From: a virus
Lineage: Duplodnaviria > Caudoviricetes
Virus record (IMG/VR): IMGVR_UViG_3300025389_000011
Length of the DNA stretch: 64,000 nucleotides
Direction: 5' to 3' (one strand)
The notes below the pieces were generated by a model. The model ran no database searches. It was not told the DNA's origin and was given only the letters and a program-made list of their open reading frames with translations. How positions within the stretch are numbered: the stretch's first letter is position 1; each line of letters begins with the position of its first letter. The position numbers were made by a program, and so were the translations under genes. This document shows, in pieces, positions 1 to 64,000 of the stretch.

Positions 1-1
1 T

Positions 2-1870
2 GCAGGCAATGTTGATGTACATAGTACAAATATTACAAGTCTTGCTGATCCAGTTAATCCGCAAGATGCGGCTACAAAACAATATGTTGATAATATCAGT
101 CAAGGTCTTTATGTTCACCCTGCCGCAAATGTATTGTCATCAAGTAACTTAAATGCAACATATAATAATGGTGGTACAAGTTTAACTGTTACTGACATTA
201 TTGGTAATAGTGTTGTTCAATTCAGTGGTGCACACGGATTAAGCGTTGGTAATACAATTTCATTCACTAACTCATTCAATGGTATCAGTGGTGATCCAGA
301 TGTCTACTATGTAGCTTCAGTACCCGCATCTAATCAAATTACATTGAAGGATGAATATTATGGTCCCGCCCCAGTAGAAACATTAACTGCTGGCACAGGA
401 TTATCACAACCTGCATTAGGTCAAGCTGGTACAGGCGCAACATTAACAAATGCAGGCACACTTGCCGCATTAATTGTTGATAGTGTAACAACTACTACAG
501 GCTTACGTGTTCTTGTAACTGGTCAAACAAATCAAGCATATAATGGTATCTATGACGTAACAACAGTTGGTGATGGTTCAACACCATGGGTATTAACAAG
601 AAGTACAGATGGTAGTAGTTATATCCCACAAAGTGCAAATGGTTTGGCAGCAGGTTCATACTTCTTTGTAACTGAAGGTAGTGTATATGGTGGTTCAAGT
701 TGGATTGTAACAACAACTGGTGAAATTGACATTGGTATCACAAATATTACTTTTGTTCAATTCAGTCAAGGCGGTGCTTATACAGGTGCAAACGGTATTA
801 ACGTAACCGGAACATTAATTACTGCTAACGTTGATGGAGTAACTACTGACATTGTTGGTGGTAATATTGTTGTTAAAACAAGTGCAAATCTTACAACACC
901 AAACGTTGGTGATGCTACATTTAGCAGTTTGTCTTGGAATACACTAAGCAACGGTAATATTAATGTAAGCAATGTAAATGCTTCAAACACAACACTTACA
1001 AATGTATTGTCAGTTAATACAAGTGCTACTGCAAACACAATTACATCAAATGCCTGGGCTAACATTGGTACTGACTTAATTGTTGGTGGCAATGCAAACA
1101 TTACAGGTAACGTGCAAGTTGGTACAGGTAGTGGCGGCAATATCACTGGTGTTAATGTTATAACAGCTAACACAGCAAATGTTGGTGACGTAAATGCTAC
1201 AGGTAATGTTAATGCATTAACAGGAAATATTACTGCTAATGCATTCTATGGCAATAGTATTGACATCAATAATGGTGGTCCTGCAAATATTACAGGTAAC
1301 TTAACTGCAAATTATATCTTTGCTAACTATGACGCAAATATTAGTGGAAACGCAAATGTTACTAGTACATTATTTGTTGGTAACAGTTCAAGCAATGTAA
1401 GTATTAATAACGGAAACGCTAACCTAACAGGTAACATATTAGTTGGTAATGTTTCAAGCAATGTTGCAATTACAAATGATGGTAATGTAACAGCTTCTGC
1501 TAACTTAAACGCAAACAATGCAAATATCAGCAATGTTATTGCATTAGGTAATACTCAAGTTAACTGGGGTACTGTAACTACAACTAACATTACAGCTAAT
1601 CAAACAATCGCACAAATACCAACTACAGGAATTAATGGAATTGAGTTCTTTGTGAAAGGTATTGATGCTACCGGCACTAAATATAGCGTAGCAACTGTTC
1701 AAGCAGTTACTGATGGTTCAAATGTTGATTATGTAGTATACGGTGGGGCTTACTTAACTGCAAGTACAGGTACATTAGCTGTTAATATTGTTGGGGGAAA
1801 TGTTGCTCTGCAAGTTACGCCGTCAAGTTCAAACTCAACGGTGTGGACTACACAGTATAAAACAGTTTAA
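2..1870 (+). CDS. Virion structural / fibre-like protein, 5'-truncated by the window edge
   Basis: Frame is open from base 2 (AGNVDVHSTNITSLADPVNPQDAATKQYVD...), so the TTG start at 134 is internal. Contains a DAATKxYVD + RVLV..NGIY..WVLTR module and N/G/T-rich repeats. Confidence 0.85.
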   Translation, partial: AGNVDVHSTNITSLADPVNPQDAATKQYVDNISQGLYVHPAANVLSSSNLNATYNNGGTSLTVTDIIGNSVVQFSGAHGLSVGNTISFTNSFNGISGDPDVYYVASVPASNQITLKDEYYGPAPVETLTAGTGLSQPALGQAGTGATLTNAGTLAALIVDSVTTTTGLRVLVTGQTNQAYNGIYDVTTVGDGSTPWVLTRSTDGSSYIPQSANGLAAGSYFFVTEGSVYGGSSWIVTTTGEIDIGITNITFVQFSQGGAYTGANGINVTGTLITANVDGVTTDIVGGNIVVKTSANLTTPNVGDATFSSLSWNTLSNGNINVSNVNASNTTLTNVLSVNTSATANTITSNAWANIGTDLIVGGNANITGNVQVGTGSGGNITGVNVITANTANVGDVNATGNVNALTGNITANAFYGNSIDINNGGPANITGNLTANYIFANYDANISGNANVTSTLFVGNSSSNVSINNGNANLTGNILVGNVSSNVAITNDGNVTASANLNANNANISNVIALGNTQVNWGTVTTTNITANQTIAQIPTTGINGIEFFVKGIDATGTKYSVATVQAVTDGSNVDYVVYGGAYLTASTGTLAVNIVGGNVALQVTPSSSNSTVWTTQYKTV

Positions 1871-1897
1871 TCATTAATTTTATAAGGGATTTTCAAA

Positions 1898-3580
1898 ATG
1901 GCTTTACGCCCATTTAACTCGTTAGACGGTTTCTCAGTTGGTGAAAGCCCTAAAATTAATGTAATCTATGCGAACGGTGATGGTTCTTTTGGAAATCTAA
2001 CTGTATTAGCTAATTCTTATTTAGGGGAAATAGCTAACGTACAGATTCTAGGCGGGATGCCGGGGCAAGGTATTGTTACTGATGGTAACGGCAATCTAAG
2101 TTTTGAAACATTTGCATCCTCAACTACTGCGGCTCCTATGCCGTATTTTATTCCTACTGGTAATACAGCAATAGTAGCTGATACTTTTCAAGGTTTATTT
2201 TCTTATCCTATCACAATCGACGGTGTTTTAGAAGTTGATGGTTTACTAATTGAAGTTGGTACACCAATCAATGCTAACAACTATCAAATTGTATATAATA
2301 GTGATAGCACACTTTCAGGTAATGCTGGATTTACATTTATACCAGACTCTGGTAATTTATATGTTCCAGGTAATATAGTACCATCTGGTGATATTATACC
2401 TAGAATTAATGTACAATCTAGTTTAGGATCATATACTAATAGATTTAGTAATTTATGGTTATCAGGTAATACAATCACATTAAGTAGTGCATCAGGTCTT
2501 GATAGTACTATTTCTACTACATATGGTGGAAATATAGTATTAACTAGCGGCGGCGGTGGTAATTTACAAGTTCAGGGTAACACAACTGTTACTACCATAC
2601 AAACTGGTAATACCAGTATAGATTTGACTGCTAATGGAAATATTGATTTTACCGTTACTGGTGTACCTAATGTAGTTACTATAACACAAAATGGTTTAGC
2701 TCTTACAGGAAATGTTGATTTTTCTAGTTCACCAACTGTATTATTGGGTCCAATAGGAAATGTAAAAATAACCGGCGGTAATATAGGTCAAATTTTAACT
2801 ACTGATGGTAATGGAAATTTAACTTGGTCATCAACACCAACAAACATAACAGAAATTCAAAATGGCCGTAGTAATGTAAGCATACCAAACCAAAATGGTA
2901 ATGTATATATTAATGCCAATAATGGTAGTAATTTTCAATGGATTTTTGATACTACGGGTAATTTAACAACAACTACAGGTAACATCAATATTCCGGGTAA
3001 TGTAGTTTCAAATGGTACAATTACAGGGGACTACCTAATATCAACTAGCGGATGTGTGTCAATCGGAAACGGTACATTAGCTGTTATTGGTTCAAATGCA
3101 GGTGTATTCAATTCAGGTGTTACCAATATTAACATTGGTGTTGCGGCAAACGTTGTGTTAGGTTCTACGACAGGTACAGTAACAACTCAAAATGATTTTG
3201 TTTCAAATGGCAATATTACTACAACAAATACAGTTATTTCTAACAATATAAGTGTGGGAGACTTGTACAGTAAACGTGCCCCAATATCAGTTCCAAGCAA
3301 TAATACAATCATTGATACGTTCCCTATATCAGCATTTAGGTCTGCAAAGTACACAATTAAGTCATCATGTGACATTGGATATCAGGCTCTAGAGGTACTT
3401 TTATTACAAGATAGCATAAATACGTACATAACGGTATATGCTAGTCTTTCATCTGCCCCATTAGGTGCAGAAACGATTTTGGTGACAGCGAATATTACAT
3501 CAGGCAATGTAAATTTATTAGCTAGTCCCTATAGTAGTAATACAGTAGTGAATTTGATGGGGACATATGTTCCAGATTAA
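1898..3580 (+). CDS. Virion structural protein (N/G/T-rich, C-terminal FRSAKY-type domain)
   Basis: 560 aa. The C-terminal IDTF..SAFRSAKY..GYQALEVLL domain is shared with the next gene. GGGA RBS upstream. Confidence 0.8.
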   Translation: MALRPFNSLDGFSVGESPKINVIYANGDGSFGNLTVLANSYLGEIANVQILGGMPGQGIVTDGNGNLSFETFASSTTAAPMPYFIPTGNTAIVADTFQGLFSYPITIDGVLEVDGLLIEVGTPINANNYQIVYNSDSTLSGNAGFTFIPDSGNLYVPGNIVPSGDIIPRINVQSSLGSYTNRFSNLWLSGNTITLSSASGLDSTISTTYGGNIVLTSGGGGNLQVQGNTTVTTIQTGNTSIDLTANGNIDFTVTGVPNVVTITQNGLALTGNVDFSSSPTVLLGPIGNVKITGGNIGQILTTDGNGNLTWSSTPTNITEIQNGRSNVSIPNQNGNVYINANNGSNFQWIFDTTGNLTTTTGNINIPGNVVSNGTITGDYLISTSGCVSIGNGTLAVIGSNAGVFNSGVTNINIGVAANVVLGSTTGTVTTQNDFVSNGNITTTNTVISNNISVGDLYSKRAPISVPSNNTIIDTFPISAFRSAKYTIKSSCDIGYQALEVLLLQDSINTYITVYASLSSAPLGAETILVTANITSGNVNLLASPYSSNTVVNLMGTYVPD

Positions 3581-3607
3581 AAATATAAAAAATAGGATAG
3601 AATTAAA

Positions 3608-6600
3608 ATGACCACAAAAAATTTCGTTGTTAAAAATGGTATTACAACAGGTAATATTGTACTTGATGCCGCATCAGGTAACATAACTACTAACGGCACC
3701 GCTAATCTAAATGCGTTGATTATAGCAACCACTAGTAATCTAGGTAATGTTGGTAACATCTATATTGGTGGCGGTAGTTCAGGTTACGTACTACAAACTG
3801 ATGGTAGTGGTAATTTGAGTTGGACTTCAAGCCCAGACGTAACACAAATTCAAAATGGTAACAGTAATGTAAGTGTCCCTACAGCTAACGGTAATGTTTA
3901 TATTAATGCTACTGGCGCAGAGCAGTGGGTATTTGACACAACAGGTAATTTAACCGCACCTTCAGCAGGTACAGCAAATCTTGGTAATTTAATAATTGCT
4001 AATTATGCAAATTTCACAAATAACGCAAATATTCAAGGTAATTTAACAGCGGGTAATTCTAATCTAGGCAATTTAGCACGTGCTAATTTTGTAAATGTAA
4101 CAAGTAACTTATCAGCAAGTAATGCCAATATAACTACATTATTAACTACTGCTAACGCCAACGTAACTACAGATATCATAGTTGGTGGTAATGCTAATAT
4201 TACAGGTAATGTACTTATTGGTAATGCTAATATTAATGTAGATGTTGTAATTGGTGGTAATGCAAATGTAACAGGTAACGTAACTTCAAATAATGCAAAC
4301 GTTACTACATTATTAACAGCAAATACTGTTAATGTTACTGCAAGTCTTACAGTTAATCTAAATGCAAACATAACTGCTAACTTAACAGCAGGTAATGCTA
4401 ATGTAACTGCATTATTGACAACAGGTAATGCCAATGTAACAAATCAATTAGTTGCCGGTAATGCAAATGTTACAGTTCAGTTGAACACAGGTAATGCTAA
4501 TGTAACAAATCAATTAGTTGCTGGTAATGCAAATGTAACTGCTAATTTAGTAGCAGCCAACGCAAACGTTACTGGATTCTTTGTAACTGCCAATGCTAAT
4601 GCTAATATTCTTACTGCCGGTAATATCTATGCTAATGCAGGTAATATTATTGCAAACACATTAGGTGGCACACTAAATGTACTATCTAACGCACAACCAA
4701 ATATTACTAGTGTTGGTAACTTAACAAGTTTATTAGTAGTAGGTAATATTCAGTCAAATGCAAATATACTTGCTAACACAATTTTAAGTGTATCAGGTCC
4801 ACTCACAGTTACAACTACAACAAACGGGAATATTAATCTACATCCAAATGGTACTGGTAACGTTGATGTTGCTAACACCTATATCACAAATCTTGCATTA
4901 ACTCCAATTAATCCAGGTGATGCGGCATCAAAGAGTTATGTAGATGCAACAACGCAGGGTTTAAGTCCTAAGGATGCTTCTGATTATGCTACAACAACTG
5001 CACTACCTGCATACACATATAATAACGGAACAAGTGGTGTTGGTGCAACAATTACAGCTAATGTAAACGGTGCATTAACTATTGATGGTGGATCACCAAC
5101 AACAGGTATGCGTGTTCTTATTAAGAATGAGACAGGTGGAAATCAACCATATAACGGTATCTACGTTGTAACTGCCGCAGGTAGCGTAAGTTCTCCATTC
5201 ATTCTAACACGTAGCTCAGACTTTGATTTAAGTAGCCCAAGTTCAGAAATTCCTGGTGCATTTACATTTGTCATTTATGGTACATCAAATGCAAATACAG
5301 GTTGGATTTGTACTACATTGCCCCCTGTAACAGTTGGCACTACAAATATTACGTTCACTCAATTCTCAGCGGCAGGTGAATATAGTGCTGGTACAGGCAT
5401 TAGCATCAATGGTACAGTTATCAGTATTGCAAATACTGCTGTATCAGCAGGTTCATATGGTGGTGGTGACCAAGTAGCAACATTTACAGTTAATGACCAA
5501 GGTCAATTAACAAATGCAAGTAACACATATATTACTGCAAATGCAGGAAATCTAACAGGTAATACACTTGCATCAAGCATTGTTACATCAAGTCTAACAA
5601 CTGTAGGTACATTAGGAAACTTAGAAGTTACTGGTAATATTACTAGTGACACTGGCTATGTTCTTGCAAATTATATTGGTCAATCAACTACACAACTATA
5701 TGGTAATGGTATTAGTATCAGCAACATTGCAGGTGCTAACGTATCAGGTAACGTAGCAAATGCAAACTTAGCTGGTTATGTAACAGGTAATGCTCAAAGT
5801 AATATTACTAGCGTTGGCACACTAACAAGTTTAACAGTAACCAACGACATTACAAGTACTGCTGGTAATATTACTGCTGGTAATATTGGTAGTAGCTTAA
5901 CATACTTGATTGGTAACGGTGCGGCCATCAGTGGTATTACTGGTGCTAATGTAACAGGTAATGTAGCAAATGCAAACTTAGCTGGTTATGTAACACAAAA
6001 TGCACAAAGCAATATTACTAGTTTAGGTACATTAGCTAACTTAACCGTAACAGGTCCAGTTGATGTTAGTACAAGTCCTAACGTAGATTTAGGTAATATC
6101 AGTAACGTACATATCTTAGGTGGTCAGAATGGACAATACTTACAAACTGATGGTTCAGGAGTTCTATCTTGGTCAACTATCAGTCAATCAAGTATCAGCA
6201 ATGGTAGTTCAAATGTAAGTATTCCTTCAGTAAACGGTCCAGTATTTGTAGGTGTTAATGGTACAGCTAATGTATTATACGTAAATAGTTATGGTGCAAA
6301 CATTAACGGTTCACTAACTGTTTCTAGCGCAGGAACAGGTAACATTACAAGTGATAATGCAAATGTTGGTAACTTATTAACTTCTAACAACGCAAATATA
6401 ACTGCAAACTTAACATCAGGTAACGCCAACATAACTACATTGTTGACTACCGGTAATGCTAATGTAACATTAAATATTACAGTAGGTGGCAATGCAAATA
6501 TAACAGGTAATTTATCTGCAAATACAGCAAATATAACAGGTAATGCTAACGTTGGTAACATAGGTACAGCAACAGCTATTATTACAACAGGTAATATTAC

Positions 6601-7159
6601 AACAATTAATAGTGGTCTATTACAAAATGGTAATAGCAATATCACATTAACTGGTAACGGTAATATTACAACAACTGTTGCAGGTAATACAGTATTAGTT
6701 TTAACTGGCACAGGTGCTAACGTAACAGGTACAGCTAACGTAAGCGGTAACTTAAGTGCAGGTAACATCAGTACAGGTGGCGCAATAACAGTAACAGGTA
6801 ACGTAACAGCAAACTACGTAGCGTTAACGAACGGTATTACTTCAAATCGTTCTAACGTGACAGTTAGTGCTAACGGTACTGTGCTGGATCAATTCTCACC
6901 ATCCGTATTCAGAACAGCTAAATATGTGATTAGTGCATCAAGTCCATATGGATATCAATCTATAGAGACATTGCTAGTGCAAGATGGTACTAACTCATAT
7001 ATTACAATTTATGGAGATTTAAGTTCTAATGCATCTACAGACATCATTGATGTAAGTAGTAACATTAGTGGTACAACAGGTAATGTGACATTATATGCTA
7101 ATGCATTTGGTGGTCAAACTGCAAAAGTACAATTAATTGCACAATACTTATTAACATAA
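3608..7159 (+). CDS. Virion structural / fibre-like protein
   Basis: 1183 aa with GNANVT repeats, a DAASKSYVD/RVLIKNE/NGIY module and a C-terminal FRTAKY domain. Confidence 0.85.
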   Translation: MTTKNFVVKNGITTGNIVLDAASGNITTNGTANLNALIIATTSNLGNVGNIYIGGGSSGYVLQTDGSGNLSWTSSPDVTQIQNGNSNVSVPTANGNVYINATGAEQWVFDTTGNLTAPSAGTANLGNLIIANYANFTNNANIQGNLTAGNSNLGNLARANFVNVTSNLSASNANITTLLTTANANVTTDIIVGGNANITGNVLIGNANINVDVVIGGNANVTGNVTSNNANVTTLLTANTVNVTASLTVNLNANITANLTAGNANVTALLTTGNANVTNQLVAGNANVTVQLNTGNANVTNQLVAGNANVTANLVAANANVTGFFVTANANANILTAGNIYANAGNIIANTLGGTLNVLSNAQPNITSVGNLTSLLVVGNIQSNANILANTILSVSGPLTVTTTTNGNINLHPNGTGNVDVANTYITNLALTPINPGDAASKSYVDATTQGLSPKDASDYATTTALPAYTYNNGTSGVGATITANVNGALTIDGGSPTTGMRVLIKNETGGNQPYNGIYVVTAAGSVSSPFILTRSSDFDLSSPSSEIPGAFTFVIYGTSNANTGWICTTLPPVTVGTTNITFTQFSAAGEYSAGTGISINGTVISIANTAVSAGSYGGGDQVATFTVNDQGQLTNASNTYITANAGNLTGNTLASSIVTSSLTTVGTLGNLEVTGNITSDTGYVLANYIGQSTTQLYGNGISISNIAGANVSGNVANANLAGYVTGNAQSNITSVGTLTSLTVTNDITSTAGNITAGNIGSSLTYLIGNGAAISGITGANVTGNVANANLAGYVTQNAQSNITSLGTLANLTVTGPVDVSTSPNVDLGNISNVHILGGQNGQYLQTDGSGVLSWSTISQSSISNGSSNVSIPSVNGPVFVGVNGTANVLYVNSYGANINGSLTVSSAGTGNITSDNANVGNLLTSNNANITANLTSGNANITTLLTTGNANVTLNITVGGNANITGNLSANTANITGNANVGNIGTATAIITTGNITTINSGLLQNGNSNITLTGNGNITTTVAGNTVLVLTGTGANVTGTANVSGNLSAGNISTGGAITVTGNVTANYVALTNGITSNRSNVTVSANGTVLDQFSPSVFRTAKYVISASSPYGYQSIETLLVQDGTNSYITIYGDLSSNASTDIIDVSSNISGTTGNVTLYANAFGGQTAKVQLIAQYLLT

Positions 7160-7245
7160 AAGGAAAAAATCAACATAAAAAACTGATTTTTAAAAATTCA
7201 AGGTTGGCTTAGTCCAACCATTTGACTTACAGGGAAAATGGAACT

Positions 7246-7647
7246 GTGGCAAGTAGTACAAAAAACTTTATAGTCAAGAATGGTCTTACCACTGGTAATA
7301 TTATTCTTAGCGCATTGGACGGCAGTATAACTGCCAATTCTGCCAACATAAGTGGCGACATTGTTACCGGCGGCAACGCTAATATATCAGGTAACGCTAC
7401 AATTTCCGGAATAACAAATGTAGGTCCAATCAGTAATTTATATGCTACTGGCGGTTCTGCAGGACAATATATTACAACTGACGGTAACGGAAATCTTTCT
7501 TTTGCATCAGTTGTTTCATTTATGCCAGCATATATTTTTGCAGGCACAACATTGTTTGTGCCACAGTATTACCAAGCATTATCAGGACTTTCTACATTAA
7601 CAGTAGATGGAAATTTGAGCGTAGACGGTGTTTATGTTGAAGCGTAA
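7246..7647 (+). CDS. Small virion structural protein
   Basis: Likely GTG start at 7246. The N-terminus KNFIVKNGLTTGNI parallels gene 3608, and the C-terminal MPAYI..TVDGNLSVDG parallels a module in gene 1898. Confidence 0.7.
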   Translation: MASSTKNFIVKNGLTTGNIILSALDGSITANSANISGDIVTGGNANISGNATISGITNVGPISNLYATGGSAGQYITTDGNGNLSFASVVSFMPAYIFAGTTLFVPQYYQALSGLSTLTVDGNLSVDGVYVEA

Positions 7648-7705
7648 ATAAACTTCAAAAAGCAAAAAATGATAAATAAAGAATAGACTACTATAGGATA
7701 CAAAC

Positions 7706-10700
7706 ATGTCACTAATTTTAAAACAAGAATCAGATGCGAATGCAGCCTTACCACCAGCGGGTAAAGGTACAATTTATATTAATACTGCTGACCAGCTTAG
7801 TACAAAAGCTGCCAATGGTGCAATTCAAACTTTCCCTACATTGGGTGGGGCAGACCAGCAGATTTTAATTAATGAGTCTAATTCTATTCAGGGTTCAGCT
7901 AATTTAACATTTGATTACGGAAATGCTAACTTTAAGTTAACAGGTAATGCAAATATTACAGGCAATACAACAGTTAATAATATTACAGTGACTGGTAATT
8001 TAACTGCAAATGGTATTGCGGTGACAAGTATTAATGATGGTAATAGTAATGTAGCTATTACTACTCCTGGTAGTAATGTAACAATTAGTGTAAATGGAAC
8101 AACAAACGTAGCAGTATTCTCAAATACTGGTGCAAATTTAACAGGTACAACAACAGTAGCTAATCTTACAGTTACTGGTAATTTAAGCGCAAATAATATT
8201 AGTGTAACAAGCATTGCAGATGGTAATAGTAATGTTGCTATTGCACCAAATGCCAACGTAACAATTAGTGCGGCAGGTAATGCAAATGTTCTTACTGTTA
8301 CTGGTACAGGTGTTAACGTTGCAGGTACGTTAAATGCAGGAAACACTACAATAGGTAATCTTACAATTACAGGTAACTTAAATGCTAATGGTCTTAATGT
8401 TACTGGTATCGCTGATGGAAATAGTAACATAGCAATTGCACCAAATGCTAATATAACAATGGGTGTAGCAGGTTATGCAAATGTATTCACAGCATCATCA
8501 AGTGGTATTAATGTTATTGGTAATATAACAACTACTACTGACTTTATAACAACTGGTGGTTTTATTCAAGCCGCAAATGGTTTGTATTCTAATGGTATCT
8601 ACAACGGTGCTTATGATGACGGTATAGTAGTTGATTATGTAACAGGTAATGCACGTTTAACTGCGGGTAGTGCTGATGGTTTCTTGTTTAGAAACGGTGG
8701 CACTGGCGGTTCAACAATAGCAAGTATTGATGCAAATGGTAATGTAAACGCAACAGGTAAAATAAGTGCAACAGGTAATGTTTCAGGCGGAAATGTAACT
8801 ACATTAGGTATTGTTAGTGCAACTGGTAACGTATCAGGTGGTAATTTAACTACATTAGGTGCATTGTCGGTTGGTGGTAATGCCAACGTTGGTAATATCA
8901 GCGCAACAACAGTAATTGCATCTACTGGTAACATTTTAACAGTAAACGGTAACACGTTTCAAAATGGCAATAGTAATATAACTATTACAGCAAATAGCAA
9001 TATTACTCACTATGTAGCGGGTAATACTACACCTCAACTTGTATTATCATCAACTGGCGCAAATATTGCAGGTACAGCTAACATAGTTGGTACTGTTACG
9101 GCAGGTAATTTAACAGTAAGTGGAACAAGTAATTTAGGTCCAGTTGGTAACTTAACACTAACCGGTGGTAGCAATGGACAAGTTTTAACATCAAATGGTT
9201 CAGGTGGATTGAGTTTTGTAACCATCAGTACATCAACTTTATCAAATGGTAATAGTAACGTTGTAGTTAACGCTAATAACAATGTAACAATTAGTGCAGT
9301 TGGTAACGCAAACGTAGTAACAGTAACAGGTACAGGTGCTAATATTGTTGGTACACTGGCTGCAAGTGGTAATTTAAGTGGTGCTAATTTGTATATAGGT
9401 ACAGGTACAGCAAATGTTGGTAATTTAACAGTAACTAGCACAGCAAATATTGTCGGCAACGCCAATGTAGGTAATTTAGGTTTTGGTAGTGGTTTAATAA
9501 CTGGTACAGGTAATATTAGTGCCGGTAATGCAAATTTAACAGGTGCATTAAACGTTTCAGGAAACGCTAATACCGGTAATTTAGGCACCGCAACATTAAT
9601 CGCTACAACAGGTAATATCACAACAGTAAATAGTGGTTTAGTAAAAAATGGTAATAGTAACATTACTATTACAGGCAATAGTAGTATGACTGTTTATATT
9701 GGTGGAAATTCAACACCTCAATTTACAGTTTCAGCGGCTGGTGCAGACATTGCTGGTTCTGCTTCAGTTGGTGACTTGTCTACAGATGGTTTTGTTCTTG
9801 CAAACGGTAATATTATAAGCAATAATACAGTACTTGCAAATGCAATAAACAGTATTTCAACTTCTGGTTTCACAGTAAATGCTGTGGGAACAAATTCAAA
9901 CATTAATTTGGTAACAAATGGTACAGGTAATGTTATACTAACAGCAAACACAACTATTAATAATGTAGCTAATCCAACAAATCCGCAAGATGCGGCTACT
10001 AAAGCATATGTAGATGCAACTGCTCAAGGTTTAAGTGTAAAAGATTCAGTTGTGGCAGCAACAACAGTTGATTTAGGTACAGTTACATATAACAACGGTA
10101 CAAGTGGTGTAGGAGCTACATTAACTAACGCAGGTACGCAGGCAGCTTTTGCAATTGATGGTGTAACCGTGGCAGTTGGCGGACGTGTATTGATTAAAAA
10201 TGAAACAAACTCAGCTTATAACGGTATCTATACTGTAACAACAGCAGGCAGTGGTTCAAGTAATTGGGTATTAACACGTGCAACCGATAATAATACAAGT
10301 GCTGACATCGTAGGTTCATTCGTATTTGTTGAGCAAGGTTCAACAAACTCAAGTACTGGTTGGGTAAACACAAACAGCGGTACCATTACAGTTGGTACAA
10401 CTGGTATTACATTTACACAATTCTCAGGTGCTGGTACGTACAGTGCAGGTACAGGTTTAACACTAACCGGTACTGTATTCAGCGTAAGCAACACAGCAGT
10501 TACTGCAGGTAGTTATGGTAACGGTGACAGAGTTGCAACGTTTACTGTTAATGGTCAAGGTCAATTGACTGCGGCAAGTAACACAGCAATCACAGCAAAC
10601 GCGGCTAACCTAACAGGTACAACATTAAATTCAAGTATTGTAACATCTAGTTTAACTCAAGTTGGCACATTGGCTAACCTAACTGTTGGTAACTCAACAG

Positions 10701-13700
10701 CAAATACAGTATTTGGTAATGGTACAATTAATGCATCAGGTAATGCTAATGTAGGTAATTTAGGATTTGGTAGTGGTGTAATTACTGGTACAGGTAATAT
10801 CACAGGTGGTAACATCATTGGTACAATAGCCGCAGGTAGTAATGCAATTACTACAACAGGTAATGCTAATGTCGGTAATTTAGGATTTGGTAGTGGTGTA
10901 ATCACTGGTACAGGTAACATAACTGCTGGTAACATCATTGGTACAATCGCAGCCGGTTCAAATGCTATTACTACAACAGGTAATATCACAGGTGGTAACA
11001 TCATTGGTACAATCGCAGCCGGTTCAAATGCTATTACTACAACAGGTAATATTACAGCAGGTAATATCTATGCAAACACAGGCAATGCAAACATTGGTAA
11101 TTTAACAGTTAATGGTACATTAACTGCATCAAGCATTGCTGGTTTAAGCACATTAGCAGATGGTAACAGTAACGTAACAGTTGGTGCAAATAGTAACGTA
11201 TCGATTAGCGTTGCAGGTACATCAAATGTATTGGTAGTAACAAGCACTGGTGCTAATATTACAGGTACAGCTAACGTAAGTGGTAATGCTAACGTTGGTA
11301 ACTTAGGCACAGCGGGTTTAATTGTTGCAACTGGTAACGTAACTGGTGGTAACTTAACTACATTAGGTGCGTTGTCTGTGGGCGGTAACGCTAACGTTGG
11401 TAACTTGGGTACAACTACATTAGTTGCTACAACAGGTAATATCACAACAATTAACAGCGGTTTAATACAAAACGGTAACAGTAATGTAACTATTACAGGT
11501 AATGGTAATATTACAACAACAGTTGCAGGTAATTCTTCATTAGTTATTACTGGTACTGGTGCTAACGTAACAGGTACATTGAATATTACTGGTAACAGTC
11601 AGTTAACTGGTAATATTACTGCAAACAATGCAAACTTTACTGGTACAGTTAACGGTGTAACATTTATCCCAGCAACATTAAGTATTACAACAAGTGCAGG
11701 TGGCAATACAACATTGACTGCAACTTCACCTGGTTATATCTTAATCACTGGTACAACTGGATATACAATCAATATGCCAGCAGATGCTTCAATGCAAGTT
11801 GGTCAAGGTTTTACATTTAATAACAATGCTACTGGCAATGTTGTTATTAAAAATGCTACTGGTACTAGTTTATATACAATTGGTTCAGGTGGTGCGGCAA
11901 CTATAGATTATGTAGGTGGTGTTGAAGAATGGGACTTCCATCCCTTCTTGTCAACAAACATGCAAGCCGGCAACACATGGTTACAACTTGGTCTAACGAA
12001 CACTCCATCAAACTTGTGGGTATACGGTAACATTGTAGCAAACAACAGTTCTAACTCAGGCTTCATTGGTAACGGTGTTGGCTTGACAAGTTTGACTGGT
12101 GCAAACGTTACTGGTCAAGTTGCTAATGCGGCCACTGTAGCTAATGGTAATAGTAACGTAAGTATTGCAAGTGCAAATGGTAACGTAACAATTTATGCAG
12201 TTGGTAACTCAACAGTTACTATAACTGGTACTGGTGCAAACATCACTGGTACAGCTAACGTAAGTGGTAATGCTAACGTTGGTAATTTAGGAACAGCAGG
12301 TTTAATTGTCGCTACTGGTAACGTAACTGGTGGTAACTTAACAACAGCTGGCGTGCTATCAGTAACAGGTAACGCAAACGTTGGTAACTTAGGCACAGCT
12401 GGTATTATTACAGCGACAGGTAACGTAACAGCGGGTAATTTAATCACTGGTGGTTATGCTAATATTACAGGTAACTTAACATCAGGTAATGCTAACTTAG
12501 GTAACTTAGCAACAGCTAACTACTTAACAGGTACACTAACAACTGCGGCTCAACCAAATATTACAAGTGTTGGTACATTAAGTTCATTGTCAGTAACAGG
12601 AACTGTTTCAGCAGGTAATGCTCAGATTACATCTAACTTAACAGTAAGTAACTTGACTGTTACAGGTAACGCTACGATTAGCGGTAACATCAATCAGATT
12701 AGTGGTAATTCTGGTCAGTTCTTTGGTAATGCAACAACTGGTTTTGGTGCGTTATACGCAGGTGTACCAACTGGTTACGCAAATATTCCTCAGACTGTAT
12801 TACAGATTGCAGGTAACTACAACGACTATATTGACGTTAATATTCAAAATATTAATAGCGGTGCAAATGCAAGTACTGACTTATCATTAACCGCAGATAA
12901 TGGTAATACAAACATATACTTTATTGATATGGGTATTACATCAAGTACGTACAATGGCAGTGGATATGGATTTGGTAACGTATTAAATCCAAACGACGGT
13001 TATGTTTATGTTCAAGGTAACATAGCTGCCAATACACATGGTAATTTGGTATTAGCTACAACAACGCCAAACGCAATTATGAAGTTTGTTGTTGGTGGCG
13101 GTAATACAAATAACATATCAATGATTTTATATCCTGCTAATTTCACATCGACATCAAATACAACTGGTGCGGCAGTTATTACAGGTGGTTTAGGTGTATC
13201 AGGTAATATCTATGGTAGCAATTTAATTGCAGCCAATTACTTTACTGGTACATTGACAACAGCGGCACAGCCAAATATCACTAGTGTTGGTACACTAGCT
13301 AACTTAACAGTTGGTAATTCAACTGCTAATACAGTATTTGGTAACGGCACAATTAATGCTACTGGTAATGCTAACGTTGGTAATTTAGGATTTGGTAGTG
13401 GTGTAATTACTGGTACAGGTAATGTAACAGCAGGTGGTTTCTACGCAAACACAGGTAACGCAAATATTGGTAACTTAACAGTTAACGGTACATTATCTGC
13501 ATCAAGTATCGCTGGTATAAGTTCTATTGCATCAGGTAATAGTAACGTAGCAATCGCTCCAAACGCTAACGTAACAATTAGTGCGGCAGGTAATGCAAAC
13601 ATATTAACAGTAACAGGTACAGGCGCAAATATTGCAGGTACTGCAAATATTACAGGCAATATTTACAACGGTGGTAACTTATTAGTAACAGGTATCGCAA

Positions 13701-16700
13701 ACATTAGTGGTAACTTGACATCGGCTAATGCTAACTTAGGTAACGTTGCAACTGCAAACTACTTTGTTGGTACAATTGGTGCAACAACAGGTGCACAACC
13801 TAACATTACAAGCGTTGGTACATTAACAAGTTTGGGTGTAAGTGGTACAATCACAGCAGCCAACATCACAGCAAATACAGGTGTGTTTACTGGTAATGGT
13901 GCAAACTTAACTAACTTAACCGGTGCTAACGTAACAGGTCAAGTAGGCAACGCATTAGTTGCTGGTACAGTATATACTGCGGCACAACCCGCAATTACAA
14001 GTGTTGGTACACTAACAAGTTTAGCAGTAACAGGTAACGTAACAGCAGGTAATGCTAACGTAACCGGTCAGTTGATTTCAACTGTAGCAACAGGTACTGC
14101 ACCATTAGTAGTAACAAGCACAACACAAATTGCTAACGCAAACGTAGCAACTGCTGGTAATTTAGTAAACGGCAACAGTAACGTTGTTGTAACAGGTAAT
14201 GGTAACATTACATTTGCTTCAGCAGGTAATGCGGCAATATTTACTGTAACAGGTACAGGCGCAAATATTTCAGGTACTGCTAACGTAAGTGGTAACGCTA
14301 ACGTTGGTAATTTAGGTACAGCTACAATAATTGCTACAACAGGTAATATCACAACAATTAACAGTGGTTTATTACAGAACGGTAATAGTAACGTAACTAT
14401 TACTGCGAACGGTAATATTGGTCACTATGTAACTGGTAACACAACAAGCCAATTAACAATCACAGCAACTGGTGCAAATATTGCAGGTACAGCTAATATT
14501 GTTGGTAATGCTAACGTTGGTAACTTAGGATTTGGTAGCGGTGTAATCACTGGTACAGGTAACATCACAGCAGGTAATATCATTGGTATTATCGCAGCCG
14601 GCTCAAACACAATTACTACAACAGGTAATGCTAACGTTGGTAACTTAGGTTTTGGATCAGGTATAATCACTGGTACAGGTAACATAACTGCTGGTAACAT
14701 CATTGGTATTATTGCGGCAGGTAGCAATACTATTACAACTACCGGTAATGCTAACGTAGGTAATTTAGGTACAACTGGTTTAATTGCTAGCGGTAACATT
14801 CAAAGTAATAATACAGTACTTGCAAATGCAATCAACAGTATTTCAACATCTGGCTTTACAGTAAATGCAGTTGGTACTAACTCAAACATCAACCTAGTAA
14901 CAAATGGTACTGGTAACGTTATATTAAGCAACACATACATTAACAACGTAGCTACTCCGCTTAATTTAACTGATGCGGCAACAAAGGGTTATGTTGATTC
15001 AGTCGCACAAGGTTTAAGTATCAAACAATCAGTAGTGGCGGCAACAACTACTGATTTAGGTACAGTTACATATAATAATGGTACAAGTGGTGTTGGTGCT
15101 ACATTAACTAACGCAGGTACACAAGCCGCATTTGTAATTGACGGTGTAACAGTTCCTGTAACTAGTCGTGTATTGATTAAAAACGAAAGCAATGCGGCAT
15201 ACAATGGTATCTATGTTGTAACAACAGCAGGTAGTGGTTCAAGTAACTGGGTACTAACACGTACTAATGACTTTAATACAAGTGCTGAGATTGTAGGTGG
15301 ATTTACATTTGTTGAACAAGGTACAATTAATGCTGACACTGGTTGGGTAAATACAAATACAGGTACAGTAACTGTCGGTACTACGAATATTACATTCACC
15401 CAGTTCTCAGGTGCAGGTACATACACAGCAGGTACTGGTTTAACACTAACTGGCACACAGTTTAGTATTACTAGTACAGCAGTTACATCAGGTACATATG
15501 GTAACGGTGACCGCGTAGCAACATTCACAGTTAACAGTCAGGGTCAATTGACTGCGGCAAGTAACACAGCAATTACAGCTAATGCGGCTAACCTAACAGG
15601 TACAACATTAAATTCAAGTATTGTAACATCTAGCTTGACAAGTGTTGGCACGTTGGGTTCATTGTCTGTAACAGGTAACATTGGTGCAGGTAACGTTAAT
15701 GCGGCACTATTTGGTGCTCATAATGGTACAGTTGGTGCAACAACAGCAAACACTGGTGCATTCACAACAATTAGTGCAAGTGGTCAAATTACAAGTACAG
15801 TTGCAACAGGTACTGCACCGTTCGCTGTATCAAGTACAACTCAAGTTGCTAACTTGAACTCGCAATATGCAGGTACAGCTAACACAGTTGCCGGCGCAAA
15901 CGTGACCGGTACTGTATCTTTAGCAAATAATGCAAGTTACTTACAAGGTTATCAAACAGCTAGTCCGGCAACTGCAACTACTATTGCATTAAGAGATTCT
16001 AGTGGTAACTTATATGCTAACTATGTATATGGTAATGGTTCTACGTTATCAAGTATAACCGGCGCTAACGTAACGGGTGCAGTTGGTCTTGCTACATATG
16101 CAACAACAGCTAATGCAGTAGCAGGTGCTAACGTAAGTGGTGCAGTTGCTTTTGCAACAACAGCTAATGCAGTAGCAGGTGCTAACGTAAGTGGTGCAGT
16201 TGCTTTTGCAACAACAGCTAATGCAGTAGCAGGTGCTAACGTAAGTGGTGCAGTTGGTCTTGCTACATATGCAACAACAGCTAATGCAGTAGCAGGTGCT
16301 AACGTAACGGGTGCAGTTGGTCTTGCTACATATGCAACAACAGCTAATGCAGTAGCAGGTGCTAACGTAAGTGGTGCAGTTGCTTTTGCAACAACAGCAA
16401 ACGCGGTAGCGGCAGCTAATATTACTGGTAGTACTTTAGCAAGTGGTGTAACAGGATCAAGTTTAACAAGCGTTGGTACATTAGGTACATTAACTGTTAC
16501 TGGTAATATCTCATCAACTGCAAACATTGGTGGTACAGGTGCTACACATCTTGGTAACACATTCACTACTGGTTCAAACACAACAACAGGTGTATTTACT
16601 GGTAACTTCTCACTAAGTGCAGGTTCTAGATTGAATGCTACATACGCTGACTTGGCAGAGAAATATGTTAGTGATGCAGAATATGCTCCTGGTACAGTAT

Positions 16701-17017
16701 TAGTATTCGGTGGTGAACAAGAAGTTACACTAGCTAACACATTTGACAGTACACGTGTAGCAGGTGTAGTAACAACTAACCCAGCTTACACAATGAACAA
16801 TGATTGTCAAGGTGAACATGTTGTTAATGTTGCGCTACAAGGTCGCGTACCGGTATTAGTATCAGGTAATGTTGCTAAAGGTGACTTAATGGTTAGTGGT
16901 GCAAACGGTCGTGCAATAGCTAATAACGAAGCACGTGCAGGTACTATTATTGGTAAGGCATTGGCTAACTTCACTGGAACTGAAGGTACTATTGAAGTCG
17001 CTGTTGGTAGATTCTAA
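7706..17017 (+). CDS. Giant (3103 aa) tail fibre/spike-like protein with a C-terminal intramolecular-chaperone (peptidase G2/IMC-like) domain
   Basis: Beta-helix-like G-N-x-x-x-T repeats and two DAATKxYVD modules. The C-terminus YADLAEKY...PGTVLVFGG...NPAYTMN...VALQGRVPV...KGDLMVS...IIGKAL is typical of autocleaving chaperone domains. Confidence 0.85.
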   Translation: MSLILKQESDANAALPPAGKGTIYINTADQLSTKAANGAIQTFPTLGGADQQILINESNSIQGSANLTFDYGNANFKLTGNANITGNTTVNNITVTGNLTANGIAVTSINDGNSNVAITTPGSNVTISVNGTTNVAVFSNTGANLTGTTTVANLTVTGNLSANNISVTSIADGNSNVAIAPNANVTISAAGNANVLTVTGTGVNVAGTLNAGNTTIGNLTITGNLNANGLNVTGIADGNSNIAIAPNANITMGVAGYANVFTASSSGINVIGNITTTTDFITTGGFIQAANGLYSNGIYNGAYDDGIVVDYVTGNARLTAGSADGFLFRNGGTGGSTIASIDANGNVNATGKISATGNVSGGNVTTLGIVSATGNVSGGNLTTLGALSVGGNANVGNISATTVIASTGNILTVNGNTFQNGNSNITITANSNITHYVAGNTTPQLVLSSTGANIAGTANIVGTVTAGNLTVSGTSNLGPVGNLTLTGGSNGQVLTSNGSGGLSFVTISTSTLSNGNSNVVVNANNNVTISAVGNANVVTVTGTGANIVGTLAASGNLSGANLYIGTGTANVGNLTVTSTANIVGNANVGNLGFGSGLITGTGNISAGNANLTGALNVSGNANTGNLGTATLIATTGNITTVNSGLVKNGNSNITITGNSSMTVYIGGNSTPQFTVSAAGADIAGSASVGDLSTDGFVLANGNIISNNTVLANAINSISTSGFTVNAVGTNSNINLVTNGTGNVILTANTTINNVANPTNPQDAATKAYVDATAQGLSVKDSVVAATTVDLGTVTYNNGTSGVGATLTNAGTQAAFAIDGVTVAVGGRVLIKNETNSAYNGIYTVTTAGSGSSNWVLTRATDNNTSADIVGSFVFVEQGSTNSSTGWVNTNSGTITVGTTGITFTQFSGAGTYSAGTGLTLTGTVFSVSNTAVTAGSYGNGDRVATFTVNGQGQLTAASNTAITANAANLTGTTLNSSIVTSSLTQVGTLANLTVGNSTANTVFGNGTINASGNANVGNLGFGSGVITGTGNITGGNIIGTIAAGSNAITTTGNANVGNLGFGSGVITGTGNITAGNIIGTIAAGSNAITTTGNITGGNIIGTIAAGSNAITTTGNITAGNIYANTGNANIGNLTVNGTLTASSIAGLSTLADGNSNVTVGANSNVSISVAGTSNVLVVTSTGANITGTANVSGNANVGNLGTAGLIVATGNVTGGNLTTLGALSVGGNANVGNLGTTTLVATTGNITTINSGLIQNGNSNVTITGNGNITTTVAGNSSLVITGTGANVTGTLNITGNSQLTGNITANNANFTGTVNGVTFIPATLSITTSAGGNTTLTATSPGYILITGTTGYTINMPADASMQVGQGFTFNNNATGNVVIKNATGTSLYTIGSGGAATIDYVGGVEEWDFHPFLSTNMQAGNTWLQLGLTNTPSNLWVYGNIVANNSSNSGFIGNGVGLTSLTGANVTGQVANAATVANGNSNVSIASANGNVTIYAVGNSTVTITGTGANITGTANVSGNANVGNLGTAGLIVATGNVTGGNLTTAGVLSVTGNANVGNLGTAGIITATGNVTAGNLITGGYANITGNLTSGNANLGNLATANYLTGTLTTAAQPNITSVGTLSSLSVTGTVSAGNAQITSNLTVSNLTVTGNATISGNINQISGNSGQFFGNATTGFGALYAGVPTGYANIPQTVLQIAGNYNDYIDVNIQNINSGANASTDLSLTADNGNTNIYFIDMGITSSTYNGSGYGFGNVLNPNDGYVYVQGNIAANTHGNLVLATTTPNAIMKFVVGGGNTNNISMILYPANFTSTSNTTGAAVITGGLGVSGNIYGSNLIAANYFTGTLTTAAQPNITSVGTLANLTVGNSTANTVFGNGTINATGNANVGNLGFGSGVITGTGNVTAGGFYANTGNANIGNLTVNGTLSASSIAGISSIASGNSNVAIAPNANVTISAAGNANILTVTGTGANIAGTANITGNIYNGGNLLVTGIANISGNLTSANANLGNVATANYFVGTIGATTGAQPNITSVGTLTSLGVSGTITAANITANTGVFTGNGANLTNLTGANVTGQVGNALVAGTVYTAAQPAITSVGTLTSLAVTGNVTAGNANVTGQLISTVATGTAPLVVTSTTQIANANVATAGNLVNGNSNVVVTGNGNITFASAGNAAIFTVTGTGANISGTANVSGNANVGNLGTATIIATTGNITTINSGLLQNGNSNVTITANGNIGHYVTGNTTSQLTITATGANIAGTANIVGNANVGNLGFGSGVITGTGNITAGNIIGIIAAGSNTITTTGNANVGNLGFGSGIITGTGNITAGNIIGIIAAGSNTITTTGNANVGNLGTTGLIASGNIQSNNTVLANAINSISTSGFTVNAVGTNSNINLVTNGTGNVILSNTYINNVATPLNLTDAATKGYVDSVAQGLSIKQSVVAATTTDLGTVTYNNGTSGVGATLTNAGTQAAFVIDGVTVPVTSRVLIKNESNAAYNGIYVVTTAGSGSSNWVLTRTNDFNTSAEIVGGFTFVEQGTINADTGWVNTNTGTVTVGTTNITFTQFSGAGTYTAGTGLTLTGTQFSITSTAVTSGTYGNGDRVATFTVNSQGQLTAASNTAITANAANLTGTTLNSSIVTSSLTSVGTLGSLSVTGNIGAGNVNAALFGAHNGTVGATTANTGAFTTISASGQITSTVATGTAPFAVSSTTQVANLNSQYAGTANTVAGANVTGTVSLANNASYLQGYQTASPATATTIALRDSSGNLYANYVYGNGSTLSSITGANVTGAVGLATYATTANAVAGANVSGAVAFATTANAVAGANVSGAVAFATTANAVAGANVSGAVGLATYATTANAVAGANVTGAVGLATYATTANAVAGANVSGAVAFATTANAVAAANITGSTLASGVTGSSLTSVGTLGTLTVTGNISSTANIGGTGATHLGNTFTTGSNTTTGVFTGNFSLSAGSRLNATYADLAEKYVSDAEYAPGTVLVFGGEQEVTLANTFDSTRVAGVVTTNPAYTMNNDCQGEHVVNVALQGRVPVLVSGNVAKGDLMVSGANGRAIANNEARAGTIIGKALANFTGTEGTIEVAVGRF
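9818..15652 (+). repeat. Internal ~850-bp duplication in the giant gene (about 9818-10670 and 14804-15652)
   Basis: Both copies encode NNTVLANAINSISTSGFTVNAVGTNSNINLVTNGTGNVIL ... YGNGDRVATFTVNxQGQLTAASNTAITANAANLTGTTLNSSIVTSSLT. Confidence 0.9.
16100..16420 (+). repeat. In-frame tandem repeat of 54/63-bp units (ATTANAVAGANVSGAVAF / ...GAVGLATY)
   Basis: Units start at 16100, 16154, 16208, 16271, 16334 and 16388 (last one partial) and are nearly identical at DNA level. Confidence 0.95.
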
Positions 17018-17070
17018 AAATAAGTCACATTGTATTTTATTAAACATTTGTTAAAAATGATAAGTACAAT

Positions 17071-17517
17071 GTGATTAATGTTTTTCAATTAGAATACGAA
17101 ACAAGACTAAAGAGTTGGTACGAACTCAGGCAATCCCTCGAAAATAAAGATATTGCCACTAAGTGTTTAGCAATAGACAAATGGTGGCAGTATGCACCTT
17201 TGGTTAATTATTATTTGCACCCAGATGATATTGATAGTTGGCCTGGACCATGGGAATTGCTAAATGATAACAATTATTGCCAAATTGCCAGGGGTTTGGG
17301 TATGGTTTATACTTTGTTACTAGTGGGTATAAAAGACCTTGACTTTTGCCTAGCAAAAGACGATAATAACGAAGACTTTGCATTAGTCATGGTTGACAAC
17401 GCAAAATATGTGTTGAATTATTACCCAGATTCGGTTCTAAATAGTAATTCAACACAATTTAAGATAGACTATAAATTAGATATAGCCAAAATAACAAATA
17501 TAATAGGTGAAGCATGA
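17071..17517 (+). CDS. Hypothetical protein
   Basis: 148-aa ORF with GTG start after an ATAAGTA motif; overlaps the nrdA start. Confidence 0.7.
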   Translation: MINVFQLEYETRLKSWYELRQSLENKDIATKCLAIDKWWQYAPLVNYYLHPDDIDSWPGPWELLNDNNYCQIARGLGMVYTLLLVGIKDLDFCLAKDDNNEDFALVMVDNAKYVLNYYPDSVLNSNSTQFKIDYKLDIAKITNIIGEA

Positions 17518-19823
17518 TAAATGTAATTAAACGTAACGGGACAAAGGAACCATTAAATTTAGAGAAATGGCAAGCACAAGTAGCAAAAGTATGTAAAGGG
17601 ACAGCAGACGTAAGTCCTTCAATGGTAGAGATTAAAAGTCAATTACATTTTTATGACGGTATATCAACAAAACAAATCGATGAAATAACACTTAGGGCAA
17701 TCGTTGATTTAATAGACGTAGAGGCACACCCAGATATTGGTCACGTTAATTACCAATATGTCGCAGGAAAACAAAGAGTTAGCATGTTGCGTAAAGATGT
17801 TTACGGCGACTATCAACCTCCCCATATATACGAAATTGTTAAAAAGAATATAAGCATTGGATTATACACGAAAGAATTACTAGAATGGTATACTGAAGAT
17901 GATTGGAACAAAATGAATGACATGCTGGATCATTCAAAAGACGAAACATACAGTTATGCCGCCATTGAACAACTGATTGAAAAATATTTGGTACGTAATC
18001 GTAGTACAAAGGAAATATATGAAACACCGCAAATCAGATACATGGTTGCCGCCGCAACTGTTTTCCACAAGGAAGAACCAAACACAGCAAGAATGCGATA
18101 TATTAAAGAGTATTATAATTGCGCTAGTGATGGTCTTTTTACCCTCGCTACTCCTGTGTTGGCTGGTTTGGGTACTCCCACTAAGCAGTTTAGTAGCTGT
18201 GTACTCATTCGTAGTGATGACGACCTTGATAGTATCTTTGCTAGTGGAGAAATGATGGCAAAGTATGCCAGTAAACGTGCTGGCATTGGTTTAGAGATAG
18301 GAAGATTACGTCCACTGGGTTCACCAATCAGGGGCGGAGAAATCATGCACACCGGTATGATTCCTTTCTTAAAGAAATGGTTTGGTGATTTGCGTAGTTG
18401 CAGTCAAGGAGGTATTCGTAATGCAAGTGCTACTGTATTTTATCCCATTTGGCACCATCAGTTTGATGACCTTATTGTTCTTAAGAACAACCAGGGTACA
18501 GAGGAAACAAGAGTTAGACACATGGACTACGGAGTTGTCCTTAGCAAGTTCTTTTGGAAAAGGTTTAAGAATAAAGAAGATATCACATTCTTTGATCCGA
18601 ACCAAGTACCCGACTTATATGAAGCCTTTTATCGTGACACAGCGTTATTTGAAGAACTCTATGTAAAATACGAAAACGATAGTAATATACGCAAAAAAAC
18701 AATGAATGCAGAAGATGTATTCAAAAGTGGAATATTAAAAGAAAGAACAGATACTGGTCGTATCTACCTTGTGTTTATTGATAATGTAATGAATCAAGGA
18801 CCTTTTGACCCTGAATATCATGCCATTTATCAAAGTAATTTATGTTGCGAAATTCTTCTTCCTACTAAGCCTTTTAAGCGTTTGGATGACGATACTGGCC
18901 GTATTGCTCTTTGTACTCTTGGCAGTATTAATTGGGGTGCATTCCGCAATCCGGAAGACATGCGTAGGGCTTGTCGTATTCTTCAGCGTAGCTTATGTAA
19001 CATACTCGATTATCAAGATTTCTTATCTATTCAGTCCAAACTAAGTAATGACGAAATAAGCCCGTTAGGCATCGGTGTTACCAATCTTGCATATTGGCAT
19101 GCAAAGCGTAGCTATAAGTATGGAGAAAAAGAAGCACTACAAGAAGTTAAAACCTGGATGGAACATCAGGCATATTATTTGACAGAATCTACGGTTGAAT
19201 TGGCTAAAGAACGCGGTGCATGTTTAGATAGCGATAAAACACGTTATGGTCAAGGTATATTCCCTTGGGAACGCAGAGCAGAGGGTGTTAATGAATTAGC
19301 GGATTTTACTCCTGAATTAGATTGGGAAACATTGCGTACAAACATGAAACAGTATGGAGTGCGTAATGCTACATTAATGGCAATCGCACCTGTTGAAAGT
19401 AGTAGTGTAGTTATTAACAGCACAAATGGTATTGAATTACCTATGAGTTTAATTAGTGTTAAAGAAAGTAAAGCAGGGTCATTAACACAAGTTGTTCCTG
19501 ATTACGCTAAACTTAAAAACAAATACCAATTGATGTGGGATCAACGTGATTGTGAGAGTTATTTGAAAACAGCCGCAGTACTCGCCGCATATGTAGACCA
19601 AAGCATTTCAACAAACACATTTTACAATCCTGCATACTTCCCCGATAGAAAAGTCCCAACTACACTAATTGCTAAAAACTTAATGCAATCACATATTTGG
19701 GGATTAAAAACGTTTTACTATAGCTTAATTAACAAACAAGGTAGTAAAGAAATATCAGAAGAAAAACCTTTAGAAGTAATAGATTTTGATAACGAAGAAG
19801 ATTGCGAGGCATGTAAATTATGA
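17514..19823 (+). CDS. nrdA: Ribonucleotide reductase class Ia alpha subunit
   Basis: N-terminal ATP cone (VIKRNG), FSSCVLI, SNLCCEI with the radical cysteine, TYY-like TFYY, C-terminal CEAC. Confidence 0.97.
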   Translation: MINVIKRNGTKEPLNLEKWQAQVAKVCKGTADVSPSMVEIKSQLHFYDGISTKQIDEITLRAIVDLIDVEAHPDIGHVNYQYVAGKQRVSMLRKDVYGDYQPPHIYEIVKKNISIGLYTKELLEWYTEDDWNKMNDMLDHSKDETYSYAAIEQLIEKYLVRNRSTKEIYETPQIRYMVAAATVFHKEEPNTARMRYIKEYYNCASDGLFTLATPVLAGLGTPTKQFSSCVLIRSDDDLDSIFASGEMMAKYASKRAGIGLEIGRLRPLGSPIRGGEIMHTGMIPFLKKWFGDLRSCSQGGIRNASATVFYPIWHHQFDDLIVLKNNQGTEETRVRHMDYGVVLSKFFWKRFKNKEDITFFDPNQVPDLYEAFYRDTALFEELYVKYENDSNIRKKTMNAEDVFKSGILKERTDTGRIYLVFIDNVMNQGPFDPEYHAIYQSNLCCEILLPTKPFKRLDDDTGRIALCTLGSINWGAFRNPEDMRRACRILQRSLCNILDYQDFLSIQSKLSNDEISPLGIGVTNLAYWHAKRSYKYGEKEALQEVKTWMEHQAYYLTESTVELAKERGACLDSDKTRYGQGIFPWERRAEGVNELADFTPELDWETLRTNMKQYGVRNATLMAIAPVESSSVVINSTNGIELPMSLISVKESKAGSLTQVVPDYAKLKNKYQLMWDQRDCESYLKTAAVLAAYVDQSISTNTFYNPAYFPDRKVPTTLIAKNLMQSHIWGLKTFYYSLINKQGSKEISEEKPLEVIDFDNEEDCEACKL

Positions 19824-20920
19824 GCAAACAACAATACAACTTAAGTACCAAAACAGATTATTTGAATAGGAAAATGTTTTTGGACCCAGAAGGTCCCGTA
19901 ACCATTCAAAGATTTGAAGAAGTAAAATACAACAAACTAGTAAAGATTGAACAAACAGCACGTGGCTTCTTTTGGGTCCCGGAAGAAATCAGTTTAACTA
20001 AAGATGCTAATGACTTTAAAGATGCCAGCACCACCGTTAAACATATTTTTACAAGTAATTTGTTACGCCAAACAGCATTAGATAGTTTACAAGGTCGTGG
20101 CCCAAGTCAAATATTTACACCTGTTGTAAGTATTCCTGAATTGGAAGCATTGATGTATAATTGGAGCTTTTTTGAAACAAATATACATAGTCGTAGCTAT
20201 AGCCACATTATTCGTAATATCTACAACGTACCTAAAGATGTGTTCAATACTATACACGATACGCAAGAAATCATTGGCATGGCTAGTAGTGTAGGTAACT
20301 ACTACGATGCACTACATGCAATTAACTGTCGCAAAGAGATAGGTGAAACTATCGTTGAACAAGACCATATCAAGGCAATTTGGTTGGCATTACACGCAAG
20401 TTATGCATTGGAAGCATTTAGATTCATGGTAAGTTTTGCTACAAGTCTAGCAATGGTTGAAAATCGTATCTTTATTGGTAATGGTAACATTATCAGTTTA
20501 ATCTTACAAGATGAACTATTACACAAAGAATGGACTGCTTGGATGATTAATCAAGTGGTTAAAGAAGACCCTCGCTTTGCACAAGCTAAAATAGAATGTG
20601 AAAGTGAAGTATATCAAATTTATACTGATGTAATACGTGAAGAAAAAGAATGGGCTGATTATCTATTCAAGTTTGGTCCTGTTATTGGATTAAACGCAAA
20701 TATTCTTAAAGACTTTGTTGATTTTACAGCCAAAGCCGCATTAAGTGATATTGGTATTAAATATCAATCACCTGCACCAAAATCAACACCTATCCCATGG
20801 TTCAACAAACATAGTGATACAAGCAAGAAACAAACAGCACTTCAAGAAAGTGAATCAACAAATTACGTCATTGGTGTAATGGGAGACTCATTAAACTATG
20901 ATGAATTACCAAACTTATAA
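19820..20920 (+). CDS. nrdB: Ribonucleotide reductase class Ia beta subunit
   Basis: FFWVPEEISL, ETNIHSRSY, DELLH and C-terminal QESESTNY motifs. Confidence 0.97.
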   Translation: MSKQQYNLSTKTDYLNRKMFLDPEGPVTIQRFEEVKYNKLVKIEQTARGFFWVPEEISLTKDANDFKDASTTVKHIFTSNLLRQTALDSLQGRGPSQIFTPVVSIPELEALMYNWSFFETNIHSRSYSHIIRNIYNVPKDVFNTIHDTQEIIGMASSVGNYYDALHAINCRKEIGETIVEQDHIKAIWLALHASYALEAFRFMVSFATSLAMVENRIFIGNGNIISLILQDELLHKEWTAWMINQVVKEDPRFAQAKIECESEVYQIYTDVIREEKEWADYLFKFGPVIGLNANILKDFVDFTAKAALSDIGIKYQSPAPKSTPIPWFNKHSDTSKKQTALQESESTNYVIGVMGDSLNYDELPNL

Positions 20921-20933
20921 AGGAAGAAAAATA

Positions 20934-21164
20934 ATGACAGCAGTAGTATGGAGTAAGTATAATTGTCCTTTCTGTGAACAGGCTAAAGCCTTGTTAAAAA
21001 GTAAAGGAATAGCTTTTGAAGAAAAGAAAATCGGTGATGGATACACTAAAGAAGAATTGTTAGAAGCAGTTCCTAATGCACGTACAGTACCGCAAATCTT
21101 TTTAGATGGCGAATTAATAGGTGGTTTTACAGAACTTAAACAAAAATTAACAGAGAGTAACTAA
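20934..21164 (+). CDS. grx: Glutaredoxin
   Basis: CPFC active site, TVPQIF, IGGF; next to nrdAB. Confidence 0.95.
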   Translation: MTAVVWSKYNCPFCEQAKALLKSKGIAFEEKKIGDGYTKEELLEAVPNARTVPQIFLDGELIGGFTELKQKLTESN

Positions 21165-21457
21165 TGGAAAACGGAAAAGTATACACATTCAAATTAAACA
21201 GTGGTGAAGAACTTATCGCTAAGATTGTTGACATCACACGTGATAATATTATTATCACAGAACCAGTAAGTATTGCACCAACACCGCAGGGAATGCAAAT
21301 GATTCCTAGCTTGTTTACTGCGGAACCTAAAGGAAATGTAACACTAAATACTAATAGTATTGCATTTCATGCCGACACAGAAGACGGCTTGAAAGACAAA
21401 TACTTAGAAGCAACAACAGGTATTAAAGTACCTAGCAAAAAAATAGTATTGGGATAA
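21164..21457 (+). CDS. Conserved T4-like phage hypothetical protein (possible Sm-like fold)
   Basis: KLNSGEELIAKI motif recalled from T4-like phage proteins. Confidence 0.6.
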   Translation: MENGKVYTFKLNSGEELIAKIVDITRDNIIITEPVSIAPTPQGMQMIPSLFTAEPKGNVTLNTNSIAFHADTEDGLKDKYLEATTGIKVPSKKIVLG

Positions 21458-21460
21458 TAT

Positions 21461-21742
21461 ATGTCAGGAGTAAGTAGGCAAGGTGATCAAAATGCACCAG
21501 CAGGCAAAATAATTCGTGGAGCCAGCACGGTGTTTGTAAACAACATTGCAGTTGGATTACATGTTAGTCAAATTACCTCACATGCTCCTTTTGGATCTCC
21601 CCATCCGCCCCATCAAGCGGCAATAACAACTGAAGGTAGTCCAACAGTATTTGCAGAAGGATCACCTATATTAAGAATAGGCTCAGGAGTATCTTGTGGT
21701 CATCCGATCATTCAGGGTAGTTCTGATGTATTTTGCCCATGA
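21461..21742 (+). CDS. PAAR-domain baseplate spike-tip protein
   Basis: SRQGD, GASTVFVNNI, H/C metal ligands (SCGH) and C-terminal GSSDVF. Confidence 0.9.
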   Translation: MSGVSRQGDQNAPAGKIIRGASTVFVNNIAVGLHVSQITSHAPFGSPHPPHQAAITTEGSPTVFAEGSPILRIGSGVSCGHPIIQGSSDVFCP

Positions 21743-23325
21743 GTGATACAGGAAAACAAAGCCCATTAGGCGTCAACTCAATGGCGGGCCTAATACAAAA
21801 CAAAGGTCTAACTATTAACAAAATTGGAGCTAGTTACATGGGCTCGGCTAAAAGTTTAAGTGATTATACTTTTGGCACATTAATTCAAAATACAGTATTA
21901 CGTTTATTAACTTGGTCAATCAATGATGCTTATGGAAGAAATGTTGTTAATTCAGGTACATATCAAAATTTAATATCAGTTGGTGAATATTTAGATTGGT
22001 ATCCAGTGACTAGTGGGTCATGGGGTAGTTTTATGAATAGTTATGCTATTTGGACTAATGGGCAAACTGATGTAGCAACATATACATATACAACAGGTGT
22101 TAATTTTCCTGCTACAGGTCTTTATACATTTAACTATGCCGCACAAAATACAATGACTGTTAGTTTAGATGGAACTGCAATTGGTGCGGCAACAACTAAT
22201 CATACAACAAATGATTCAATAACGATGAATGTTGTAGCAGGAGACCATATTATTAATATGGCAATCACTGGAACCGGTACAGCTACTGGTGGTGCGTTAC
22301 AAATCATTAAACCAATTGGTGGGGAGTTATGGGACTCACGTTCATATCTTGCATCACAAACTATTATTCCTGCTCCATCTTATTATAATCAAGGTGGTAC
22401 TGGCGGCGGATATGCCCCGTCTAGTGTAGCTCCAGGCACATCAACAGGGGGTGCTTATAATTCTGGCTCCGGAGCAGGTATTAAAACAATTACACTTAAT
22501 TCGGTAGACCAGACTACTACGTTTGTGTTTGTAAATGGATGGACTCAAAGTATACCAACTAATGCCCCGGTAGCTGATACTATAGCACAATTACAAGCAG
22601 ATAACAGTAAAGTAGGTGGTAGTGTATACGATATAGCAATTATTAATTACTTAAAAGGTGAAAATTACGAGGGTGGTAATTGGGATCCAAATATTACTCT
22701 AAAACTTAATGATGCAACTGTAGTATGGGGCAATACATTTAATCCAACTTGGTCTGGTACTGCGTTATCTAAGTATCAATTAACTATTTACTATTCAGGT
22801 GACTCACAATCAACTACAGGAAATGCCCCTTCAGGTAGTCTTACATTAACTACATCTGCTATAGGTAATCCTGCCAATATAACAAACAATCAATCAGATG
22901 CCCAAGGAAAATATAGTGTATACTCATTAGCTATGGCACTATATGACCCCGTACAGAAATATGTTGTTTATGCAAGTGCCGCATCATTAAAAGTATATGC
23001 ACCCAATGGTGCAGGAGCAAACACAACAACTAATACAAATATGACACCTTCTCAACCACCAGTTGTTTTTATAAGTCCAGGAACTACAGTGCCTGCTGAT
23101 GGCAAATCTGTATTAACGGTATCTTGGAGTGTAACAGGTGCTTATCCAGATCCCGATGGTGTATCAGTATCTGATACATTAGGAAATAAAAGTACTAGTG
23201 CATCTGGATCGTTCTCATATGGACCGTACTCGCCTGGCACTACAGGAGATACTAATATTTTTGTCGATGCAAAAGGTCCTGGCGGAGGATTCTCAACTTC
23301 TAGGTTTTTGCAAATAAAAGGGTAA
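21739..23325 (+). CDS. Putative virion structural protein
   Basis: T/G/S-rich ~528 aa, translationally coupled to PAAR. Confidence 0.6.
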   Translation: MSDTGKQSPLGVNSMAGLIQNKGLTINKIGASYMGSAKSLSDYTFGTLIQNTVLRLLTWSINDAYGRNVVNSGTYQNLISVGEYLDWYPVTSGSWGSFMNSYAIWTNGQTDVATYTYTTGVNFPATGLYTFNYAAQNTMTVSLDGTAIGAATTNHTTNDSITMNVVAGDHIINMAITGTGTATGGALQIIKPIGGELWDSRSYLASQTIIPAPSYYNQGGTGGGYAPSSVAPGTSTGGAYNSGSGAGIKTITLNSVDQTTTFVFVNGWTQSIPTNAPVADTIAQLQADNSKVGGSVYDIAIINYLKGENYEGGNWDPNITLKLNDATVVWGNTFNPTWSGTALSKYQLTIYYSGDSQSTTGNAPSGSLTLTTSAIGNPANITNNQSDAQGKYSVYSLAMALYDPVQKYVVYASAASLKVYAPNGAGANTTTNTNMTPSQPPVVFISPGTTVPADGKSVLTVSWSVTGAYPDPDGVSVSDTLGNKSTSASGSFSYGPYSPGTTGDTNIFVDAKGPGGGFSTSRFLQIKG

Positions 23326-23332
23326 TACAATT

Positions 23333-24346
23333 ATGGCAAACGGATCACAACCAACAGGCGGTATACCAGGGTTAGGAAACTCAAAGCCACCTACGTTTAC
23401 CTATACCGGTGATCCAGGTTGGGGCGGCGCTGACTACACCGGACAAGTTGCAAGTTGGGGGTATTTACATTTATATCCACTACAAGCATGGAATGAATTT
23501 AACTACAATAATACATTGGGAACTACTAATTATTATACAGATTTTTTAGGTTCGTTTATGGCTAGTGGAGCATTTATACAATACTCCAACCAAGCTATCA
23601 TGTCAATGCAAAATTCTATACACTTTTTAGAAGGTACATTTAGTAATCAAAACGATTTGATTTCTAGTGATATTACTGGTGTATCGTTGGCAGGTCCTGC
23701 ATTTGGTCAAGATATGATTGCATTGGGTCGTGCAATAGATTTATCAACGATATCATCATTTGGTTTGCCTAGTAATCTATTAGCAACACTTAAAAAGAAC
23801 AATGCAATAACACCGTCACTTACTTTGGCATTGATTGCATCAGGATTAACTCCAACTGATATTACTACTGTGTTAAATAATAAAGGTGTTTCAAATCTAC
23901 AACAACAACAAGTATATGCGGCATTGTTGGTTATCGTAGGGGTAGATTTAGATAGTATTTTAATATCACTAAATTGTAAAACAAAAGGTCTAACTAGTTT
24001 AGCTGATTTATTGAATGTACAAAAACTATTTCCAACTAGTTATCAATCATTGACAGTTCCTGTGTATAACGCTAATCCAGGACCTACAAATAGTAAAACA
24101 TATTATCCAATATATATTGGTACTGGAGTAAATCCCGCATTAAGTACTGAAACAATGAATAATTTAATTGGTACTATTATTCCTCCTGGATCACCGACAA
24201 GTGCACCTGCACCACAATCAACAACAAGTACACCGCAACAAAATAACACATTACCGACGGTTGCAACACCCTTAGGTGATGCATATGGTTCAACAGTTGG
24301 TAGAACAATTGGATCATTGGCTACTGGTATAGGGAGTTCAATATAA
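23333..24346 (+). CDS. Putative virion structural protein
   Basis: 337-aa ORF in the same operon, with a P/T-rich linker near the C-terminus. Confidence 0.6.
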   Translation: MANGSQPTGGIPGLGNSKPPTFTYTGDPGWGGADYTGQVASWGYLHLYPLQAWNEFNYNNTLGTTNYYTDFLGSFMASGAFIQYSNQAIMSMQNSIHFLEGTFSNQNDLISSDITGVSLAGPAFGQDMIALGRAIDLSTISSFGLPSNLLATLKKNNAITPSLTLALIASGLTPTDITTVLNNKGVSNLQQQQVYAALLVIVGVDLDSILISLNCKTKGLTSLADLLNVQKLFPTSYQSLTVPVYNANPGPTNSKTYYPIYIGTGVNPALSTETMNNLIGTIIPPGSPTSAPAPQSTTSTPQQNNTLPTVATPLGDAYGSTVGRTIGSLATGIGSSI

Positions 24347-26211
24347 TGGCAGGTTTTTTTCAAAACAATAACAACGGGGCTACACAACAAGACACACCAA
24401 TTGAAACAGCGCAACCCGGTGACAATGCACAATCAACGCCAACACAATTAAATATCCAAACATTGCCCAAAGGTTTTGGTAGTTATTTGAACAATATTCT
24501 ACCGCCTGACGTAGCAATAGCCGCTGGTGCGTTCAGTAGAACGATGCAACAGATTACAAATATTCAAGGTGTGCCTATTGAGAAATTTGCACAAGTTTCT
24601 GGAACAATGGAAACAAACAAAGGGTTACCATTAACAAACGGTACTAATGTACCAACAGCTATTACAGAAGCACAAACAAGTCTTGGCATTGTTGCATTAG
24701 GAGACGGCCCGTATAATACGTTTACATTTTCAAACTTTTTTGGATGTATGAGTTGTTTGCCTTATCCTTGGGCAACAATAGAACAACAAATTGATGCATT
24801 GGCAACTAGAAAATTATTTAATATATACAATCAATTATTTTTAGCAGTTACATGGGAACTTGGGGAAGCAGATATAATTCAATACAAATATAATGTTGAA
24901 CAACAACCTTATATACCACCAACGATTGATCCTGATACTGGAAAAGTAACGGATCCAGGACAACCTAGAATAGACCATTGGTATTATACAGTATCTTCTT
25001 CACTAACAAATCCAGGTGGTGGTTACGGTAGAGGTACTGGACCTTTACCATTGGTATTTTTGACCCCGAATAATTGCGGTGCATCGGCATATGTCACATC
25101 GTTTGGCACAAATGATGCAGATGCAAAGTCTAATCGTCAGGGAACATTTGGTAGAATAACAGGATATGAATTTTTCCCCGGAACTCCTTATTTATATACT
25201 ACTACCACTGTTAATCAGGATGGTCCTCCCCCAACACCAGATGCACCGACTGAGTATATAACTGTGCAAGGTCCACCTACAGGAACACTCCCTGTACAGG
25301 CTAATGGAGATATTGGTACTGGTGGAACAAATACTGCAGGTGTTAGAGATGATACTTTAGGTGGTAGAACTGTACTTGATCCTGGATGGCCTGGAATGAA
25401 TACCCCTGTACAGTTATACATTAATCAAGCAAATGATGAAATATTTTCAATACGCAATAATAATTTAACTGTAGCAAATGCATTAAATGCAAATTGGAAT
25501 AACATAGGTGAATACTTAAACAATGAATTACGTGCAAGAAATATTGGATTAGGATCAAATCCATTACCAAACACTCCACCAGGAAGTCCGGTACCCAACC
25601 TTAATCCATACCCTATGACCATGTATAGTTTTACTGACTCAGTACCTAGTTTTGCAAAAGATACTAACCCACATATGGCTTCACAAACTATAGAAAATAT
25701 TATAGAACAAGATTCAATTACCGGTCAAAGTCTTGTGGCTATGACTAGAGAAAATAGAAATCAATCAAGGTTGAATAGTGCAGGTTTAATACTAAACAAT
25801 AATATTTCTGATACAATTACACCAGAACAACAAAAACAATTATTAGGTAATGGCACATTAAGTACATCAGCAGGAACAACTAACCCGGCATATCCTCCGG
25901 GAACCGCAGTAGTACCAGCAGGTTATTATGATCCTACTACACAGCAATATATAACAACGTCTAATCCACCATTTGGTGCAACTAATACATCATCTGGTAG
26001 TAATATTAGTAGTAGTACTAGTAACGGTACACCTGTAGACACGGGTGGACCTGCAGTACCCGGCAGTTTAGGAGCGTCACAATATCAAAACTTGATACCA
26101 GCATCACTAAACCCATATTATACTTCAGGTATATTATTACCGGCGACTTACCCAGTCTCAGATGCCATCGACCAAGTTGTCGCATGTAACTGTGATTGTT
26201 GGGTACATTAA
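24346..26211 (+). CDS. Putative virion structural protein
   Basis: 621-aa ORF with TAATG overlap and C-terminal CNCDCW. Confidence 0.6.
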   Translation: MAGFFQNNNNGATQQDTPIETAQPGDNAQSTPTQLNIQTLPKGFGSYLNNILPPDVAIAAGAFSRTMQQITNIQGVPIEKFAQVSGTMETNKGLPLTNGTNVPTAITEAQTSLGIVALGDGPYNTFTFSNFFGCMSCLPYPWATIEQQIDALATRKLFNIYNQLFLAVTWELGEADIIQYKYNVEQQPYIPPTIDPDTGKVTDPGQPRIDHWYYTVSSSLTNPGGGYGRGTGPLPLVFLTPNNCGASAYVTSFGTNDADAKSNRQGTFGRITGYEFFPGTPYLYTTTTVNQDGPPPTPDAPTEYITVQGPPTGTLPVQANGDIGTGGTNTAGVRDDTLGGRTVLDPGWPGMNTPVQLYINQANDEIFSIRNNNLTVANALNANWNNIGEYLNNELRARNIGLGSNPLPNTPPGSPVPNLNPYPMTMYSFTDSVPSFAKDTNPHMASQTIENIIEQDSITGQSLVAMTRENRNQSRLNSAGLILNNNISDTITPEQQKQLLGNGTLSTSAGTTNPAYPPGTAVVPAGYYDPTTQQYITTSNPPFGATNTSSGSNISSSTSNGTPVDTGGPAVPGSLGASQYQNLIPASLNPYYTSGILLPATYPVSDAIDQVVACNCDCWVH

Positions 26212-26298
26212 CCAAAAATATTGTACAAAACAGACTTTTCTGTTATACTCTATTTTTGTCCCTAAAAGTCGGGGGAACTTGATAAAAAGGAGAACAAG

Positions 26299-26865
26299 AT
26301 GGAAAATGTAATTAGAAGTGTGTATATGTTAATGGGCGCAATAATAATTGCTCTTATAACACAAAGCATCACGCATTACAAAATGGACTACTATCGTGGT
26401 CAAGACAAATATGTCCAAAACATACCAGTTGAGACAGTTGAAAAACGTTTAAATTGTATGACACAAAACATTTACCGTGAAGCAGGTTATGAGCCGTTTG
26501 AGGGTAAAGTAGCAGTAGCACAAGTAACACTAAACAGAGTAAACGACCCACGATTTCCAAAAGATATTTGTGCAGTAGTATACCAAAAAGATGTAATTAT
26601 GGAAAAAGTAGTTTGTCAATTTTCATGGTATTGTACAAATGGATTAGAAAAAACTAAACCAATTAATAATTCAGCATACAGAGAAAGTTATGAAGTAGCT
26701 AAAAAAGTTATGCTAGAAGGATTTAGATTGGATGGTATAAAAAATGCATTATACTATCATGCAGATTACATAAATCCCAATTGGAAATTACACAGAGTAG
26801 CAAAAATTGGAAATCATGTATTTTATGAAGACAACCAATCACACAAAGGAAAAAATGATGATTAA
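26299..26865 (+). CDS. SleB-like cell-wall hydrolase (Hydrolase_2)
   Basis: IYREAGYEPFEGKVAVAQVTLNRV, CQFSW, ALYYHADY, IGNHVFY. Confidence 0.9.
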   Translation: MENVIRSVYMLMGAIIIALITQSITHYKMDYYRGQDKYVQNIPVETVEKRLNCMTQNIYREAGYEPFEGKVAVAQVTLNRVNDPRFPKDICAVVYQKDVIMEKVVCQFSWYCTNGLEKTKPINNSAYRESYEVAKKVMLEGFRLDGIKNALYYHADYINPNWKLHRVAKIGNHVFYEDNQSHKGKNDD

Positions 26866-27184
26866 CGCAATAATTGATTCAATGGCAAAAACAATAAATG
26901 AATTTGGTAAAGACTTTAAAGAAAAGATTACTCATTTATCGTCTGAAACAATTCATTGGATGGCAATATTATGTTTGTTTGGTGCTACTGCTCCAAACTT
27001 AATTGGGCTAATGGTTGGCGTTACAGACACTATGCCACCTATTGAAATAGTGTTAATTGTTTGGGCGGCATTGGGTTTGTTCTTTATGAAAGCAATTATT
27101 CAACGTGATGTATTAAATCTTATCACGATTGGATTTGGTTTCATGGCTCAAGCAGTTGCTATGGCATTGATATTCTTTAAGTAA
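26855..27184 (+). CDS. Membrane protein
   Basis: Three hydrophobic segments. Confidence 0.65.
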   Translation: MMINAIIDSMAKTINEFGKDFKEKITHLSSETIHWMAILCLFGATAPNLIGLMVGVTDTMPPIEIVLIVWAALGLFFMKAIIQRDVLNLITIGFGFMAQAVAMALIFFK

Positions 27185-27185
27185 C

Positions 27186-27665
27186 ATGAGTGAAGAAGAC
27201 AAGAGCAATCTTGCCAAAGGCAGGACTAGCTATGATTTAAAAGTAGGAGATTCTCTTGTCCCGTTCTTTAACAGAAATGTTAGTGAATATCCCACAGAAG
27301 CAGGTGGACCTAAATTTGATTTGGTGCCCGTAACCAAACAAAAAGATATCATGATTAACCATGCTAGGTTGTATGCCCAGCAAGAATATGATAGAATAAT
27401 GCAACTGGTTAATGTGTTGCAAAAACAAGCAGAAGATATTAAGCGCAGACTTGACGTAACTGATATGGTCTATGCCGCAGAATATCAATTTCAAATTGTT
27501 ATGGGTCATTGTTATTGGTTAGTGTTTGACACACGAAAACAAAAAATGATACTAACATCACATGGACCAAATGATTGGAATACGGGTAAACCTGTAGATT
27601 ATGATTACATAACTCAGGTTAAATACATGGGAGACCACACGTGGATGGAGATAGTTGATGACTAA
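27186..27665 (+). CDS. DUF2452-like hypothetical protein
   Basis: YPTEAGGPKF...KQAEDIKRRL...AEYQFQ..GHCYWL pattern, recalled family. Confidence 0.55.
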   Translation: MSEEDKSNLAKGRTSYDLKVGDSLVPFFNRNVSEYPTEAGGPKFDLVPVTKQKDIMINHARLYAQQEYDRIMQLVNVLQKQAEDIKRRLDVTDMVYAAEYQFQIVMGHCYWLVFDTRKQKMILTSHGPNDWNTGKPVDYDYITQVKYMGDHTWMEIVDD

Positions 27666-28221
27666 AGTAAACAGTAGCAAACAACGACATACTTTTCAAT
27701 TAGAAAAATACATTGAGCGTACAAAAAAAGAAGGTAAAGAACCTTCTGAAGACTATATGGATTTTTGGAAAACTGCCAAACAACAAGACGAAGAAAATCT
27801 TGTTGACCCTGAATGGCAAAAAGATAACTTAGAATATGACTTGCGTAGTACCCAATGGATATGTGATAAAGTCAAAGGTGATGAAGTTTATGCACAAAAT
27901 TTGTACGCATCAATGTGTAATAGAAACTTTACAAAAAATGATGTGTGGCCCATACTAACTGAAAAACGCTGGAGCTGTAGTTGGAGACATGCGGGTGGTA
28001 TTATCGCTGACATGCGTGAACAAGGTGATTATATTGATTGGTACTGTAGCGGTATCAGAAATGAACCAACTGAAGAAGAAATCGCAAACTTCAATGATGA
28101 ACAAAAACAAAGATATCTTGAACTACAAGCGTTTGTTGGTGAGGGAATGGTTACTGACGAAATACGTGAAGATTTGTTTAAGTTAGGATGGATTGTTATA
28201 CCGGACGATTTAGTTGACTAA
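27658..28221 (+). CDS. Hypothetical phage protein
   Basis: LEYDLR, YAQNLYASMCN, SWRHAGGIIA, YIDWYCSG motifs. Confidence 0.7.
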   Translation: MTKVNSSKQRHTFQLEKYIERTKKEGKEPSEDYMDFWKTAKQQDEENLVDPEWQKDNLEYDLRSTQWICDKVKGDEVYAQNLYASMCNRNFTKNDVWPILTEKRWSCSWRHAGGIIADMREQGDYIDWYCSGIRNEPTEEEIANFNDEQKQRYLELQAFVGEGMVTDEIREDLFKLGWIVIPDDLVD

Positions 28222-28245
28222 ATACTGTACAAGGAACTTACTATC

Positions 28246-28626
28246 ATGGCATATTCAGAAAAAGTAATTGACCACTATGAAAACCCACGCAATGTGGGTA
28301 GTTTTGGTAAAGAAGATACAGATGTAGGTACGGGAATGGTCGGTGCCCCAGCTTGCGGTGACGTGATGAAACTGCAAATTAAAGTAGACCCTAATACAGG
28401 ATTAATAACAGATGCCAAATTTAAGACATATGGGTGTGGGTCGGCAATTGCTTCTTCAAGCCTTGTCACAGAGTGGGTCAAAGGTAAAACATTGGATGAG
28501 GCTGCAACCATTAAGAACTCAGCAATCGCCGAGGAACTCGCCCTTCCCCCAGTCAAGATCCATTGCTCCATCCTCGCAGAAGACGCCATCAAAGCCGCAG
28601 TAGAAGATTATAGAAAGAAACATTGA
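28246..28626 (+). CDS. iscU: Fe-S cluster scaffold IscU
   Basis: YSEKVIDHYENPRNVG, GAPACGDVM, GCGSAIASSS, LPPVKIHCSILAEDA. Confidence 0.97.
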   Translation: MAYSEKVIDHYENPRNVGSFGKEDTDVGTGMVGAPACGDVMKLQIKVDPNTGLITDAKFKTYGCGSAIASSSLVTEWVKGKTLDEAATIKNSAIAEELALPPVKIHCSILAEDAIKAAVEDYRKKH

Positions 28627-29303
28627 TGAATCGGGATATTATTCCAATTAATTATGCTGGTGGTACAGGTGGCAATTTTCTTTGCCATTTTATTGTAACA
28701 GCAAAATATAATAATTACGAAAAATATAAATTATTGTTGAGCAGATATGGAAATGCACACTCTAGTGTAAAGGATTTTCCCGGAGCTCCTTATCCGTTAC
28801 AAGTACCTGATGATATTAAGGTCAACTATTTGTTAACTACATTACCGGACGGCTCGGATAAAACAAAGCCTTACTACTCAGTCGCACATATTTTAAATAA
28901 TCAAACTATCCTTGACAATTTTGAAAAGTCAATTAGAATTGTATATGATAAAGATGACTTTGAAGAACTTACTATGGTATTTATGGGTAAGTATGCACTA
29001 GACTGTGAAGAAAAAATATTCAACGAAACTACAGATACGTTATGGCATCATTTACCATCAATGCGTTTTTTCTTTAAAAAATACAGTAAATATTTTAAAT
29101 ATGAAGAAGGTCACGACAATGTGTGTTATGTAACATGGAAAGAGTTGTATCATTTAGATCCATCAGTACTGATAGAAAAATTAAGTAATTTTACCGGGAT
29201 ACCTAAAGAAAACTTTTCAAAAGAACACATGTATGTATGGAGAAAAGCAACTGCATTTTGTATTGATTCAATCATTAGAATATTAGGTGACAAATTAAAA
29301 TGA
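28623..29303 (+). CDS. P-loop/sulfotransferase-like protein, paralog 1
   Basis: N-terminal PINYAGGTGGNFLCHFI; fold assignment is inferred. Confidence 0.5.
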   Translation: MMNRDIIPINYAGGTGGNFLCHFIVTAKYNNYEKYKLLLSRYGNAHSSVKDFPGAPYPLQVPDDIKVNYLLTTLPDGSDKTKPYYSVAHILNNQTILDNFEKSIRIVYDKDDFEELTMVFMGKYALDCEEKIFNETTDTLWHHLPSMRFFFKKYSKYFKYEEGHDNVCYVTWKELYHLDPSVLIEKLSNFTGIPKENFSKEHMYVWRKATAFCIDSIIRILGDKLK

Positions 29304-29956
29304 TAGAAGATGTTGTGCCTATCATTTACATGAACGGCACTGGTGGTAATTTCTTGTGTCACTTTATAGTAAGTGCTAAAAGAAATATTAAAGATATTAT
29401 ACAGTTAAGTAAACACGGCAATGCACATGAACATGGGTTAAAAGATATTCCTCACCCTACATGGGGAATACGTATACCTGATATAGATAAAATCAATCAT
29501 ATCAAAGAGTATGTAAAAAATATTGAAAATAATCTAAAACCATATTATACGTCTGCACATATTAGTGATATTGATTTAGTCAATAGTTATTTTAAAAAGC
29601 ATATAAAAATTACATATGACATGAATGATGTAAATGAATTAGTTCCGGCATCATTGGGTAAATTTCATGTAGACACACAAAATAAAAATAAAGAAGATTT
29701 GCCCAAATATCTAGCAGACATTACTTGGATAACAATGAAATACAATAAATTTTTCAAAAATAGTGATAAAGAAAATACACTATGCATAAGTTGGAAAGAA
29801 CTATATCATTTAGATCCTGCTATTATAATTGATAAGTTAAATTTGTTTACCAATATACCTAAAGAAAACTTTTCAATAGAGCAACTATTGATTTGGAGAA
29901 ATGCCACAAAAACATGCATCGAAACAATTACTCCTTACATAAAGCGTAAATTATGA
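29300..29956 (+). CDS. P-loop/sulfotransferase-like protein, paralog 2
   Basis: PIIYMNGTGGNFLCHFI...WKELYHLDP...IPKENFS. Confidence 0.5.
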   Translation: MIEDVVPIIYMNGTGGNFLCHFIVSAKRNIKDIIQLSKHGNAHEHGLKDIPHPTWGIRIPDIDKINHIKEYVKNIENNLKPYYTSAHISDIDLVNSYFKKHIKITYDMNDVNELVPASLGKFHVDTQNKNKEDLPKYLADITWITMKYNKFFKNSDKENTLCISWKELYHLDPAIIIDKLNLFTNIPKENFSIEQLLIWRNATKTCIETITPYIKRKL

Positions 29957-30597
29957 ACGAAGATATTATACCTATAACTTACATCAATGCATCAGGTGGT
30001 AATTTCTTGTGTCACTTTATAGTAAGTGCTAAAAGAAATATTAAAGATATCATACCATTAAGCAAGAATGGTAACACACATGAATATGGTTTAAAAGACA
30101 TACCTAGCCCATCATATGGTATACTAACAGCCGACAATATAAAAATCAATCATATACTTACTCAAACCCCTTTAGATAATAAACCATATTATACTTCAGC
30201 ACATATTAGTGATGGACAGTTAGTACATGATAATTTTAAAAAATCTATTCGTATTACATATGATTTAGATGATATAGAAGAACTTACCTTTATACATTTA
30301 GGTAAATATACCTCTGATTGCGAAAATATTGCGTTAGAATCGGTATCTACGCAAATGCCATTTATTAAATTTAGAATTAAAAAATATAATGAATTTTTTA
30401 GTAAAAAATATGATTCTATGTTGCTTGTGTCTTGGAAAGAAATTTATCACAATGAACCAAACATACTAATTACTAAACTGCATGAATTTACCAATATACC
30501 TAAAGAAAACTTTTCAATAGAGCAACTATTGATTTGGAGAGATGCTACAAAAAAATGTATTGAAACGGTGACCAATATTTTGAAGGAGAAATCATGA
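29953..30597 (+). CDS. P-loop/sulfotransferase-like protein, paralog 3
   Basis: PITYINASGGNFLCHFI...WKEIYH...IPKENFS. Confidence 0.5.
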   Translation: MNEDIIPITYINASGGNFLCHFIVSAKRNIKDIIPLSKNGNTHEYGLKDIPSPSYGILTADNIKINHILTQTPLDNKPYYTSAHISDGQLVHDNFKKSIRITYDLDDIEELTFIHLGKYTSDCENIALESVSTQMPFIKFRIKKYNEFFSKKYDSMLLVSWKEIYHNEPNILITKLHEFTNIPKENFSIEQLLIWRDATKKCIETVTNILKEKS

Positions 30598-30896
30598 GTA
30601 CTGAACAAGATAAAATCAAACATTCAAAAAGAATGCTTAAAGATGATAATGCTGTCGCAAAGCAAGTTAAGATTGCTAAAGCACATGGTTTAACAAATCA
30701 AGATAAAACTATCAAAGAACCACATCGTTTGGCTAAACATCATGCAATGGATTGTGGTAATCCAGAATGTTATTTGTGTGGTAATCCACGTAAGACACAC
30801 AAGGATAAATTGACAGCACAAGAACATAGATTGTTTCAGGACTTAGACGAAGTGCGTGACCGTCATAGCAATGGTTTTCCCAAAAGCGAAGAATAA
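30594..30896 (+). CDS. Hypothetical Zn-binding protein
   Basis: DCGNPECYLCGNPR motif. Confidence 0.65.
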   Translation: MSTEQDKIKHSKRMLKDDNAVAKQVKIAKAHGLTNQDKTIKEPHRLAKHHAMDCGNPECYLCGNPRKTHKDKLTAQEHRLFQDLDEVRDRHSNGFPKSEE

Positions 30897-30970
30897 TCAA
30901 TATAGTAGCATATAATGCGTAATTGTAGAGCATAAGTAGTTTTGTAATATGCTTTTATATTAAGGACTTT

Positions 30971-31312
30971 ATGAACACTTGCTTTACTTGTCTCAATTGC
31001 GGAAAACTTAACCCCAGTAAAGGGCATAGTTTTACCAACAAATATTGTAACAACAAATGCCAAGCTGAACATCGTAGTAGATTACTTGTTTCAGAATGGA
31101 AAGAGGGAAACACTAAGCCATGGGCTAAGATTCCTGATTGGTTGAAACGATATTTGATTGAGCAACGTGGTCATCGTTGTGAAATTTGTCACAACGAAAC
31201 ACACAACAAACAAGAAATTCCTTTAGTTGTTAATCATAAAAACAATAATACATACGACAATTCAGAAGATAACCTAGAGTTGATTTGCCCCAACTGTAGG
31301 TCACAGAAATAA
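30971..31312 (+). CDS. HNH endonuclease with N-terminal Zn finger
   Basis: CLNC..KYCNNKC; CEIC...VNHKNNNTYDN...NLELICPNC. Confidence 0.8.
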   Translation: MNTCFTCLNCGKLNPSKGHSFTNKYCNNKCQAEHRSRLLVSEWKEGNTKPWAKIPDWLKRYLIEQRGHRCEICHNETHNKQEIPLVVNHKNNNTYDNSEDNLELICPNCRSQK

Positions 31313-31332
31313 TTTAACACACAGGAGTAATT

Positions 31333-31878
31333 ATGAAAACTATAGGCGATAAAGTAACTAGCTTTGCAGTAACAGGCGTTAAGCCAGGCGCATTGACACC
31401 AGACAATGCATTCGAAACAATCACAGAAAAAAGTTTCGAAGGTAAGTGGAAAATTGTTGTGTACTATCCAAAAGATTTTACATTCGTTTGCCCAACAGAA
31501 ATCGTAGCATATGATGCATTGAACAGTCAATTTGCTGACCGTGATGCAGTATTGTTAATCGGTTCAACAGATAATGAGTTCTGTAAATTGGCATGGCGTA
31601 ATGCACATGAAGATTTGAAGAAAACAAACTCATGGAGTTTTGCCGATGTTGCCCGTGATGAGGTATCATTAGCACAACAATTGGGTATCTTCTATGGTCC
31701 AGCAGGTGCCGCATTACGTGCTACATTTATCATCGATCCAGACAATGTTATTCAGCACGTTACAGTTAACAACTTAGATGTTGGTCGTAACCCAGATGAA
31801 ACATTGCGTGTATTAGACGCATTGCAAACTGGCGAACTATGCCCATGCAGTCGTCCAATCGGTGGCGATACACTATAA
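31333..31878 (+). CDS. ahpC: Peroxiredoxin AhpC
   Basis: YPKDFTFVCPTE, RATFIIDP, GRNPDE and C-terminal LCPC. Confidence 0.95.
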   Translation: MKTIGDKVTSFAVTGVKPGALTPDNAFETITEKSFEGKWKIVVYYPKDFTFVCPTEIVAYDALNSQFADRDAVLLIGSTDNEFCKLAWRNAHEDLKKTNSWSFADVARDEVSLAQQLGIFYGPAGAALRATFIIDPDNVIQHVTVNNLDVGRNPDETLRVLDALQTGELCPCSRPIGGDTL

Positions 31879-31891
31879 TAGGAGCACGACA

Positions 31892-31963
31892 ATGAACTTT
31901 CAAGAGTTATTTGATTATCTCAAGAGGGAACATTGTCCCTCTTGTAACACACAAGGAAAATAA
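31892..31963 (+). CDS. Putative 23-aa CxxC micropeptide (MNFQELFDYLKREHCPSCNTQGK)
   Basis: AGGAG RBS at 31880-31884; fills the ahpC-ahpD gap; stop lies 1 nt before the ahpD ATG. Confidence 0.5.
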   Translation: MNFQELFDYLKREHCPSCNTQGK

Positions 31964-31964
31964 A

Positions 31965-32543
31965 ATGAATCAGCCGCAAGATATAAATGGAGTTAACGTT
32001 CCACCAATCAACGTTAACGGTAATTGGGTAGACACAGTTAAAGATGCTATCCCTGATTATTGTAAAGATATTAAATTGAACTTAGAATCAATTATGACAC
32101 GACATGGACTTGATCCAGTTGACGCTCATGCATGTGCATACGCCGCAGCCATTGCCGCAAACAACGGTGCATTGGCATTTGAAATTGAAATGAATAGCCC
32201 ATTGTTTTCAGAAAATGCAGATGCAGAACGCAATGCAATGAAAACAGCATCAGCATTAATGGCAATGAATAACATTTATTATCCATTTGTTGAAATGACA
32301 GAAGATGCATCATTAAAAGGTTTGCCCCCTGGCTTACGCATGAATGCATACGCTAATCACGGTGGGGTAAGTAAAAAGAAATTTGAAATGTATGCATTAG
32401 CCGCAAGTATTGTTGGTAAGTGTGAATTCTGTGTTAAGAATCACTACGAGAACTTGAAAAAAGAGGGTTTAACTGTACAGCAATTACAAGCAATTGGTAA
32501 GATTGCCGCAATTGTCAATGCGATCGGTAAAGTAGCATTGTAA
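31965..32543 (+). CDS. ahpD: Alkyl hydroperoxide reductase AhpD
   Basis: IPDYCKDIKLNL, MAMNNIYY, GLRMN, ASIVGKCEFCVKNH; follows ahpC. Confidence 0.9.
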   Translation: MNQPQDINGVNVPPINVNGNWVDTVKDAIPDYCKDIKLNLESIMTRHGLDPVDAHACAYAAAIAANNGALAFEIEMNSPLFSENADAERNAMKTASALMAMNNIYYPFVEMTEDASLKGLPPGLRMNAYANHGGVSKKKFEMYALAASIVGKCEFCVKNHYENLKKEGLTVQQLQAIGKIAAIVNAIGKVAL

Positions 32544-32544
32544 A

Positions 32545-33090
32545 ATGGAAGTTGATAAGGACGCTTTTTCTAGCGGTCAAGTTGGCAGTAAAATTTGGCT
32601 GTGTGAAGAATTAGAGAAAACAGGCTGGAGTAGTAATACAACTCACATCTATGGTGGGTGGTATGGCATGACAGCCTTTCTTTTATTAAGTCGTGGGAAA
32701 TTTAAAGTTAACAATATCAGAAGTTATGACGTTGACCCACAATGTGAAATTATTGCTGATTTAGTAAATCAAAACTGGGTGTATCGTAATTGGATTTTCA
32801 AAGCCTTCACACAAGATTGCAATCAAGTAGTTGAAGGTGATAGAGATTTAGTTATCAATACATCAACAGAACATTTTGAATCAATGGATTGGTTCAACAA
32901 CATACCTGATGGTACACGAATAGTACTTCAGGGTAATGACATGCCGCATGATGACCATTATGTACATAGTGCATCATTAGATGATTTTATAACTCATTAT
33001 CCACTTAGTGAATATAAATTCACAGGTACAAAACATTTTCAATATGAAACATGGGGATTCACTAGATACATGATTATAGGTATAAAATGA
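32545..33090 (+). CDS. Class I SAM-dependent methyltransferase-like protein
   Basis: IYGGWYG, SYDVDPQC, VINTSTEH motifs. Confidence 0.7.
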   Translation: MEVDKDAFSSGQVGSKIWLCEELEKTGWSSNTTHIYGGWYGMTAFLLLSRGKFKVNNIRSYDVDPQCEIIADLVNQNWVYRNWIFKAFTQDCNQVVEGDRDLVINTSTEHFESMDWFNNIPDGTRIVLQGNDMPHDDHYVHSASLDDFITHYPLSEYKFTGTKHFQYETWGFTRYMIIGIK

Positions 33091-33635
33091 ACGATCCAAT
33101 AAATTTTATCACTAATGTAGTAGACCTTAATTTAGAAACAGGACCGTTTATAACAGGTAGCTATATGACATGGTTGCTTGAAAAAGAAATAGGATATACT
33201 CCTAAATGGCTACCTGATGACTTAGATATATGTTGTACCAATGAAGAACAGTTTGCAGAAGTAAAACACTATATTCAACCATTGGCTACTTCTATTAAAG
33301 AAACCAATTGGTTGGGTAATAGCGGTACTTATTGGACTATTGATGGTTTTAAATTTCAAGCATTTGTGCATCCAATAACAGTACAAGAACGATTAAATTG
33401 TGTAGATTATACAATGGGTGCTATTGCATATGACGGTGTTCGTTACATTACAAATAAAAGTACAATGCACGATATAATCAATAAAGTAATTAGATTAAAC
33501 GATGATATATTTGATTGGCCTGTTGAAAGTATTACGGGACGTTATAAAAAATATCTTAGCAGAGGTTATAAAGACTTAAATAATGATACACTAACAAAAC
33601 TTAATACTATATATGGCCTCAATGGAACAATTTAA
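33087..33635 (+). CDS. Nucleotidyltransferase-like protein
   Basis: FITGSY...DDLDIC (GG/S + DxD) and DYTMGAIAYDG, resembling a PolA/CCA head domain. Confidence 0.55.
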   Translation: MNDPINFITNVVDLNLETGPFITGSYMTWLLEKEIGYTPKWLPDDLDICCTNEEQFAEVKHYIQPLATSIKETNWLGNSGTYWTIDGFKFQAFVHPITVQERLNCVDYTMGAIAYDGVRYITNKSTMHDIINKVIRLNDDIFDWPVESITGRYKKYLSRGYKDLNNDTLTKLNTIYGLNGTI

Positions 33636-34317
33636 AACATATTTGCAACCAGATAATAAAAACTTATTTCAAGTTTTTAGTTCCAACATGTTAAACATTG
33701 ATTGGAAAAATGTTTCTATATTAGACTATGGGTGTAACCAAGGTAACTATCTTAATAGCGCCCGAGGTTATATAAACACACAAAAATATGTTGGTGCAGA
33801 CATAATGTTAAAATCCATTATGGCTGCAACAAGTATACACACAGATTGTAATTTTTTACATTATGATAAATGGCATCAGGCTTGGAATCCAAATGGTGAT
33901 AAAAATTTAAAATTATCAAATGTCCCAATGGGTAGGAAATTTGATGTTATATTATGCTATAGTGTATTCACTCATACTACTTTTGAACAAACAATGGATG
34001 AGTTAAATGATTTGAAAAAAATGTTAAATCCAAATGGAATAATATTGTTTACTATTTGGAGCAAAGATATTTACCCTACATTTAATAAATGGCTATCAGA
34101 ACGGTATGATAATATATCGGGTAATACATTAAAGTGTGAAAAGTTTGCATATTGGCTAAACACTTCTGTGTTAGTCACAGATACTTTTAATTACATAAGC
34201 AAAGAAACAGAGTCGTTTAATAGTTTTTACGATTTAGAATGGTTTAAACAAAATACCAATGCAGTACATTTAGGTAGACCAAACAATCAGCATCAAGAAC
34301 TATATTATATAAGATGA
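33613..34317 (+). CDS. Class I SAM-dependent methyltransferase
   Basis: ILDYGCNQG, YVGADI, FDVILCYSVFTH, LNPNG. Confidence 0.85.
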   Translation: MASMEQFKTYLQPDNKNLFQVFSSNMLNIDWKNVSILDYGCNQGNYLNSARGYINTQKYVGADIMLKSIMAATSIHTDCNFLHYDKWHQAWNPNGDKNLKLSNVPMGRKFDVILCYSVFTHTTFEQTMDELNDLKKMLNPNGIILFTIWSKDIYPTFNKWLSERYDNISGNTLKCEKFAYWLNTSVLVTDTFNYISKETESFNSFYDLEWFKQNTNAVHLGRPNNQHQELYYIR

Positions 34318-34838
34318 AAATTATTATCACAGGACACACCAAAGGACTAGGGTTAGCAATTTACAATTATTTTGTTAATCAAGGTCATGAGGTAATAGGT
34401 TTATCTAGAACTACTGGCTATGATTTAGAGTTAAAATCATTAGATGTTATTGATTTTGTAAAAGATTCTAATTGCGATTATTTTTTTAATAATGCATATT
34501 GTCATAACATACAAACATTTATATTAAAAAAGACAGCACCTTTTGTTAAGGTAATTACTTCTGGTAGTATGGGCTCCAATGAATATGTTATGGGTAAAAG
34601 AGATAATCCCTATTATACTAATAAATATCATTTAGAGATGGCTCATATAGAGATTAAAAAAAATAATCCTTTACCTATGTTGTTGCTAAAAATGGGTTAT
34701 TTAGAAAGTTATCCGGATAAAGATCCTATATTGTATAGCGAAGTATTACAAGCAATTGATTTTTGGTTAACTAACCCTAGAGTAAGTATGATTGAGTTTG
34801 GAAACATTAATTATGATAAAAATATTAAATTCGATTGA
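34314..34838 (+). CDS. Short-chain dehydrogenase/reductase-like protein
   Basis: TGHTKGLG Rossmann motif, NNA, YxxxK (YYTNK). Confidence 0.75.
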   Translation: MKIIITGHTKGLGLAIYNYFVNQGHEVIGLSRTTGYDLELKSLDVIDFVKDSNCDYFFNNAYCHNIQTFILKKTAPFVKVITSGSMGSNEYVMGKRDNPYYTNKYHLEMAHIEIKKNNPLPMLLLKMGYLESYPDKDPILYSEVLQAIDFWLTNPRVSMIEFGNINYDKNIKFD

Positions 34839-35367
34839 TATAACAGACATTCTAGCTGAATATCATAGATTAGAACCCGGCATTCAATGGACAAGCAGTG
34901 GTCACAAAGGTCGTCAAGCCGGTTTACAGTATAAATCTGAATCAGAGCCATGGGTGACTGAATCAAAAATAAATCCAGAGACTAATCAGCCATGGACTAA
35001 AAATGAATGGAATAGTGCTGTTGGTAGAAATCGTGGTATGGAACTAGAGTACAATATGTTGAATCCATACTTCAAAGACACGATTTTTGAAAAACTAATC
35101 GTTGACTATAAGATGTACAGAACACGATTTATGTGGGTCAATAGGATGAGTTGTTATAGTATACATAAAGATTCTACACCTAGAGTACATTTCCCATTGA
35201 TTACTAATCCTGAGTGCTACTTTGTTTTCAAAGAAAATGATACTACCGCTTCGATAACATACATGGAAACAGGAAATGTTTATTGGGCTGATACCAGAAA
35301 AAACCATACATTTATTAACTGTTCTGAAATGGAAAGATTGCACTTAGTTGGTGTAGTAGCTGAATAA
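34813..35367 (+). CDS. Cupin/2OG-Fe(II) oxygenase-like (Asp/Asn beta-hydroxylase-like)
   Basis: YSIHKD (HxD), RVHFPLITNP, DTRKNHTFIN, RLHLV. Confidence 0.7.
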   Translation: MIKILNSIDITDILAEYHRLEPGIQWTSSGHKGRQAGLQYKSESEPWVTESKINPETNQPWTKNEWNSAVGRNRGMELEYNMLNPYFKDTIFEKLIVDYKMYRTRFMWVNRMSCYSIHKDSTPRVHFPLITNPECYFVFKENDTTASITYMETGNVYWADTRKNHTFINCSEMERLHLVGVVAE

Positions 35368-35368
35368 C

Positions 35369-35917
35369 ATGGATAAGATTGATACATTAACATTATCAAC
35401 AGAAAATAAAACCGAATTCATTGACAAACTAACTAATGGATTACTAGAATTTTTTGAAACTGATAGCGTAGACAACTTTCATGAAAACTATGGTTATCAA
35501 TTGCCATGGAGTTTACTTAGTTTGATTCGTGATGACAAGATAGACACATATACATTGGTATATGTTAACGATAGAATTTGGGGTGGTAGTGGTGGAATGA
35601 TACGAGACATGGATAGCAAAAAAGTTTATCAAGGTGGGTTTCGTTGGTTCTCAAATGCAAAAAATCATGTTAGTGGTTTAGGTTATATGAAAACCTATAT
35701 ACACACATATACCATGACTGACCAATTTATCAGAGCAAAAGAACAAAACTGTGAACAGTACATTTTATCATTCAATACGTACAATGATAGATTTTTTAAG
35801 ATAAGTAAAAATTATCACTTGAGAAAAGCATTCCCTGATGTTGTGTTTAAACCCAGTGATGGTCATGTGATGTTCAATGGTGTCATGCAACAGATATTAA
35901 TTGTGGATTTAAAATAA
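35369..35917 (+). CDS. Hypothetical protein (possibly GNAT-like)
   Basis: WGGSGG...YQGGFRWF pattern; fold uncertain. Confidence 0.45.
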   Translation: MDKIDTLTLSTENKTEFIDKLTNGLLEFFETDSVDNFHENYGYQLPWSLLSLIRDDKIDTYTLVYVNDRIWGGSGGMIRDMDSKKVYQGGFRWFSNAKNHVSGLGYMKTYIHTYTMTDQFIRAKEQNCEQYILSFNTYNDRFFKISKNYHLRKAFPDVVFKPSDGHVMFNGVMQQILIVDLK

Positions 35918-35918
35918 C

Positions 35919-36557
35919 ATGTTTACTATAATCAAAGACTGTAGTCCATATTATATAACGTTTACATACGAAGGATTACCTGAATACATTAAGCTATTAC
36001 AAAGTATTGCCAATAAGTCAGAGTTTGTTGTATCTAATAATAAAAGCGTTACCGCAATTCAAGAAATAGTTCCTAGTTATCAAACAAAAGAATTTTATGT
36101 AAAGGATGAAAAAGATTTGTCTTTGGTTATAGATAACAACCCAGTTAAACGTTTGTTGAACTTAGATAAAAGCGCGGCTTTTTTAACAACACTCCCAGGC
36201 GTTAAAAGTCCTATACATCTTGACATAAACGGTGCAACTAATAAACCTGTACAATTTAGAATTAACTATCCCATTTTTGTCCATGACACTAATTGCATTA
36301 CAAGCTGGTACTCATCAGATGGTATTGTTCCGCATGAAAAAATATCATATATAGCTGACCCTACGTTAAGTACTCCAAACCGATTAGAATCTTTGTGTTT
36401 TTCTCAAGAGTATGCTATATTATTTAACACAACAATATACCATGATTGGGACAACACAACAAGTACCAATGACAGAACTATAATTGGAATGAAGGCAGAT
36501 AAGAATCAACACAATACAACGTATGAGGATGCAAGAAAAATTTTATTTGGAATCTAA
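35919..36557 (+). CDS. Cupin/2OG-Fe(II) oxygenase-like
   Basis: PIHLD, RINYPI, FNTTIYHDW, RTII. Confidence 0.6.
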   Translation: MFTIIKDCSPYYITFTYEGLPEYIKLLQSIANKSEFVVSNNKSVTAIQEIVPSYQTKEFYVKDEKDLSLVIDNNPVKRLLNLDKSAAFLTTLPGVKSPIHLDINGATNKPVQFRINYPIFVHDTNCITSWYSSDGIVPHEKISYIADPTLSTPNRLESLCFSQEYAILFNTTIYHDWDNTTSTNDRTIIGMKADKNQHNTTYEDARKILFGI

Positions 36558-36558
36558 G

Positions 36559-37209
36559 ATGAGTATTAATTTATTATTTGCAACGGTTGATTTGCCACCA
36601 ATCAACAAACAACAAGCAGTTAAAGAAATAGAACCTTTACTAAACACAGATGCTGTGTTTTGGGATGCCTATAGAGAAATCAGTATGATTCCCTTAGTAA
36701 CTAAGACGGGACAACTAGGTGCTGAAAGCATATCTAATCGTCATCAAGGTGAGTTTGTTTGGGCTAGTCACACTCCTCCTACTATCAAAGAATACTTTGA
36801 CAATGTTGTGTTTCCTTGGATAGGTATGCGTAGTAGATTAATGATTCTTATCACTCAACCAGGTGCAAAGAATGCAATACACATAGACAGTAAGATACAT
36901 GAAGTGGGTACAAAGAAACATAAGTTTCGTATTGTGTTGCAAGGACGAACTGATACATTATTCTTTAGAACAAAGACAGGTGACGTTCATGTTCCAGAAG
37001 TAGACGGTGCATTCTTAATGGATGGTAGTTGGGTTCATGGTATGGACAATGAAACAGACAACGTAAAATTGACACTAGCATTGGGTAGCCCCTGGGAAGG
37101 ATTCGATGAGTATGGCCCGGAAGTAAAAATCCTTATGGACCGTAGAGACTATCAACTACCTGACAACCTCAGTCAATACGAAGAAAAACCCGGGACCGCT
37201 ACGTATTAG
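36559..37209 (+). CDS. Cupin/2OG-Fe(II) oxygenase-like
   Basis: AIHID and DGSWVHGMDN. Confidence 0.6.
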   Translation: MSINLLFATVDLPPINKQQAVKEIEPLLNTDAVFWDAYREISMIPLVTKTGQLGAESISNRHQGEFVWASHTPPTIKEYFDNVVFPWIGMRSRLMILITQPGAKNAIHIDSKIHEVGTKKHKFRIVLQGRTDTLFFRTKTGDVHVPEVDGAFLMDGSWVHGMDNETDNVKLTLALGSPWEGFDEYGPEVKILMDRRDYQLPDNLSQYEEKPGTATY

Positions 37210-37229
37210 TGTTTTGGGCAACAAAGTGT

Positions 37230-37258
37230 TTGACAATATATCAAGACTTTGCTATACT
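37230..37258 (+). promoter_or_regulatory. Sigma70-type promoter upstream of the leader/RNA island
   Basis: TTGACA-17nt-TATACT. Confidence 0.85.
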
Positions 37259-37325
37259 ACACGTAATGAATCAAAAAGGAGTACTTATTTGTACTAATTT
37301 GTAAACAGGGATAAATAACTATACT

Positions 37326-37481
37326 ATGAAACATATTAACTGTCAATTGCTGAACCATACGATAGCATCAATGCAGATGCCATTGGCAGCCTTTGAGGGT
37401 AAAAATATCCCAAGTATTCGCTGGTCATATAATGATACAAGTTTACGTAGGGGTTTCATAGCAGGAGTCAGTTACACTTAA
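37326..37481 (+). CDS. Putative attenuator leader peptide, 51 aa
   Basis: MKHINCQLLNHTIASMQMPLAAFEGKNIPSIRWSYNDTSLRRGFIAGVSYT, starting 8 nt after ATAAATA; contains the antiterminator strand 37449-37460. Confidence 0.6.
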   Translation: MKHINCQLLNHTIASMQMPLAAFEGKNIPSIRWSYNDTSLRRGFIAGVSYT

Positions 37482-37504
37482 AGTAACACTCTAACAAGTT
37501 TATG

Positions 37505-37544
37505 AAACCCCTGAAGATGAAAGTTTTCAGGGGTTTTTGTTTTT
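37505..37544 (+). terminator. Intrinsic terminator, mutually exclusive with the antiterminator 37449-37460/37501-37512
   Basis: AAACCCCTGAAGA-tgaaag-TTTTCAGGGGTTT 13-bp stem followed by TTGTTTTT. Confidence 0.9.
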
Positions 37545-37555
37545 ATGAAAGGAAA

Positions 37556-37732
37556 ATGATGGAGTATAAAAATATAGATTATACTAAATTAAACGAACAA
37601 ATTGTTAAACAGGCTTTTGCTTCCGCTAGTCAGTTCTTAACTGAAGAACAGAAACAAAAACTTATTGATGATAAGTTTAAACGTGCTGAAGCATACATCC
37701 AAGCTAGGAAAAAAATTCCTAATTTAGTGTAA
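37556..37732 (+). CDS. Small hypothetical protein downstream of the attenuator
   Basis: 58 aa with AAAGGA RBS. Confidence 0.6.
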   Translation: MMEYKNIDYTKLNEQIVKQAFASASQFLTEEQKQKLIDDKFKRAEAYIQARKKIPNLV

Positions 37733-37739
37733 CTTAGTA

Positions 37740-37956
37740 CAACGTGTGCATAGGAAACGAGGTCCTAGCCCGCACGTAAAACATGGGCAAACGGGCGGAC
37801 AGTAGGATGAAATCTGTGGCGATAACGCAGAGACTAAAATCACTGGTTGGGGTATCGACCCCAACATAACGCAAGAAATTGCGTTATTCACTAGTACTTT
37901 GTGAGAACAACGCCCTGACCCCTGAAAGGTTAAGCATAGAGTACTAATGAATAACA
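37740..37956 (+). ncRNA. Unassigned structured RNA
   Basis: Stems ACGTGTG/CGCACGT, TAGG/CCTA, TCTGT/GCAGA, GTTGGGG/CCCCAAC and a long GTTATTCAcTAGTACT/AGTACTAaTGAATAAC hairpin. Confidence 0.55.
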
Positions 37957-37960
37957 AAAA

Positions 37961-38659
37961 TTAAATACAGAATTCTTTAAAGAGTTCGTATCCTTGTTCC
38001 CATGTAGATATCTGTTCTAAGGGAAAACGATAGCTTAATCCAGCTCTATACTCTGCACCTGGTGGATAAGTTACACTATGTGGTACAGTTGGGTTTACCA
38101 AAGTTGTACAATGTCTTTTAAGTGTATATGTGTGTAAACGTTCAAAGTTATGTGCAAAGTTTACTGTTATTGGTTCTACATTACCGTACCAGCAACCTCT
38201 AATTCTAGTTCTAGGTTCGTTTGGTCTAACTGTTTTGACATCAGAATACCATTCTTTAGCACCAGCTACGTCCCACCATTTGAATTCTGCATCGGTTTCA
38301 GAAAGTTCCCAGTTGATAGAAAAGGGTATCTTTACCCATTTGCCATCAACTTCAAAAACATCACTATGAACAATGTCCGGAAAGTTAGGATATAAATCTC
38401 TACGTGCATGTCCAAATACAAGGACCCACATAGGTGTTAGATTTTTTGATTTAAAAATTTCTGATAATTCTGGATTTATAATAGTATCAATAATTTCAGT
38501 AGAGCCAACATAAAGAAATTTTCTTCCTTGTATTGGTTCTCCTTTACCAGCTGCCTTATCTGTATTGATTAAGTCAATACATGATGGATCCTTTAATGGA
38601 TATGGTAATTTTACTTCTGCTTGATATTTAGGTATAGTCATACAGTATTTATCAAGCAT
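37961..38659 (-). CDS. Cupin/2OG-Fe(II) oxygenase-like, inserted antisense within the RNA island
   Basis: IVHSD, FSINWEL, NPTVPHSV, RAGLSYRF; similar motif order to 35919-36557. Confidence 0.6.
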   Translation of the reverse strand: MLDKYCMTIPKYQAEVKLPYPLKDPSCIDLINTDKAAGKGEPIQGRKFLYVGSTEIIDTIINPELSEIFKSKNLTPMWVLVFGHARRDLYPNFPDIVHSDVFEVDGKWVKIPFSINWELSETDAEFKWWDVAGAKEWYSDVKTVRPNEPRTRIRGCWYGNVEPITVNFAHNFERLHTYTLKRHCTTLVNPTVPHSVTYPPGAEYRAGLSYRFPLEQISTWEQGYELFKEFCI

Positions 38660-38679
38660 GTAACTAATAATAAAAATAT

Positions 38680-38756
38680 GCTCCCGTAACTCAGTGGATT
38701 AGAGTACTGTGCTACGAACGCAGGAGTCGGAGGTTCGAACCCTTCCGGGAGCGCCA
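38680..38756 (+). tRNA. tRNA-Arg(ACG)
   Basis: Full cloverleaf, loop CT-ACG-AA, encoded CCA. Confidence 0.95.
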
Positions 38757-38764
38757 AAGAATAT

Positions 38765-38840
38765 ACCCTCTTCGCCAAGTTGGTAAGGCATCGGATTTTG
38801 ATTCCGACATGCGGTGGTTCGAGTCCATCAGGGGGTGCCA
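38765..38840 (+). tRNA. tRNA-Gln(TTG)
   Basis: Cloverleaf, TCGGA/TCCGA stem, CCA. Confidence 0.93.
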
Positions 38841-38841
38841 A

Positions 38842-38917
38842 GGTAATATAGCATAGCGGCTAATGCAACTGCTTCATACGCAGTCTATCGATGGTTCGAG
38901 TCCATCTATTACCACCA
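38842..38917 (+). tRNA. tRNA-Met(CAT), probably elongator
   Basis: Cloverleaf, G1-C72 paired, CCA. Confidence 0.85.
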
Positions 38918-38923
38918 ATCATT

Positions 38924-39000
38924 GCCTCAATAGCTCATTTGGTTAGAGCACCGTCTTGATAAGGCGGGGGTGCCTAGTTCGAATCTAGGTTGAGGCACCA
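38924..39000 (+). tRNA. tRNA-Ile(GAT)
   Basis: Cloverleaf, CCA. Confidence 0.95.
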
Positions 39001-39004
39001 ATAT

Positions 39005-39080
39005 GCCGATGTAGCTCAGTTGGTAGAGCACCTGTCTGAAGAACAGGGTGTCGCAAGTTCAACTCTTGCCGTCGGTACCA
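39005..39080 (+). tRNA. tRNA-Phe(GAA)
   Basis: Cloverleaf, CCA. Confidence 0.95.
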
Positions 39081-39249
39081 AACAATTCTAATTGAACAAA
39101 TTCATTTGCTAGTTCACTTGTTAGAATAGGATCAAGAACAAATTCTTTACTGTTTGTATAAGATGCACGTGCCTTATACTTTTCATCAGAAAAGTGTTTA
39201 TACAATAACATAAATTCTGTATATTCATTAGAGTTCATAATGTATTTAT

Positions 39250-39327
39250 GCCCCCGTGGACAAATTGGCAAAGTCGTTTCTCTCAAAAGGAAAAATTTTC
39301 TCCGTTCAACTCGGAGCGGGGGTACCA
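39250..39327 (+). tRNA. tRNA-Leu(CAA) with an unusually short variable region
   Basis: GCCCCCG/CGGGGGT acceptor, loop CT-CAA-AA, variable segment AATTTT only. Confidence 0.85.
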
Positions 39328-39563
39328 GTATTTCAACATCCGACCTAACGCTGGCAACAGAGGAAGTTCGGGACTTGTGGCAAGTGCGAGTGGGAGAAAT
39401 TTACTTTGTTATTTGTCTGAAATTTACTTTGTTATTTCGTTAAACCACCGTGATATAACAAGCAACACAAACAGAATCAGGTAACACTTGCACTATTGGT
39501 TCGGGTTGTGGCAAAGATTAATGTTAGGATAGAACAGAATCCCGGCTACGGGGTGTTGAATAT
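39328..39563 (+). ncRNA. rnpB: Minimal RNase P RNA (catalytic domain retained, specificity domain replaced)
   Basis: CR-I GAGGAAGTTCGGGAC (39360-74) pairs with CR-V ACAGAATCCCGGCTA (39534-48) to form P4 with a bulged U. P1, P2, P3, P5, P6, P7, P15 and P16 all pair. J5/15 CAA, AGATTAA (CR-IV-like) and L15 GGT are present. Confidence 0.9.
39396..39437 (+). repeat. 19-nt direct repeat GAAATTTACTTTGTTATTT x2 inside the RNase P RNA
   Basis: Identical copies at 39396-39414 and 39419-39437. Confidence 0.95.
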
Positions 39564-39564
39564 T

Positions 39565-39656
39565 GCCAGCGAGACTTGGAAGTCAGAGAGGTCTTATAAG
39601 CCTTTTAGCGCCAGATTAGCGTTCTTGAGTGGGTTCGATTCCCACCGCTGGTACCA
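39565..39656 (+). tRNA. Non-canonical tRNA, anticodon TAT (Ile?), long variable arm
   Basis: 7-bp acceptor, TTCGATT T-loop, CCA; 4-nt D-loop, extended anticodon stem, 5-bp variable stem. Confidence 0.65.
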
Positions 39657-39661
39657 GTTAT

Positions 39662-39737
39662 GGTGATTGTAGCTCAATGGTAGAGTCCAGGATTGTGATT
39701 CCTGTTGTTGTGGGTTCGAATCCCATCAGTCACCCCA
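39662..39737 (+). tRNA. tRNA-His(GTG) with encoded G-1
   Basis: Cloverleaf with extra G-1:C73 pair, CCA. Confidence 0.95.
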
Positions 39738-39801
39738 AAATTACATTATAAAATAAATTATTCTATTATACATGATAAATAGTATAACAAAGGACAATAA
39801 T

Positions 39802-40200
39802 ATGCCAAAATACACAAAATACACCCTAGTCACTTTTGCGGTTACAGATTTTGAAGAATTTAGTGATTCTATAAAATCTTTTAACAAAGATTCTTTAGTA
39901 AAATTAAAAGAACATGCAAGTTCCGGTATAATGCACACAGCATTACATACTGGTGACAATGGCGGACTCAAAAGATATTGGATAGACCAAGCCGCGGCTG
40001 AAGCATGGAAATCATTTTTATTACAATCAGCAGAAAAATACGGTGTTGAGATTACTAGCATTGAAATAGGTGATAATGATACTGACCCCGTTGATGAATT
40101 GCTAACCGGAACAACCCCTGATACACCAGCAACACCGGCAACATCAGATACTCCAACAACGTCGGATACACCAACAACTCCGGATACTAAAACTGTTTAA
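39802..40200 (+). CDS. Hypothetical protein (paralog of the next gene), TPxTP tail
   Basis: KYTKYTLVTF...KRYWIDQAAAEAW...EKYGV. Confidence 0.75.
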   Translation: MPKYTKYTLVTFAVTDFEEFSDSIKSFNKDSLVKLKEHASSGIMHTALHTGDNGGLKRYWIDQAAAEAWKSFLLQSAEKYGVEITSIEIGDNDTDPVDELLTGTTPDTPATPATSDTPTTSDTPTTPDTKTV

Positions 40201-40208
40201 GGACATTA

Positions 40209-40514
40209 ATGGAATATACTAAGTATACAATCGTTACATTTACGAATCCAAAAACTCATTTCGATGATAAGTACTCTGATAATGAAGTTGAGTTTATAAA
40301 TGATACTTTTGCTAAAGCTGCCTTAATGACAAGTCAAGATAAAACCCCAGGCTACCATGAATTTGCTGGCGCTGGCTGTGTTAAGCGTATTTGGAAAGAC
40401 CAAGCCGCGGCAGAAGAATGGAGAGACTTTATATTTGCTACCGGAGAGAAGTATGGTGTTAAATTGTCTAGCGTAGAAATATTTGATGCTACCGAAGAAG
40501 ACAATGATATATGA
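40209..40514 (+). CDS. Hypothetical protein (paralog of the previous gene)
   Basis: EYTKYTIVTF...KRIWKDQAAAEEW...EKYGV. Confidence 0.75.
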   Translation: MEYTKYTIVTFTNPKTHFDDKYSDNEVEFINDTFAKAALMTSQDKTPGYHEFAGAGCVKRIWKDQAAAEEWRDFIFATGEKYGVKLSSVEIFDATEEDNDI

Positions 40515-40566
40515 AATATTAGTGTCACTATATTTGGACTAAGTATTATCATTAAGGTACCAATGT

Positions 40567-41622
40567 ATGGCAAAAGTATTGTTCATTTTAAAACGCAGAG
40601 AAGATTACCATAGCGTACTACATTCGCATATTGGATTAAGCACTGGCTTATACAATTCAGCTAGTTTTATGAATGACATGCTAGTTGATGCTAATGTAGA
40701 ATCAAATTTAGTTGTTGTGCATGATAACAACTGCATTGACCGAGAAGTTAACAAATATAAACCAACACACGTAATTATTGAGGCACTATGGGTAGTGCCC
40801 ACTAAGTTTGCTGTGCTGTGTAAACTACACCCCAACGTTAAATGGATCATTCGCATACATAGCGAAATGCCTTTCATGGCAGGTGAGGGTATGGCAATGG
40901 ATTGGATTGCCGAGTATAGTAGTTACAAAAACATTATTTTAGGTATCAACGCACCTAGAATGTTAGATGAAGTGCAAACATATTTAAAAGTCCGCAATAG
41001 TTGGACTGATAAAGAAACAAATGAACGAGTAATTTATTTACCTAACTATTATCCACAAGACTACGTATCAAAGAAATTTGATAGAAACAAAGAATATATT
41101 GACATAGGTTGTTTTGGTGCAGTAAGACCATTAAAGAACCACATGGTTCAAGCAGTGGCCGCATTGGATTTTGCAAATCGCATTGGTAAGAAATTAAGAT
41201 TTCACGTTAATGCAGGTCGTATTGAAATGAACGGTGGACCTGTTATTAACAATCTAAAAGGATTTTTTGAACAACTAGCAGATACAGGTCATCAATTGAT
41301 TAATCACCAATGGACACCTAGAGAACAATTTCTAGAGTTGTGTGCTAGTATGGATATAGGACTACAAGTTAGTTTTAGTGAAACATTTAATATTGTTGGT
41401 GCAGACTTGATTAGTCAAGGTGTACCGTTAGTTGGTAGTAGTGAAATACCTTGGTTTGTACCAATGTTTGCCGCACATGCTACTGAAAGTAAAATGATTG
41501 CTGATAAGTTATTATCAACGTACAAAACCCCATGGCTAAATGCCAAACTAAATCAATGGTCTTTGACTAATTACACAAATAAAACAAAAAATATTTGGGT
41601 TAAATACTTTACAGGAGAGTGA
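40567..41622 (+). CDS. Glycosyltransferase-like (GT-B/GT4-like)
   Basis: IGCFGAVRPLKN, DIGLQVSFSETFNIVGAD...GVPLVGS. Confidence 0.7.
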   Translation: MAKVLFILKRREDYHSVLHSHIGLSTGLYNSASFMNDMLVDANVESNLVVVHDNNCIDREVNKYKPTHVIIEALWVVPTKFAVLCKLHPNVKWIIRIHSEMPFMAGEGMAMDWIAEYSSYKNIILGINAPRMLDEVQTYLKVRNSWTDKETNERVIYLPNYYPQDYVSKKFDRNKEYIDIGCFGAVRPLKNHMVQAVAALDFANRIGKKLRFHVNAGRIEMNGGPVINNLKGFFEQLADTGHQLINHQWTPREQFLELCASMDIGLQVSFSETFNIVGADLISQGVPLVGSSEIPWFVPMFAAHATESKMIADKLLSTYKTPWLNAKLNQWSLTNYTNKTKNIWVKYFTGE

Positions 41623-41626
41623 AACA

Positions 41627-41815
41627 ATGGCAAAACATAGGGTTAGAACGCATGACTGGGTCAATGGTATTTTAGAAACAAGAGATATCTTTTTTAATAG
41701 TTTTGTTTCAGCATTAGAATTTACGCAACGTGTTAAATCACATCATGTAAAAATTTATAATGATGTGGGTAATTTATTGCATGATTCAGGATCAATGACA
41801 GATACTTACGCATAG
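41627..41815 (+). CDS. Small hypothetical protein
   Basis: 62 aa with AGGAGA RBS. Confidence 0.6.
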   Translation: MAKHRVRTHDWVNGILETRDIFFNSFVSALEFTQRVKSHHVKIYNDVGNLLHDSGSMTDTYA

Positions 41816-41818
41816 ATT

Positions 41819-41893
41819 GAATTCTTAGTTCAATGGATAGAACACCATGTTCCGATCGTGGAAATGCGGGTTCGATTCCTGCAGAATTCACCA
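41819..41893 (+). tRNA. tRNA-Arg(CCG)
   Basis: Cloverleaf, CCA. Confidence 0.9.
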
Positions 41894-41917
41894 ACATAGT
41901 CTAAGAAAGGAATAAAC

Positions 41918-42478
41918 ATGTCTGTGTTAACTTTAGATATATCTGGTATACCAAGACAATGGATTTCAAATGATGAAGCTATTACATATCACGCAAAAAA
42001 TGCGGTGGCTTGGGCACTAGGAGAAGTAATTGCAAAATATCGTGGTGGAACACAACGTGACGGTCAAACAAGTTATTTAGAAACAACAAGTATTATTGCT
42101 GTTAAAGGACACGGATTTAATCCATACAAACATGCAAATGTTGCACTAAGTAACAAAACATTATTTGGTCGGGATAGGTACGTGTGTGCATATTGCGGGG
42201 GACACTTCCCGAATTATCATCACCTTAGCAGGGACCATATTGTCCCTAAATTTTTGGGTGGTGAAAACACATGGATGAATGTTGTTACTGCATGTAAAGA
42301 ATGTAACAGCAAAAAAAGCCATAAAACATTGAAACAAGCACGTATGGAATTACTATATGTGCCATATGTTCCAAATCACTACGAAAACATGATTCTACAA
42401 AACCGCACAATACTTGCGGATCAAATGGAGTACCTATTAGCAGGTGTTCCAAAACACAGTAGAATTCTCCTAAATTAG
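41918..42478 (+). CDS. HNH endonuclease (McrA-like)
   Basis: LFGRDRYVCAYCG, SRDHIVP...GG..W.NVVTACKECNSKK. Confidence 0.9.
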   Translation: MSVLTLDISGIPRQWISNDEAITYHAKNAVAWALGEVIAKYRGGTQRDGQTSYLETTSIIAVKGHGFNPYKHANVALSNKTLFGRDRYVCAYCGGHFPNYHHLSRDHIVPKFLGGENTWMNVVTACKECNSKKSHKTLKQARMELLYVPYVPNHYENMILQNRTILADQMEYLLAGVPKHSRILLN

Positions 42479-42488
42479 CACGACACGG

Positions 42489-42517
42489 TTGACAAAATAA
42501 TTTTGTCGTGCTATACT
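42489..42517 (+). promoter_or_regulatory. Sigma70-type promoter
   Basis: TTGACA-17nt-TATACT upstream of tRNA-Thr. Confidence 0.85.
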
Positions 42518-42534
42518 CTGTTAAATAATAGTAT

Positions 42535-42610
42535 GCCCTTATAGCTCATTTGGTAGAGCAACTGATTTGTAATCAGTAGGTGCCGTGTTCGAATCATGGT
42601 GGGGGCACCA
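42535..42610 (+). tRNA. tRNA-Thr(TGT)
   Basis: Cloverleaf, CCA. Confidence 0.95.
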
Positions 42611-42615
42611 AATAT

Positions 42616-42691
42616 TGGCCTATAGCTCAGTTGGTAGAGCAACGGACTGTTAATCCGTGTGTCCCTGGTTCGAGCCCAGGTAGGCCAGCCA
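42616..42691 (+). tRNA. tRNA-Asn(GTT)
   Basis: Cloverleaf, CCA. Confidence 0.95.
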
Positions 42692-42712
42692 AACAACATA
42701 GAGGATATTACA

Positions 42713-43096
42713 ATGGGACTTTTTTCAAAATTCAAAAATATAGAAACTTCATTCGTTAATGAAGTTGAACACTTAGAACAGGTTATTGTGGCAGATGCAA
42801 AGGGTCTTTTTGAAAAAGCCCGCCAAGAGGCATTATCCGCTAATGATGAGGTCAACAGACTAAAAACAGAATTACAAACGGCATTAATTAAAGCACGTGA
42901 TTTACACGAGGTTGCAATGAAAGCCGCTAGTGATGCTGTGCAACAAGCAGAGGCTGATGTTGTAAGATTTAAACAAGCTGTTATTGCTCATGGCAATGAC
43001 CTAAAAACTCAGGCAAGTCAAATCGTCACACCACCCGCTCCAGTCGCTACAGCCGATACAACCGACCCTATAGCAAACGCTGTACCCGGACAATAA
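42713..43096 (+). CDS. Coiled-coil hypothetical protein
   Basis: GAGGA RBS; Ala/Glu-rich heptads. Confidence 0.7.
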   Translation: MGLFSKFKNIETSFVNEVEHLEQVIVADAKGLFEKARQEALSANDEVNRLKTELQTALIKARDLHEVAMKAASDAVQQAEADVVRFKQAVIAHGNDLKTQASQIVTPPAPVATADTTDPIANAVPGQ

Positions 43097-43106
43097 AACA
43101 AAATAC

Positions 43107-43149
43107 TTGACAATAATTAAACCCTAGTATATACTAGGGTTTTGTTTTA
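43107..43149 (+). promoter_or_regulatory. Sigma70 promoter whose -10 lies inside a 24-bp palindrome followed by a T-tract
   Basis: TTGACA(43107)-17-TATACT(43130); AAACCCTAGTATATACTAGGGTTT at 43119-43142. Confidence 0.75.
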
Positions 43150-43151
43150 CT

Positions 43152-43228
43152 CCGGCGGTAGCTCAATTGGATAGAGCATCGGTCTTCTACACCGAGGGTT
43201 GGGGGTTCGAATCCCTCCCGCCGGGCCA
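43152..43228 (+). tRNA. tRNA-Arg(TCT)
   Basis: Cloverleaf, CCA. Confidence 0.93.
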
Positions 43229-43231
43229 CTA

Positions 43232-43403
43232 TGTTGTAAAAATACAACATCTAAGTATTTGACAAATAATCAGTTTAGTTATACAATACTTACATGAGTT
43301 GAGAAATTGATTCAGATTAATTGGTAAAAGATTGTTGTAGAAATACAAAAAATCATTTGACAATAAATCAAGGTAGTGATACAATCATTACATGAGTTGA
43401 GAA
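43232..43403 (+). promoter_or_regulatory. Two tandem sigma70 promoters, each with an upstream TGTTGTA-N4-TACAACA-type palindrome
   Basis: TTGACA 43259 / TACAAT 43282 and TTGACA 43357 / TACAAT 43380; both followed by ATGAGTTGAGAA. Confidence 0.85.
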
Positions 43404-43467
43404 GTTATCAAACTTTTTAACGTGTTCTTTAAAAAATTAAGTTTCATATATCATCTTGAATTCAAGG

Positions 43468-43704
43468 TGTTATATGTAAGTATGGTAAAGGTTACCTATA
43501 CCGTTAGGGGCTTTGTGCGGGAAGATGTATCGACGGATACACCCAATAGTCAGAGTTTATGAAGCGTATGAACGATAGTTTAGGCTATGCAGTTGAACGT
43601 GACGGAAGAATATAGGCAGTAATGACCGTGCAGGCTTACGTGGAGACGTTCCCGTAAGTAGAGATAGATGCACAATGGTTCCTTTAGTTTACTTACATAT
43701 AACA
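43468..43704 (+). ncRNA. Unassigned structured RNA closed by a perfect 15-bp terminal stem
   Basis: TGTTATATGTAAGTA/TACTTACATATAACA with nested TAAAGG/CCTTTA, TTGTGC/GCACAA and CGGGAA/TTCCCG. Confidence 0.65.
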
Positions 43705-43710
43705 GTTTAT

Positions 43711-43844
43711 GCTCAGATAGTTCCACGCAAAGTTCGCAACTTTGGTCCACGGTGAGTTCGCAACTCATGGCAGTTGGAGAGGTAAACACCCCCGCTACAG
43801 GGGGTCTCCAGTGAAAGAAGGTGCAAATCCTTCATAGAGCGCCA
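43711..43844 (+). ncRNA. tRNA-like structured RNA ending in a T-arm and GCCA
   Basis: GAAGG-TGCAAAT-CCTTC T-arm, 3' AGAGC-G-CCA pairing with 5' GCTC, twin GTTCGCAAC hairpins. Confidence 0.6.
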
Positions 43845-43895
43845 TTTAAGGCAGTTTCAGATAGTGACCTGAAATCGTAAGTCCAATCTAACAAT

Positions 43896-43971
43896 GCTCG
43901 GTTCGTCTAGAGGCCTAGGACAACGCCCTTTCACGGCGTGAACAGGGATTCGAATTCCCTACCGAGTACCA
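43896..43971 (+). tRNA. tRNA-Glu(TTC)
   Basis: Cloverleaf, CCA. Confidence 0.95.
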
Positions 43972-43981
43972 ATCATTGATT

Positions 43982-44067
43982 GGATAGTGAGTAGCATTGG
44001 CGACTACAGTGGACTGTAAATCCACCACCTTACGGTATACGGGGTTCGAATCCCTGACTATCCACCA
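43982..44067 (+). tRNA. tRNA-Tyr(GTA)
   Basis: Type II cloverleaf, CCA. Confidence 0.93.
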
Positions 44068-44074
44068 AGAACAT

Positions 44075-44151
44075 GCACCGTTAGCGCAGTTGGTTAGCGC
44101 ACCGCCCTGTCACGGCGGGGGTCAGGGGTTCGAGTCCCCTACGGTGCGCCA
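44075..44151 (+). tRNA. tRNA-Asp(GTC)
   Basis: Cloverleaf, CCA. Confidence 0.95.
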
Positions 44152-44355
44152 GAATTTTGCGAGTGTCAGCAAGAGAAAGTCACGTTACCAAGGCTAGTTC
44201 GAACAGCCTAGTAGTGTAAAGCAACGGGGGGCGCAAAACCCTAGCAAAAATATAGACACGTTGGACCGGTATCCCAAGTGACAGACTGCCCCCGTCCGGA
44301 CTAGTTAATTCGGGTGAAGCGTTGAGATAACAGCGGCTCAACTACTTACAAATTC
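44152..44355 (+). ncRNA. Unassigned structured RNA with a probable pseudoknot
   Basis: Terminal stem GAATTT/AAATTC; AGGCT/AGCCT, CCGGA/TTCGG and GTTGAG/CTCAAC hairpins; crossing GTCAC/GTGAC and GGGGGC/GCCCCC pairs. Confidence 0.6.
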
Positions 44356-44423
44356 ATTATTAGGTAAACACAATAAAGTATCATTTATTTGTGTTTAGCA
44401 TAAATAATCATATAGGAGATTAT

Positions 44424-44855
44424 ATGATTGATATTACTGAATTTATAAATAGACCTCGTGACGAAAGAAGGTCCCATCTAAATTTAGATGAACCCTGTTG
44501 TGAACGCGGTGGTAATTCCACCAATCACAAAGGTGTTTTAGCACAGTTTTTAGACTCAACTATTCCGTCAGGAAGAATTCTGTTATGTCACGCATGTAAT
44601 AATAATAAATGTTCTAACCCAAAACACTTGTATTGGGGAACAGACTATGATAATATTATCATTGATGGCTCAGAGTTCGGAACACATAAAAATCCTTTTG
44701 AACGCCGTGTTGAAAAATATGGTTTAGAAAAGGCTAGTGCAATGAATAGCAGAGTAGGCAATAATAATGGTTCTGGTAATAAGGGTAAACCTAAATCAGA
44801 AGAACACAAGAAAAATATTGCGGAAGCAATTAAAAGAAAGTATAATAAACAATAG
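44424..44855 (+). mobile_element. Free-standing HNH homing-endonuclease-like gene with a NUMOD3-type tail
   Basis: LLCHACNNNKCSNPKHLYWGT; C-terminal GNKGKPKSEEHKKNIAEA; lies between RNA genes. Confidence 0.75.
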
Positions 44856-44862
44856 ATTAATT

Positions 44863-44947
44863 GCCCGGGTGGAGAAATGGTATACTCAGAAGACTTAAAA
44901 TCTTCCGCTGTAATGGCATGCCGGTTCGAGTCCGGCCCCGGGCACCA
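44863..44947 (+). tRNA. tRNA-Leu(TAA)
   Basis: Type II cloverleaf, CCA. Confidence 0.95.
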
Positions 44948-44953
44948 AGTTAT

Positions 44954-45030
44954 GGGCCCTTAGCTCATTCGGTTAGAGCAGTGGACTCATAATCCATTGG
45001 TGGTGTGTTCGAATCACACAGGGCCCACCA
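44954..45030 (+). tRNA. tRNA-Ile2(CAT), lysidine type (or Met)
   Basis: GGGCCCT acceptor and CT-CAT-AA loop resemble bacterial ileX. Confidence 0.8.
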
Positions 45031-45049
45031 AATTGATAGTATGATTATT

Positions 45050-45144
45050 GGAGACGTGGGTGAGCCGGTTTAAACCACCTTCCTGCTAAGAAGACGTATG
45101 AGCAAAAACTTGTACCGAGAGTTCGAATCTCTCCGTCTCCGCCA
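45050..45144 (+). tRNA. tRNA-Ser(GCT)
   Basis: Type II cloverleaf, G73, CCA. Confidence 0.92.
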
Positions 45145-45157
45145 ACAATATTTTTTC

Positions 45158-45235
45158 GGTGAGGTGGCAGAGCGGCCCAATGCAAGGGATTGCAAATCCC
45201 TAAAACCGTGAGTTCAAATCTCACCCTCACCTCCA
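45158..45235 (+). tRNA. tRNA-Cys(GCA)
   Basis: Cloverleaf, U73, CCA. Confidence 0.95.
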
Positions 45236-45254
45236 ACAACTTTAGGAGAATTGA

Positions 45255-45389
45255 ATGGCTAATGTAAAGCAAGGCAATTTAACAAAGAGTCCTCAATGGT
45301 GGAAACATCTTAAGGATTGGAAGCGTGTGTTCTGGAAATCAGAACGACAAGCACAAAAGAGAGAAATCAAGGTTGACAACAATACCTAA
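45255..45389 (+). CDS. Small basic Trp-rich protein (44 aa)
   Basis: AGGAG RBS; MANVKQGNLTKSPQWWKHLKDWKRVFWKSERQ. Confidence 0.65.
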   Translation: MANVKQGNLTKSPQWWKHLKDWKRVFWKSERQAQKREIKVDNNT

Positions 45390-45489
45390 TTGTTGTATAA
45401 TAATTTTTTAAACGAAAGAGGTAATGACATGAAACGAAGTAAACGATAGTGTCATTCTTAGACTTCCAAGTATGGTCTAGGGATGGCAC
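45373..45489 (+). promoter_or_regulatory. Sigma70 promoter + micro-ORF MKRSKR + 15-bp hairpin upstream of two tRNA-Lys genes
   Basis: TTGACA 45373 / TATAAT 45396; GAGGT RBS; ATG 45429 to TAG 45449; hairpin 45449-45489. Confidence 0.6.
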
Positions 45490-45515
45490 GTAAAAGAAAA
45501 ATCTAATACTGCTAT

Positions 45516-45590
45516 CCCTTCGAGATGTTACGGTAGCATACCGGACTCTTAATCCGAGAAGACTGAGTTCAATTCTCAGCGGAGGGACCA
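45516..45590 (+). tRNA. tRNA-Lys(CTT)
   Basis: Cloverleaf with one anticodon-stem mismatch, CCA. Confidence 0.85.
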
Positions 45591-45596
45591 TATTAT

Positions 45597-45672
45597 GGAA
45601 GCATAACTCAATGGCTAGAGTATCCGGCTTTTAACCGGAATGTTGTGGGTTCGAGTCCCACTGCTTCTACCA
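45597..45672 (+). tRNA. tRNA-Lys(TTT)
   Basis: Cloverleaf, CCA. Confidence 0.95.
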
Positions 45673-45742
45673 TATAAAAACACATTCGCAACCAAATGGG
45701 AGTGAAATATCCGCGGGGAGTGTGTTTCTATATGGTATTATT

Positions 45743-46015
45743 GGAAATGTGGCAGAGTCCGGTTTATTGCTTTTGAGTTGATTGTGTATAAATAAAGTTA
45801 TGAATACTTATATGAAAAAGATTTAAAACCTGTACTTGAATATGTTAAAAACAAATATGGGAAAGACTTTATAAGTCTTTATGAATAATGGAGGGCCAAA
45901 CCGACTGGTGACGGTAACGGTCTTGAAAACCGCCGAGTGTTAATAGCGCCTTTAGAGTTCGACTCTCTAGCCCTCCGCCAAAGTAGGAAAAAGGTAAATC
46001 TCACCGTTTCCGCCA
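45743..46015 (+). pseudogene. Split tRNA-Ser remnant (5' piece 45743-45770, 3' piece 45997-46015) with an endonuclease-gene scar
   Basis: GGAAATG pairs with CGTTTCC-G-CCA; the anticodon and variable arms are missing. Confidence 0.7.
45890..45980 (+). tRNA. tRNA-Ser(TGA)
   Basis: Type II cloverleaf, G73, CCA. Confidence 0.92.
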
Positions 46016-46022
46016 AGATAAT

Positions 46023-46096
46023 GTCTCTCTGATGTAATGGCAGCATAGCGGTCTCCAAAACCGTTCGTTGGGGTTCGAGTCCCTAGGGGGACGCCA
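46023..46096 (+). tRNA. tRNA-Trp(CCA)
   Basis: Cloverleaf, CCA end. Confidence 0.93.
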
Positions 46097-46100
46097 AATT

Positions 46101-46174
46101 GCGGGGTTCGTATAGTGGTAATACCTTAGCCTTCCAAGCTAATGCTGAGAGTTCGATTCTCTTACCCCGCTCCA
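46101..46174 (+). tRNA. tRNA-Gly(TCC)
   Basis: Cloverleaf, U73, CCA. Confidence 0.95.
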
Positions 46175-46203
46175 AACACTAAATAGTTAACAGGAGATTA
46201 ACT

Positions 46204-46380
46204 ATGGATGATACGTTAAAACAAGAAATTAAACAATACTTAAAAGAAAATTTAAGTTTAGAAATATCACAAATCGCTGATATATATGAAATCAACCCAG
46301 ATGAAGTAAAAATCAATATTTTACTTGAGGGCGAAGTGATAGCAAGTGGGAAAATTAACCCAACATACGATTGGAGTTAA
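46204..46380 (+). CDS. Small acidic hypothetical protein (58 aa)
   Basis: AGGAGA RBS after a CTAAATA motif. Confidence 0.6.
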   Translation: MDDTLKQEIKQYLKENLSLEISQIADIYEINPDEVKINILLEGEVIASGKINPTYDWS

Positions 46381-46381
46381 G

Positions 46382-46410
46382 TTGACAAATTGATATTGAC
46401 ATGATACAAT
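46382..46410 (+). promoter_or_regulatory. Sigma70-type promoter
   Basis: TTGACA-17-TACAAT upstream of tRNA-Leu(TAG). Confidence 0.8.
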
Positions 46411-46424
46411 TCATGTTAGTTAAT

Positions 46425-46507
46425 GCCCCGATGGTGGAACTGGTAGACACGAAGGTCTTAGAAGCCTTTTCTTCGGAGTGCGAGTTCGAGTCTCGCTTGG
46501 GGCACCA
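46425..46507 (+). tRNA. tRNA-Leu(TAG)
   Basis: Type II cloverleaf, CCA. Confidence 0.93.
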
Positions 46508-46516
46508 AAAAGTTTT

Positions 46517-46592
46517 GGGGGTGTAGCTCACCTGGGAGAGCGACTGGTTTGCAACCAGTAGGTAGCGGGTTCGAGTCCTGTCACCTCCACCA
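46517..46592 (+). tRNA. tRNA-Ala(TGC)
   Basis: Cloverleaf, G3:U70, CCA. Confidence 0.95.
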
Positions 46593-46598
46593 AGATAT

Positions 46599-46673
46599 CG
46601 TGGGGTGGAGAAGTAGTATCTCATCAGTCTCATAAGCTGAAGAACGGCGGTGCGATTCCGTCCCCCGCAACCA
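46599..46673 (+). tRNA. tRNA-fMet(CAT)-like initiator
   Basis: C1xA72 mismatch, CT-CAT-AA loop, CCA; lacks the 3 G-C anticodon-stem pairs. Confidence 0.8.
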
Positions 46674-46677
46674 GTTT

Positions 46678-46754
46678 CGGAGTGTGGCGCAGTCTGGTAG
46701 CGCACCTGGTTTGGGACCAGGGGGTCCAAGGTTCGAATCCTTGTACTCCGACCA
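46678..46754 (+). tRNA. tRNA-Pro(TGG)
   Basis: Cloverleaf, CGG start, CCA. Confidence 0.95.
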
Positions 46755-46775
46755 AGTTTTTTATAAGGAAAATAA

Positions 46776-47045
46776 ATGCAAGTAAGAGCAAGTCATATTT
46801 TAGTGCCAACCCTGGCAGAGGCAGTAAACTTAAAAGAACAAGTCAGTAAAGGTGCAGATTTTGCACAATTGGCAAAACAACACAGCAAGTGCCCTAGCGG
46901 CCAAAATGGTGGAGATTTAGGACCTTTTGGTCGTGGCATGATGGTTAAGCCATTTGAAGATGTAGCATTTGGTAGTGATGTGGGTGTAACCAGTGGTCCA
47001 GTGCAGACACAATTTGGTTATCATTTAATTAAAAGAACAGCGTAA
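46776..47045 (+). CDS. ppiC: Parvulin-type peptidyl-prolyl isomerase
   Basis: ASHILV, FAQLAKQHSKCPSG..GGDLG.F.RG.MVKPFE, VQTQFGYHLI. Confidence 0.95.
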   Translation: MQVRASHILVPTLAEAVNLKEQVSKGADFAQLAKQHSKCPSGQNGGDLGPFGRGMMVKPFEDVAFGSDVGVTSGPVQTQFGYHLIKRTA

Positions 47046-47054
47046 GGAAATAGT

Positions 47055-47222
47055 ATGACATGTAGAGGCTATGATGCTAAGGCAGTAAAAATTTCAAAAC
47101 AAGTTAAGCGTACCGCGGCACAATATCTTGACCCACATTTGCGTGGAGCAATTATTCGTAGTTTTGTTGAAATTGAAAAATCAGGACTACGTTCAGTACG
47201 TAAAGATAAGGATAGCAAGTAA
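47055..47222 (+). CDS. Small basic hypothetical protein (55 aa)
   Basis: AAGGA RBS; MTCRGYDAKAVKISK. Confidence 0.6.
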   Translation: MTCRGYDAKAVKISKQVKRTAAQYLDPHLRGAIIRSFVEIEKSGLRSVRKDKDSK

Positions 47223-47401
47223 TGAGTAAAGGTAGCAGACCACGTCCATATAGTGTTGATTTAAAAACATTTGACAATAACTGGGATATGATTTTCCGCA
47301 AGCCTGATCCAAGAGTAATTGAAGATGCTAAATTGGAAGATGAGGCATTTCAAGAAATTACTAAACAAACAGAAGTTAAAGATAGCCAGCAAGGGGGCTA
47401 A
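47222..47401 (+). CDS. Small hypothetical protein (59 aa)
   Basis: TAATG coupling; MSKGSRPRPYSVD...FDNNWDMIF. Confidence 0.6.
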   Translation: MSKGSRPRPYSVDLKTFDNNWDMIFRKPDPRVIEDAKLEDEAFQEITKQTEVKDSQQGG

Positions 47402-47411
47402 ATAGATTTAT

Positions 47412-47487
47412 ACCTGGTTAACTCAGTTGGTAGAGTGTCTGCCTTACACGCAGAATGTCGGCGGTTCGAACCCGTCACCAGGTACCA
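47412..47487 (+). tRNA. tRNA-Val(TAC)
   Basis: Cloverleaf, CCA. Confidence 0.95.
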
Positions 47488-47494
47488 AGTATTT

Positions 47495-47570
47495 GCGGGA
47501 TTAGCTCAGTTGGTAGAGCGAGTGCTTGCCAAGCACTAGGTCGTCAGTTCGAACCTGATATCCCGCTCCA
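47495..47570 (+). tRNA. tRNA-Gly(GCC)
   Basis: Cloverleaf, U73, CCA. Confidence 0.95.
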
Positions 47571-47587
47571 AATAATTAAAGGAAAAT

Positions 47588-47869
47588 ATGTCATCAATAT
47601 CATCTAGATATACGAGCGAAAAGGCAGTAGACAAAGTAGGTAATAGATTTGATTTAGTTCTTATTGCATCGTTAAGGGCAAGAGAATTAACAATGGGTCA
47701 TCCAACTAAATTAACTGATCCTGGATTTAATCCTAATGAAATGCCTAAACCAATGACAATTGCAATACGAGAAATTGAAGAAGGTTTAGTAGGTAGAGAA
47801 TACTTAGATGTTTATAAAGACAGCGAAAGTCAACGTAAGAAAAATAATATACGTTATACTGAAATATAA
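47588..47869 (+). CDS. rpoZ: RNA polymerase omega subunit homolog
   Basis: NRFDLVLIASLRAREL...KPMTIAIREIEEGLV matches the omega signature. Confidence 0.85.
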   Translation: MSSISSRYTSEKAVDKVGNRFDLVLIASLRARELTMGHPTKLTDPGFNPNEMPKPMTIAIREIEEGLVGREYLDVYKDSESQRKKNNIRYTEI

Positions 47870-47951
47870 ATAGAACCTATGTAGGACAACACCTTAAGCT
47901 CATGCCGTGGTTTGGTAATGTGAGTAGCCGACATTATGGAATAAATACAAA

Positions 47952-48497
47952 ATGTTTGTTATTGTATATACCCCGGGGTACTGCGGTAATATTGTAGCCG
48001 CTACCATTGATTCAACGGATTATAAATTTATAAATATATCTAAACCTAAAGATTCAAGTAATATCATTGGATGTCACTTGAAAAATTCCAATCCCTCATT
48101 ACGAAATTTAACTTTACCAGTAGTTACTATAGAAGATGTAAATCATTATTATCAATATTTAGATGATTGTAAAAATTTATCTAAAGCCGTACCTTCTCAT
48201 AGATTATGGATATTTAATTATTGGAAAATTGATTTTGGTAAATACCCACATATTTATATAACCACTAATGATAGTAATTTGCATAAATGGGTAGATGATA
48301 GAATTGATTTAATGACCACTTCAATAAAATATGAACATGTTAATTACTCTAAATACTTTGACAAAATAATTGACCTTAAAGATATTATTAACGGAAATTT
48401 AATTAATGTACTTAGTCAATGGATAAATGTCGATGAGTTGGATAAAAATATATACAAACAGTGGTTAGAAAAAAACAAAAAACAATTCTACTTTTAA
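47952..48497 (+). CDS. P-loop/sulfotransferase-like protein (paralog of 49710)
   Basis: IVYTPGYCGNIVAATID...DIINGNLINVLSQW...NIYKQWLEKN. Confidence 0.5.
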   Translation: MFVIVYTPGYCGNIVAATIDSTDYKFINISKPKDSSNIIGCHLKNSNPSLRNLTLPVVTIEDVNHYYQYLDDCKNLSKAVPSHRLWIFNYWKIDFGKYPHIYITTNDSNLHKWVDDRIDLMTTSIKYEHVNYSKYFDKIIDLKDIINGNLINVLSQWINVDELDKNIYKQWLEKNKKQFYF

Positions 48498-48502
48498 TCC
48501 TG

Positions 48503-49174
48503 TTATCTTTCACCTGGCTTTAAATAGTCTTCACCTCTAAGCAAATCCCAAGGTCTAGATTTTTCTACAACAGGACCTGTATAGGTTTTCCAAGAACGAC
48601 CTATCAAACATGATCTGATGCCGCTTTCTAATCTAGTAACTCTATGCATATAGTTTGATGGAAAGAACACTCCTGTACCAAATGTTCTACTAACATGATG
48701 GTCTTCAACATACAAGTCACCGCCTACATAGTCATCACTATCTGCTAACTGAATAATTAAATTCATTTTTCTTTCTTCAGTTTCTTCAAAGTTTAAACAA
48801 CCGTCGTGATGCACATCAAAACAATCCCCTTCTTTATACATTTTTATTTCATAAGGCTCTAGGTACAATATTTCGTAATTATTTTGTTGTGCGTTTAGTG
48901 TCCAAGCATCTTGCAATAATTCATAAATACCATTATCGTAACCGTGTACGTTCATAGTTTCATGTACATGGCATGTGTAAAATCCCGAAACTCCGTCTTT
49001 GGTATTAGGGGTTCGTCTATGTAATCCTGATGCTATTTCGTCAACTGCATATTTTTTTAAATTTTCTCCCATCTCCCTACTAATCATATTAGGTATTTCA
49101 ATGATAGTGTTATAATCAATGTGTTCTGGTGTTGGTGATAAAATAGCTTTAGGTTTTCGTTTTATTGGGTACAT
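48503..49174 (-). CDS. 2OG-Fe(II) oxygenase (prolyl-hydroxylase-like)
   Basis: FDVHHDG, RKMNLIIQL, YVGGDL, FFPSNYMHRV, GIRSCL. Confidence 0.85.
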   Translation of the reverse strand: MYPIKRKPKAILSPTPEHIDYNTIIEIPNMISREMGENLKKYAVDEIASGLHRRTPNTKDGVSGFYTCHVHETMNVHGYDNGIYELLQDAWTLNAQQNNYEILYLEPYEIKMYKEGDCFDVHHDGCLNFEETEERKMNLIIQLADSDDYVGGDLYVEDHHVSRTFGTGVFFPSNYMHRVTRLESGIRSCLIGRSWKTYTGPVVEKSRPWDLLRGEDYLKPGER

Positions 49175-49191
49175 GCATATATTTAGTAAAC

Positions 49192-49220
49192 TTGACAAAA
49201 TATTCTTAAATTGTTATAAT
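49192..49220 (+). promoter_or_regulatory. Sigma70-type promoter
   Basis: TTGACA-17-TATAAT upstream of 49238. Confidence 0.8.
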
Positions 49221-49237
49221 TAAGTAAAGGAAAAATT

Positions 49238-49708
49238 ATGCCAAAATGTTATCAACTTATCGGAGTGCCAGGTAGTGGTAAAACAACCTGGGTGAGCAAA
49301 AATCAAGACTTGTTGTCAAAATGCGTGTATATATCTACGGATAAATTTGTAGAAGCCTACGCACATGAAGTTGGTAAAACTTACATAGAAGTATTTGATG
49401 AGATTATGCTCAAGGCTATTGACATGATGACTAACGAAGTAATACAAGCACGTACTGAAGGTTTTGATATTGTGTGGGATCAAACTAGCACTACAGTTGC
49501 AAGTAGGTTAAAAAAATTTCGTATGCTTCCTAATTATGAACACATAGCAGTTGTGTTTAAAACTCCGGAAGAATTAGAATTAACACGCAGGCTTAAAAGC
49601 AGACCTGGTAAAGTAATTCCGCCACGTGTTATTACGCAAATGATAGCGCATTGGGAAAATCCTACGGTAGAAGAAGGTTTTAAGGATATTTGGCTCATAA
49701 ATAATTAA
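49238..49708 (+). CDS. P-loop kinase (AAA_33 / polynucleotide-kinase-like)
   Basis: LIGVPGSGKTT, ISTD, VWDQTS, R..SRPGKVIP. Confidence 0.85.
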   Translation: MPKCYQLIGVPGSGKTTWVSKNQDLLSKCVYISTDKFVEAYAHEVGKTYIEVFDEIMLKAIDMMTNEVIQARTEGFDIVWDQTSTTVASRLKKFRMLPNYEHIAVVFKTPEELELTRRLKSRPGKVIPPRVITQMIAHWENPTVEEGFKDIWLINN

Positions 49709-49709
49709 T

Positions 49710-50300
49710 ATGTATGTAATATTATATAATCCAGGCTCGGGTGGCAATTTAGTTGCATCTGTCATTGATCCTAAAAATTATTTTTTCGCCGCTACCCCAA
49801 ATAATCAGAATTTATTACATATGGGGATAGATAAAAATTCATTAAGATACGAGTATAGTGTTGTAGGATTTGATCCTAAATATAAAAATGTCACGGAGCG
49901 TAGGCAAGAAAAATTAAATTTATTGACTAAAATCAAAAATGAATATACCGCCATATCGGATCACGATGTTCCTATGTTTGTTGATTTTGTTAATTTTCAA
50001 TTACGATACAAAGAATTTGATTATATTATTATTGATGATACGTCTTCAATTGAATCAACTACTAAAAGAAATTTAGAAGTTCAACTCTTAGAAACCTCTG
50101 GGGTAGTAGTTGATCCTAATAATAAAAAATGGATTTCACAGCTTAAACATTTTAATGTATGTGATAAATTTATAGGTTTTGATGACATCATCAATGGTAA
50201 TTTGATAAAAATTTTGAAACAGTGGGTAAACACCCCGTTAAATGAAAATATTTATGAAATTTGGTTAGAAAAAAATCGAAAGTATTTTTTTGATACATAA
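49710..50300 (+). CDS. P-loop/sulfotransferase-like protein (paralog of 47952)
   Basis: ILYNPGSGGNLVASVID...DIINGNLIKILKQW...NIYEIWLEKN. Confidence 0.5.
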   Translation: MYVILYNPGSGGNLVASVIDPKNYFFAATPNNQNLLHMGIDKNSLRYEYSVVGFDPKYKNVTERRQEKLNLLTKIKNEYTAISDHDVPMFVDFVNFQLRYKEFDYIIIDDTSSIESTTKRNLEVQLLETSGVVVDPNNKKWISQLKHFNVCDKFIGFDDIINGNLIKILKQWVNTPLNENIYEIWLEKNRKYFFDT

Positions 50301-50393
50301 CCTATATAATTCTGACTTCAAGCAAATAAAACCAAATACTTTACAATATAACCAAACTGTGTTATAATAGTTAATTAACGAAAGGAGGGCAAG

Positions 50394-50987
50394 ATGCCTA
50401 GTGTATTTTTAGTCAGCGACACGCACTTTGGTCACGCAGGTGTTTGCCGCTTTACAAGAAATGATGGTGTAACAAAGTTACGCCCATGGACTGATCCAGA
50501 TGAAATGGATGAAGCCATGGTGGAACGTTGGAATGCAAAAGTAAAGCCAACGGACAAAGTCTATCACTTAGGTGACGTTGTTATCAACAGGAAAGCATTA
50601 AAGATAATGCACCGATTAAACGGTGACAAGGTCTTAATCCGTGGTAACCACGACATTTTTCGTGATGATGACTATCGTTTACACTTTCGTGAATTACGTG
50701 CGTACCACGTTATGAACGGAATGATATTAAGTCACATACCTATACATGAAGAAAGTTTAGGTAGATTTGGTGTCAACATTCATGGTCACTTACATGCAAA
50801 CCGTGTGATGAAAAAAGTTCATTGGGGTAATACCAAGAACTTTGATGAAGTGATAGACACTCGATACCATTGCGTTTGCGTGGAACACACCGACTACGCA
50901 CCTATCTTATTTGAAGAAGTCATAGACCGAATCAAAGCAGAAGGCGGTGAAGTTGGTTTCAAAAACGGCAACGGCCCTACAATGTAA
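50394..50987 (+). CDS. Calcineurin-like metallophosphoesterase
   Basis: SDTHFGH, YHLGD, RGNHD, LSHIP, NIHGHLH. Confidence 0.92.
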   Translation: MPSVFLVSDTHFGHAGVCRFTRNDGVTKLRPWTDPDEMDEAMVERWNAKVKPTDKVYHLGDVVINRKALKIMHRLNGDKVLIRGNHDIFRDDDYRLHFRELRAYHVMNGMILSHIPIHEESLGRFGVNIHGHLHANRVMKKVHWGNTKNFDEVIDTRYHCVCVEHTDYAPILFEEVIDRIKAEGGEVGFKNGNGPTM

Positions 50988-51733
50988 TGCGTAAACTGTT
51001 TATATTGTTATTGTTACCGTTTAATGCATTGGCTACTAATCTAGCAGTACTTAACTCCAGTACCAATACATTGATAGAAGGTCAATTGTGTTGCGAAAAA
51101 GTTAGTATTGCTAGTATTAGTAAACTAATGACAATTTACACCGTGTTATCTGCAAATCAAGATTTAGACGAAAAACTAATCGTACCTGAAACCAAAATAC
51201 ATGGTAGACTATCTAAAGGTATGGAAGTATCTAGGTTAGACTTAATTAAACTAGCCCTTGTAAGTAGCGATAATGTTGCCGCCACTACCCTAGCAGAAAA
51301 CTATATAGGTGGTGAACATGGCTTTGTAGAATCTATGAATAGCAATGCAAAAAAATTAAACATGAATAATACAGGATTTGTGGAACCCACTGGTCTTAGT
51401 GTTATGAATTATAGCACTACGGGTGATGTAATCACTTTGACGAATGCATTGGTACAATACAAGATTTTCAAAGATGCGGGACAAACAAAAGAATTGTCAA
51501 TACTTGTACGCAAAAATAAAAAGATGATGATATTACATTCTCATCCTACTAGTACTTATTTCGGTGATGAAAAAGTTATAGCACTTAAAACAGGATTTAC
51601 TAATGCCGCGGGTTTTTGTATAACTATGTTAGTTAATATTAATAATCAATATTATAATATTGTTGTTTTAGGAGCTAGAACTCCTAATGAAAGAACTAAA
51701 CTTATAAAGCAAACACTAGCGAGATTACAATGA
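50987..51733 (+). CDS. Peptidase S11 (D-Ala-D-Ala carboxy/endopeptidase, PBP5/PBP7-like)
   Basis: Signal peptide, ASISK (SxxK), SDN and KTG motifs. Confidence 0.9.
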   Translation: MRKLFILLLLPFNALATNLAVLNSSTNTLIEGQLCCEKVSIASISKLMTIYTVLSANQDLDEKLIVPETKIHGRLSKGMEVSRLDLIKLALVSSDNVAATTLAENYIGGEHGFVESMNSNAKKLNMNNTGFVEPTGLSVMNYSTTGDVITLTNALVQYKIFKDAGQTKELSILVRKNKKMMILHSHPTSTYFGDEKVIALKTGFTNAAGFCITMLVNINNQYYNIVVLGARTPNERTKLIKQTLARLQ

Positions 51734-51770
51734 AATATTTGATTTTGTAATATAAAATATAAATAAGGGT

Positions 51771-52229
51771 ATGCTAGAATTTATTAAAGATATTTCCCAC
51801 GCACTATTAAGTTTCATTAAGGATGATCCTGTGAGACCTGAAATACCAACAGACTTTAGAGTTAGCGATGGCCGTATGGTTGCGGCATTAACTGATGAAG
51901 AAAAAAATCCTGAAGCCATGGTATGTGTTAGCTTTCATGATTTTGTTCCTGAATCGGTTGATGGATTAAAACAAACTAGCAAGGTTCCTACTACCGCTAT
52001 ATTCTATACAATATGGAGTTATAAGAGTGGTAAAGGTCAGGAACTATTATTTAGGGCTGTTAAAGGGATACAAGAACAATACCCAAGTGTAACTAGGTTT
52101 GTGACATTAAGTCCTAAGACAAACACAGCAAGACGTTTTCACTTAAAAAACGGTGCAATTATCCTACGTGAAAATGTAGACACTACAAATTACGAATATA
52201 TTACAAAAAACGACAAAAATCCATCATAA
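51771..52229 (+). CDS. Hypothetical protein (possibly GNAT-like)
   Basis: FYTIWSYKSGKGQELL...TLSPKT..ARRFHLKNGA. Confidence 0.55.
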   Translation: MLEFIKDISHALLSFIKDDPVRPEIPTDFRVSDGRMVAALTDEEKNPEAMVCVSFHDFVPESVDGLKQTSKVPTTAIFYTIWSYKSGKGQELLFRAVKGIQEQYPSVTRFVTLSPKTNTARRFHLKNGAIILRENVDTTNYEYITKNDKNPS

Positions 52230-52253
52230 AATATGACAATTTTGTGACAATTT

Positions 52254-52309
52254 TGTTGTAAAAATACAACATTTGGTAATTTGACAATAAATGGGTTCGG
52301 GTATATAAT
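52254..52309 (+). promoter_or_regulatory. Sigma70 promoter with an upstream TGTTGTAAAAATACAACA palindrome
   Basis: Palindrome 52254-52271; TTGACA 52281; TATAAT 52304. Confidence 0.85.
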
Positions 52310-52315
52310 ACTCTT

Positions 52316-52654
52316 ATGAACTCGAAAATCACACGTAAACGCAGAACCGATAGAAATCAGGTGATTTACTTTATCCAAGATACAGTAACACTTGAGTATT
52401 ACATTGGTTTAACTGCTATTTGCTACAAAGGAAATGTTCGCAAAACACTTACCCGTCGTATGCAAAAGCACATGCAACGTGCCTTGACTGAAAACAAAAA
52501 CTGGGGCCTGTCACGTGCATTACGTGAACGTGGTGCCGAGCGTTTTGTATTCGGGGTCATTGAAGTTGTTCGTGGTAAGCGTCCTGCTCATCAACGTGAA
52601 ACAGAATTAATTAACAGTTTGCAACCTTCTCTTAACACATTTGGAGTAAAATAA
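52316..52654 (+). CDS. GIY-YIG nuclease-like protein
   Basis: VIYFIQ...YYIGLT...RRMQKH...RETELI...LN. Confidence 0.75.
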   Translation: MNSKITRKRRTDRNQVIYFIQDTVTLEYYIGLTAICYKGNVRKTLTRRMQKHMQRALTENKNWGLSRALRERGAERFVFGVIEVVRGKRPAHQRETELINSLQPSLNTFGVK

Positions 52655-52741
52655 TGTCACAAGCACTTATCAATTTTGCAATTATGTTGTCTCCTATTTT
52701 CTTGATGTTGTTAGCAATCATCATTAAAGAAGGTTTTTAAT

Positions 52742-53104
52742 ATGAAAAGTTTAATAGATTTTGACGACATGCCACTGGGTTACATGGGTATGGAAATCCC
52801 ACAACATACTAAAGAAACTTTGCACAATTACCTAATCAGAGGTTGGGCCCCCGGTGGTTTTGTTGAAAGTATGTTGGCATGTAATTATGAACGTGCCTTA
52901 TATACGGCTGATACCGCTAATCGCCGATATTTTTGGGCCATAGCAATGTGGATTCGAGACAATGCCCCGAAGCATTCTTGGGGTAGTTATGAGACTATTG
53001 AAAAATGGCGTGATGATTTTATGAATCATCGCACCAATTATGTTACTGAAGTAGAAAAGAAATATATTTGGGCAAAATTAAAAGAGGATCATGTCAACGA
53101 ATAA
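52742..53104 (+). CDS. Hypothetical protein
   Basis: 120-aa ORF in the early-gene block. Confidence 0.65.
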   Translation: MKSLIDFDDMPLGYMGMEIPQHTKETLHNYLIRGWAPGGFVESMLACNYERALYTADTANRRYFWAIAMWIRDNAPKHSWGSYETIEKWRDDFMNHRTNYVTEVEKKYIWAKLKEDHVNE

Positions 53105-53145
53105 CCCTCATGAGGCGTTGTATATATAACACCTCAGGAGTTATT

Positions 53146-53286
53146 ATGTCACAACAAGATTTGATTTTAGAAGTTAGGGAAGTGATTCAACGTTATCATG
53201 GTGCTAGTGCCAATCAAATTGCAAAAAAACTGCATTTGGATATAGCTACAGTTGAACGTGTACTTAAACTAATTAAATCACATTAA
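53146..53286 (+). CDS. Small HTH-like protein
   Basis: AGGAG RBS; SANQIAKKLHLDIATVERVL. Confidence 0.55.
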   Translation: MSQQDLILEVREVIQRYHGASANQIAKKLHLDIATVERVLKLIKSH

Positions 53287-53351
53287 CCAAAACACTTTAC
53301 CCAAATGGGGTAGGGTGTTACATTAACACATACTAACCCAAGGAGTTTGAA

Positions 53352-53864
53352 ATGTTTCTAAAAGATGTCAATGAAGTATTGAACCACAAGATTGTAGGTG
53401 GTAGTGAATATTATTGGAACTGCTATCCCAAATCTAGGTTTATGGATTATGAAAGTGAATATGCACACGTAAGTGTGTTATTCAGTACTGAAACACAGGT
53501 AATCTATTGTGCTGAAATCAACGACAAGGAAAATAAATACAAACCCTATCGTTGGTTAAACCCTGAATATAAAGATGCTTACGTAGCTGAGGCAAAAGAG
53601 CGTGGTATTGATCCTAATAATGCATGGGACAACACAGATTGGCTTGATTTAGAATTATCAGTTGATTGGTTAGAAAAAGCAAAAGCAATTTTTAACGGTT
53701 TAAATTTTGATGAACGTATTCAAGTTCCAGTAAATATCGATAATGATGTAATATTAGAACTGGCCCTACAAGCACATAAACGTGATATTACACTAAATAA
53801 GATGATAGATATTGTTTTACAAACGGCAATTGACCAACATCGTGTCAACGGAACAATAAGCTGA
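53352..53864 (+). CDS. Hypothetical protein with a C-terminal HicB/RHH-like segment
   Basis: LELALQAHKRDITLNKMI. Confidence 0.6.
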   Translation: MFLKDVNEVLNHKIVGGSEYYWNCYPKSRFMDYESEYAHVSVLFSTETQVIYCAEINDKENKYKPYRWLNPEYKDAYVAEAKERGIDPNNAWDNTDWLDLELSVDWLEKAKAIFNGLNFDERIQVPVNIDNDVILELALQAHKRDITLNKMIDIVLQTAIDQHRVNGTIS

Positions 53865-53899
53865 CACGTTATATATATATCATAACAAAGGAAATTATT

Positions 53900-54223
53900 A
53901 TGAAAAAACTTCTTTTAACTATTGGTTTGAGTTTAGGTTTAGTTGTAACAGCAAGTGCCCAAGCACATGAATGGCACGGTGGATATCATGGTTACTATCA
54001 CGGTGGCTGTTATGGTTGTGGTAATTGGGTAGCTCCTGCAATTATCGGTGGTGTAATTGGCTACGAACTTAGCCGACCAAATACTGTAGTTGTTGAACAA
54101 CCAAGTGTTGTATATACACAACCACAAGTAGTTGTCCAACCACCCCCAGCTGGCTATCATTGGCAAGAAATGATTGACCCACAAACAAACACAAAGAAAA
54201 TTGTTTTAGTTCCCAATCAATAA
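53900..54223 (+). CDS. Exported His/Gly-rich protein
   Basis: Signal peptide (ASAQA), WHGGYHG, PAIIGGVIGY, Pro-rich tail. Confidence 0.7.
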   Translation: MKKLLLTIGLSLGLVVTASAQAHEWHGGYHGYYHGGCYGCGNWVAPAIIGGVIGYELSRPNTVVVEQPSVVYTQPQVVVQPPPAGYHWQEMIDPQTNTKKIVLVPNQ

Positions 54224-54268
54224 CCAAAAACTCTTGAAACTTAAACGTGCCTGTTATATAATATCACT

Positions 54269-54559
54269 ATGAATGATATTTTAACAGGCATTTTTATTTG
54301 GATCAAAGATGATTACAAGACGCACCCATTTAGGTTTTTCATTGAAGTCCTTGCATGGGCAATTAGTGTTGGCTGTAGTTTCACTATGGCAGTTACGGTA
54401 CCCAATCCTCCGCTTTTTGTTTTATACCCTGTGTGGATCACTGGTTGCGCTATGTACGCTTGGTCTGCTTTTACTAGGAAATCATTTGGCATGCTGGCTA
54501 ACTACTTATTGTTAGTCACTATTGATAGTGTAGGTTTAATTAGGATGATAATATCATGA
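54269..54559 (+). CDS. Membrane protein
   Basis: Three to four hydrophobic segments; leaderless-type spacing after TTGAAA-17-TATAAT. Confidence 0.7.
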   Translation: MNDILTGIFIWIKDDYKTHPFRFFIEVLAWAISVGCSFTMAVTVPNPPLFVLYPVWITGCAMYAWSAFTRKSFGMLANYLLLVTIDSVGLIRMIIS

Positions 54560-55044
54560 GACTAGAATTAGACGAATTATTGTGCAAGAAGTATCCAAAG
54601 ATGATGGTTAATCGTAATAAGGATATGAAGGAAACTTGCATGTGTTGGGGTTTTGAATGCGGTGATGGTTGGTTTACCCTGCTGGATCACTTAATGGGTA
54701 ATATTCAAAATCATATTGATTGGACAAATAGAAATAGTGAAGTTGTACAACAAGTAACGTTGGATCAAGTTAAAGAAAAGTTTGGTACACTACGTTTCTA
54801 CTATACCGGTGGTGATGATTATATTAGAGGTATGGTAACAATGGCAGAAAGCATGAGTGGTGTTATATGTGAAGAATGTGGTGCCCAGGCTAAGACAAAC
54901 TGGCCTAAAACTGAGAATGATGTTATTGGTGGTTGGGTACGTACAATATGTGAACCATGTGAGGAAGCACGTGAAAAAGCATATGCGCTACGCATGGCTG
55001 AATATAATTTATCAAAACCAACCGTAAAGGTAACAGACGTATGA
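54556..55044 (+). CDS. Hypothetical phage protein
   Basis: GFECGDGW, QVKEKFGTLRFY, CEECG...CEPC. Confidence 0.7.
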   Translation: MRLELDELLCKKYPKMMVNRNKDMKETCMCWGFECGDGWFTLLDHLMGNIQNHIDWTNRNSEVVQQVTLDQVKEKFGTLRFYYTGGDDYIRGMVTMAESMSGVICEECGAQAKTNWPKTENDVIGGWVRTICEPCEEAREKAYALRMAEYNLSKPTVKVTDV

Positions 55045-55484
55045 AATATACTATAGAATTAGAAGAAGATCCAAACACAGGAGATATGATTATGCCTTTT
55101 CCCGAAGGTATGTTAGAAAAATTAGATTGGAAAGAGGGCGACACATTAGATTGGAAAGATAACGGTGATGGTACCTTTACATTATCCAAAATTGAAACTG
55201 AGTGGGTATTGGTAGAAGCCCTAAGCCAATTCAAAGTAAGTTACATGGTTGAAGTGCCCAAAGGTAAGGCTGAATATGCATTGGATACTGTAACTATGGA
55301 ACAAGCAAAAGAATTTAGCCAAGAACATTTACGTCCAACTGACATTATTCTTGGCCATCGTGTTGTCACTCAAGAGGAAGCACTAGCGTTATGTGACACA
55401 CTCAATGAGTATGGTGCTACTTGGGACAAAGAAACAAAAATCAAAAACTTTTTTACAACAACGGAAGATCAAAATGCTAGATAA
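55041..55484 (+). CDS. AbrB-like N-terminal domain protein
   Basis: DMIMPFPEGMLEKLDWKEGDTLDW. Confidence 0.6.
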   Translation: MKYTIELEEDPNTGDMIMPFPEGMLEKLDWKEGDTLDWKDNGDGTFTLSKIETEWVLVEALSQFKVSYMVEVPKGKAEYALDTVTMEQAKEFSQEHLRPTDIILGHRVVTQEEALALCDTLNEYGATWDKETKIKNFFTTTEDQNAR

Positions 55485-55791
55485 CACAAAATCCTCAGAA
55501 TGGACCGAACAAGAATGGAACCAATTTTCTGATTGGTTAAAAGGAATGTTGCAGGCAGATAAAGTAGAAGTTACTTTTACAAAAGCGGATGGTACTGAAC
55601 GTGTAATGAATTGCACATTACATCCTGACTTGCTACCAAAGGTAGAAATAAAAGAAGATGCTAAACCTCGAAAAGAAAGTACAACTGCTATGCGTGTCTA
55701 TGATTTGGACAAAAAAGAATGGCGTAGTTTTACTATCAAAAAGGTTAATAAAATTCAAATCGCTTTAACTGCCCCGCAAGCCGAAGGTTGA
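55474..55791 (+). CDS. T4-like SH3/WYL_2-type small protein
   Basis: VTFTKADGTERVMNCTL...VYDLDKKEWRSF. Confidence 0.65.
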   Translation: MLDNTKSSEWTEQEWNQFSDWLKGMLQADKVEVTFTKADGTERVMNCTLHPDLLPKVEIKEDAKPRKESTTAMRVYDLDKKEWRSFTIKKVNKIQIALTAPQAEG

Positions 55792-55822
55792 CGATAAATA
55801 CGGGTCATGCTATAATACTCAC

Positions 55823-55978
55823 ATGAAGAAAGAAATCTTATCCTTTACTATTAAAGCTCCAAAAACTAGGGCTCACTATGTGTTGTTTTCACACAACACC
55901 CCTTTCACACCTAAGGTCGTGAAGGATAAGACTCTTTATAAACGTAACCCAAAACATCGTAACAAAGTCGAGGAGTAA
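55823..55978 (+). CDS. Small basic protein, possibly ArfA-like ribosome rescue factor
   Basis: LF...FTPKVVKDKTLYKRNPKH; not in the ORF track; 6 nt after TTGACG-17-TATAAT. Confidence 0.45.
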   Translation: MKKEILSFTIKAPKTRAHYVLFSHNTPFTPKVVKDKTLYKRNPKHRNKVEE

Positions 55979-55980
55979 TT

Positions 55981-56271
55981 ATGGAACAAGGACGTGGTAC
56001 TTGCCCAGTTTGTAACGGGACACATAGAGTACCTGCAGGTAACGACAAATACAAAACTGTTACCTCTGGATACGACAAGGAAACAGACACTTTTGAATGC
56101 AAAAATTGCGGTGGCCAATACATGTTTGGCAAACCACGTGGTGATGTAAAACTTAGACCTGATGGTACACCCTGTACTCACAGTTATTCAAGCAAAAATG
56201 TAGGTCGTTGTTTAACACAATATACCTGCATACATTGTAGCGAAAGCTACCAAATCGATTCTGGTGGTTAA
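55981..56271 (+). CDS. Zn-ribbon hypothetical protein
   Basis: CPVC, CKNC, CIHC motifs. Confidence 0.65.
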   Translation: MEQGRGTCPVCNGTHRVPAGNDKYKTVTSGYDKETDTFECKNCGGQYMFGKPRGDVKLRPDGTPCTHSYSSKNVGRCLTQYTCIHCSESYQIDSGG

Positions 56272-56289
56272 TTAACAAAAGGAAATATT

Positions 56290-56514
56290 ATGACACTTAA
56301 ACAAAAAGCACTTTTACAAACAGTTGGCATTATTCTAACAATATTATTTGGATCAATCGCGGTTCAAATTCTATTGGCTACAATATCCGCAGAGGTATTG
56401 ACGTATGCATTTGCAACATTATTGGGTCTTTTGGGGTTCAAATTAATCTATGATTTGGTCCTTTCTAGACTAGAATCCGAAGAAATCTTTAAAAATATGT
56501 CCGAAAAACAGTAA
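56290..56514 (+). CDS. Small membrane protein
   Basis: Two hydrophobic helices. Confidence 0.6.
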   Translation: MTLKQKALLQTVGIILTILFGSIAVQILLATISAEVLTYAFATLLGLLGFKLIYDLVLSRLESEEIFKNMSEKQ

Positions 56515-56516
56515 GT

Positions 56517-56593
56517 TGTTGTTTTTACACAACAAAAAAAGATTGATTTTTTTGGATAAAAAGGTTGACAATAAATGGGTTTGGGCATATAAT
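56517..56593 (+). promoter_or_regulatory. Sigma70 promoter with an upstream TGTTGT-N6-ACAACA palindrome
   Basis: Palindrome 56517-56534; TTGACA 56565; TATAAT 56588. Confidence 0.85.
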
Positions 56594-56625
56594 ACTTATA
56601 TTGAATCAACAAACGGAGAGAGTAA

Positions 56626-57024
56626 ATGGCTTACATGAATCAAGAGCGCAAAGCAAAAATCGCAACTATTCTTAACCCAATCCTTAAGAAATATGGTGTT
56701 AAAGGTAGCTTGTCTGTTCGCAACCACATGACTATTTGCTTGACCGTAAAGTCAGGTAAAATTGACTTCATTGGTAACTACAATGAAACAGTTAATACTG
56801 TTAGGGGCGACCGTATGGCAGTAGGTTCCATTGACGTTAATCCCTACTGGTTTCAGGATCACTTTTCAGGTGTTTCCAAACAATTCTTAACAGAGGCTTT
56901 TAAGGCTCTTAAGGGTGCTGATTGGTATGACCGTAGTGATGCAATGACCGATTATTTTGATACCGCTTACTACGTTGATCTTAACATTGGTAAATGGAAT
57001 AAACCTTACGTATTAGAGGCTTAA
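56626..57024 (+). CDS. Hypothetical early phage protein
   Basis: 132 aa with GGAGAG RBS. Confidence 0.75.
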   Translation: MAYMNQERKAKIATILNPILKKYGVKGSLSVRNHMTICLTVKSGKIDFIGNYNETVNTVRGDRMAVGSIDVNPYWFQDHFSGVSKQFLTEAFKALKGADWYDRSDAMTDYFDTAYYVDLNIGKWNKPYVLEA

Positions 57025-57025
57025 T

Positions 57026-57265
57026 ATGAATATTGCTGAAACAAAATATTTTCAGCGTATTAGTCAAATGGATCAGGACCAATTTCAAAATTGGTTTCTG
57101 ACTCTAAATGACGAAGAGGCTGCTTATGCACTCAACCTTATGGAAAGGGCACGTGCTGAAATTCAGGAAAAAATTGTGCAAATTTTTGAGGAACCAGAGG
57201 CTACTGAAACTTTAGATGTAGCAAAATCAGTTCTAGGTAAATATACATTAAAGGGTTCACTATGA
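57026..57265 (+). CDS. Hypothetical protein
   Basis: 79 aa, coupled to the previous gene. Confidence 0.65.
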   Translation: MNIAETKYFQRISQMDQDQFQNWFLTLNDEEAAYALNLMERARAEIQEKIVQIFEEPEATETLDVAKSVLGKYTLKGSL

Positions 57266-57417
57266 AAACTTTTTGGGCACTTGTCAAAACATCTACTCAA
57301 CCCGGTGCAGGATTTAACAGGGTTACAATTCAAGCTGACAACACATATATGGCTACCCAGCTATTAAAAGGAATGTATGGTCCTTTGTTGTTGTCTGAAT
57401 CGGCTAACCCAATTTGA
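57262..57417 (+). CDS. Small hypothetical protein (51 aa)
   Basis: MKTFWALVK...VTIQADNTYMATQLLKGMYG. Confidence 0.5.
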   Translation: MKTFWALVKTSTQPGAGFNRVTIQADNTYMATQLLKGMYGPLLLSESANPI

Positions 57418-57532
57418 AAGATTTTGGTAACATAAATGGTTGACAATAAAAGCCCTTTATGTTATCATTATACTGTGCAATACGTAATTGCATTTTTTAT
57501 CAACTTAGCTTATCTTATAGAGGAAACTTAAA

Positions 57533-57910
57533 ATGGCTAATCAATTGTTCAAAGTCGCAGGTCTTACTACTCACAATGGTAACACTAAGGTTCGTTTTAC
57601 TGATGATATGGTTCGCCGTATCAAGCAATTCACTAAAGGTGGTGCAAGTCGCATTGACTTGGTAGAGTTGCCCAGTGAGATGACAAAAATCGAGGCACTT
57701 AAGTATTTGGCATCACATGCTGATTTTCAATCTGCCGGAGACCAAGCAACTATCGCTGACTGTCTTGCTGACAAATTGAAGGAAGCAAACAAGGGTGAAG
57801 TTAAAGTTAAGGCTGTTGCTAAGCCTTCACTTGATAGCATTAAATCACGTGCTAAAAAAGTAACTAAAGAAGTTACCCCTGAAGAAATTCTTTCTGTAGT
57901 ACAAGAGTAA
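57533..57910 (+). CDS. Hypothetical protein
   Basis: GAGGA RBS; KVRFTDD..RRIK..KGG..RIDLVELPSEMTK. Confidence 0.75.
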   Translation: MANQLFKVAGLTTHNGNTKVRFTDDMVRRIKQFTKGGASRIDLVELPSEMTKIEALKYLASHADFQSAGDQATIADCLADKLKEANKGEVKVKAVAKPSLDSIKSRAKKVTKEVTPEEILSVVQE

Positions 57911-57912
57911 TC

Positions 57913-57940
57913 AAACAGGGCAACGCCCTGTTTCTCTAAT
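57913..57940 (+). terminator. Probable intrinsic terminator
   Basis: AAACAGGGC-aac-GCCCTGTTT followed by a pyrimidine run. Confidence 0.6.
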
Positions 57941-57951
57941 TTGAGGAAGAT

Positions 57952-58188
57952 ATGTATTATACCAATCTAAACATAGCGGCAAGACATCGCAGAATTTTTG
58001 ATCCTTCAAAGGTTGAAGACTTATTGGAGCTCAAACATTTTGTTGAAAACAATCGATGGATTGATAATTGTCCTTTTTATCTTGAGGAATATTGGGATAA
58101 TATACCATCAATGTGCTTACACAAATATGCTGTACACATGTTAGGCTCTATCAAAAAGCCTATTAGGAAATCAACAAAAGTGTCCTAA
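57952..58188 (+). CDS. Hypothetical protein
   Basis: GAGGA RBS; CPFYLEE. Confidence 0.7.
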   Translation: MYYTNLNIAARHRRIFDPSKVEDLLELKHFVENNRWIDNCPFYLEEYWDNIPSMCLHKYAVHMLGSIKKPIRKSTKVS

Positions 58189-58192
58189 TCTA

Positions 58193-58219
58193 TAGCCCCT
58201 TAACTGGGGCTTTTTTTTG
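58193..58219 (+). terminator. Intrinsic terminator at a convergent junction
   Basis: AGCCCC-ttaact-GGGGCT followed by a T-run. Confidence 0.85.
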
Positions 58220-58223
58220 GCTA

Positions 58224-59093
58224 TTAATTAGTAGGATCACTTACTGCCATGATAGCCCAGAAATCGCTACTCATAGATGTATTTTGAATAACTTGGTATG
58301 GCATATAGAAGTAACCGTTGTTTCCCCAACTAGTGCCCCAACTATTACGACAAATAAAACGTCCACCACCTAGTGTGTCATTGTATCCAACAACACAAAC
58401 TGCATGACCACCTAATACTTGTTCTGTTCTTGTATTAGGATATGGCATCATACCAGTATTATTGTTTACAGAACCTTCAAAACTACTGTAAACAGTAAAT
58501 CCAATGATAACAGGATAGCCACTAGCAAGTGCATTTTTCATTGCAGTAAAATTTGCTACTGATTGATATTGTGTAACTTTACGTCTTGCCGCATCATTGA
58601 TAGCCGCGGTAGAAGGTTTTACTCTATACGCTGATATATTATATGGCCATAATGTTTCTTGTGGAGCACCATATATGCGACCTACTGTGATACCATCGTG
58701 TATGTACGCACCGGCATCATAATTCACATCATTCTCGATTAGTCTTTCATAATAATAAATGAATAGTCTACTTACTCTTGTTTGTAAGTTATGAGTTTTT
58801 CTATCAAGTAAATCAATCGCACCTGCAATCGCATTACCTGTACAGCTACCCAAATTACCTTGGTCATCGATTGGACTACAATATGGTCTTAAATCAACTG
58901 TACCTGGTAATGATGCTTGTACCGATTCGTTTAATTGATAAGGTACTGCTGAAGGATTACCTTTGCCCGGTTTCCATTGATACTTACCTAAACTTTCAAA
59001 AGATGCTTTTTTAGTTTTTACTTGCGGAGGAGAAATTTTACTTAGTCCTGGATCTTGATTTATATCGATTATTGTTTTTGGATTTATTTTCAT
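58224..59093 (-). CDS. Papain-like cysteine protease (C1A)
   Basis: DQGNLGSCTG (catalytic C), GGHAV (H), RNSWG (N). Confidence 0.93.
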   Translation of the reverse strand: MKINPKTIIDINQDPGLSKISPPQVKTKKASFESLGKYQWKPGKGNPSAVPYQLNESVQASLPGTVDLRPYCSPIDDQGNLGSCTGNAIAGAIDLLDRKTHNLQTRVSRLFIYYYERLIENDVNYDAGAYIHDGITVGRIYGAPQETLWPYNISAYRVKPSTAAINDAARRKVTQYQSVANFTAMKNALASGYPVIIGFTVYSSFEGSVNNNTGMMPYPNTRTEQVLGGHAVCVVGYNDTLGGGRFICRNSWGTSWGNNGYFYMPYQVIQNTSMSSDFWAIMAVSDPTN

Positions 59094-59118
59094 ACGACCT
59101 CTACTGTAGATAGAGTAT

Positions 59119-59790
59119 TTATCGCAAATCGAACAAAATTATCTCTGATTCGTTTGTATTACTTATTGTGATATCGGATTCGTTAATAAAACTTAACCCG
59201 TCACCTTCAATCAAATCTATGCCATTAATAGTTAAAGAGCCGGTAACAACATACAGGTAGTATTTTCGCAAAGTGTCCAGGTTGTATATATAATTACTTG
59301 TAAATATACCTGCAAGTAATCTAGCATCTTGTTTGATTGGTAGCTTTTCTGTGATGTTGCAAAACCTATTTAGTTTGTCTTCACGTGTAAATTGATGCCA
59401 ATCATGTCTAGGTTCAGTATCAAATTCATTAGGACGAATCCATAACTGTAGATAACGATTAGGTGTGTTTGCAGTATTTCCTTCAGTATGACTTATGCCA
59501 CGACCACTGCTCATACGCTGAACTGCACCTGCAGGTACTTCAACATCATTGCCTAAACTGTCTACATGATGGCTACTACCTCTAATTACATAGCCAAAGA
59601 TTTCCATGTTCTTGTGTTCATGCCAAGGTACTTGCCAAGCATACTGCACACGGTCATCATTAATTGTTTGAAGGTCGCTGAAATTCATATAGCGACTATC
59701 ATAGTAACTAGGAAAACTAAAAGTGCGATAACTGTTTATGAAATCTGCTCTGGGATTGCCCCTAGTGTTAGCCGGCCGATGCACAATCAT
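59119..59790 (-). CDS. Pirin-family protein (YhhW-like)
   Basis: TFSF..YYD, INDD.V, PWHEHKNMEI, MSSGRGISHTE, LQLWI. Confidence 0.9.
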   Translation of the reverse strand: MIVHRPANTRGNPRADFINSYRTFSFPSYYDSRYMNFSDLQTINDDRVQYAWQVPWHEHKNMEIFGYVIRGSSHHVDSLGNDVEVPAGAVQRMSSGRGISHTEGNTANTPNRYLQLWIRPNEFDTEPRHDWHQFTREDKLNRFCNITEKLPIKQDARLLAGIFTSNYIYNLDTLRKYYLYVVTGSLTINGIDLIEGDGLSFINESDITISNTNESEIILFDLR

Positions 59791-59794
59791 TTTG

Positions 59795-60679
59795 TTATGC
59801 TGTGTAACTGCCTGTGCTACCGGCACCAGAGAATACCAATACGGTGTTTCCTGCTCCGTCGGTTGCTATAGTGGGTGTTCCTGTGTAAATTCCGGTATAG
59901 CTACTAGTTGGAATAGATAAAATAACTACACCAGAGCCACCGTTACCACCTGTGTTATTGACCCAATCTCCACCGCCGCCGCCGCCTAAACCGTCTGTAC
60001 CGTTGGTAGCACCACCGCCACTGTTGCCGCCTTGACCACCTCCACCTTGACCGCCTGTGTTAAACCCAGTGCCGGAACTAGTTGACCCGCCTCCACCGCC
60101 ACCGAAGTAGACGTTAGTACCTATAATTCCAAACTCTCCGCCATCACCACCAGGAGCAGTAGCTCCACCGCCGTAACTGCCTCCACCGCCGCCACCGGCT
60201 TCAAAAGCAATAGCAAAGCCTGGACTATTTTGTTGGCCACCGTTGGCACCTTGACCTGAAGTTCCTAATCCGCCTACGTTGCCACCAGCAGAACCGCCAC
60301 CTGCGCCACCATTGCTGCCATTACCACTACCACCGGATCCACCGCCACCGCCACCTATAGCAGTAAGATTTAATGTGCCACCAATTAAAGTTGAATCTTG
60401 GCCATTGGCACCATTGACACTAGAATTATTACTGCCAAGTCCACCGGCACCTACTGTAATGTTATAAGTTACGCCTGATTGCCAAGAGAACAATTCACCT
60501 AAAATACCGCCACCACCGCCACCACCACCAACATAGGTTCCACCACCACCGCCACCAGCTACTACTAAATAGTTGACCGGTTTAGTTGAAGGAGGGGGAG
60601 GAGGACTACCTCCGGCACCTAATGTTGCACCGCCGTCTATTGTAATTCCGCCTTGTATTTGTATTCCTGATAATGACAT
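59795..60679 (-). CDS. Glycine-rich virion-associated protein
   Basis: YLVVAGGGGGG, GGSGVVIL motifs. Confidence 0.75.
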   Translation of the reverse strand: MSLSGIQIQGGITIDGGATLGAGGSPPPPPSTKPVNYLVVAGGGGGGTYVGGGGGGGGILGELFSWQSGVTYNITVGAGGLGSNNSSVNGANGQDSTLIGGTLNLTAIGGGGGGSGGSGNGSNGGAGGGSAGGNVGGLGTSGQGANGGQQNSPGFAIAFEAGGGGGGSYGGGATAPGGDGGEFGIIGTNVYFGGGGGGSTSSGTGFNTGGQGGGGQGGNSGGGATNGTDGLGGGGGGDWVNNTGGNGGSGVVILSIPTSSYTGIYTGTPTIATDGAGNTVLVFSGAGSTGSYTA

Positions 60680-60781
60680 AATTATTTTCCTGGTGTTGGT
60701 TGAGTGTTTCTATTTTTTAGATTCTTAAAAAAATCTTTATCGCCTATTGGTTGTGGTGTTTGTTGTGACATGTTTATTTCC

Positions 60782-61303
60782 TTAGAATAGAGTGATTGGT
60801 GTATTAGGTGTTGCTGTAAAAGTAACCGGGAAGTTAAATGTTCCGGCTTGTCCTGCAGTAGCACTAGGATTTAAAACATAAATTACCCAAGCATCAGGTT
60901 GACCTGCAAAAGTTGGATAGTATTGTACTTCTACCGGCGTTGTTGTGTACGTACTACCTGCACTCCATGTTGCGGTATATTGTAATGGAGTACCATTATA
61001 AGTTCCAAAACCAGTACTATATCCTGGAATAGGGCTTAATCCTGCTATATAAGTTTCTTGACTTGACGTAGTTGAAAGTGCAATACCTGGACCAGTTGCG
61101 TAAGGCGGACCTCCACCGAATATCGGATTGACAATCACAACCCCTGTCCCAGTACCACCTGCTCCCGGGGATTGGTCTTGAGTTGCAAAAATTTGACCAT
61201 ATGTAAATGTTAACGGACCACTTGGTCCACCACTACCTGAACCAATGTTAATGCCACCACCTACATTGATTCCACCTTCTACTATTATTCCTGATATACT
61301 CAT
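60782..61303 (-). CDS. Putative virion protein
   Basis: N-terminal GIIVEGGINVGGGINIG; the C-terminal AGTFNFPVTF resembles the end of 61529-64000. Confidence 0.65.
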   Translation of the reverse strand: MSISGIIVEGGINVGGGINIGSGSGGPSGPLTFTYGQIFATQDQSPGAGGTGTGVVIVNPIFGGGPPYATGPGIALSTTSSQETYIAGLSPIPGYSTGFGTYNGTPLQYTATWSAGSTYTTTPVEVQYYPTFAGQPDAWVIYVLNPSATAGQAGTFNFPVTFTATPNTPITLF

Positions 61304-61304
61304 G

Positions 61305-61520
61305 TTATTTCTTTCCTGCGCCCTTAAATGGCGTACGTATTGTTGGTGTTTCTGTACTTACCGGATTGTTTGGTCTTGCTATTTTAGGAGCATTCCTCTG
61401 TGCTAGTCTTTTTGCCTGTGCATTTTGTTTGAATGCTTGTCTAACAGCCTGTGCTTCCGGTGTATTAAATATTTGATTGTAGTATGTATTTAATTGTTGT
61501 TTATTGAGTGTCATAATATT
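61305..61520 (-). CDS. Small basic hypothetical protein
   Basis: MTLNKQQLN...RTPFKGAGKK; AAGGA RBS. Confidence 0.55.
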   Translation of the reverse strand, partial: NIMTLNKQQLNTYYNQIFNTPEAQAVRQAFKQNAQAKRLAQRNAPKIARPNNPVSTETPTIRTPFKGAGKK

Positions 61521-61528
61521 ATCCTTTA

Positions 61529-64000
61529 TTAGCACCAGTATAATCCGCCTGATTGAATTGCAGGTGTCAGTAATGTAAATGTTGCAGAGAAATTGAATGT
61601 TCCTGGTATTGTTGCGCCACCTGGATCATCATTAGCAGGATTTGCAGTCTCATATGCTGTATTAGTTGGATCTACTGTAGTGATATTTAGTTGACCAGTG
61701 GTACCGTTATAACCCATTCTTACTAAGCCATTTGGTACAGTACTACCTGCGCCCCATGTTACTTCAAAGATGTATGCATTGAAATTATTTGGATCATATG
61801 AATCATTGCTGTTCAGTGAATTCTGAGTATAAACACCAACTGATCTAAAGAAAGCAAAAATATTTTGTGCTACAACATCATTTGCTGAATATATAGTTAC
61901 ATAATTATTTCCTATCGATCCTGAACCTACTGTGATTGAGTTAGCAGGTGAACCACCAAAAAATACAAAATCTCCCGAATTAATAGTAAGTGAATTTACT
62001 GTTGAATCTATTCCTACGCTTGTGTCAGGGAATTGTCTAGTATCACCGGGCCAAACAATACGTACTGCACCGTCACCGCCCTTACCACCACCATAATAAT
62101 TTTCACCAGTAAATCCACCGCCCCAGCCACCTTGACCTACAATAACTTGTAATGTGCCACCTGGATTGCCCGGTGTACCTGGATCAGTAGTTACGTTATT
62201 CTTGTATGCTAATGCACCACCGTTACCACCGTCCCATAGACTTGGTGCACTACCGCCACCACCACCTGGCCAACCACCTGCACCACCTGCCCATGCACTT
62301 GCCATGCCGCCTTGTGTACCTGAGTTGCCTCTTCGACTACCGCCGCGACCACCAACTGCTTGTGCCTGCCACTCTGAATAAGGATTATTGCCACCATATG
62401 TGTCGCTGTCTACCCAGCCACCATGAGTGCCTGGATCACCTACGCCGTATAAACCAACACCGCCACCACCGGATCCAATATCGCTATATAGTCCGCCACC
62501 GCCGCCACCAGAACCACCGATAAGACCGGTACCCTCACCATCTGTATAAGTTGGTAATTCTTGATTAGAACCACCGCCACCATTTGAACCTGCATTGGCT
62601 AGTCCTGCAACAAATGTATATCCGCTTGGAGTTGAATATGTATTGCTTGTATTGATACTCCACTTACCGATATCACCGGCTGCACCTTGTGTAGTCATCA
62701 AGTAGATTGAGCCATCTTCTGTGTTCACAGAAATTGTTATACCATTAGTACCTGTTGCGGGATTGGCTACTGGATCACCCATCCAATCACCACCGTTAAC
62801 TCTAACCCATGTTGTTTGTCCCAATCCATTAGAGTTATCAATAGCAATATCAACTACATCACCTGTTGTGAATGTTGGATAACCTGAATAAGCTATTGAC
62901 CCGCCGTTTGAATAAAAACCGCCATCATTATAGAAGGCAGCACTATCTGTAGTGCCGCCCACATAACTTTGTAATTCAGCACCACTGCCACCAAATCCAA
63001 TACCTTGACTACCTGAACTAGCAGAAGTATCTACAGTTAAACTGAACATTACTTTTTGACCAAAAACAATTTCATATGTACCTGTAGCAATACCAGGATA
63101 ACTACTATTGTTTGCTGTTGCTTCAACTGATAAGTTGTTGTTAGATAGACTTAATATAATATTTGCTTCACCAGTACCATAGTTACCTCCGCCATCATAT
63201 ACATAAGTTTGTGTAGGATCGAATGCTACAACAGCATCATTCGTACCATAACCACCTGCGCCAGCACCACCGATTGGCCAAGAACCTAGTGAATCAACTA
63301 CACCACCCTTACCTCCGCTGTCACCCCATAATGGTTTAGCACGTGGTCCAGGAGTACCGTTGTTGTTAGTATAATATTGGCTATTATTTATTTCAAGCGC
63401 ACCTTGAGCACCAACAATAGTTTGACCTAAGAAATTATAAACGTTACCACTGACTGAATCTAGACTAGGAGAAATAGTCAATACAACGTTTGCTGTATCA
63501 GTACTATCTACCGCTAAGACCATACCGTATACATTGCCTTCAATTAATGCTCTGTTGGGATAATAATTGTTTAAGTCAATACTAGTAAACAACCAACCTG
63601 GGGCAACATTGCCCAATAACGCATTATTATTACCAGTAGTACAATCAAATGTAATGAATGGCGCGCCACTATAGCCAGCATTTGTGTTCATGTTTACATT
63701 GAAATGAGACCACTGAGAATAAACATAACTGTCACCACCTGGAGGGCTGTAACCAGCATAAGTACCACCGCCACCTGCACCAACTGCCACCATACTTACA
63801 CTACTTACACCTTGTGGCACTTGGAATGTATATTGACCTGGTACTGAGAACAATTGACTATATGATTGTGTAGGCATATCGTTGTCTTGTTTGACTGTTT
63901 GAATACCATATTGATATCCATAATCAGTAGTATAACTAGCAATCTCGCTAGGACTTAATGCATAGTTCCATGCTGTCATAACACCAAGGTCACCGTTCAA
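61529..64000 (-). CDS. Glycine-rich virion protein with an SPRY/lectin-like region, 5'-truncated
   Basis: Frame is open to the window edge; VAVGAGGGG, GGKGGDGAVRIVW, FTTGDVVDIAID. Confidence 0.75.
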   Translation of the reverse strand: MNGDLGVMTAWNYALSPSEIASYTTDYGYQYGIQTVKQDNDMPTQSYSQLFSVPGQYTFQVPQGVSSVSMVAVGAGGGGTYAGYSPPGGDSYVYSQWSHFNVNMNTNAGYSGAPFITFDCTTGNNNALLGNVAPGWLFTSIDLNNYYPNRALIEGNVYGMVLAVDSTDTANVVLTISPSLDSVSGNVYNFLGQTIVGAQGALEINNSQYYTNNNGTPGPRAKPLWGDSGGKGGVVDSLGSWPIGGAGAGGYGTNDAVVAFDPTQTYVYDGGGNYGTGEANIILSLSNNNLSVEATANNSSYPGIATGTYEIVFGQKVMFSLTVDTSASSGSQGIGFGGSGAELQSYVGGTTDSAAFYNDGGFYSNGGSIAYSGYPTFTTGDVVDIAIDNSNGLGQTTWVRVNGGDWMGDPVANPATGTNGITISVNTEDGSIYLMTTQGAAGDIGKWSINTSNTYSTPSGYTFVAGLANAGSNGGGGSNQELPTYTDGEGTGLIGGSGGGGGGLYSDIGSGGGGVGLYGVGDPGTHGGWVDSDTYGGNNPYSEWQAQAVGGRGGSRRGNSGTQGGMASAWAGGAGGWPGGGGGSAPSLWDGGNGGALAYKNNVTTDPGTPGNPGGTLQVIVGQGGWGGGFTGENYYGGGKGGDGAVRIVWPGDTRQFPDTSVGIDSTVNSLTINSGDFVFFGGSPANSITVGSGSIGNNYVTIYSANDVVAQNIFAFFRSVGVYTQNSLNSNDSYDPNNFNAYIFEVTWGAGSTVPNGLVRMGYNGTTGQLNITTVDPTNTAYETANPANDDPGGATIPGTFNFSATFTLLTPAIQSGGLYWC

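Follow-up and report, generated by a model that had tools for sequence, protein, structure and literature searches.

What is a short open reading frame that uses all 20 amino acids, and that ends next to an intrinsic terminator, doing at the head of a tRNA-gene island? To our knowledge, the regulation by phages of their own tRNA genes is largely unknown, and the locus described here lies exactly at the head of such an island in a large uncultured lake phage. The window (the whole 64,000-nt stretch of this Caudoviricetes virus that was analysed) had been read in an earlier note, made from the letters alone, as carrying a leader-peptide attenuator. We followed up this reading in the window and across a family of homologous loci. 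We conclude that the cassette is probably a ribosome-mediated leader-peptide attenuator of the trp type, generalised to all amino acids and heading the tRNA island.

The cassette is encoded on the + strand. It begins with a sigma-70 type promoter, P1 (37230..37258; TTGACA-17-TATACT with a TG before the -10 element), which the earlier note had located correctly and which matches the consensus at 11 of 12 positions; TTGACA-N17-TATAMT is found at the same spot in all aligned relatives. Downstream, 9-10 nt before the ATG, lies a 5'-UTR motif (37306..37317) that reads CAGGGATAAATA in the window and CCAGGACTAAATA in most relatives, and the ATAAATA noticed before does start at 37311. The leader ORF (37326..37481) has 51 codons whose translation comprises all 20 amino acids, as had been claimed, and which use 25 of the 28 tRNA classes of the phage. 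Codons 42-45 (AGGGGTTTCATA, 37449-37460) are, again as first read, perfectly complementary over 12 bp to TATGAAACCCCT (37501-37512). Together with flanking bases these codons make up segment A (37448..37461), the 5' strand of the antiterminator, where two G.U pairs flank the 12 perfect ones. Its partner is segment B (37500..37513), used in the antiterminator with A and in the terminator with segment C. A two-tier hairpin (37464..37492; GGAGT/ACTCT and GTTAC/GTAAC, stems that covary) caps the antiterminator and holds the TAA stop codon (37479-37481) in its apical loop. The intrinsic terminator (37504..37545) is present and overlaps the complementary segment as the earlier note had it, but the 13 bp assigned to it (37505-37536) were too few: the stem has 15 pairs (37504-37537), closed by a GAAA loop and followed by the U-tract TGTTTTT.

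Homologous cassettes were found on 25 IMG/VR contigs, retrieved by the upstream gene, the peptide and an exact 22-mer of a downstream structured RNA, and on 120 metagenome contigs, mostly from lakes, retrieved by a 5'-UTR pattern that biases the set to leaders with the standard UTR motif and is blind to segments A, B and C and to the peptide. A profile of 19 leader peptides gave 164 protein matches. With 211 distinct homologous leader peptides of 44-59 aa, the cassette is a conserved family, and more than 200 relatives keep its design. The order of parts is the same in all loci: the TTGACA-N17-TATAMT promoter comes first, then a 5' UTR with the nearly invariant CCAGGACTAAATA at its end, followed by ORF, terminator and tRNA genes. 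No relative was found by blastn or tblastn in deposited phage genomes, and the leader, the first downstream gene (ORF2) and the neighbouring genes had no match in Pfam or PHROGs. The genomes that host the cassette are those of freshwater phages of about 350 kb, and it is single-copy in a 352-kb and a 360-kb genome, both rated 100% complete. The 352-kb genome has 34 tRNAs, of which 33 follow the leader directly as one same-strand island; across the family, tRNAs lie at most 2.5 kb downstream of the leader in 74 of the 76 loci with enough sequence.

No element of the cassette is better conserved than the 5'-UTR motif in its 13-nt form CCAGGACTAAATA. Each of 22 loci has this motif once, and the form present in the window occurs there only once. 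The motif includes AGGA, which lies further from the ATG than a normal Shine-Dalgarno sequence would, as well as CTAAATA, which resembles T4-type late promoters. Similar heptamers precede some genes and tRNAs; the extended 13-nt motif is confined to the leader cassette. No canonical Shine-Dalgarno sequence was seen near the leader ATG, and no recognisable polymerase pause hairpin.

Substitutions between close pairs of leaders carry a clear coding signature. Differences number 236, 161 and 460 at codon positions 1, 2 and 3, respectively (460 of 857 at the third position), and 390 of the 768 changed codons are synonymous, against 378 non-synonymous. In one relative (L001), all five of the isolated single-base changes in the ORF are at synonymous third positions. 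Given that substitutions fall mainly on third positions, this pattern indicates that the leader ORF is translated.

The amino-acid content of the peptide is more unusual. The earlier note had cautioned that 20/20 coverage in so short an ORF can arise by chance, a caveat that the family dismisses: all 20 amino acids are present in 197 of 211 distinct peptides (93%), and each of the remaining 14 is without exactly one. The expected frequency is 1-4% in gene windows of this phage's proteins, 9-30% even under uniform composition, and 25% when the family's own column profile is sampled. Permutation of the alignment columns gave a mean of 51 all-20 peptides out of 211 and a maximum of 66. The observed count is far above this column-based expectation, and the excess therefore represents compensation within sequences. 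More specifically, the usual place of the single Trp is G(L/M)WS, but the window's clade has it in IRWSY, a second clade in SWAFEG and a third close to the C-terminus. Cys, also single, is normally residue 6 and occurs at six other places, including a PSIC that replaces PSIR, and the single His has been relocated four times or more. Mapped on a tree of 110 leaders, the column set providing the residue changes at least 7 (Trp), 15 (Cys) and 16 (His) times, counts to be taken as upper estimates as some alignment shifts are included. Single-copy Cys, Trp and His have thus been moved repeatedly without being lost, which argues for selection on completeness as such. By comparison, ORF2, about as long and from the same loci, mostly has 16-17 distinct amino acids. 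The leader contains no tandem or clustered runs of cognate codons; all 20 amino acids are present instead, many of them in single copy. Judged by this comparison of homologues, the amino-acid completeness of the leader is a selected and conserved property, and it is the strongest result of our analysis.

Coverage of tRNA classes was assessed in the same leaders. They use on average 25.2 of the 28 tRNA classes of the window's phage (range 23-27), compared with 18.2 +/- 3.3 in gene windows (99th percentile 24). Each of the two isoacceptor classes of Ser, of Gly and of Ile is read in 85-100% of leaders, and so is each of two among the three classes of Leu (anticodons TAA and TAG). When the peptide was fixed and its codons resampled, 22.9 classes were obtained versus the 25.2 observed (mean P 0.1). 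An enrichment of tRNA diversity in codon choice, beyond the amino-acid level, is accordingly modest and suggestive only.

We then considered the RNA structures in which the end of this ORF takes part. The terminator is well supported across the family: 97.9% of cells in its alignment are paired, three pairs are compensatory, and none of 500 shuffles reaches the covariation score. In L001, for instance, an A-U pair of the stem is replaced by G-C. The competing helix is also beyond chance expectation. None of 5000 shuffles of the ORF contains a 12-nt perfect complement to the terminator arm (maximum 11, mean 5.6), and RNAduplex gives -20.9 kcal/mol for A:B in the window, with a z-score of -4.8 against shuffles. 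In the predicted fold of a nascent RNA ending at 37516, a 14-15-bp A:B helix encloses the hairpin with the stop codon, and in the predicted fold of the full leader the terminator forms. The two structures are therefore mutually exclusive, in agreement with what had been proposed from the overlap of the two arms.

The leaders fall into two classes according to the sequence of segment A. In class I, to which the window belongs, A lies in the codons for (R/G)(G/S)FI(E/A) and its partner is (T)TATGAAACCCCTGG. In this class 79.8% of A:B cells are paired, versus 26-54% when the partner is slid, and in all 39 of 39 sequences the duplex beats every upstream window of the ORF (p <= 0.01 against shuffles). 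The mean duplex energy is -23 kcal/mol, compared with -20 kcal/mol for the terminators. The core of the class I helix is nearly invariant, with a double change in register in only one pair, and part of the complementarity could therefore reflect a coding constraint on the F-I-E motif. Compensated variants are GGGGCTTC/GAAGCCCC in the clade of L016 and AGGGTTCTTAG/CTAAGAACCCT in L026, and in L010 A and B form an unrelated, three-part duplex.

Class II peptides end in PGTR or PGTE, unlike those of class I. Here A consists of CCCGGGG and of TAGGTAA, which includes the stop codon, and pairs with CCCTGGG and TTATCTA. The helix has 88.5% of its cells paired; the pair 62-96 is G-C in 38 sequences, A-U in 14 and unpaired in none, and none of 500 shuffles reaches the observed covariation score. 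A small subgroup whose peptides end in PGG has a weak A:B duplex (-10 to -16 kcal/mol). An alignment of homologous leaders, which had been put forward earlier as a test, thus finds both the ORF and the pairing conserved, with compensation that is clean in class II and limited in class I and with a weak duplex in the PGG subgroup. The stop codon is placed within the antiterminator in both classes: 26 of 39 class I sequences have it in the apical loop of the capping hairpin, and 53 of 62 class II sequences in the A:B helix itself; its distance to the terminator stem is 25 nt in the window and similar in relatives.

Two further features of the leader were noted. In class I, the start-codon region CTATGAAA can pair with TTTCATAG, and this pairing was considered as a trp-like 1:2 protector helix. 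It was rejected: it shows no change where A changes (L021, L026) and has no class II counterpart, and the untranslated RNA folds into A:B. Separately, among the codons for P-S-I-R (37407-37421), AGT ATT CG(C/T) are nearly invariant at synonymous positions in both classes. No helix was found that contains them, and they could represent a pause site or an arrest-related signal.

Downstream of the terminator, the first gene is ORF2 (37556..37732, + strand), which encodes a conserved 58-aa protein predicted to form a two-helix hairpin; its AlphaFold model is a plain two-helix hairpin with a mean pLDDT of 74, without a match in the protein atlas. It is followed by a structured RNA of ~200 nt (37745..37950, + strand) with 48 predicted pairs, 23 of them with compensatory changes. 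This RNA has no match in Rfam and contains the 22-mer GGGCGGACAGTAGGATGAAATC common to the 25 IMG/VR contigs. The first tRNA block (38680..39737, + strand) comprises eight tRNAs, the first being tRNA-Arg, and a small RNase P-like RNA. The latter weakly matches archaeal RNase P RNA in Rfam (39332-39560; 35 bits, E 3e-7, below the cut-off) and is located between tRNA-Leu and a tRNA-Ile-like gene, and GAGGAAGTTCGGGAC occupies the matching place in L001.

In the window, an antisense gene of 232 aa (37961..38659, - strand; no match in Pfam or PHROG) does separate the attenuator from the first tRNA, as the earlier note had warned, and lies between the structured RNA and that tRNA. It is present in L006 as well and absent in L001 and L057, where the structured RNA starts 65 nt and tRNA-Arg about 297 nt after the terminator. 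This distribution marks the antisense gene as a recent, lineage-specific insertion.

Promoters past the terminator bear on what the cassette may control. A consensus sigma-70 promoter, P2 (TTGACA-17-TAnAAT), is located 17-38 nt past the terminator in 61 of 76 relatives; the window's clade is without it. P2 (TTGACA-17-TAGAAT in, e.g., L014, L020 and L016) overlies the start of ORF2, such that the ATG lies in the spacer and the -10 hexamer doubles as codons for (I/L)-E-(Y/L). Wherever P2 and ORF2 occur together (40 of 40 loci), the ORF2 start codon is upstream of the predicted transcription start of P2; in these loci, ORF2 is therefore translatable only from transcripts that have read through the terminator. 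Within the tRNA island of the window, six further sigma-70 promoters matching at 11-12 of 12 positions were seen (42489-42517, 43107-43135, 43259-43287, 43357-43385, 45373-45401 and 46382-46410), several of them directly preceding tRNA blocks, and no further leader-ORF cassette was seen in this island. With P2 in most relatives and later tRNA blocks served by promoters of their own, read-through can only add to tRNA transcription, and the attenuator is thus not the sole control of tRNA supply. The controlled output may mainly be the small protein, the structured RNA and the first tRNA block, of which ORF2 may be the most specific output while the RNA genes get an added contribution.

The comparison with trp/his-type attenuation drawn in the earlier note holds well for the geometry of the cassette, with a family-wide promoter, a coding signature, a covarying terminator, a kept antiterminator and a position at the tRNA island. 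We infer from this geometry that read-through depends on translation of the leader, in a sense and with physiological triggers, tRNA shortage included, that would be as follows. The leader peptide would serve as a panel with at least one codon per amino acid and a codon for nearly every phage-encoded tRNA species. Upon transcription from P1, segment A, in the last codons of the ORF, would pair with B to give the antiterminator capped by the stop-codon hairpin; with A:B formed there would be no B:C terminator, and polymerase would go on to transcribe ORF2, the structured RNA and the first tRNA genes. Should a ribosome finish the panel on time, it would unwind A and sit on the stop codon, B:C would form, and transcription would terminate. 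If the ribosome were absent or late, A would pair with B once B emerges, resulting in read-through. In both classes a terminating ribosome would have to dismantle the antiterminator, yet would be too far away (about 25 nt) to hinder the terminator stem. As no trp-like protector helix was found, the circuit would be a three-segment race between ribosome and polymerase.

In such a race, a delay anywhere in the roughly 37-40 codons before A would keep the ribosome off A and cause read-through, and possible causes of delay are a missing or cleaved tRNA, amino-acid starvation or generally slowed elongation. When only residues 5 or more codons ahead of A are counted, the set of 20 amino acids is already complete in 77 of 117 class I peptides, and 36 more reach 19, usually missing the Glu that sits at the 5-codon cut-off; in the window's leader, the only Val codon is codon 48, after segment A. 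A more far-reaching version, which we hold to be possible if somewhat improbable, is that the leader is a 'tRNA audit', with roughly one codon per tRNA species read in a race with RNA polymerase. Loss of any single host tRNA, through anticodon nucleases, other tRNA-targeting defences or host shut-off, would then lead to read-through and to production of ORF2, the structured RNA and extra phage tRNAs, making the cassette a universal detector of attacks on translation.

Other explanations of the same locus were weighed against this attenuator. The leader could encode an ordinary small phage protein, the hairpin being the terminator of its gene and A:B a by-product of the resemblance between A and the 3' arm of the terminator. 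Conserved peptide motifs (PSIR, GSFIEG) together with the coding signature would fit such a gene, as would the scarcely varying class I core and the promoter past the terminator that many relatives have. We nevertheless consider it quite unlikely: an ordinary protein would have no reason to regain a lost Cys, Trp or His elsewhere, or to retain the full set of 20 in 93% of 211 variants where its column profile predicts 25%. In addition, class II, with its unrelated C-terminus, still has an A:B helix with clean compensatory pairs, the non-coding TATG/TTAT upstream of the terminator stem is conserved only as partners of A, and no Pfam or PHROGs family matches the peptide. The response might also have the opposite sign, efficient leader translation giving read-through, for example by a ribosome that hinders the terminator or by transcription-translation coupling, and stalling giving termination. 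Coupled ribosomes can suppress termination elsewhere, for example at pyrBI. Here, however, 25 nt separate the stop codon from the terminator stem downstream, so that a terminating ribosome cannot cover the stem, and the untranslated nascent RNA folds into the antiterminator, which makes this arrangement very improbable.

A sensor whose output acts in trans deserves separate mention. According to this explanation either the peptide itself or the ~270-nt leader RNA released at the terminator would act elsewhere, like rnTrpL/peTrpL of Sinorhizobium, and read-through would be secondary. Trans-acting sRNAs and leader peptides derived from attenuators have indeed been described (PMC6614838, PMC7298713). 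The strong promoter just past the terminator in most relatives, which makes control in cis partly redundant, and the extreme conservation of the 5'-UTR motif also speak for it. Against this, an output in trans leaves the conserved antiterminator and the stop codon within it without explanation, and ORF2 is translatable only from read-through in 40 of 40 loci that have P2 and ORF2; we take it to be quite improbable as the main function.

Returning to the attenuator acting in cis, several points make it of wider interest. A classical attenuator responds to a single amino acid or to a few, and relative to this the replacement of cognate codon runs by an all-20 panel is new. A full-text literature search, whose scope takes in few subscription journals, returned neither a description of phage tRNA genes controlled by a leader peptide nor a leader selected to contain all amino acids; we also know of no report of selection for every amino acid in leaders of the bmrB-bmrCD type discussed below. 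That single-copy residues have moved again and again is an unusually clear mark of selection acting on codon content and not on protein structure. A leader under selection to include each amino acid, and almost all tRNA classes, would amount to a general sensor of decoding capacity, and it provides a directly testable, simple model of a virus that monitors the host translation apparatus and responds. It would link phage tRNA islands to tRNA-targeting host defences and, as a compact natural part of about 300 nt, would report global translation speed. If the 'tRNA audit' were true, a universal detector of translation attack would have been built from a classical attenuator.

The cassette shares with the enterobacterial amino-acid attenuators (trpL, hisL, thrL, ilvL/ivbL) a promoter, a short translated ORF, an antiterminator strand whose availability would depend on the ribosome, and a terminator that shares one strand with it. 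In both, slow decoding would lead to read-through, as established for the enterobacterial systems and inferred for the phage cassette. The differences are that the enterobacterial leaders have tandem runs of cognate codons whereas the phage leader has about one codon per amino acid, that the phage cassette is without a clear 1:2 'protector' helix, and that the former precede biosynthetic enzymes while the latter precedes a tRNA island, a structured RNA and a small protein. Rfam leader models had no match on the phage leader (His_leader, 17 bits against a 49-bit cut-off).

T-box riboswitches are similar in that terminator/antiterminator control ties expression to tRNA charging. They bind uncharged tRNA directly and without translation, whereas neither a specifier loop nor a T-box sequence occurs in the phage cassette; assignment of the leader to the T-boxes or to a different known RNA family was rejected, with no Rfam match at E <= 10 in 37200-37980 except noise around the terminator. 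Closest in logic is bmrB-bmrCD of Bacillus subtilis, a leader attenuator that senses translation stress: a leader ORF of ~50 codons senses general ribosome slowing, not one particular amino acid, and operates an antiterminator/terminator switch (PMC4191407). Systems of this type control bacterial drug-efflux or resistance genes, whereas the cassette described here heads the tRNA genes of a phage.

Follow-up and report, generated by a model that had tools for sequence, protein, structure and literature searches.

We read positions 37230-47869 of the window (the whole 64,000-nt stretch of DNA analysed) as the early-expressed tRNA operon of an uncultured freshwater (lake) T4-like jumbo phage, a mosaic whose parts assort independently, and assign this reading a probability of about 0.72. 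The ribozyme, the tRNA-Lys leader and the host-like transcription and folding helpers found there are loose add-ons and not a single self-sufficient machine (Table 1).

ARAGORN places exactly 30 tRNA genes in the window, each of them on the + strand and between 38680 and 47570, and 28 of these reach the Rfam gathering score. As the original prediction stated, the set spans all 20 amino-acid identities and every gene encodes its 3' CCA (30/30); a T occupies position -1 in 27/30. Three tRNAs carry the anticodon CAU; that at 46599-46673 shows the C1xA72 mismatch that usually marks bacterial initiators, in agreement with the fMet-like species proposed earlier. The array is packed with spacers of 1-13 nt and is served by at least seven near-consensus sigma70-type promoters on the tRNA strand (11-12 of 12 positions, 17-nt spacers). 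Its extra cargo comprises two HNH endonucleases, two further non-coding RNAs, and the parvulin PPIase and RNA polymerase omega subunit that had been recognized from the letters alone and are now matched to PF00639 and PF01192. Same-strand, early tRNA clusters with homing endonucleases and small stable RNAs (rnaC and rnaD in T4), processed by host RNase P, are familiar from T4-like and large phages. T4 itself encodes 8 tRNAs and lacks an RNase P RNA, whereas in the window a complete set of 30 tRNAs is joined by a ribozyme gene, a micro-ORF switch, omega and parvulin.

Table 1. Features of the tRNA operon and its left edge; all lie on the + strand.
Feature	Position	Basis or remark
Consensus sigma70-type promoter	37230-37258	11/12 positions matched
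51-codon ORF	37326-37481	86% conserved in relatives
Intrinsic terminator	37504-37547	15-bp stem and T-run
tRNAs Arg(ACG), Gln, Met(CAU), Ile(GAU), Phe, then Leu(CAA)	38680-39327	ARAGORN
Reduced RNase P RNA, 229 nt	39332-39560	Rfam RF00373 match, covariation
P1, P2, P3 (GCAA loop), P5, P15, P16/17	within 39332-39560	RNase P RNA
CR-I	39360-39374	RNase P RNA
P6 pseudoknot	39380-39386/39485-39491	RNase P RNA
CR-III-like stretch	39439-39449	mini S-domain of RNase P RNA
GGGU	39503-39506	RNase P RNA
CR-IV	39515-39523	RNase P RNA
CR-V	39534-39549	RNase P RNA
Atypical tRNA(UAU), 92 nt, then tRNA-His	39565-39737	ARAGORN, Rfam search, fold
Cargo genes, function not assigned (142, 101, 351, 62 aa)	within 39772-42478	
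tRNA-Arg(CCG)	41819-41893	
HNH homing endonuclease	41918-42478	Pfam HNH_5, E 1.3e-16
Promoter	42489-42517	then tRNA-Thr, tRNA-Asn
Promoter	43107-43135	then tRNA-Arg(UCU), unit ending 43228
Tandem consensus promoters	43259-43287 and 43357-43385	11/12 each; hairpin ahead of each
BoxA-like stretch	43423-43435	11/13 match, not significant by count alone
Non-coding RNA, 237 nt, closed by 24-bp stem	43468-43704	stem 43468-43491 with 43681-43704
Multi-hairpin RNA	43711-43895	compensatory changes vs relative L149; fold
tRNA-Glu, Tyr, Asp	43896-44151	directly 3' of multi-hairpin RNA
HNH-like endonuclease	44391-44855	PHROG endonuclease families; absent from close relative (indel)
tRNA-Leu(UAA), Met(CAU), Ser(GCU), Cys	after 44855, to 45235	ARAGORN
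tRNA-Lys unit: promoter, leader, tRNA-Lys(CUU), tRNA-Lys(UUU)	45373-45672	
Perfect sigma70-type promoter of tRNA-Lys unit	45373-45401	
tRNA-Lys leader	45402-45518	micro-ORF conservation, covariation
Micro-ORF MKRSKR-stop	45429-45449	with Shine-Dalgarno site
Switch segment 2	45449-45463	begins on micro-ORF stop codon
Switch segment 3	45475-45492	
Switch segment 4	45506-45518	spans RNase P site between 45515 and 45516
20-bp hairpin	45668-45737	5' arm starts in ACCA end of tRNA-Lys(UUU); fold
tRNA-Ser(UGA), Trp, Gly(UCC)	from 45890, before 46204	ARAGORN
58-codon ORF	46204-46380	mismatch phase bias 3/21/6
Promoter, sigma70-type	46382-46410	
tRNA-Leu(UAG), Ala, initiator-like Met, Pro	after 46410, to 46754	ARAGORN
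Parvulin-type PPIase	46776-47045	PF00639, E 2.6e-22
Two small conserved ORFs	47055-47222 and 47222-47401	
tRNA-Val, tRNA-Gly(GCC)	from 47412 to 47570	ARAGORN
RNAP omega (RpoZ) homologue	47588-47869	PF01192, E 4e-14

The promoter, ORF and terminator at 37230-37547 form a small early unit of their own at the left edge. The first tRNA sub-cluster (38680-39327) has spacers of 1-8 nt apart from one 169-nt gap (39081-39249), and in the atypical tRNA(UAU) the anticodon stem has 7 bp, the D-loop has 4 nt and the variable arm is long (fold z -3.2); its unit with tRNA-His is kept in relatives L149, L150, L151 and L003. A close relative has its tRNAs in an identical order but carries other cargo among them: the stretch 39772-42478 differs in length (2081 vs 1460 nt), and the cargo ORF between tRNA-Asn and the promoter at 43107-43135 is absent from that relative. 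The parvulin gene is not in the closest relative, lies near omega in L155-L158, L160 and L174, and occurs also in L151. The omega gene begins 18 nt past the last tRNA, and aligns to residues 2-75 of E. coli omega (E 1e-14); in 7 related loci omega lies 18-49 nt downstream of a tRNA.

The leader of the tRNA-Lys unit agrees well with the translation-responsive leader originally predicted. Judged by sequence comparison, its micro-ORF is translated and conserved, and the predicted helices 2:3 and 3:4 are mutually exclusive, with 3:4 lying across the RNase P site. Among related leaders 98/103 micro-ORFs are in frame, several synonymous DNA variants encode a single peptide, and the first and last codons were fixed by the search pattern. 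Helix 2:3 is paired in 85% and helix 3:4 in 77%, against 28-52% when slid, and the covariation of each was matched by 0/500 shuffles; one column covaries with both alternative partners. Could the micro-ORF nevertheless be a mere small peptide gene or RNA motif, with no regulatory tie to tRNA maturation? The codons fixed by the search, the little covariation in helix 1:2 and the lack of a terminator tail on helix 3:4 would suit such an explanation, but the next downstream tRNA is tRNA-Lys in 89/95 cases (94%), always 80-99 nt away, and segment 3 covaries both with segment 2, from the stop codon onwards, and with segment 4 over the cleavage site. We therefore consider it unlikely, although it is the best placed of the alternatives.

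Regulation by the leader is thus preferred, and it seems, on our model, to gate the cutting of the lysine tRNAs. Because helix 3:4 has no terminator tail, we infer blocked processing as its output. A ribosome at the micro-ORF stop codon would cover segment 2, so that segment 3 pairs across the cleavage site and maturation is blocked; a ribosome stalled on the Lys/Arg codons would allow helix 2:3 to form and free the RNase P site. The leader would then act as feedback on tRNA-Lys supply, in a direction set by the model. Like the attenuators of the trp, his and pheST operons, it has a short ORF rich in pathway codons followed by mutually exclusive helices, but its output helix spans an RNase P cleavage site instead of forming a terminator, and the regulated genes are tRNAs. 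An output helix over the pre-tRNA 5' leader is shared with a synthetic RNase P riboswitch (PMC7897497). Our literature search found no natural example of a leader-peptide switch on tRNAs with an output helix at the RNase P cleavage site.

Four structured RNAs had been proposed without coordinates. The leader is one of four non-tRNA RNA elements with support in our analysis; the others are 43468-43704, 43711-43895 and the hairpin at 45668-45737 (z -4.65; 0/200 shuffles equally stable). Of two other gaps, 46204-46380 is a protein gene, and 39081-39249 is ambiguous, with a codon-phase bias of 7/10/20 and hints of a possible minus-strand small ORF. Mismatches of the RNA at 43468-43704 against a relative show no codon phase (25/25/27), and in L160 the core is retained while the closing stem is different yet still complementary. 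In the multi-hairpin RNA, two hairpins have UUCGCAAC loops, and another, which resembles a T-arm, has GAGCGCCA after it. Upstream, segment 43259-43435 with its tandem promoters and boxA-like stretch is kept in L149 and L160. In E. coli rrn operons, tandem promoters and a boxA antitermination leader precede the first RNA, which is enclosed by an RNase III stem. The phage region likewise has tandem consensus promoters, a boxA-like stretch and an RNA inside a 24-bp stem, then tRNAs; it differs in that the stem encloses a 237-nt orphan RNA and not an rRNA, the boxA match does not exceed chance when judged by count, and RNase III cleavage is putative.

The RNase P RNA reported among the tRNAs lies between tRNA-Leu(CAA) and tRNA(UAU) and is upheld by a sub-gathering Rfam match together with covariation. 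It matches RF00373 over the full model length at 35.4 bits (E 3e-7), below the gathering score, with CR-I, CR-IV and CR-V visible, and includes P1-P6, P15-P17, pseudoknots at both P4 and P6, a bulged U and the GGU that binds the CCA. On these features it appears to be a structurally intact homologue, in which the bacterial type A catalytic domain is complete and the specificity domain is reduced to a stub. The tRNA arrays of IMG/VR contain at least 40 relatives, and covariation backs the fold: when 18 members are aligned with MAFFT, 88% of cells are paired, compared to 33-46% with partners slid, and 34/48 pairs show compensatory change, a value reached by 0/500 shuffles. P4, with its bulged U, does not vary; neither does the GGGU immediately ahead of the 3' strand of P15, and P6 stays complementary in each of at least 10 versions of its sequence. 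Against RF00010 (cut-off 100), larger members reach 189, 165 and 124 bits and would by that score be true bacterial class A. tRNAs are present at 37/39 RNase P RNA loci, invariably on the strand of the RNA, which in 21 cases is 9 nt or less from a tRNA.

With bacterial class A (E. coli M1 RNA/rnpB; RF00010) the phage RNA shares P1-P6, P15-P17 and CR-IV, a P4 pseudoknot formed by CR-I and CR-V with a bulged U, the J5/15 AGCAA, and a GGU before P15 that pairs with the tRNA CCA. It is, however, 229 nt long as compared to about 377 nt, has no P8, P9, P13, P14 or P18, has a P3 of just 3 bp, and is virus-encoded inside a tRNA array with no rnpA partner gene in relatives. The type T RNase P RNA of Pyrobaculum/Thermoproteaceae (Lai et al. 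2010, cited in PMC7191817) is similarly a natural RNA of about 200 nt that kept the catalytic domain and lost most of the specificity domain. Type T, however, comes from archaea, functions with archaeal proteins and retains nothing of P11, P12 or CR-II/III. In contrast, the RNA of the phage has the bacterial GGU and P6, and a P10/11-P12 stub with a CR-III-like UAAACCACC. Two further papers state that the catalytic domain by itself retains cleavage (PMC5839562) and that tightly spaced polycistronic tRNAs in E. coli are separated by RNase P alone (PMC2190699). No paper describing a phage RNase P RNA was found in our literature search.

The RNA might instead be a passenger, a mobile or decaying host-derived copy that recombination or homing endonucleases spread among arrays and that either takes no part in tRNA processing or acts solely as a decoy for host RnpA. 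Its patchy distribution, the HNH endonucleases and gene-sized indels throughout the array, and the tRNA-like and ORF-like inserts in the P12 slot at other loci are compatible with this. All catalytic-core elements are, however, invariant or compensated in at least 18 diverged members; the RNA is better conserved than its flanks (231/237 identical to L149, the six differences preserving the fold, vs about 78% in the neighbouring gap), and no endonuclease gene lies next to it in the window. Taken together, we regard a passenger as improbable.

That the array is self-contained is not supported. RnpA (PF00825) was not found in 12 related phage records, of which 3 are complete genomes with the RNA, while positive controls were detected; no aaRS, 3' exonuclease or modification enzyme lies within the island. 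The RNase P RNA, Lys leader, omega and parvulin differ in distribution across relatives. Only 1/74 related Lys-leader arrays contains the RNase P RNA (the other 73, median 21 tRNAs, are without it), as does 1/13 omega-bearing records; it is absent from complete omega-bearing relatives with 23-33 tRNAs and from a relative with an 86% identical NrdA and 29 tRNAs. Its absence from most related arrays indicates that the RNA is dispensable, and the link between RNase P RNA and tRNA number on which the original prediction depended was largely not found. That prediction stands as far as its parts are real, co-located and CCA-ready, and is not supported on self-containment: a co-evolved module sustaining tRNA maturation and translation after a presumed shutdown of host RNA processing would fit the complete tRNA set, RNase P RNA, translation-sensing leader, omega and parvulin inside 10.6 kb and the Pnk-like kinase and phosphoesterase directly downstream, but the missing RnpA and enzymes for 3' ends, aminoacylation and modification, the many arrays without the RNA and the closest relative without parvulin make it an improbable explanation.

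In the mosaic operon that we favour, host RNA polymerase would produce long precursors, and RNase P would cut each tRNA 5' end, separating the units and in the same way releasing both the ribozyme and the omega mRNA. Since no phage-encoded RnpA was found in the relatives searched, the phage RNA is assumed to pair with the host RnpA protein, and the resulting enzyme may add or retune 5'-processing capacity during the burst of phage pre-tRNA. Because relatives hold these parts in independent combinations, we regard the array not as a co-inherited self-sufficient unit but as a cargo hot spot, one that would gather RNA- and translation-related genes.

The 229 nt between tRNA-Leu(CAA) and tRNA(UAU) gave no match in an Rfam search at the gathering score, and in E-value mode they form an end-to-end match to the archaeal RNase P model RF00373 (35.4 bits, E 3e-7). 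The universal RNase P blocks GAGGAAGUUCGGG, AGCAA, AGAUUAAUG and ACAGAAUCCCGGCUAC are all present. The fold was assessed by placing a hand-drawn RNase P structure on an unfitted MAFFT alignment of 18 compact family members. Pairs were formed in 88% of the cells, versus 33-46% with slid partners, and compensatory changes were seen in 34 of the 48 pairs; 0 of 500 shuffles reached the observed value. Helices P1, P2, P3, P5, P15 and P16/17 are kept by covariation, and RNAalifold recovered P3, P5, P15 and P16 unaided. The MFE fold of the RNA alone is not distinctive (z -1.45); support for the RNase P fold therefore comes from comparison and not from energy. The Rfam match in E-value mode and the covariation over 18 members bear out the original prediction of an RNase P RNA among the tRNAs.

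The P4 pseudoknot, which is formed by CR-I and CR-V, has 8 of 8 pairs in 100% of the 18 sequences. Seven of these pairs are invariant, one varies between U-G and C-G only, and an invariant U at column 57 is bulged and unpaired. In this alignment P4 crosses P2, which is a trait of all RNase P RNAs. The sequence GGGU is invariant in 18 of 18 members directly 5' of the P15 3' strand; in E. coli, the GGU at the same P15 site binds the 3' CCA of the tRNA. A P6 pseudoknot between J5/7 and the P17 loop pairs GCAAGUG (39380-39386) with CACUUGC (39485-39491), and reading the family by eye revealed at least 10 distinct complementary versions of it.

A full specificity domain (P7-P14) was not found in the window copy, from which P8, P9, P13, P14 and P18 are missing. 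All that is left is a helix resembling P10/11, a stretch resembling CR-III and a P12 slot that varies. In the window this slot is not a hairpin, but a perfect 18-nt direct repeat of AAATTTACTTTGTTATTT (39397-39414 and 39420-39437, with 5 nt between the copies), which is kept as sequence in the comparison loci L003, L010, L107 and L127. Elsewhere in the family the same slot is occupied by a tRNA-like insert that has a T-arm and ACCA (L004:338-688, L027:5478-5829 and L091:7451-7752), by an ORF-like insert that has a Shine-Dalgarno site (L106, minus strand, ~5500-5675) or by about 600 additional nucleotides (L009:6-868). The phage RNA shares with bacterial class A (RF00010) the P1-P6 pairing set, P15, P16/17, the bulged U and the GGU, whereas the specificity domain and P18 are not kept. 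The archaeal type T minimal RNase P RNA has a core without P11, P12 and CR-II/III, whereas the phage RNA has the bacterial GGU, P6 and the CR-III-like stretch, and the likeness to type T is limited to size. We predict that the window RNA is a viral RNase P ribozyme in miniaturised form.

Two motif scans of IMG/VR, with membership defined by the presence of both CR-I and CR-V, yielded a family of at least 40 members (37 distinct) with lengths of 200-860 nt. Among the matches listed, tRNAs occur at 37 of 39 loci, every one of them on the same strand as the RNase P RNA; as many as 32 tRNAs occur within 9 kb, and at 21 loci a tRNA is at most 9 nt from the RNA. One such array contains a sub-threshold tmRNA match of 39.7 bits (L133:698-773). 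The larger family members score 189, 165 and 124 bits on RF00010 (cut-off 100), which L133, L096 and L103 pass, and others score 82, 63 and 37 bits. On these scores we place the window copy, as a prediction from sequence, at the reduced end of a continuum that starts at ordinary type A RNAs. Because RF00010 gives no match to the reduced RNAs in five records where the motif scans had placed them, standard annotation misses such RNAs; the family can be found by the motifs and alignments used here. Besides the motif scans, searches for the RNA used a covariance model of the 3' half and a local nhmmer profile, both of which very divergent RNase P RNAs could escape.

The closest sequence obtained for the window is contig 3300032215_000333 (L149/L153), with an identity of 75-100% along the island. 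Its RNase P RNA is identical at 231 of 237 positions, versus 78% in the neighbouring gap, and the six differences comprise a GNRA-loop change, one unpaired base, one compensatory pair and two wobble changes. A search of 12 related phage records, among them three complete genomes with RNase P RNA, gave no match to the protein partner RnpA (PF00825); the same search was positive in 10 bacterial controls.

Upstream of tRNA-Lys(CUU) and tRNA-Lys(UUU), a perfect promoter (45373-45401) is followed by a Shine-Dalgarno site, the micro-ORF ATG AAA CGA AGT AAA CGA TAG (45429-45449) and three pairing segments (Table). A pattern scan located this leader element in at least 120 IMG/VR contigs. Among the matches listed, an in-frame ORF is present in 98 of 103, with 13 lengths permitted by the pattern; AAA is the commonest codon of the leader ORFs, one peptide is encoded by several synonymous DNA variants, and the next tRNA is tRNA-Lys in 89 of 95 cases, at a distance of 80-99 nt. 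In 49 diverse leader sequences, helix 2:3 is paired at 85% and helix 3:4 at 77%, versus 28-52% when slid, with eight and seven compensatory pairs, respectively, and no shuffle reached the covariation score of either. The two helices share the segment 3 strand and are mutually exclusive, and both are supported. At one column, segment 3 covaries with its partner in each of the two helices: the three bases read U,A,U in 21 sequences, A,U,A in eight and C,G,C in three. Support for helix 1:2 is weak. Helix 3:4 spans precursor positions -9 to +3 and includes the RNase P site.

Features of the island and their positions in the window
Feature	Position	Strand	Remarks
RNase P RNA (predicted)	39332-39560	+	
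tRNA(UAU)	39565-39656	+	92 nt; 7-bp anticodon stem, 4-nt D-loop, long variable arm
HNH endonuclease	41918-42478	+	Pfam
boxA-like stretch TGTTCTTTAAAAA	43423-43435	+	38 nt after second tandem promoter
Second HNH-like gene	44391-44855	+	PHROGs
tRNA-Lys leader, segment 2	45449-45463	+	
tRNA-Lys leader, segment 3	45475-45492	+	
tRNA-Lys leader, segment 4	45506-45518	+	tRNA-Lys(CUU) begins at 45516
Parvulin PPIase (PF00639; predicted activity)	46776-47045	+	Pfam 80 bits, cut-off 21.7, residues 14-88 of 89
RNAP omega (RpoZ, PF01192; predicted)	47588-47869	+	Pfam 52.7 bits, cut-off 26

The arrangement resembles a leader-peptide attenuator in its short ORF with a Shine-Dalgarno site, its codons that match the regulated product and its mutually exclusive helices. 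In contrast to an attenuator, the output helix 3:4 is not an intrinsic terminator; a U-tract is absent and the helix ends within tRNA positions +1 to +3. In our model the leader is a micro-ORF switch that lies across the site of RNase P cleavage. The translation-responsive leader of the original prediction thus stands as a structure (micro-ORF and covarying helices), and its logic is a model. The switch would open or close the RNase P site of the tRNA-Lys precursor depending on how well the Lys and Arg codons are decoded; the phage would in this way sense a loss of tRNA-Lys, such as that caused by attack of an anticodon nuclease of the PrrC type, and would respond by releasing additional phage tRNA-Lys. 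On this reading, tRNA maturation would be controlled by the phage itself with two parts, its RNase P ribozyme and a micro-ORF switch, read by ribosomes, that gates cleavage of the tRNA-Lys precursor; the reading is tentative, and we assign it a probability of about 0.3.

ARAGORN places 30 tRNA genes in the array, each on the + strand and all within 38680-47570; the rest of the 64 kb has none. Every one of the tRNA genes encodes its 3' CCA, and 20 amino acids are represented. Three tRNAs have a CAU anticodon, and the one at 46599-46673 carries the C1xA72 mismatch, a trait of bacterial initiator tRNAs. On the number of tRNAs, the encoded CCA, the amino acids covered and the initiator-like tRNA, the check agrees with what had been predicted. 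Spacers within sub-clusters measure 1-13 nt, and a T precedes the mature 5' end in 27 of the 30 tRNAs. The tRNA(UAU) is odd for an Ile tRNA and shows a weak Rfam likeness to tRNA-Sec; it is kept in five comparison contigs (L149, L150, L151, L003 and L014). Some RNase P-bearing arrays of other phages contain amber suppressor tRNAs with a CUA anticodon (L001:6836-6910, L003:4321-4395 and L014:1747-1821), which hints at stop-codon recoding in those phages; no CUA tRNA is present among the 30 of the window. The gap between tRNA-Phe and tRNA-Leu (39081-39249), considered as an RNA candidate, is 169 nt long here and in the relative. Substitutions in it are biased to one codon phase of a 55-codon frame on the minus strand, which hints at an ORF there, but the amino-acid identity is just 50%. 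A second gap, 46175-46424, was rejected as an RNA candidate; it is a 58-codon gene.

Seven sites on the + strand fit TTGACA-17-TATAAT at 11-12 of 12 positions (37230, 42489, 43107, 43259, 43357, 45373 and 46382), and in four cases a tRNA follows 8-20 nt downstream. The tandem promoters at 43259 and 43357 are followed by a boxA-like stretch, a 237-nt RNA with a 24-bp closing stem and a multi-hairpin RNA, a layout that recalls an rrn operon leader. The boxA-like stretch matches the consensus UGCUCUUUAACAA at 11 of 13 positions and is identical in L149 and in L160, a more distant phage; four such matches occur in the window versus 3.7 expected, which is not significant by count. Comparison of the 510-nt stretch with L149 revealed no codon-phase bias (25/25/27), and in L160 the core is kept with a closing stem that is different yet complementary. 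The segment 43711-43838 was considered as tRNA-like and rejected: it has a T-arm-like hairpin and GAGCGCCA, but an acceptor stem is not predicted.

Both proteins named in the original prediction, parvulin and RNAP omega, were recovered as Pfam matches (Table). In an alignment to solved omega subunits, the phage omega covers E. coli omega residues 2-75 (E 1e-14). The idea that it is devoid of the ppGpp-contacting N-terminus found no support: after a four-residue extension, an Arg and a Thr occupy the alignment positions of E. coli R3 and T5. Omega homologues occur at 22 viral loci, with same-strand tRNAs nearby in 16, omega 18-49 nt after a tRNA in seven and a parvulin near omega in six. The HNH endonuclease shares 96% identity with its L149 counterpart and 83-84% with those of more distant arrays, while the genes that surround it are replaced; it behaves as a mobile element.

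The window belongs to a large phage with genes for head-decoration and head-like proteins and for both ribonucleotide reductase subunits, a 3103-codon ORF and a row of small paralogous genes. A near-identity search of the phage collection returned tRNA fragments only and no close relative. Immediately 5' of the island lie about 14 successive same-strand ORFs of 174-234 codons each (28623-37209), which may be a paralogous gene array; the single one checked (36523-37209) had no Pfam or PHROG match. Downstream of the island are a 2OG-Fe(II) oxygenase (48503-49198, minus strand), a homologue of D-Ala-D-Ala carboxypeptidase (Peptidase_S11; 50987-51733), a P-loop kinase related to polynucleotide kinase (PF13671; phrog_505; 49238-49708) and a phosphoesterase (phrog_547, E 3e-47; 50394-50987). 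The kinase and the phosphoesterase, 1.4-2.5 kb 3' of omega, could be RNA end-healing enzymes; no ligase was found among the genes scanned.

Is the island one module or a mosaic? The 30 tRNAs recur in L149 in identical order, but the differences in the intervening cargo amount to entire genes: L149 lacks the HNH-like gene and the parvulin and has other inserts. Of 13 records with omega, RNase P RNA was detected in one; three of those without it are 92-100% complete and carry 23-33 tRNAs, and a relative with an 86% identical NrdA and a 29-tRNA array also lacks it. Only one of 74 Lys-leader loci (at least 8 kb, median 21 tRNAs) contains it among the matches listed. Records bearing the RNase P RNA have 42-56 tRNAs, in a sample chosen by the RNA itself. 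Judged from these sequence comparisons, the components of the island assort independently. Synteny across relatives accordingly holds for the tRNA order and fails for the cargo, which is swapped, and for the RNase P RNA, which is mostly absent from related arrays. The description of the island as self-contained is not supported, given this assortment and the lack of RnpA in the 12 related records; nothing tested supports the proposed role under a shutdown of host RNA processing. The island is a mosaic, a predicted early tRNA operon that gathers RNA-related cargo, the most remarkable being the predicted viral mini RNase P ribozyme and the micro-ORF switch at an RNase P site.

RNase P RNA is viewed as a universal cellular ribozyme. 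Among open-access papers and preprints we found nothing relevant on phage or virus RNase P RNA, on phage omega or parvulin or on a micro-ORF ahead of tRNA genes, and no description of translation-coupled gating of tRNA processing in nature; two broad jumbo phage reviews leave RNase P and omega unmentioned. If the predictions are true, a viral, naturally miniaturised bacterial-type RNase P RNA of ~200-230 nt would shift the view of where this enzyme occurs and would provide a natural minimal scaffold for asking what the specificity domain does. With the micro-ORF switch, nature would provide an instance of tRNA 5' processing under the control of translation. The question of why phages carry tRNAs would then become testable, through the link between tRNA supply and the sensing of depletion.

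Follow-up and report, generated by a model that had tools for sequence, protein, structure and literature searches.

A miniaturised RNase P RNA of bacterial type encoded within a phage tRNA array

We describe here a small RNA gene on the (+) strand of phage DNA, at positions 39332-39560 of a 64-kb stretch analysed as a whole (hereafter, the window), which most probably specifies a phage-borne, miniaturised bacterial-type RNase P RNA operating as a working tRNA 5'-processing ribozyme with the RnpA protein of the host; we assign this reading a probability of about 0.78. The gene lies within the 237 bases that separate tRNA-Leu(CAA) from a 92-nt tRNA(UAU), and its predicted fold is that of a C-domain alone, that is, P1-P7, P15 and P16, with P4 and P6 as pseudoknots. 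Helices were placed by exact string search of the window, and this recovered in place every helix and motif listed in the original prediction, as follows:

39250-39327 (+): tRNA-Leu(CAA), called by ARAGORN, ending in CCA 4 nt before P1
39332-39560 (+): mini RNase P RNA gene, 229 nt, from P1 5' end to P1 3' end (RF00373, 35.4 bits; model R1, see below, 264 bits)
39332-39341 / 39551-39560 (+): P1, 10 bp including one G.U; 10/10 pairs compensatory (35 sequences)
39344-39350 / 39522-39528 (+): P2, 99.2% paired; 6/7 pairs compensatory (35 sequences)
39351-39360 (+): P3 hairpin CUG-GCAA-CAG; 3/3 pairs compensatory (35 sequences)
39360-39374 (+): CR-I GAGGAAGUUCGGGAC, containing the P4 5' strand with bulged U39367
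39365-39373 / 39540-39547 (+): P4, 8 bp, U39367 bulged, one U.G
39374-39378 / 39458-39462 (+): P5; 4/5 pairs compensatory (35 sequences)
39380-39386 / 39485-39491 (+): P6 pseudoknot, 7 perfect bp, 3' strand in the P16 loop
39387-39393 / 39445-39450 (+): P7, A39389 bulged; placed by string search and the 35-sequence alignment
39394-39444 (+): 51-nt insert replacing the S-domain, mostly two U-rich 18-nt repeats
39397-39414 and 39420-39437 (+): two exact 18-nt copies of AAAUUUACUUUGUUAUUU, U-rich, inside the P7-loop insert
39463-39465 (+): J5/15 CAA, invariant in alignment A1
39466-39469 / 39507-39510 (+): P15; 4/4 pairs compensatory (35 sequences)
39474-39480 / 39496-39502 (+): P16; 7/7 pairs compensatory (35 sequences)
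39503-39506 (+): GGGU on the 3' side of the P15/P16 internal loop, with the L15-type GGU at 39504-39506; GGGUUG invariant in alignment A1
39515-39523 (+): CR-IV AGAUUAAUG, just before the P2 3' strand; aligns to the AGucGAAUG consensus (cmscan)
39534-39549 (+): CR-V ACAGAAUCCCGGCUAC, containing the P4 3' strand (39540-39547)
39565-39656 (+): tRNA(UAU), 92 nt, called by ARAGORN, starting 4 nt after P1
39663-39737: tRNA-His, a member of the phage tRNA array

CR-IV of this RNA is of the AGNNNAAUG type, as expected for the catalytic domain of an RNase P RNA. ACAGAA at 39534-39539 precedes the P4 3' strand and matches the consensus capitals in the cmscan alignment, and the CAA of J5/15 occupies what we take, by homology, to be the position of E. 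coli A248/A249. The loss of P8-P14 and P18 had been correctly predicted, and P17 is gone as well, so that P17, P18 and the S-domain (P8-P14, CR-II/CR-III) are all absent from the window RNA. Indeed, the spacer from P15 to CR-IV is reduced to GCAA (39511-39514), unlike in the relatives L102, L081 and L008, which retain an insert at this place. The MFE fold (z-score −1.45) recovers P1 and part of the remainder only, an undistinctive outcome explained by P4 and P6 being pseudoknots. A protein-coding reading was also considered, and the ORFs over the region (39240-39443, 39248-39484 and 39496-39666) were taken as spurious because they overlap tRNA genes. Counted against a working ribozyme are the P3 helix of just 3 bp and the missing L8, L9, L14 and L18 tertiary contacts, which stabilise bacterial RNase P RNAs.

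By cmscan with E-value reporting, positions 39332-39560 aligned end-to-end to RF00373 (RNaseP_arch, model 1-288) with 35.4 bits and an E value of 1.3e-8; in this alignment, the model positions of the S-domain were skipped, and CR-I, CR-IV and CR-V matched at their conserved capitals. Gathering scores are 84 bits for RF00373 and 100 bits for RF00010, and at Rfam gathering thresholds the window yielded tRNAs only and no RNase P match. RF00010 with standard filters detected no mini form in five viral records, among them the near-identical L079 record, and mini forms go unannotated because this model, so run, misses them.

Homologs were collected from viral contigs. An exact search of IMG/VR with the CR-I 15-mer returned at least 118 loci, in at least 29 of which ACAGAAnCCCGGCT follows 125-364 nt downstream of CR-I, and a second search pattern brought additional loci. 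Among the matches listed, ~45 relatives in IMG/VR viral contigs retained the fold, and compensatory changes were abundant in them. Eleven mini forms were aligned with MAFFT without structural input and scored for the nine helices originally predicted: 97.1% of the cells were paired, versus 30-41% when partners were slid, and 28/57 pairs had changed on both sides, values reached by 0/500 shuffles. A covariance model built from this 11-sequence alignment (R1) gave 58 matches in 131 viral loci, again among the matches listed. In 35 of these matches, the nested helices were 96.1% paired and 37/42 pairs were compensatory, figures that lean towards the structure since this alignment was fitted to R1. 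The counts for P4 and P6 are free of that bias because neither helix is part of the structure of R1. P4 was 98.9% paired across 34 sequences with two compensatory pairs, the double changes being G-C to A-U in L124 and G-C to C-G in L119/L120/L125. P6 was 94.6% paired, versus 29-49% in slid controls, and compensatory at 7/7 pairs, and relatives present it in six or more different complementary versions; slid controls for P4 and P6 together spanned 21-49%. Covariation of P4 and P6, the absence of which had been named beforehand as grounds for abandoning the RNase P reading, is thus present, and compensatory changes were found in every helix. These covariation data show that the predicted fold of the RNase P active-site core is conserved across the relatives.

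Full-size viral RNAs further illuminate the family assignment. Five of them (~300-380 nt), all in tRNA arrays, pass RF00010 gathering with 158-189 bits; L072, L029, L013 and L085, with GAGGAAGTTCGGGAC...ACAGAATCCCGGCTA in common, are among these. They carry the same unusual CR-I/CR-V variant as the window RNA, and R1, built from mini forms, also matches them. Since these full-size relatives both pass RF00010 and are matched by R1, we place the window RNA, on sequence grounds, in a viral branch of the bacterial class A RNase P RNAs, as a reduced form. Taken with the RF00373 match, this supports the identity originally proposed, and the window RNA is almost certainly homologous to RNase P RNA. 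The archaeal model being the best Rfam match probably reflects its tolerance of a missing S-domain, not archaeal descent. The combined CR-IV and CR-V viral signature had six matches among 185,579 prokaryote species genomes (one genome per species); two of the six are RNase P-like, both being tRNA-array contigs in MAGs, and the remaining four are devoid of RNase P or tRNA signal. This near absence from prokaryote genomes indicates that the CR-I/CR-V variant is, as far as its distribution in sequence data tells, essentially viral.

With class A RNase P RNA, as represented by E. coli M1 RNA (rnpB, RF00010), the window RNA shares the P1-P7 plus P15-P16 core, the P4 helix with its bulged U, the P6 pseudoknot, CR-I, CR-IV, CR-V, the CAA of J5/15 and the GGU on the 3' side of the P15/16 loop. 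It differs in length (229 nt versus ~350-400 nt) and in lacking the S-domain (P8-P14, CR-II/III), P17 and P18; unlike in class A, its P6 comprises 7 bp formed directly with the P16 loop. CR-I is one A shorter (GAGGAAGUUCGGGAC) and CR-V one U longer (ACAGAAUCCCGG), which results in a U.G and an extra A-U pair in P4. Finally, the window RNA is virus-encoded, resides inside a tRNA operon and scores below RF00010 gathering.

Several individual relatives deserve separate mention. The copy at L122:13432-13575 (−) spans 144 nt and comprises the 3' part only (P15/P16, CR-IV, CR-V and the P1 3' strand), with CR-I missing; it is probably truncated or decayed. The published 642-kb genome of an uncultured phage, LR756502.1, contains an unannotated 205-nt RNase P-like RNA at ~614.6-614.8 kb (L138:2963-3167, +; RF00373, 32.4 bits, E 1.4e-6); unlike other relatives, it has no detected tRNA in the 3 kb flanking each side. 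A contig with tRNA genes binned to a Flavobacteriales MAG (L137) carries a 202-nt mini RNase P RNA at 87-288 and, ~130 nt downstream of it, a c-di-GMP-I-GGC riboswitch aptamer at 417-497 (+; 64.5 bits, gathering 59); a weak tmRNA-like match lies between the two, at 293-366.

ARAGORN called 30 tRNA genes in the window, of which 30/30 encode NCCA and 27/30 have U at −1. In all 45 relatives examined, the tRNAs within 5 kb lie without exception on the strand of the RNase P RNA; a co-oriented tRNA ends no more than 8 nt upstream of the model start in 26/45 and another starts no more than 5 nt downstream in 21/45, the spacing to the flanking tRNAs often being 4 nt. Both tRNAs that flank the ribozyme in the window look non-canonical in sequence. 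They were called by ARAGORN and fell below Rfam tRNA gathering in the whole-window scan; the 92-nt UAU tRNA scored 34 bits on the tRNA-Sec model. An HNH endonuclease gene (41918-42478, +; HNH_5, E 1.3e-16) is also found inside the tRNA array; its homologues recur in 6/32 loci bearing an RNase P RNA, and it is similar to homing endonucleases in the tRNA clusters of other phages.

The window further encodes phage proteins, namely RNR subunits, head-decoration and head-like proteins and HNH endonucleases. The near-identical IMG/VR contig (L079 record), 40 kb long, has a completeness rating of 12%, which suggests a phage genome of ~300 kb. Relatives among cultured phages were sought at several levels: blastn of the 237-nt region against 50,697 GenBank phage records gave no match, megablast of the 6 kb around the RNA returned tRNA fragments only, and tblastn with a head-like protein revealed no cultured-phage relative. 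The RNR large subunit is less than 60% identical to its counterparts in Xanthomonas, Ralstonia and Stenotrophomonas phages, a result that does not point to a particular host.

We propose that transcription of the phage tRNA operon would include the mini RNA; a promoter-like site at 39197-39225, retrieved by a sigma-70 consensus scan, offers weak evidence for co-transcription. Judging from the conserved arrangement, its 5' side would be freed by the 3' processing of tRNA-Leu(CAA), and its 3' end would be made by RNase P cleavage at the 5' end of tRNA(UAU): with the RNA ending 4 nt before this tRNA, that very cut would release it. The mini RNA would then fold into the RNase P active-site core, assemble with host RnpA and, by homology, remove the 5' leaders from the phage's own pre-tRNAs without elbow recognition. 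Lacking an S-domain, it could not read the T/D-loop elbow, and binding would consequently rest on GGU/3'-CCA pairing, on the J5/15 adenosines at N(−1) and on the protein cofactor. In E. coli RNase P, the type A active site reads the 3'-CCA through L15 and N(−1) through J5/15, and the type A enzyme prefers CCA and U(−1). Here, the L15-type GGU would pair with the 3'-CCA encoded by all 30 phage tRNA genes, and the J5/15 adenosines would contact N(−1), a U in all but three of them. The likely benefit for the phage is a processing capacity sufficient for its 30-tRNA array and independent of host rnpB expression; the mini RNA may also tolerate non-canonical phage tRNAs.

As to the protein partner, no PF00825 (RnpA) match was found among the 68 window ORFs of 85-200 aa or in 10 viral records bearing an RNase P RNA, among which are two complete genomes, of 364 kb and 332 kb, and the same search was positive in 10 control bacteria. 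The earlier statement that the window has no rnpA consequently holds and extends to these related records, and since such phages show no rnpA, the cofactor is most likely host RnpA. A conserved neighbour was also sought as an alternative cofactor, and no protein cluster occurred in more than 7/32 of the loci with an RNase P RNA. Two neighbours recur, an HNH endonuclease and a DUF2828/DUF7788 protein; the latter, a 509-aa product at L065:7333-8859 (+), is the commonest neighbour, yet present in only 7/32 loci.

The slot of the S-domain, in the P7 loop, proved variable in content. AAATTTACTTTSKTATT appears twice in each of eight related RNase P RNAs and nowhere else in the 138 loci, which argues for a conserved module; the core of the repeat, AAAUUUACUUU, does not vary in either copy across eight loci and is confined to RNase P RNAs. 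TRF did not report the two-copy repeat. Several roles were tried for it and rejected: as an antisense guide it had no target in the 64-kb window at up to three mismatches, its best duplex (−14.1 kcal/mol) was surpassed by shuffled values reaching −15.9, and the sigma-70 consensus scan did not pick it up as a promoter. Elsewhere, the P7 loop holds a GAAA-capped stub in L065, L086, L124 and L131 (RNAs of 203-205 nt) and, in other relatives, UUCG or another short hairpin, or else 130-180 nt on a 12-bp stalk.

Some of these stalks carry recognisable domains. In L044 (7449-7750, −), the 12-bp stalk of the P7 loop is tipped by tRNA sequence at 7589-7668 (−), with 42.8 bits against a gathering of 29, which ARAGORN did not call; by its sequence this looks like a tRNA gene nested inside an RNase P RNA gene and, if excised, would leave the ribozyme in two pieces. 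The stalks of L020:336-686, L123:334-686, L127:5480-5831 and L121:3973-4283 bear a tRNA-like or tmRNA-like domain of the form GGGGCAU...GGGUUCGAAUCCC...CCACCA; a weak tmRNA match from Rfam (16.5 bits, E 0.008) falls inside L127, whose record represents a complete phage genome of 364 kb. A phage RNase P lineage in which the P7 loop is an exchangeable module that sets substrate choice or regulation is an idea that we regard as rather unlikely; within it, such a module would, for example, dock a phage factor or mimic the tRNA elbow. If true, this would amount to a naturally re-programmable RNase P, by which the phage could mature its own tRNAs, some of them non-canonical, without relying on the host enzyme.

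Rather than cleaving pre-tRNAs, the RNA might cut nothing and act as a decoy that keeps the RnpA-binding face of the C-domain and sequesters host RnpA, or some other factor that binds RNase P, with the purpose of depressing host tRNA maturation or regulating processing. We find this quite unlikely, given that the bulged U of P4, the L15-type GGU and the J5/15 CAA, substrate-contacting and catalytic elements superfluous to a protein sponge, are invariant or covarying, that titration of RnpA would starve the phage's own 30 tRNAs too, and that all phage tRNAs have CCA and nearly all have U(−1), as the type A enzyme prefers. The points that a decoy would accommodate are the missing S-domain, P17 and P18, the failure to find a phage RnpA in the window and 10 related viral records, and the example of the camelpox RNase P-like RNA, an inactive molecule for which a decoy role has been discussed (PMC3001073). 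It is very unlikely, in turn, that we are dealing with an active ribozyme of altered targeting, the P7-loop module (here the duplicated U-rich 18-mer) docking a phage protein or pairing with RNA as a specificity device for special substrates or non-tRNA RNAs. A search of the 64-kb window allowing up to three mismatches gave no complementary target, no duplex beats the shuffled controls, no protein family co-occurs in more than 7/32 loci, and close relatives do with a bare tetraloop stub, so that the module is dispensable for the core function. What this explanation has in its favour is the use of the P7 loop as a swap site for GAAA stubs, UUCG and other hairpins, the tandem repeat and the 12-bp stem with its tRNA or tRNA-like domain, together with the invariance of AAAUUUACUUU in both copies in eight loci, inside RNase P RNAs only.

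Exceedingly improbable, finally, is a decaying relic of a captured rnpB, or a chance resemblance, devoid of present function. The sub-gathering Rfam score, the MFE z-score of merely −1.45 and the 5'-truncated copy in L122 could be read in that way; against it stand the compensatory changes that every helix shows in dozens of diverged phage contigs, the constant position and orientation in tRNA arrays and the Rfam E value of 1.3e-8. We retain a working ribozyme that uses host RnpA as the preferred reading.

Natural and engineered RNAs offer points of comparison. The type T RNase P RNA of Pyrobaculum and relatives, reportedly described by Lai et al. in PNAS in 2010, is a natural RNA of ~200 nt that has lost nearly its whole S-domain, and it shows such a loss to be tolerated in nature. 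The window RNA has likewise lost the S-domain and kept the C-domain, a likeness of architecture only: type T is archaeal and cellular and works with archaeal protein subunits, whereas the window RNA has a bacterial L15-type GGU, class A relatives and a place in a phage tRNA array. We take the likeness for convergent reduction and do not count the window RNA as a member of type T. The tRNA cluster of phage T4 encodes small stable RNAs (species 1 and 2). HDV-like theta ribozymes adjoin phage tRNAs (PMC10879173). These are also structured non-tRNA RNAs or ribozymes within phage tRNA units that are released by tRNA processing, with unrelated folds, and none is an RNase P RNA. In the study on the Eco CP RNase P RNA (PMC5839562), removal of the S-domain leaves the type A C-domain catalytically active at reduced efficiency; such engineered 'mini/micro' P RNAs, a C-domain alone that still cleaves pre-tRNA, are laboratory deletions, whereas the window RNA is a natural gene under selection that has also dispensed with P17/P18.

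The camelpox RNase P-like RNA is the sole viral precedent found, and it counts against activity, as it displayed no pre-tRNA processing in vitro (PMC3001073). It is also virus-encoded and resembles bacterial/archaeal RNase P RNAs, a likeness drawn here by description, not sequence; unlike the window RNA, it belongs to a eukaryotic poxvirus and has no tRNA-array context (PMC3001073). The original prediction knew of no characterised phage RNase P RNA of this architecture, and in agreement with this we found none in the full-text literature, subscription journals lying outside the scope of the search. The window RNA represents, in sum, a known ribozyme in a form that is new both structurally and biologically.

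Among ribozymes, RNase P RNA belongs to the few that are universal, and its gene is viewed as cellular and organellar. A virus-specific lineage would extend, by a ribozyme, the set of translation-related functions brought by large phages. It also exposes an annotation blind spot, since RF00010 and gathering thresholds miss the mini genes. Viral RNase P RNAs range in size from full-size class A down to C-domain-only forms of ~190-230 nt, and dozens of them show, in nature, to what size a bacterial-type RNase P RNA can shrink while selection still maintains it; they also offer compact natural scaffolds for structural work and RNase P-based tools. With them, the contribution of the S-domain in vivo, a long-standing question, becomes directly testable.

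Follow-up and report, generated by a model that had tools for sequence, protein, structure and literature searches.

Comparative analysis confirms that positions 43711-43844 on the + strand of the window, the 64,000-nt stretch of caudoviral DNA analysed here, encode a real, conserved and structured tRNA-like RNA of 134 nt, termed TL, which lies within an array of 30 tRNA genes. Phage tRNA look-alikes have been known since T4 RNA C and RNA D, and to our knowledge none has an assigned function. TL represents a sharply defined case: its core goes down to 68 nt, it occurs in one copy per whole genome searched (150 to 354 kb), it persists where the fetched locus has no tRNA genes, and it has one obvious element, namely an invariant alanine-type loop on an apparently AlaRS-incompatible body, which is doubled in some lineages. 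This loop may provide a concrete handle on the role of phage pseudo-tRNAs. TL is also linked to two more unannotated conserved RNAs of the same predicted transcription unit, R237 and a 3' trailer, and to a phage miniature RNase P.

The explanation that we favour, as one that comes close to being probable and stays just short of it, takes TL to be a stable small RNA, a pseudo-tRNA without a decoding role, which would show its alanine-type anticodon loop or loops to a putative reader. Four rival accounts, in which TL would be a processing signal, an antisense regulator, an aberrant decoding tRNA or a decaying pseudogene, do less well and are weighed below with the evidence that bears on each.

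Covariation and architecture of the TL RNA

Thermodynamics alone is weak support for TL, and it is the comparative evidence that is decisive. The single-sequence fold, in which the elements named in the earlier note reappear, has a minimum free energy of -43.6 kcal/mol (z = -2.19), and 7 of 200 shuffled sequences fold equally well. In the short-form model of 15 sequences (14 short and one long), 98.9% of cells are paired (slid controls, 31-56%), and both sides have changed in 9 of the 18 pairs, a number reached by 1 of 500 shuffles; the acceptor, the hairpin and the T-arm contain three co-varying pairs each. Among the 12 long forms 96.7% of cells are paired (31-52% in slid controls), and two-sided changes are seen at 11 of 31 pairs, a number that none of 500 shuffles attains; the co-varying pairs belong to the acceptor, the T-arm and each of the twin hairpins. 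Fitting the alignments to the model gives the structure an advantage; even so, the slid controls, together with the diversity of pair types, render the helices of the acceptor, T-arm and hairpins secure.

The commonest form of TL measures 68-69 nt. In its 5' half, the 68-nt form has a 5-bp acceptor followed, in the place of a D-arm, by an 11-nt single strand that ends in an invariant CCACG. In the middle, a 5-bp stem capped by the 7-nt loop UUCGCAA forms the only hairpin of this region, and the invariant strand GGCAGUGA comes next; the 3' half contains a T-stem of 5 bp, its loop of 7 nt, one base left unpaired, the acceptor strand, a discriminator that is mostly G, and CCA. Other members are of 120 nt, or of 128-134 nt as in the window. 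The long forms have the unit of CCACG plus hairpin tandemly doubled and an extra hairpin inserted between GGCAGU and GUGA, at the variable-arm position. The earlier note had described a 134-nt RNA with a tRNA-like 3' portion, and both the length and the tRNA mimicry hold in the light of the homologues; judging from the sequences, however, the window form is an expansion of the 68-nt core. It can be read as a five-armed cloverleaf in which the "D-arm" is a second anticodon-type arm.

In the window, a conserved leader GTTTAT (43705-43710), with U at -1 and A at -2, precedes TL, and a TTTAT-type sequence stands before G+1 in nearly all homologues. The 5' strand of the acceptor (43711-43717) pairs with 43834-43840 through four Watson-Crick pairs (43711-43714) and three non-canonical layers (A.A, G.U and A.A), where relatives have 5-6 bp; acceptor positions 2 and 3 co-vary as CG/UA and UA/CG/UG across the 12 long forms. 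Hairpin 1 (43728-43744) occupies the D-arm position, with a 5-bp stem, two pairs of which change on both sides, and the loop UUCGCAA; this loop and both of its closing pairs are invariant in the 12 long forms. Hairpin 2 (43752-43768), at the anticodon-arm position, has the same loop on a 5-bp stem in which three pairs co-vary. Between the two hairpins, CAC (43748-43750) forms the 5' strand of a 3-bp junction helix with GUG (43811-43813). This junction is invariant in the 14 short forms, and in 5 of the 12 long forms a C-G has become U-G with the pair kept; the helix could close the anticodon-side limb, a suggestion that we advance weakly.

Hairpin 3 (43775-43810), at the variable-arm position, comprises a 6-bp outer helix, an 8-nt A-rich internal loop and a 5-bp inner helix. 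It is missing from the 68-nt forms, and its pairing among the long forms is 87-90%; it is the least constrained part of TL as far as the sequences indicate, because at least three unrelated sequence types occur there. The T-arm (43817-43833) has a 5-bp stem with two to three co-varying pairs and the loop UGCAAAU. Elsewhere in the family the T-loop is UGAAACU, UGAGACU, UUAAAUU or UGGGAUU; its first U and fifth A are kept in all variants, and the TPsiC sequence is not. The 3' end (43834-43844) consists of the acceptor strand ATAGAGC, a discriminator that is G here and in most variants, and a CCA that is encoded in 24 of the 26 variants, the exceptions being L019 (CCC) and L262 (CCT). In our reading of the parsed sequences, the stacked acceptor and T-arm amount to 11-12 layers; in tRNA this stack has 12 layers.

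The elements listed in the earlier note are all present, namely the acceptor GCTC/GAGC with G and CCA (43711-43714 and 43837-43844), the T-arm GAAGG-TGCAAAT-CCTTC, the twin hairpins and the third hairpin. Its proposal that the twin stems vary around a fixed apex is borne out in both the short- and the long-form alignments, as is its expectation that covariation among homologues would support the helices and reveal a structure conserved in relatives. The hairpins themselves have to be redrawn, with 5-bp stems and 7-nt UUCGCAA loops rather than 7-bp stems and CGC triloops. The multiloop that it placed between TGGAGA and TCTCCA falls away: the two helices claimed share one T, and the region forms instead a single hairpin with an asymmetric internal loop of 8 nt.

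Distribution and genomic setting

Homologues were gathered by motif scans of IMG/VR and JGI metagenome contigs with three anchors, namely the twin hairpin apex, the hairpin plus GGCAGT, and CCACG plus the hairpin. With chance hits in coding DNA removed, the family comprises 26 distinct variants from about 70 viral or metagenome loci, a count read with the proviso that the patterns are anchored on family motifs and that members with very different loops could be missed. A pattern anchored on hairpin 1 led to the variants L262 and L265-267; a loose gapped pattern returned mostly chance hits, and model R1 added no member among the loci scored. One candidate with the same T-loop and a GCCA end (L008) proved to be an ordinary tRNA-Arg(tct). 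Among 185,579 prokaryotic genomes, one per species, there were 25 pattern hits, none of which was scored as TL by model R1, and on present evidence the family is viral. A single copy is found in each of the three whole viral contigs searched, of 354 kb (98% complete), 150 kb (100%, with direct terminal repeats) and 96 kb (60%). Model R2, which describes the long form, recovers exactly 43711-43844 with 156.3 bits, and a model search with filters off found no paralogue in the RNA island of the window.

The genome represented by the window is that of a large, uncultured, low-GC phage (about 31-44%) with ribonucleotide reductase and head-protein genes. ARAGORN places 30 tRNA genes between 38.7 and 47.6 kb of the window, all on the + strand, and TL sits in a 668-nt gap devoid of a convincing ORF between tRNA-Arg(tct) and tRNA-Glu. 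The nearest records in phage collections have only tRNA genes in common with the window. The flanks of TL are mosaics of small ORFs, the Pfam-assigned ORFs of the tRNA island being an HNH endonuclease, a parvulin and an RNAP omega-like protein. A conserved protein neighbour, and hence a possible reader, was not found within 5 kb on either side of the TL loci.

Most loci have a tRNA whose 3' end lies a few bases 5' of TL, the two being separated by the conserved spacer (A)GUUUAU. A tRNA directly precedes TL in about 37 of 64 loci; ARAGORN, applied to 23 loci, places tRNA-Asp(GUC), or Asp followed by Glu, before TL in most of them. Loci that lack a tRNA just before TL have R237 there instead. 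R237 is a structured RNA encoded on the same strand as TL, at 43468-43704 of the window, where it ends 6 nt before TL; it ranges across loci from 216 to 237 nt, and 17 of its 47 predicted pairs co-vary. In 22 of 38 non-redundant loci it precedes TL on the same strand, immediately or by a few hundred bases, with tRNA-Asp or Asp-Glu in the intervening DNA where this was checked. Rfam has no family for it in the window at E = 10 or in 11 related loci at gathering score; resemblances noted by eye to T-box-like and RNase-P-like RNAs found no support in Rfam and were dropped.

TL is followed by a conserved 3' trailer (43845-43891, + strand) consisting of TTTAAGGCA, a co-varying hairpin with the loop ATAGTGAC, and CGTAAGTCCAATCTAA. 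Across 27 loci, in 14 distinct versions, the sequence after CCA takes the form UUUAAGGCA, co-varying hairpin, GUAAGKCCAAUCUAA; the window contains one copy. Two loci (L010 and L011) keep the succession of R237, TL and trailer with zero tRNA genes in the fetched sequence, whose two sides extend over more than 2.8 kb and 1.3 kb.

Two sigma-70-like promoters of the type TTGACA-17-TACAAT, with 11 of 12 consensus matches, lie at 43259-43385 (+ strand), at the head of the unit formed by R237, TL and the tRNAs, and L010 has a consensus promoter, TTGACA-17-TATAAT, at the matching place at the start of its R237-TL unit. The only terminator-like hairpin scored before R237 is a single weak one at 43452-43469, between the promoters and R237; no terminator-like site was scored in the window between R237, TL and tRNA-Glu/Tyr/Asp. 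From such promoters, R237, TL and the downstream tRNAs would be transcribed as one unit. Excision of TL would then fall to the tRNA machinery of its neighbours, with RNase P cleaving at G+1 and 3' trimming proceeding to the encoded G-CCA. That TL shares RNase P processing with the neighbouring tRNAs is plausible because TL resembles the 30 window tRNAs in its leader (A at -2, U at -1), its G+1 and its encoded NCCA; the leaders of these tRNAs are A/U-rich and nearly all end in U. Located 4 kb upstream of TL, at 39332-39560, is a miniature RNase P RNA, which matches RNaseP_arch with 35.4 bits (E = 7.6e-9), a score under the gathering threshold.

Such processing could also be the whole purpose of the fold. 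TL would in that case only recruit RNase P and the 3'-end enzymes, so that R237 acquires a fixed 3' end and a fixed 5' end is set for the trailer or the tRNAs, and the excised TL would be a by-product. There are precedents in mascRNA behind MALAT1 and in the plant mitochondrial t-elements, whose tRNA-like folds serve as processing signals (PMC1920247); TL shares with them the placement of a tRNA-like fold 3' of a longer non-coding RNA, the 3' end of which RNase P could set. The close spacing of R237 and TL in the window, their association in other loci, the conserved trailer and the tRNA-less loci all speak for this account, which we nonetheless regard as unlikely. An acceptor and T-arm would suffice as a cleavage signal, leaving unexplained the invariant 7-nt loop with its two fixed closing pairs, the CCACG/GGCAGUGA junction strands and the duplication of the hairpin; an invariant anticodon-type loop is not expected of a bare processing signal like mascRNA. 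Moreover, where a tRNA stands just before TL, processing sites are already supplied, and TL has a tRNA as its predecessor more often than R237. The precedents are themselves eukaryotic or organellar.

The invariant loop and its alanine character

Every hairpin of the family but one has the loop UUCGCAA, and the stems drift around it. The first search patterns contained the loop itself, and for this reason a later scan fixed only the flanking strands and their gap; nine true members were found among its 27 matching loci, all of them with UUCGCAA, the rest being chance hits. Both loop-closing pairs are constant except in L265-267, where A-U has taken the place of the closing G-C and the loop has stayed as it is. 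The exceptional hairpin is hairpin 2 of L262, a close relative of the window form, the loop of which is GUAGCAC and again has G35, C36 and A37. This pattern of conservation suggests that the loop is the constrained and functional-looking element of TL.

The hairpin has the make-up of an anticodon arm, with a 5-bp stem, a 7-nt loop, U33 and A37, and its anticodon, CGC, is that of alanine. An NGC anticodon in a U32-U33...A37-A38 context is found throughout, as CGC or, in one hairpin of L262, as AGC. The loop of the window's tRNA-Ala(UGC), UUUGCAA, differs from that of TL only at the wobble position 34, and this tRNA is the closest of the 30 around the loop, with 8 of 11 positions matching; 6 of 7 related phages have the same tRNA-Ala loop. 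Under the short-form model, tRNA-Ala is the top-scoring true tRNA in the island. The earlier note had seen that the D/anticodon region holds two hairpins, and this stands; its view that they replace that region gives way to one in which the D-arm is simply absent and the hairpins are copies of an anticodon arm matching the tRNA-Ala loop.

The body of TL is of a different kind. G3:U70 is the established major identity determinant for AlaRS, and it is present together with A73 in all 8 phage tRNA-Ala genes checked; the tRNA-Ala(UGC) of the same phages has, in addition, a D-arm and a GTTCGA-type T-loop, and TL has none of these. Position 3:70 of TL is U-A or C-G, and its discriminator is mostly G. 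TL thus seems to combine an alanine anticodon loop with a body that AlaRS should not charge, because the major AlaRS determinant is absent.

In the explanation that we favour, TL would fold as a tRNA-like L, with the stacked acceptor and T-arm as one limb and one or two copies of the anticodon arm, closed by the short junction helix, as the other. The working part would be the invariant alanine-type loop with C34. Because it is not recognisable by AlaRS, TL would act in uncharged form by imitating the anticodon arm of tRNA-Ala, and a factor able to read this loop would be occupied or recruited by it; the putative reader may be a protein or the ribosomal decoding site. Two anticodon arms per molecule, and a codon that makes up only 8% of phage alanine codons, lead us to regard TL as other than a decoder. 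Counting against the pseudo-tRNA reading, the invariance of the loop may equally serve RNA-RNA pairing, no conserved protein neighbour was found within 5 kb of TL on either side, and an encoded CCA is missing in L019 and L262. We know of no enzyme or defence system that targets the anticodon loop of tRNA-Ala specifically. A bolder version of this reading, which we consider quite improbable, has uncharged TL entering ribosomal decoding sites at GCG codons, in which case host translation might be stalled or re-tuned, or the RelA-pathway sensing of uncharged tRNA manipulated; the twin arms could then span two adjacent codons, and TL and R237 could constitute a two-RNA module of host takeover.

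Were the loop to serve RNA-RNA pairing, TL might be a kissing-loop antisense regulator whose target would be a UUGCGAA site in RNA of the phage or the host, the two hairpins providing two contacts. Fast-pairing antisense RNAs carry the YUNR U-turn motif, with which the UUCG at the start of the loop agrees, and an invariant loop on freely varying stems would be in keeping with such a role. One type of trailer also has UGCGAA in its hairpin loop (L010, L011, L014, L026 and L044), although the remaining trailer types lack a complement. Target sites are no more frequent than chance would have them: within 5 kb on either side of TL, the complement of the loop occurs 11 times on the sense strand as against 11.5 expected. 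Exact 11-nt complements in the three whole phage contigs are confined to TL's own antisense strand, and one-mismatch matches, with TL's own exact matches set aside, are at control level in these contigs. We therefore hold an antisense role to be rather improbable, and return to the pseudo-tRNA reading in considering how TL relates to known classes of RNA.

Relationship to tRNAs, tmRNA and other tRNA-like RNAs

Rfam, which was also the first check proposed in the earlier note, yields no family match for 43711-43844 at E-values up to 10, in a search that includes RF00005, YrlA and other tRNA mimics; nor did RF00005 match TL at its gathering score (29 bits) in 11 related loci, and what these scans of the window and of the loci did bring up were tRNAs elsewhere. 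ARAGORN called none of 24 TL variants in its standard, relaxed (-ps80) and intron modes. Its mitochondrial mode made five calls in four of the 24 (L003 twice, L017, L056 and L082), each as "D-loop mtRNA-Ala(cgc)", and left the commonest 68-nt forms and the window form uncalled; these calls would indicate only a geometry compatible with a D-arm-less tRNA. A canonical D-arm with a conserved D-loop is absent from TL, and in the window its place is occupied by the second anticodon-type hairpin. The T-loop contains GTTC in 29 of the 30 true window tRNAs, the remaining one, a tRNA-Met, having GTGC; T54-Psi55-C56 is lacking in TL. On these grounds, namely no D-arm, no TPsiC, no RF00005 match and no standard ARAGORN call, TL was rejected as a canonical tRNA.

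An aberrant decoder would be another matter. D-arm-less tRNAs are well known in mitochondria, among them the metazoan tRNA-Ser(AGN) and the tRNAs of nematodes, and they are charged decoders served by dedicated factors. TL resembles them in its acceptor, the loop that replaces the D-arm, its anticodon arm of 5 bp and 7 nt, the short variable region and the T-arm, and the mitochondrial mode of ARAGORN draws L017 and L082 in this shape. A TL that reads GCG, charged with alanine or, for deliberate mistranslation, with another amino acid, would also account for the correct anticodon-arm geometry (U33, A37) and the encoded CCA. Such a role appears very unlikely. TL has no identity pair for the amino acid of its anticodon, no TPsiC loop and no D-loop partner for it; it belongs to a bacterial virus, about half of its forms are two-armed, and the long forms bear a large extra arm besides. 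The Rfam tRNA model stays silent even at E = 10, as does standard ARAGORN. GCG is, further, the rarest alanine codon in the phage ORFs (8% of alanine codons, 6.6 per 1000 codons), and is open to wobble reading by the phage tRNA-Ala(UGC). The statement in PMC11551756 that every known bacterial tRNA is a cloverleaf likewise counts against a decoder.

Pseudogenes do occur in phage tRNA arrays, and the CCA end has been lost in two variants; a decaying, functionless tRNA pseudogene is nevertheless the least credible of the accounts and can be set aside, because compensatory changes keep every helix across the 26 variants, and TL is, moreover, held at one copy per whole contig searched and retained even in loci with no tRNA genes.

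With the tRNA-like domain of tmRNA, TL has in common an acceptor, a stemless analogue of the D-loop, a helix at the exit of the anticodon arm, a T-arm and NCCA. It differs in having no G3:U70, no mRNA-like domain and no conserved tag frame, and at only 68-134 nt it is too short; neither ARAGORN nor Rfam calls a tmRNA, in agreement with the earlier note, which had rejected this assignment. The only Rfam tmRNA hit within 43200-43920 is a 17-nt T-arm fragment of another tRNA. A two-piece tmRNA is ruled out by the presence of both acceptor strands in TL itself.

The affinities of TL would place it among the phage tRNA-like stable RNAs, as a family without an Rfam entry. A catalogue of 10,006 viral candidate RNAs mentions tRNA-like candidates (PMC10690425). 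[quoted passage not shown]

T4 RNA C (species 1, rnaC, 139 nt) and RNA D (species 2, rnaD, 119 nt) are, like TL, small RNAs in a phage tRNA cluster, and both are still described as "of yet unknown functions" (PMC9697503). TL shares with the T4 type its location in such a cluster and a minihelix of acceptor and T-arm. As a homologue of either RNA it was rejected: a search of the T4 tRNA region with model R2, filters off, gave 6.3 bits (E = 0.67) for rnaC and 2.4-2.7 bits (E above 7) for the rnaD region, below the scores of true T4 tRNAs. In organization, rnaC may nonetheless be regarded as the nearest described analogue of TL: it lies at the end of the T4 tRNA cluster and has a T-arm and an acceptor-like helix, its D and anticodon arms being replaced by long hairpins. 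It differs in its canonical GGTTCGAATCC T-arm sequence and in having no encoded CCA; TL, for its part, combines a non-canonical T-loop and an encoded CCA with an anticodon-type arm that has been kept and duplicated.

RNA elements flanking the tRNA-like gene

The predicted transcription unit of the tRNA-like gene TL is headed by R237, a conserved structured RNA of 216-237 nt which lies upstream of TL on the forward strand (window 43468-43704) and recurs at other loci, among them L094:749-981, L006:9832-10047 and L096:7370-7586. A terminal stem of 12 bp closes this RNA and shows complete co-variation between lineages; 17 of the 47 predicted pairs of R237 co-vary. Its core contains strings without variation, including AAAGGUUACCUA, GUAAUGACCGU and GUAGAGAUAGAU...CAAUGGUUCCUUUAG. 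Rfam scans returned no family for this RNA.

Directly after the CCA end of TL follows a conserved trailer (window 43845-43891, forward strand), of which 14 distinct versions were recovered from 27 loci. It comprises, in order, UUUAAGGCA, a 7-bp co-varying hairpin with a loop that is either NNAGUGAC or of the GAAA/UUAAG type, and GUAAGKCCAAUCUAA. The trailer is followed by a tRNA, by a TTGACA promoter-like box, or by a ribosome-binding site with an ORF.

The tRNA-like frame and a variant locus

The model of the long forms of TL gives weak but significant scores on true tRNAs, namely 26.5 bits for a tRNA-Met (L003:5341-5415, forward strand) and 17.6 bits for the tRNA-Thr of phage T4 (L261), which provides an independent sign that the frame formed by the acceptor and T-arm of TL is tRNA-like. 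A close relative of the window carries a variant TL (L262:1299-1420, forward strand) together with an R237 nearly identical to that of the window. The loop of its hairpin 2, in the anticodon-arm position, is GUAGCAC, with an anticodon-like AGC; its third hairpin differs from that of the window, and its 3' end is CCT instead of CCA.

Other RNA and protein genes

A miniature RNase P RNA, from which the specificity domain is mostly absent, occupies window 39332-39560 (forward strand), flanked by tRNA-Leu(caa) and tRNA-Ile(tat). Rfam RNaseP_arch aligns end to end with it at 35.4 bits (E = 7.6e-9), short of the family's gathering threshold (84). Within the tRNA array lies an HNH endonuclease ORF (window 41918-42478, forward strand; Pfam HNH_5, E = 1.3e-16), a placement comparable to that of the homing endonuclease segB in the T4 tRNA cluster. 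Two further forward-strand genes are located among and just 3' of the tRNA genes: window 46776-47045 encodes a parvulin-type PPIase (Rotamase, E = 2.6e-22), and the product of window 47588-47869 is an RNA polymerase omega/Rpb6-like protein (E = 4.3e-14).

On a 193-kb viral contig of an unrelated large phage, ARAGORN predicts a tmRNA (L008:1608-2015, forward strand) with an unusually long tag of 30 residues, ending in ENVLV. A tRNA-Arg(tct) at this locus has the non-canonical T-loop UGCAAAU, also used by TL.
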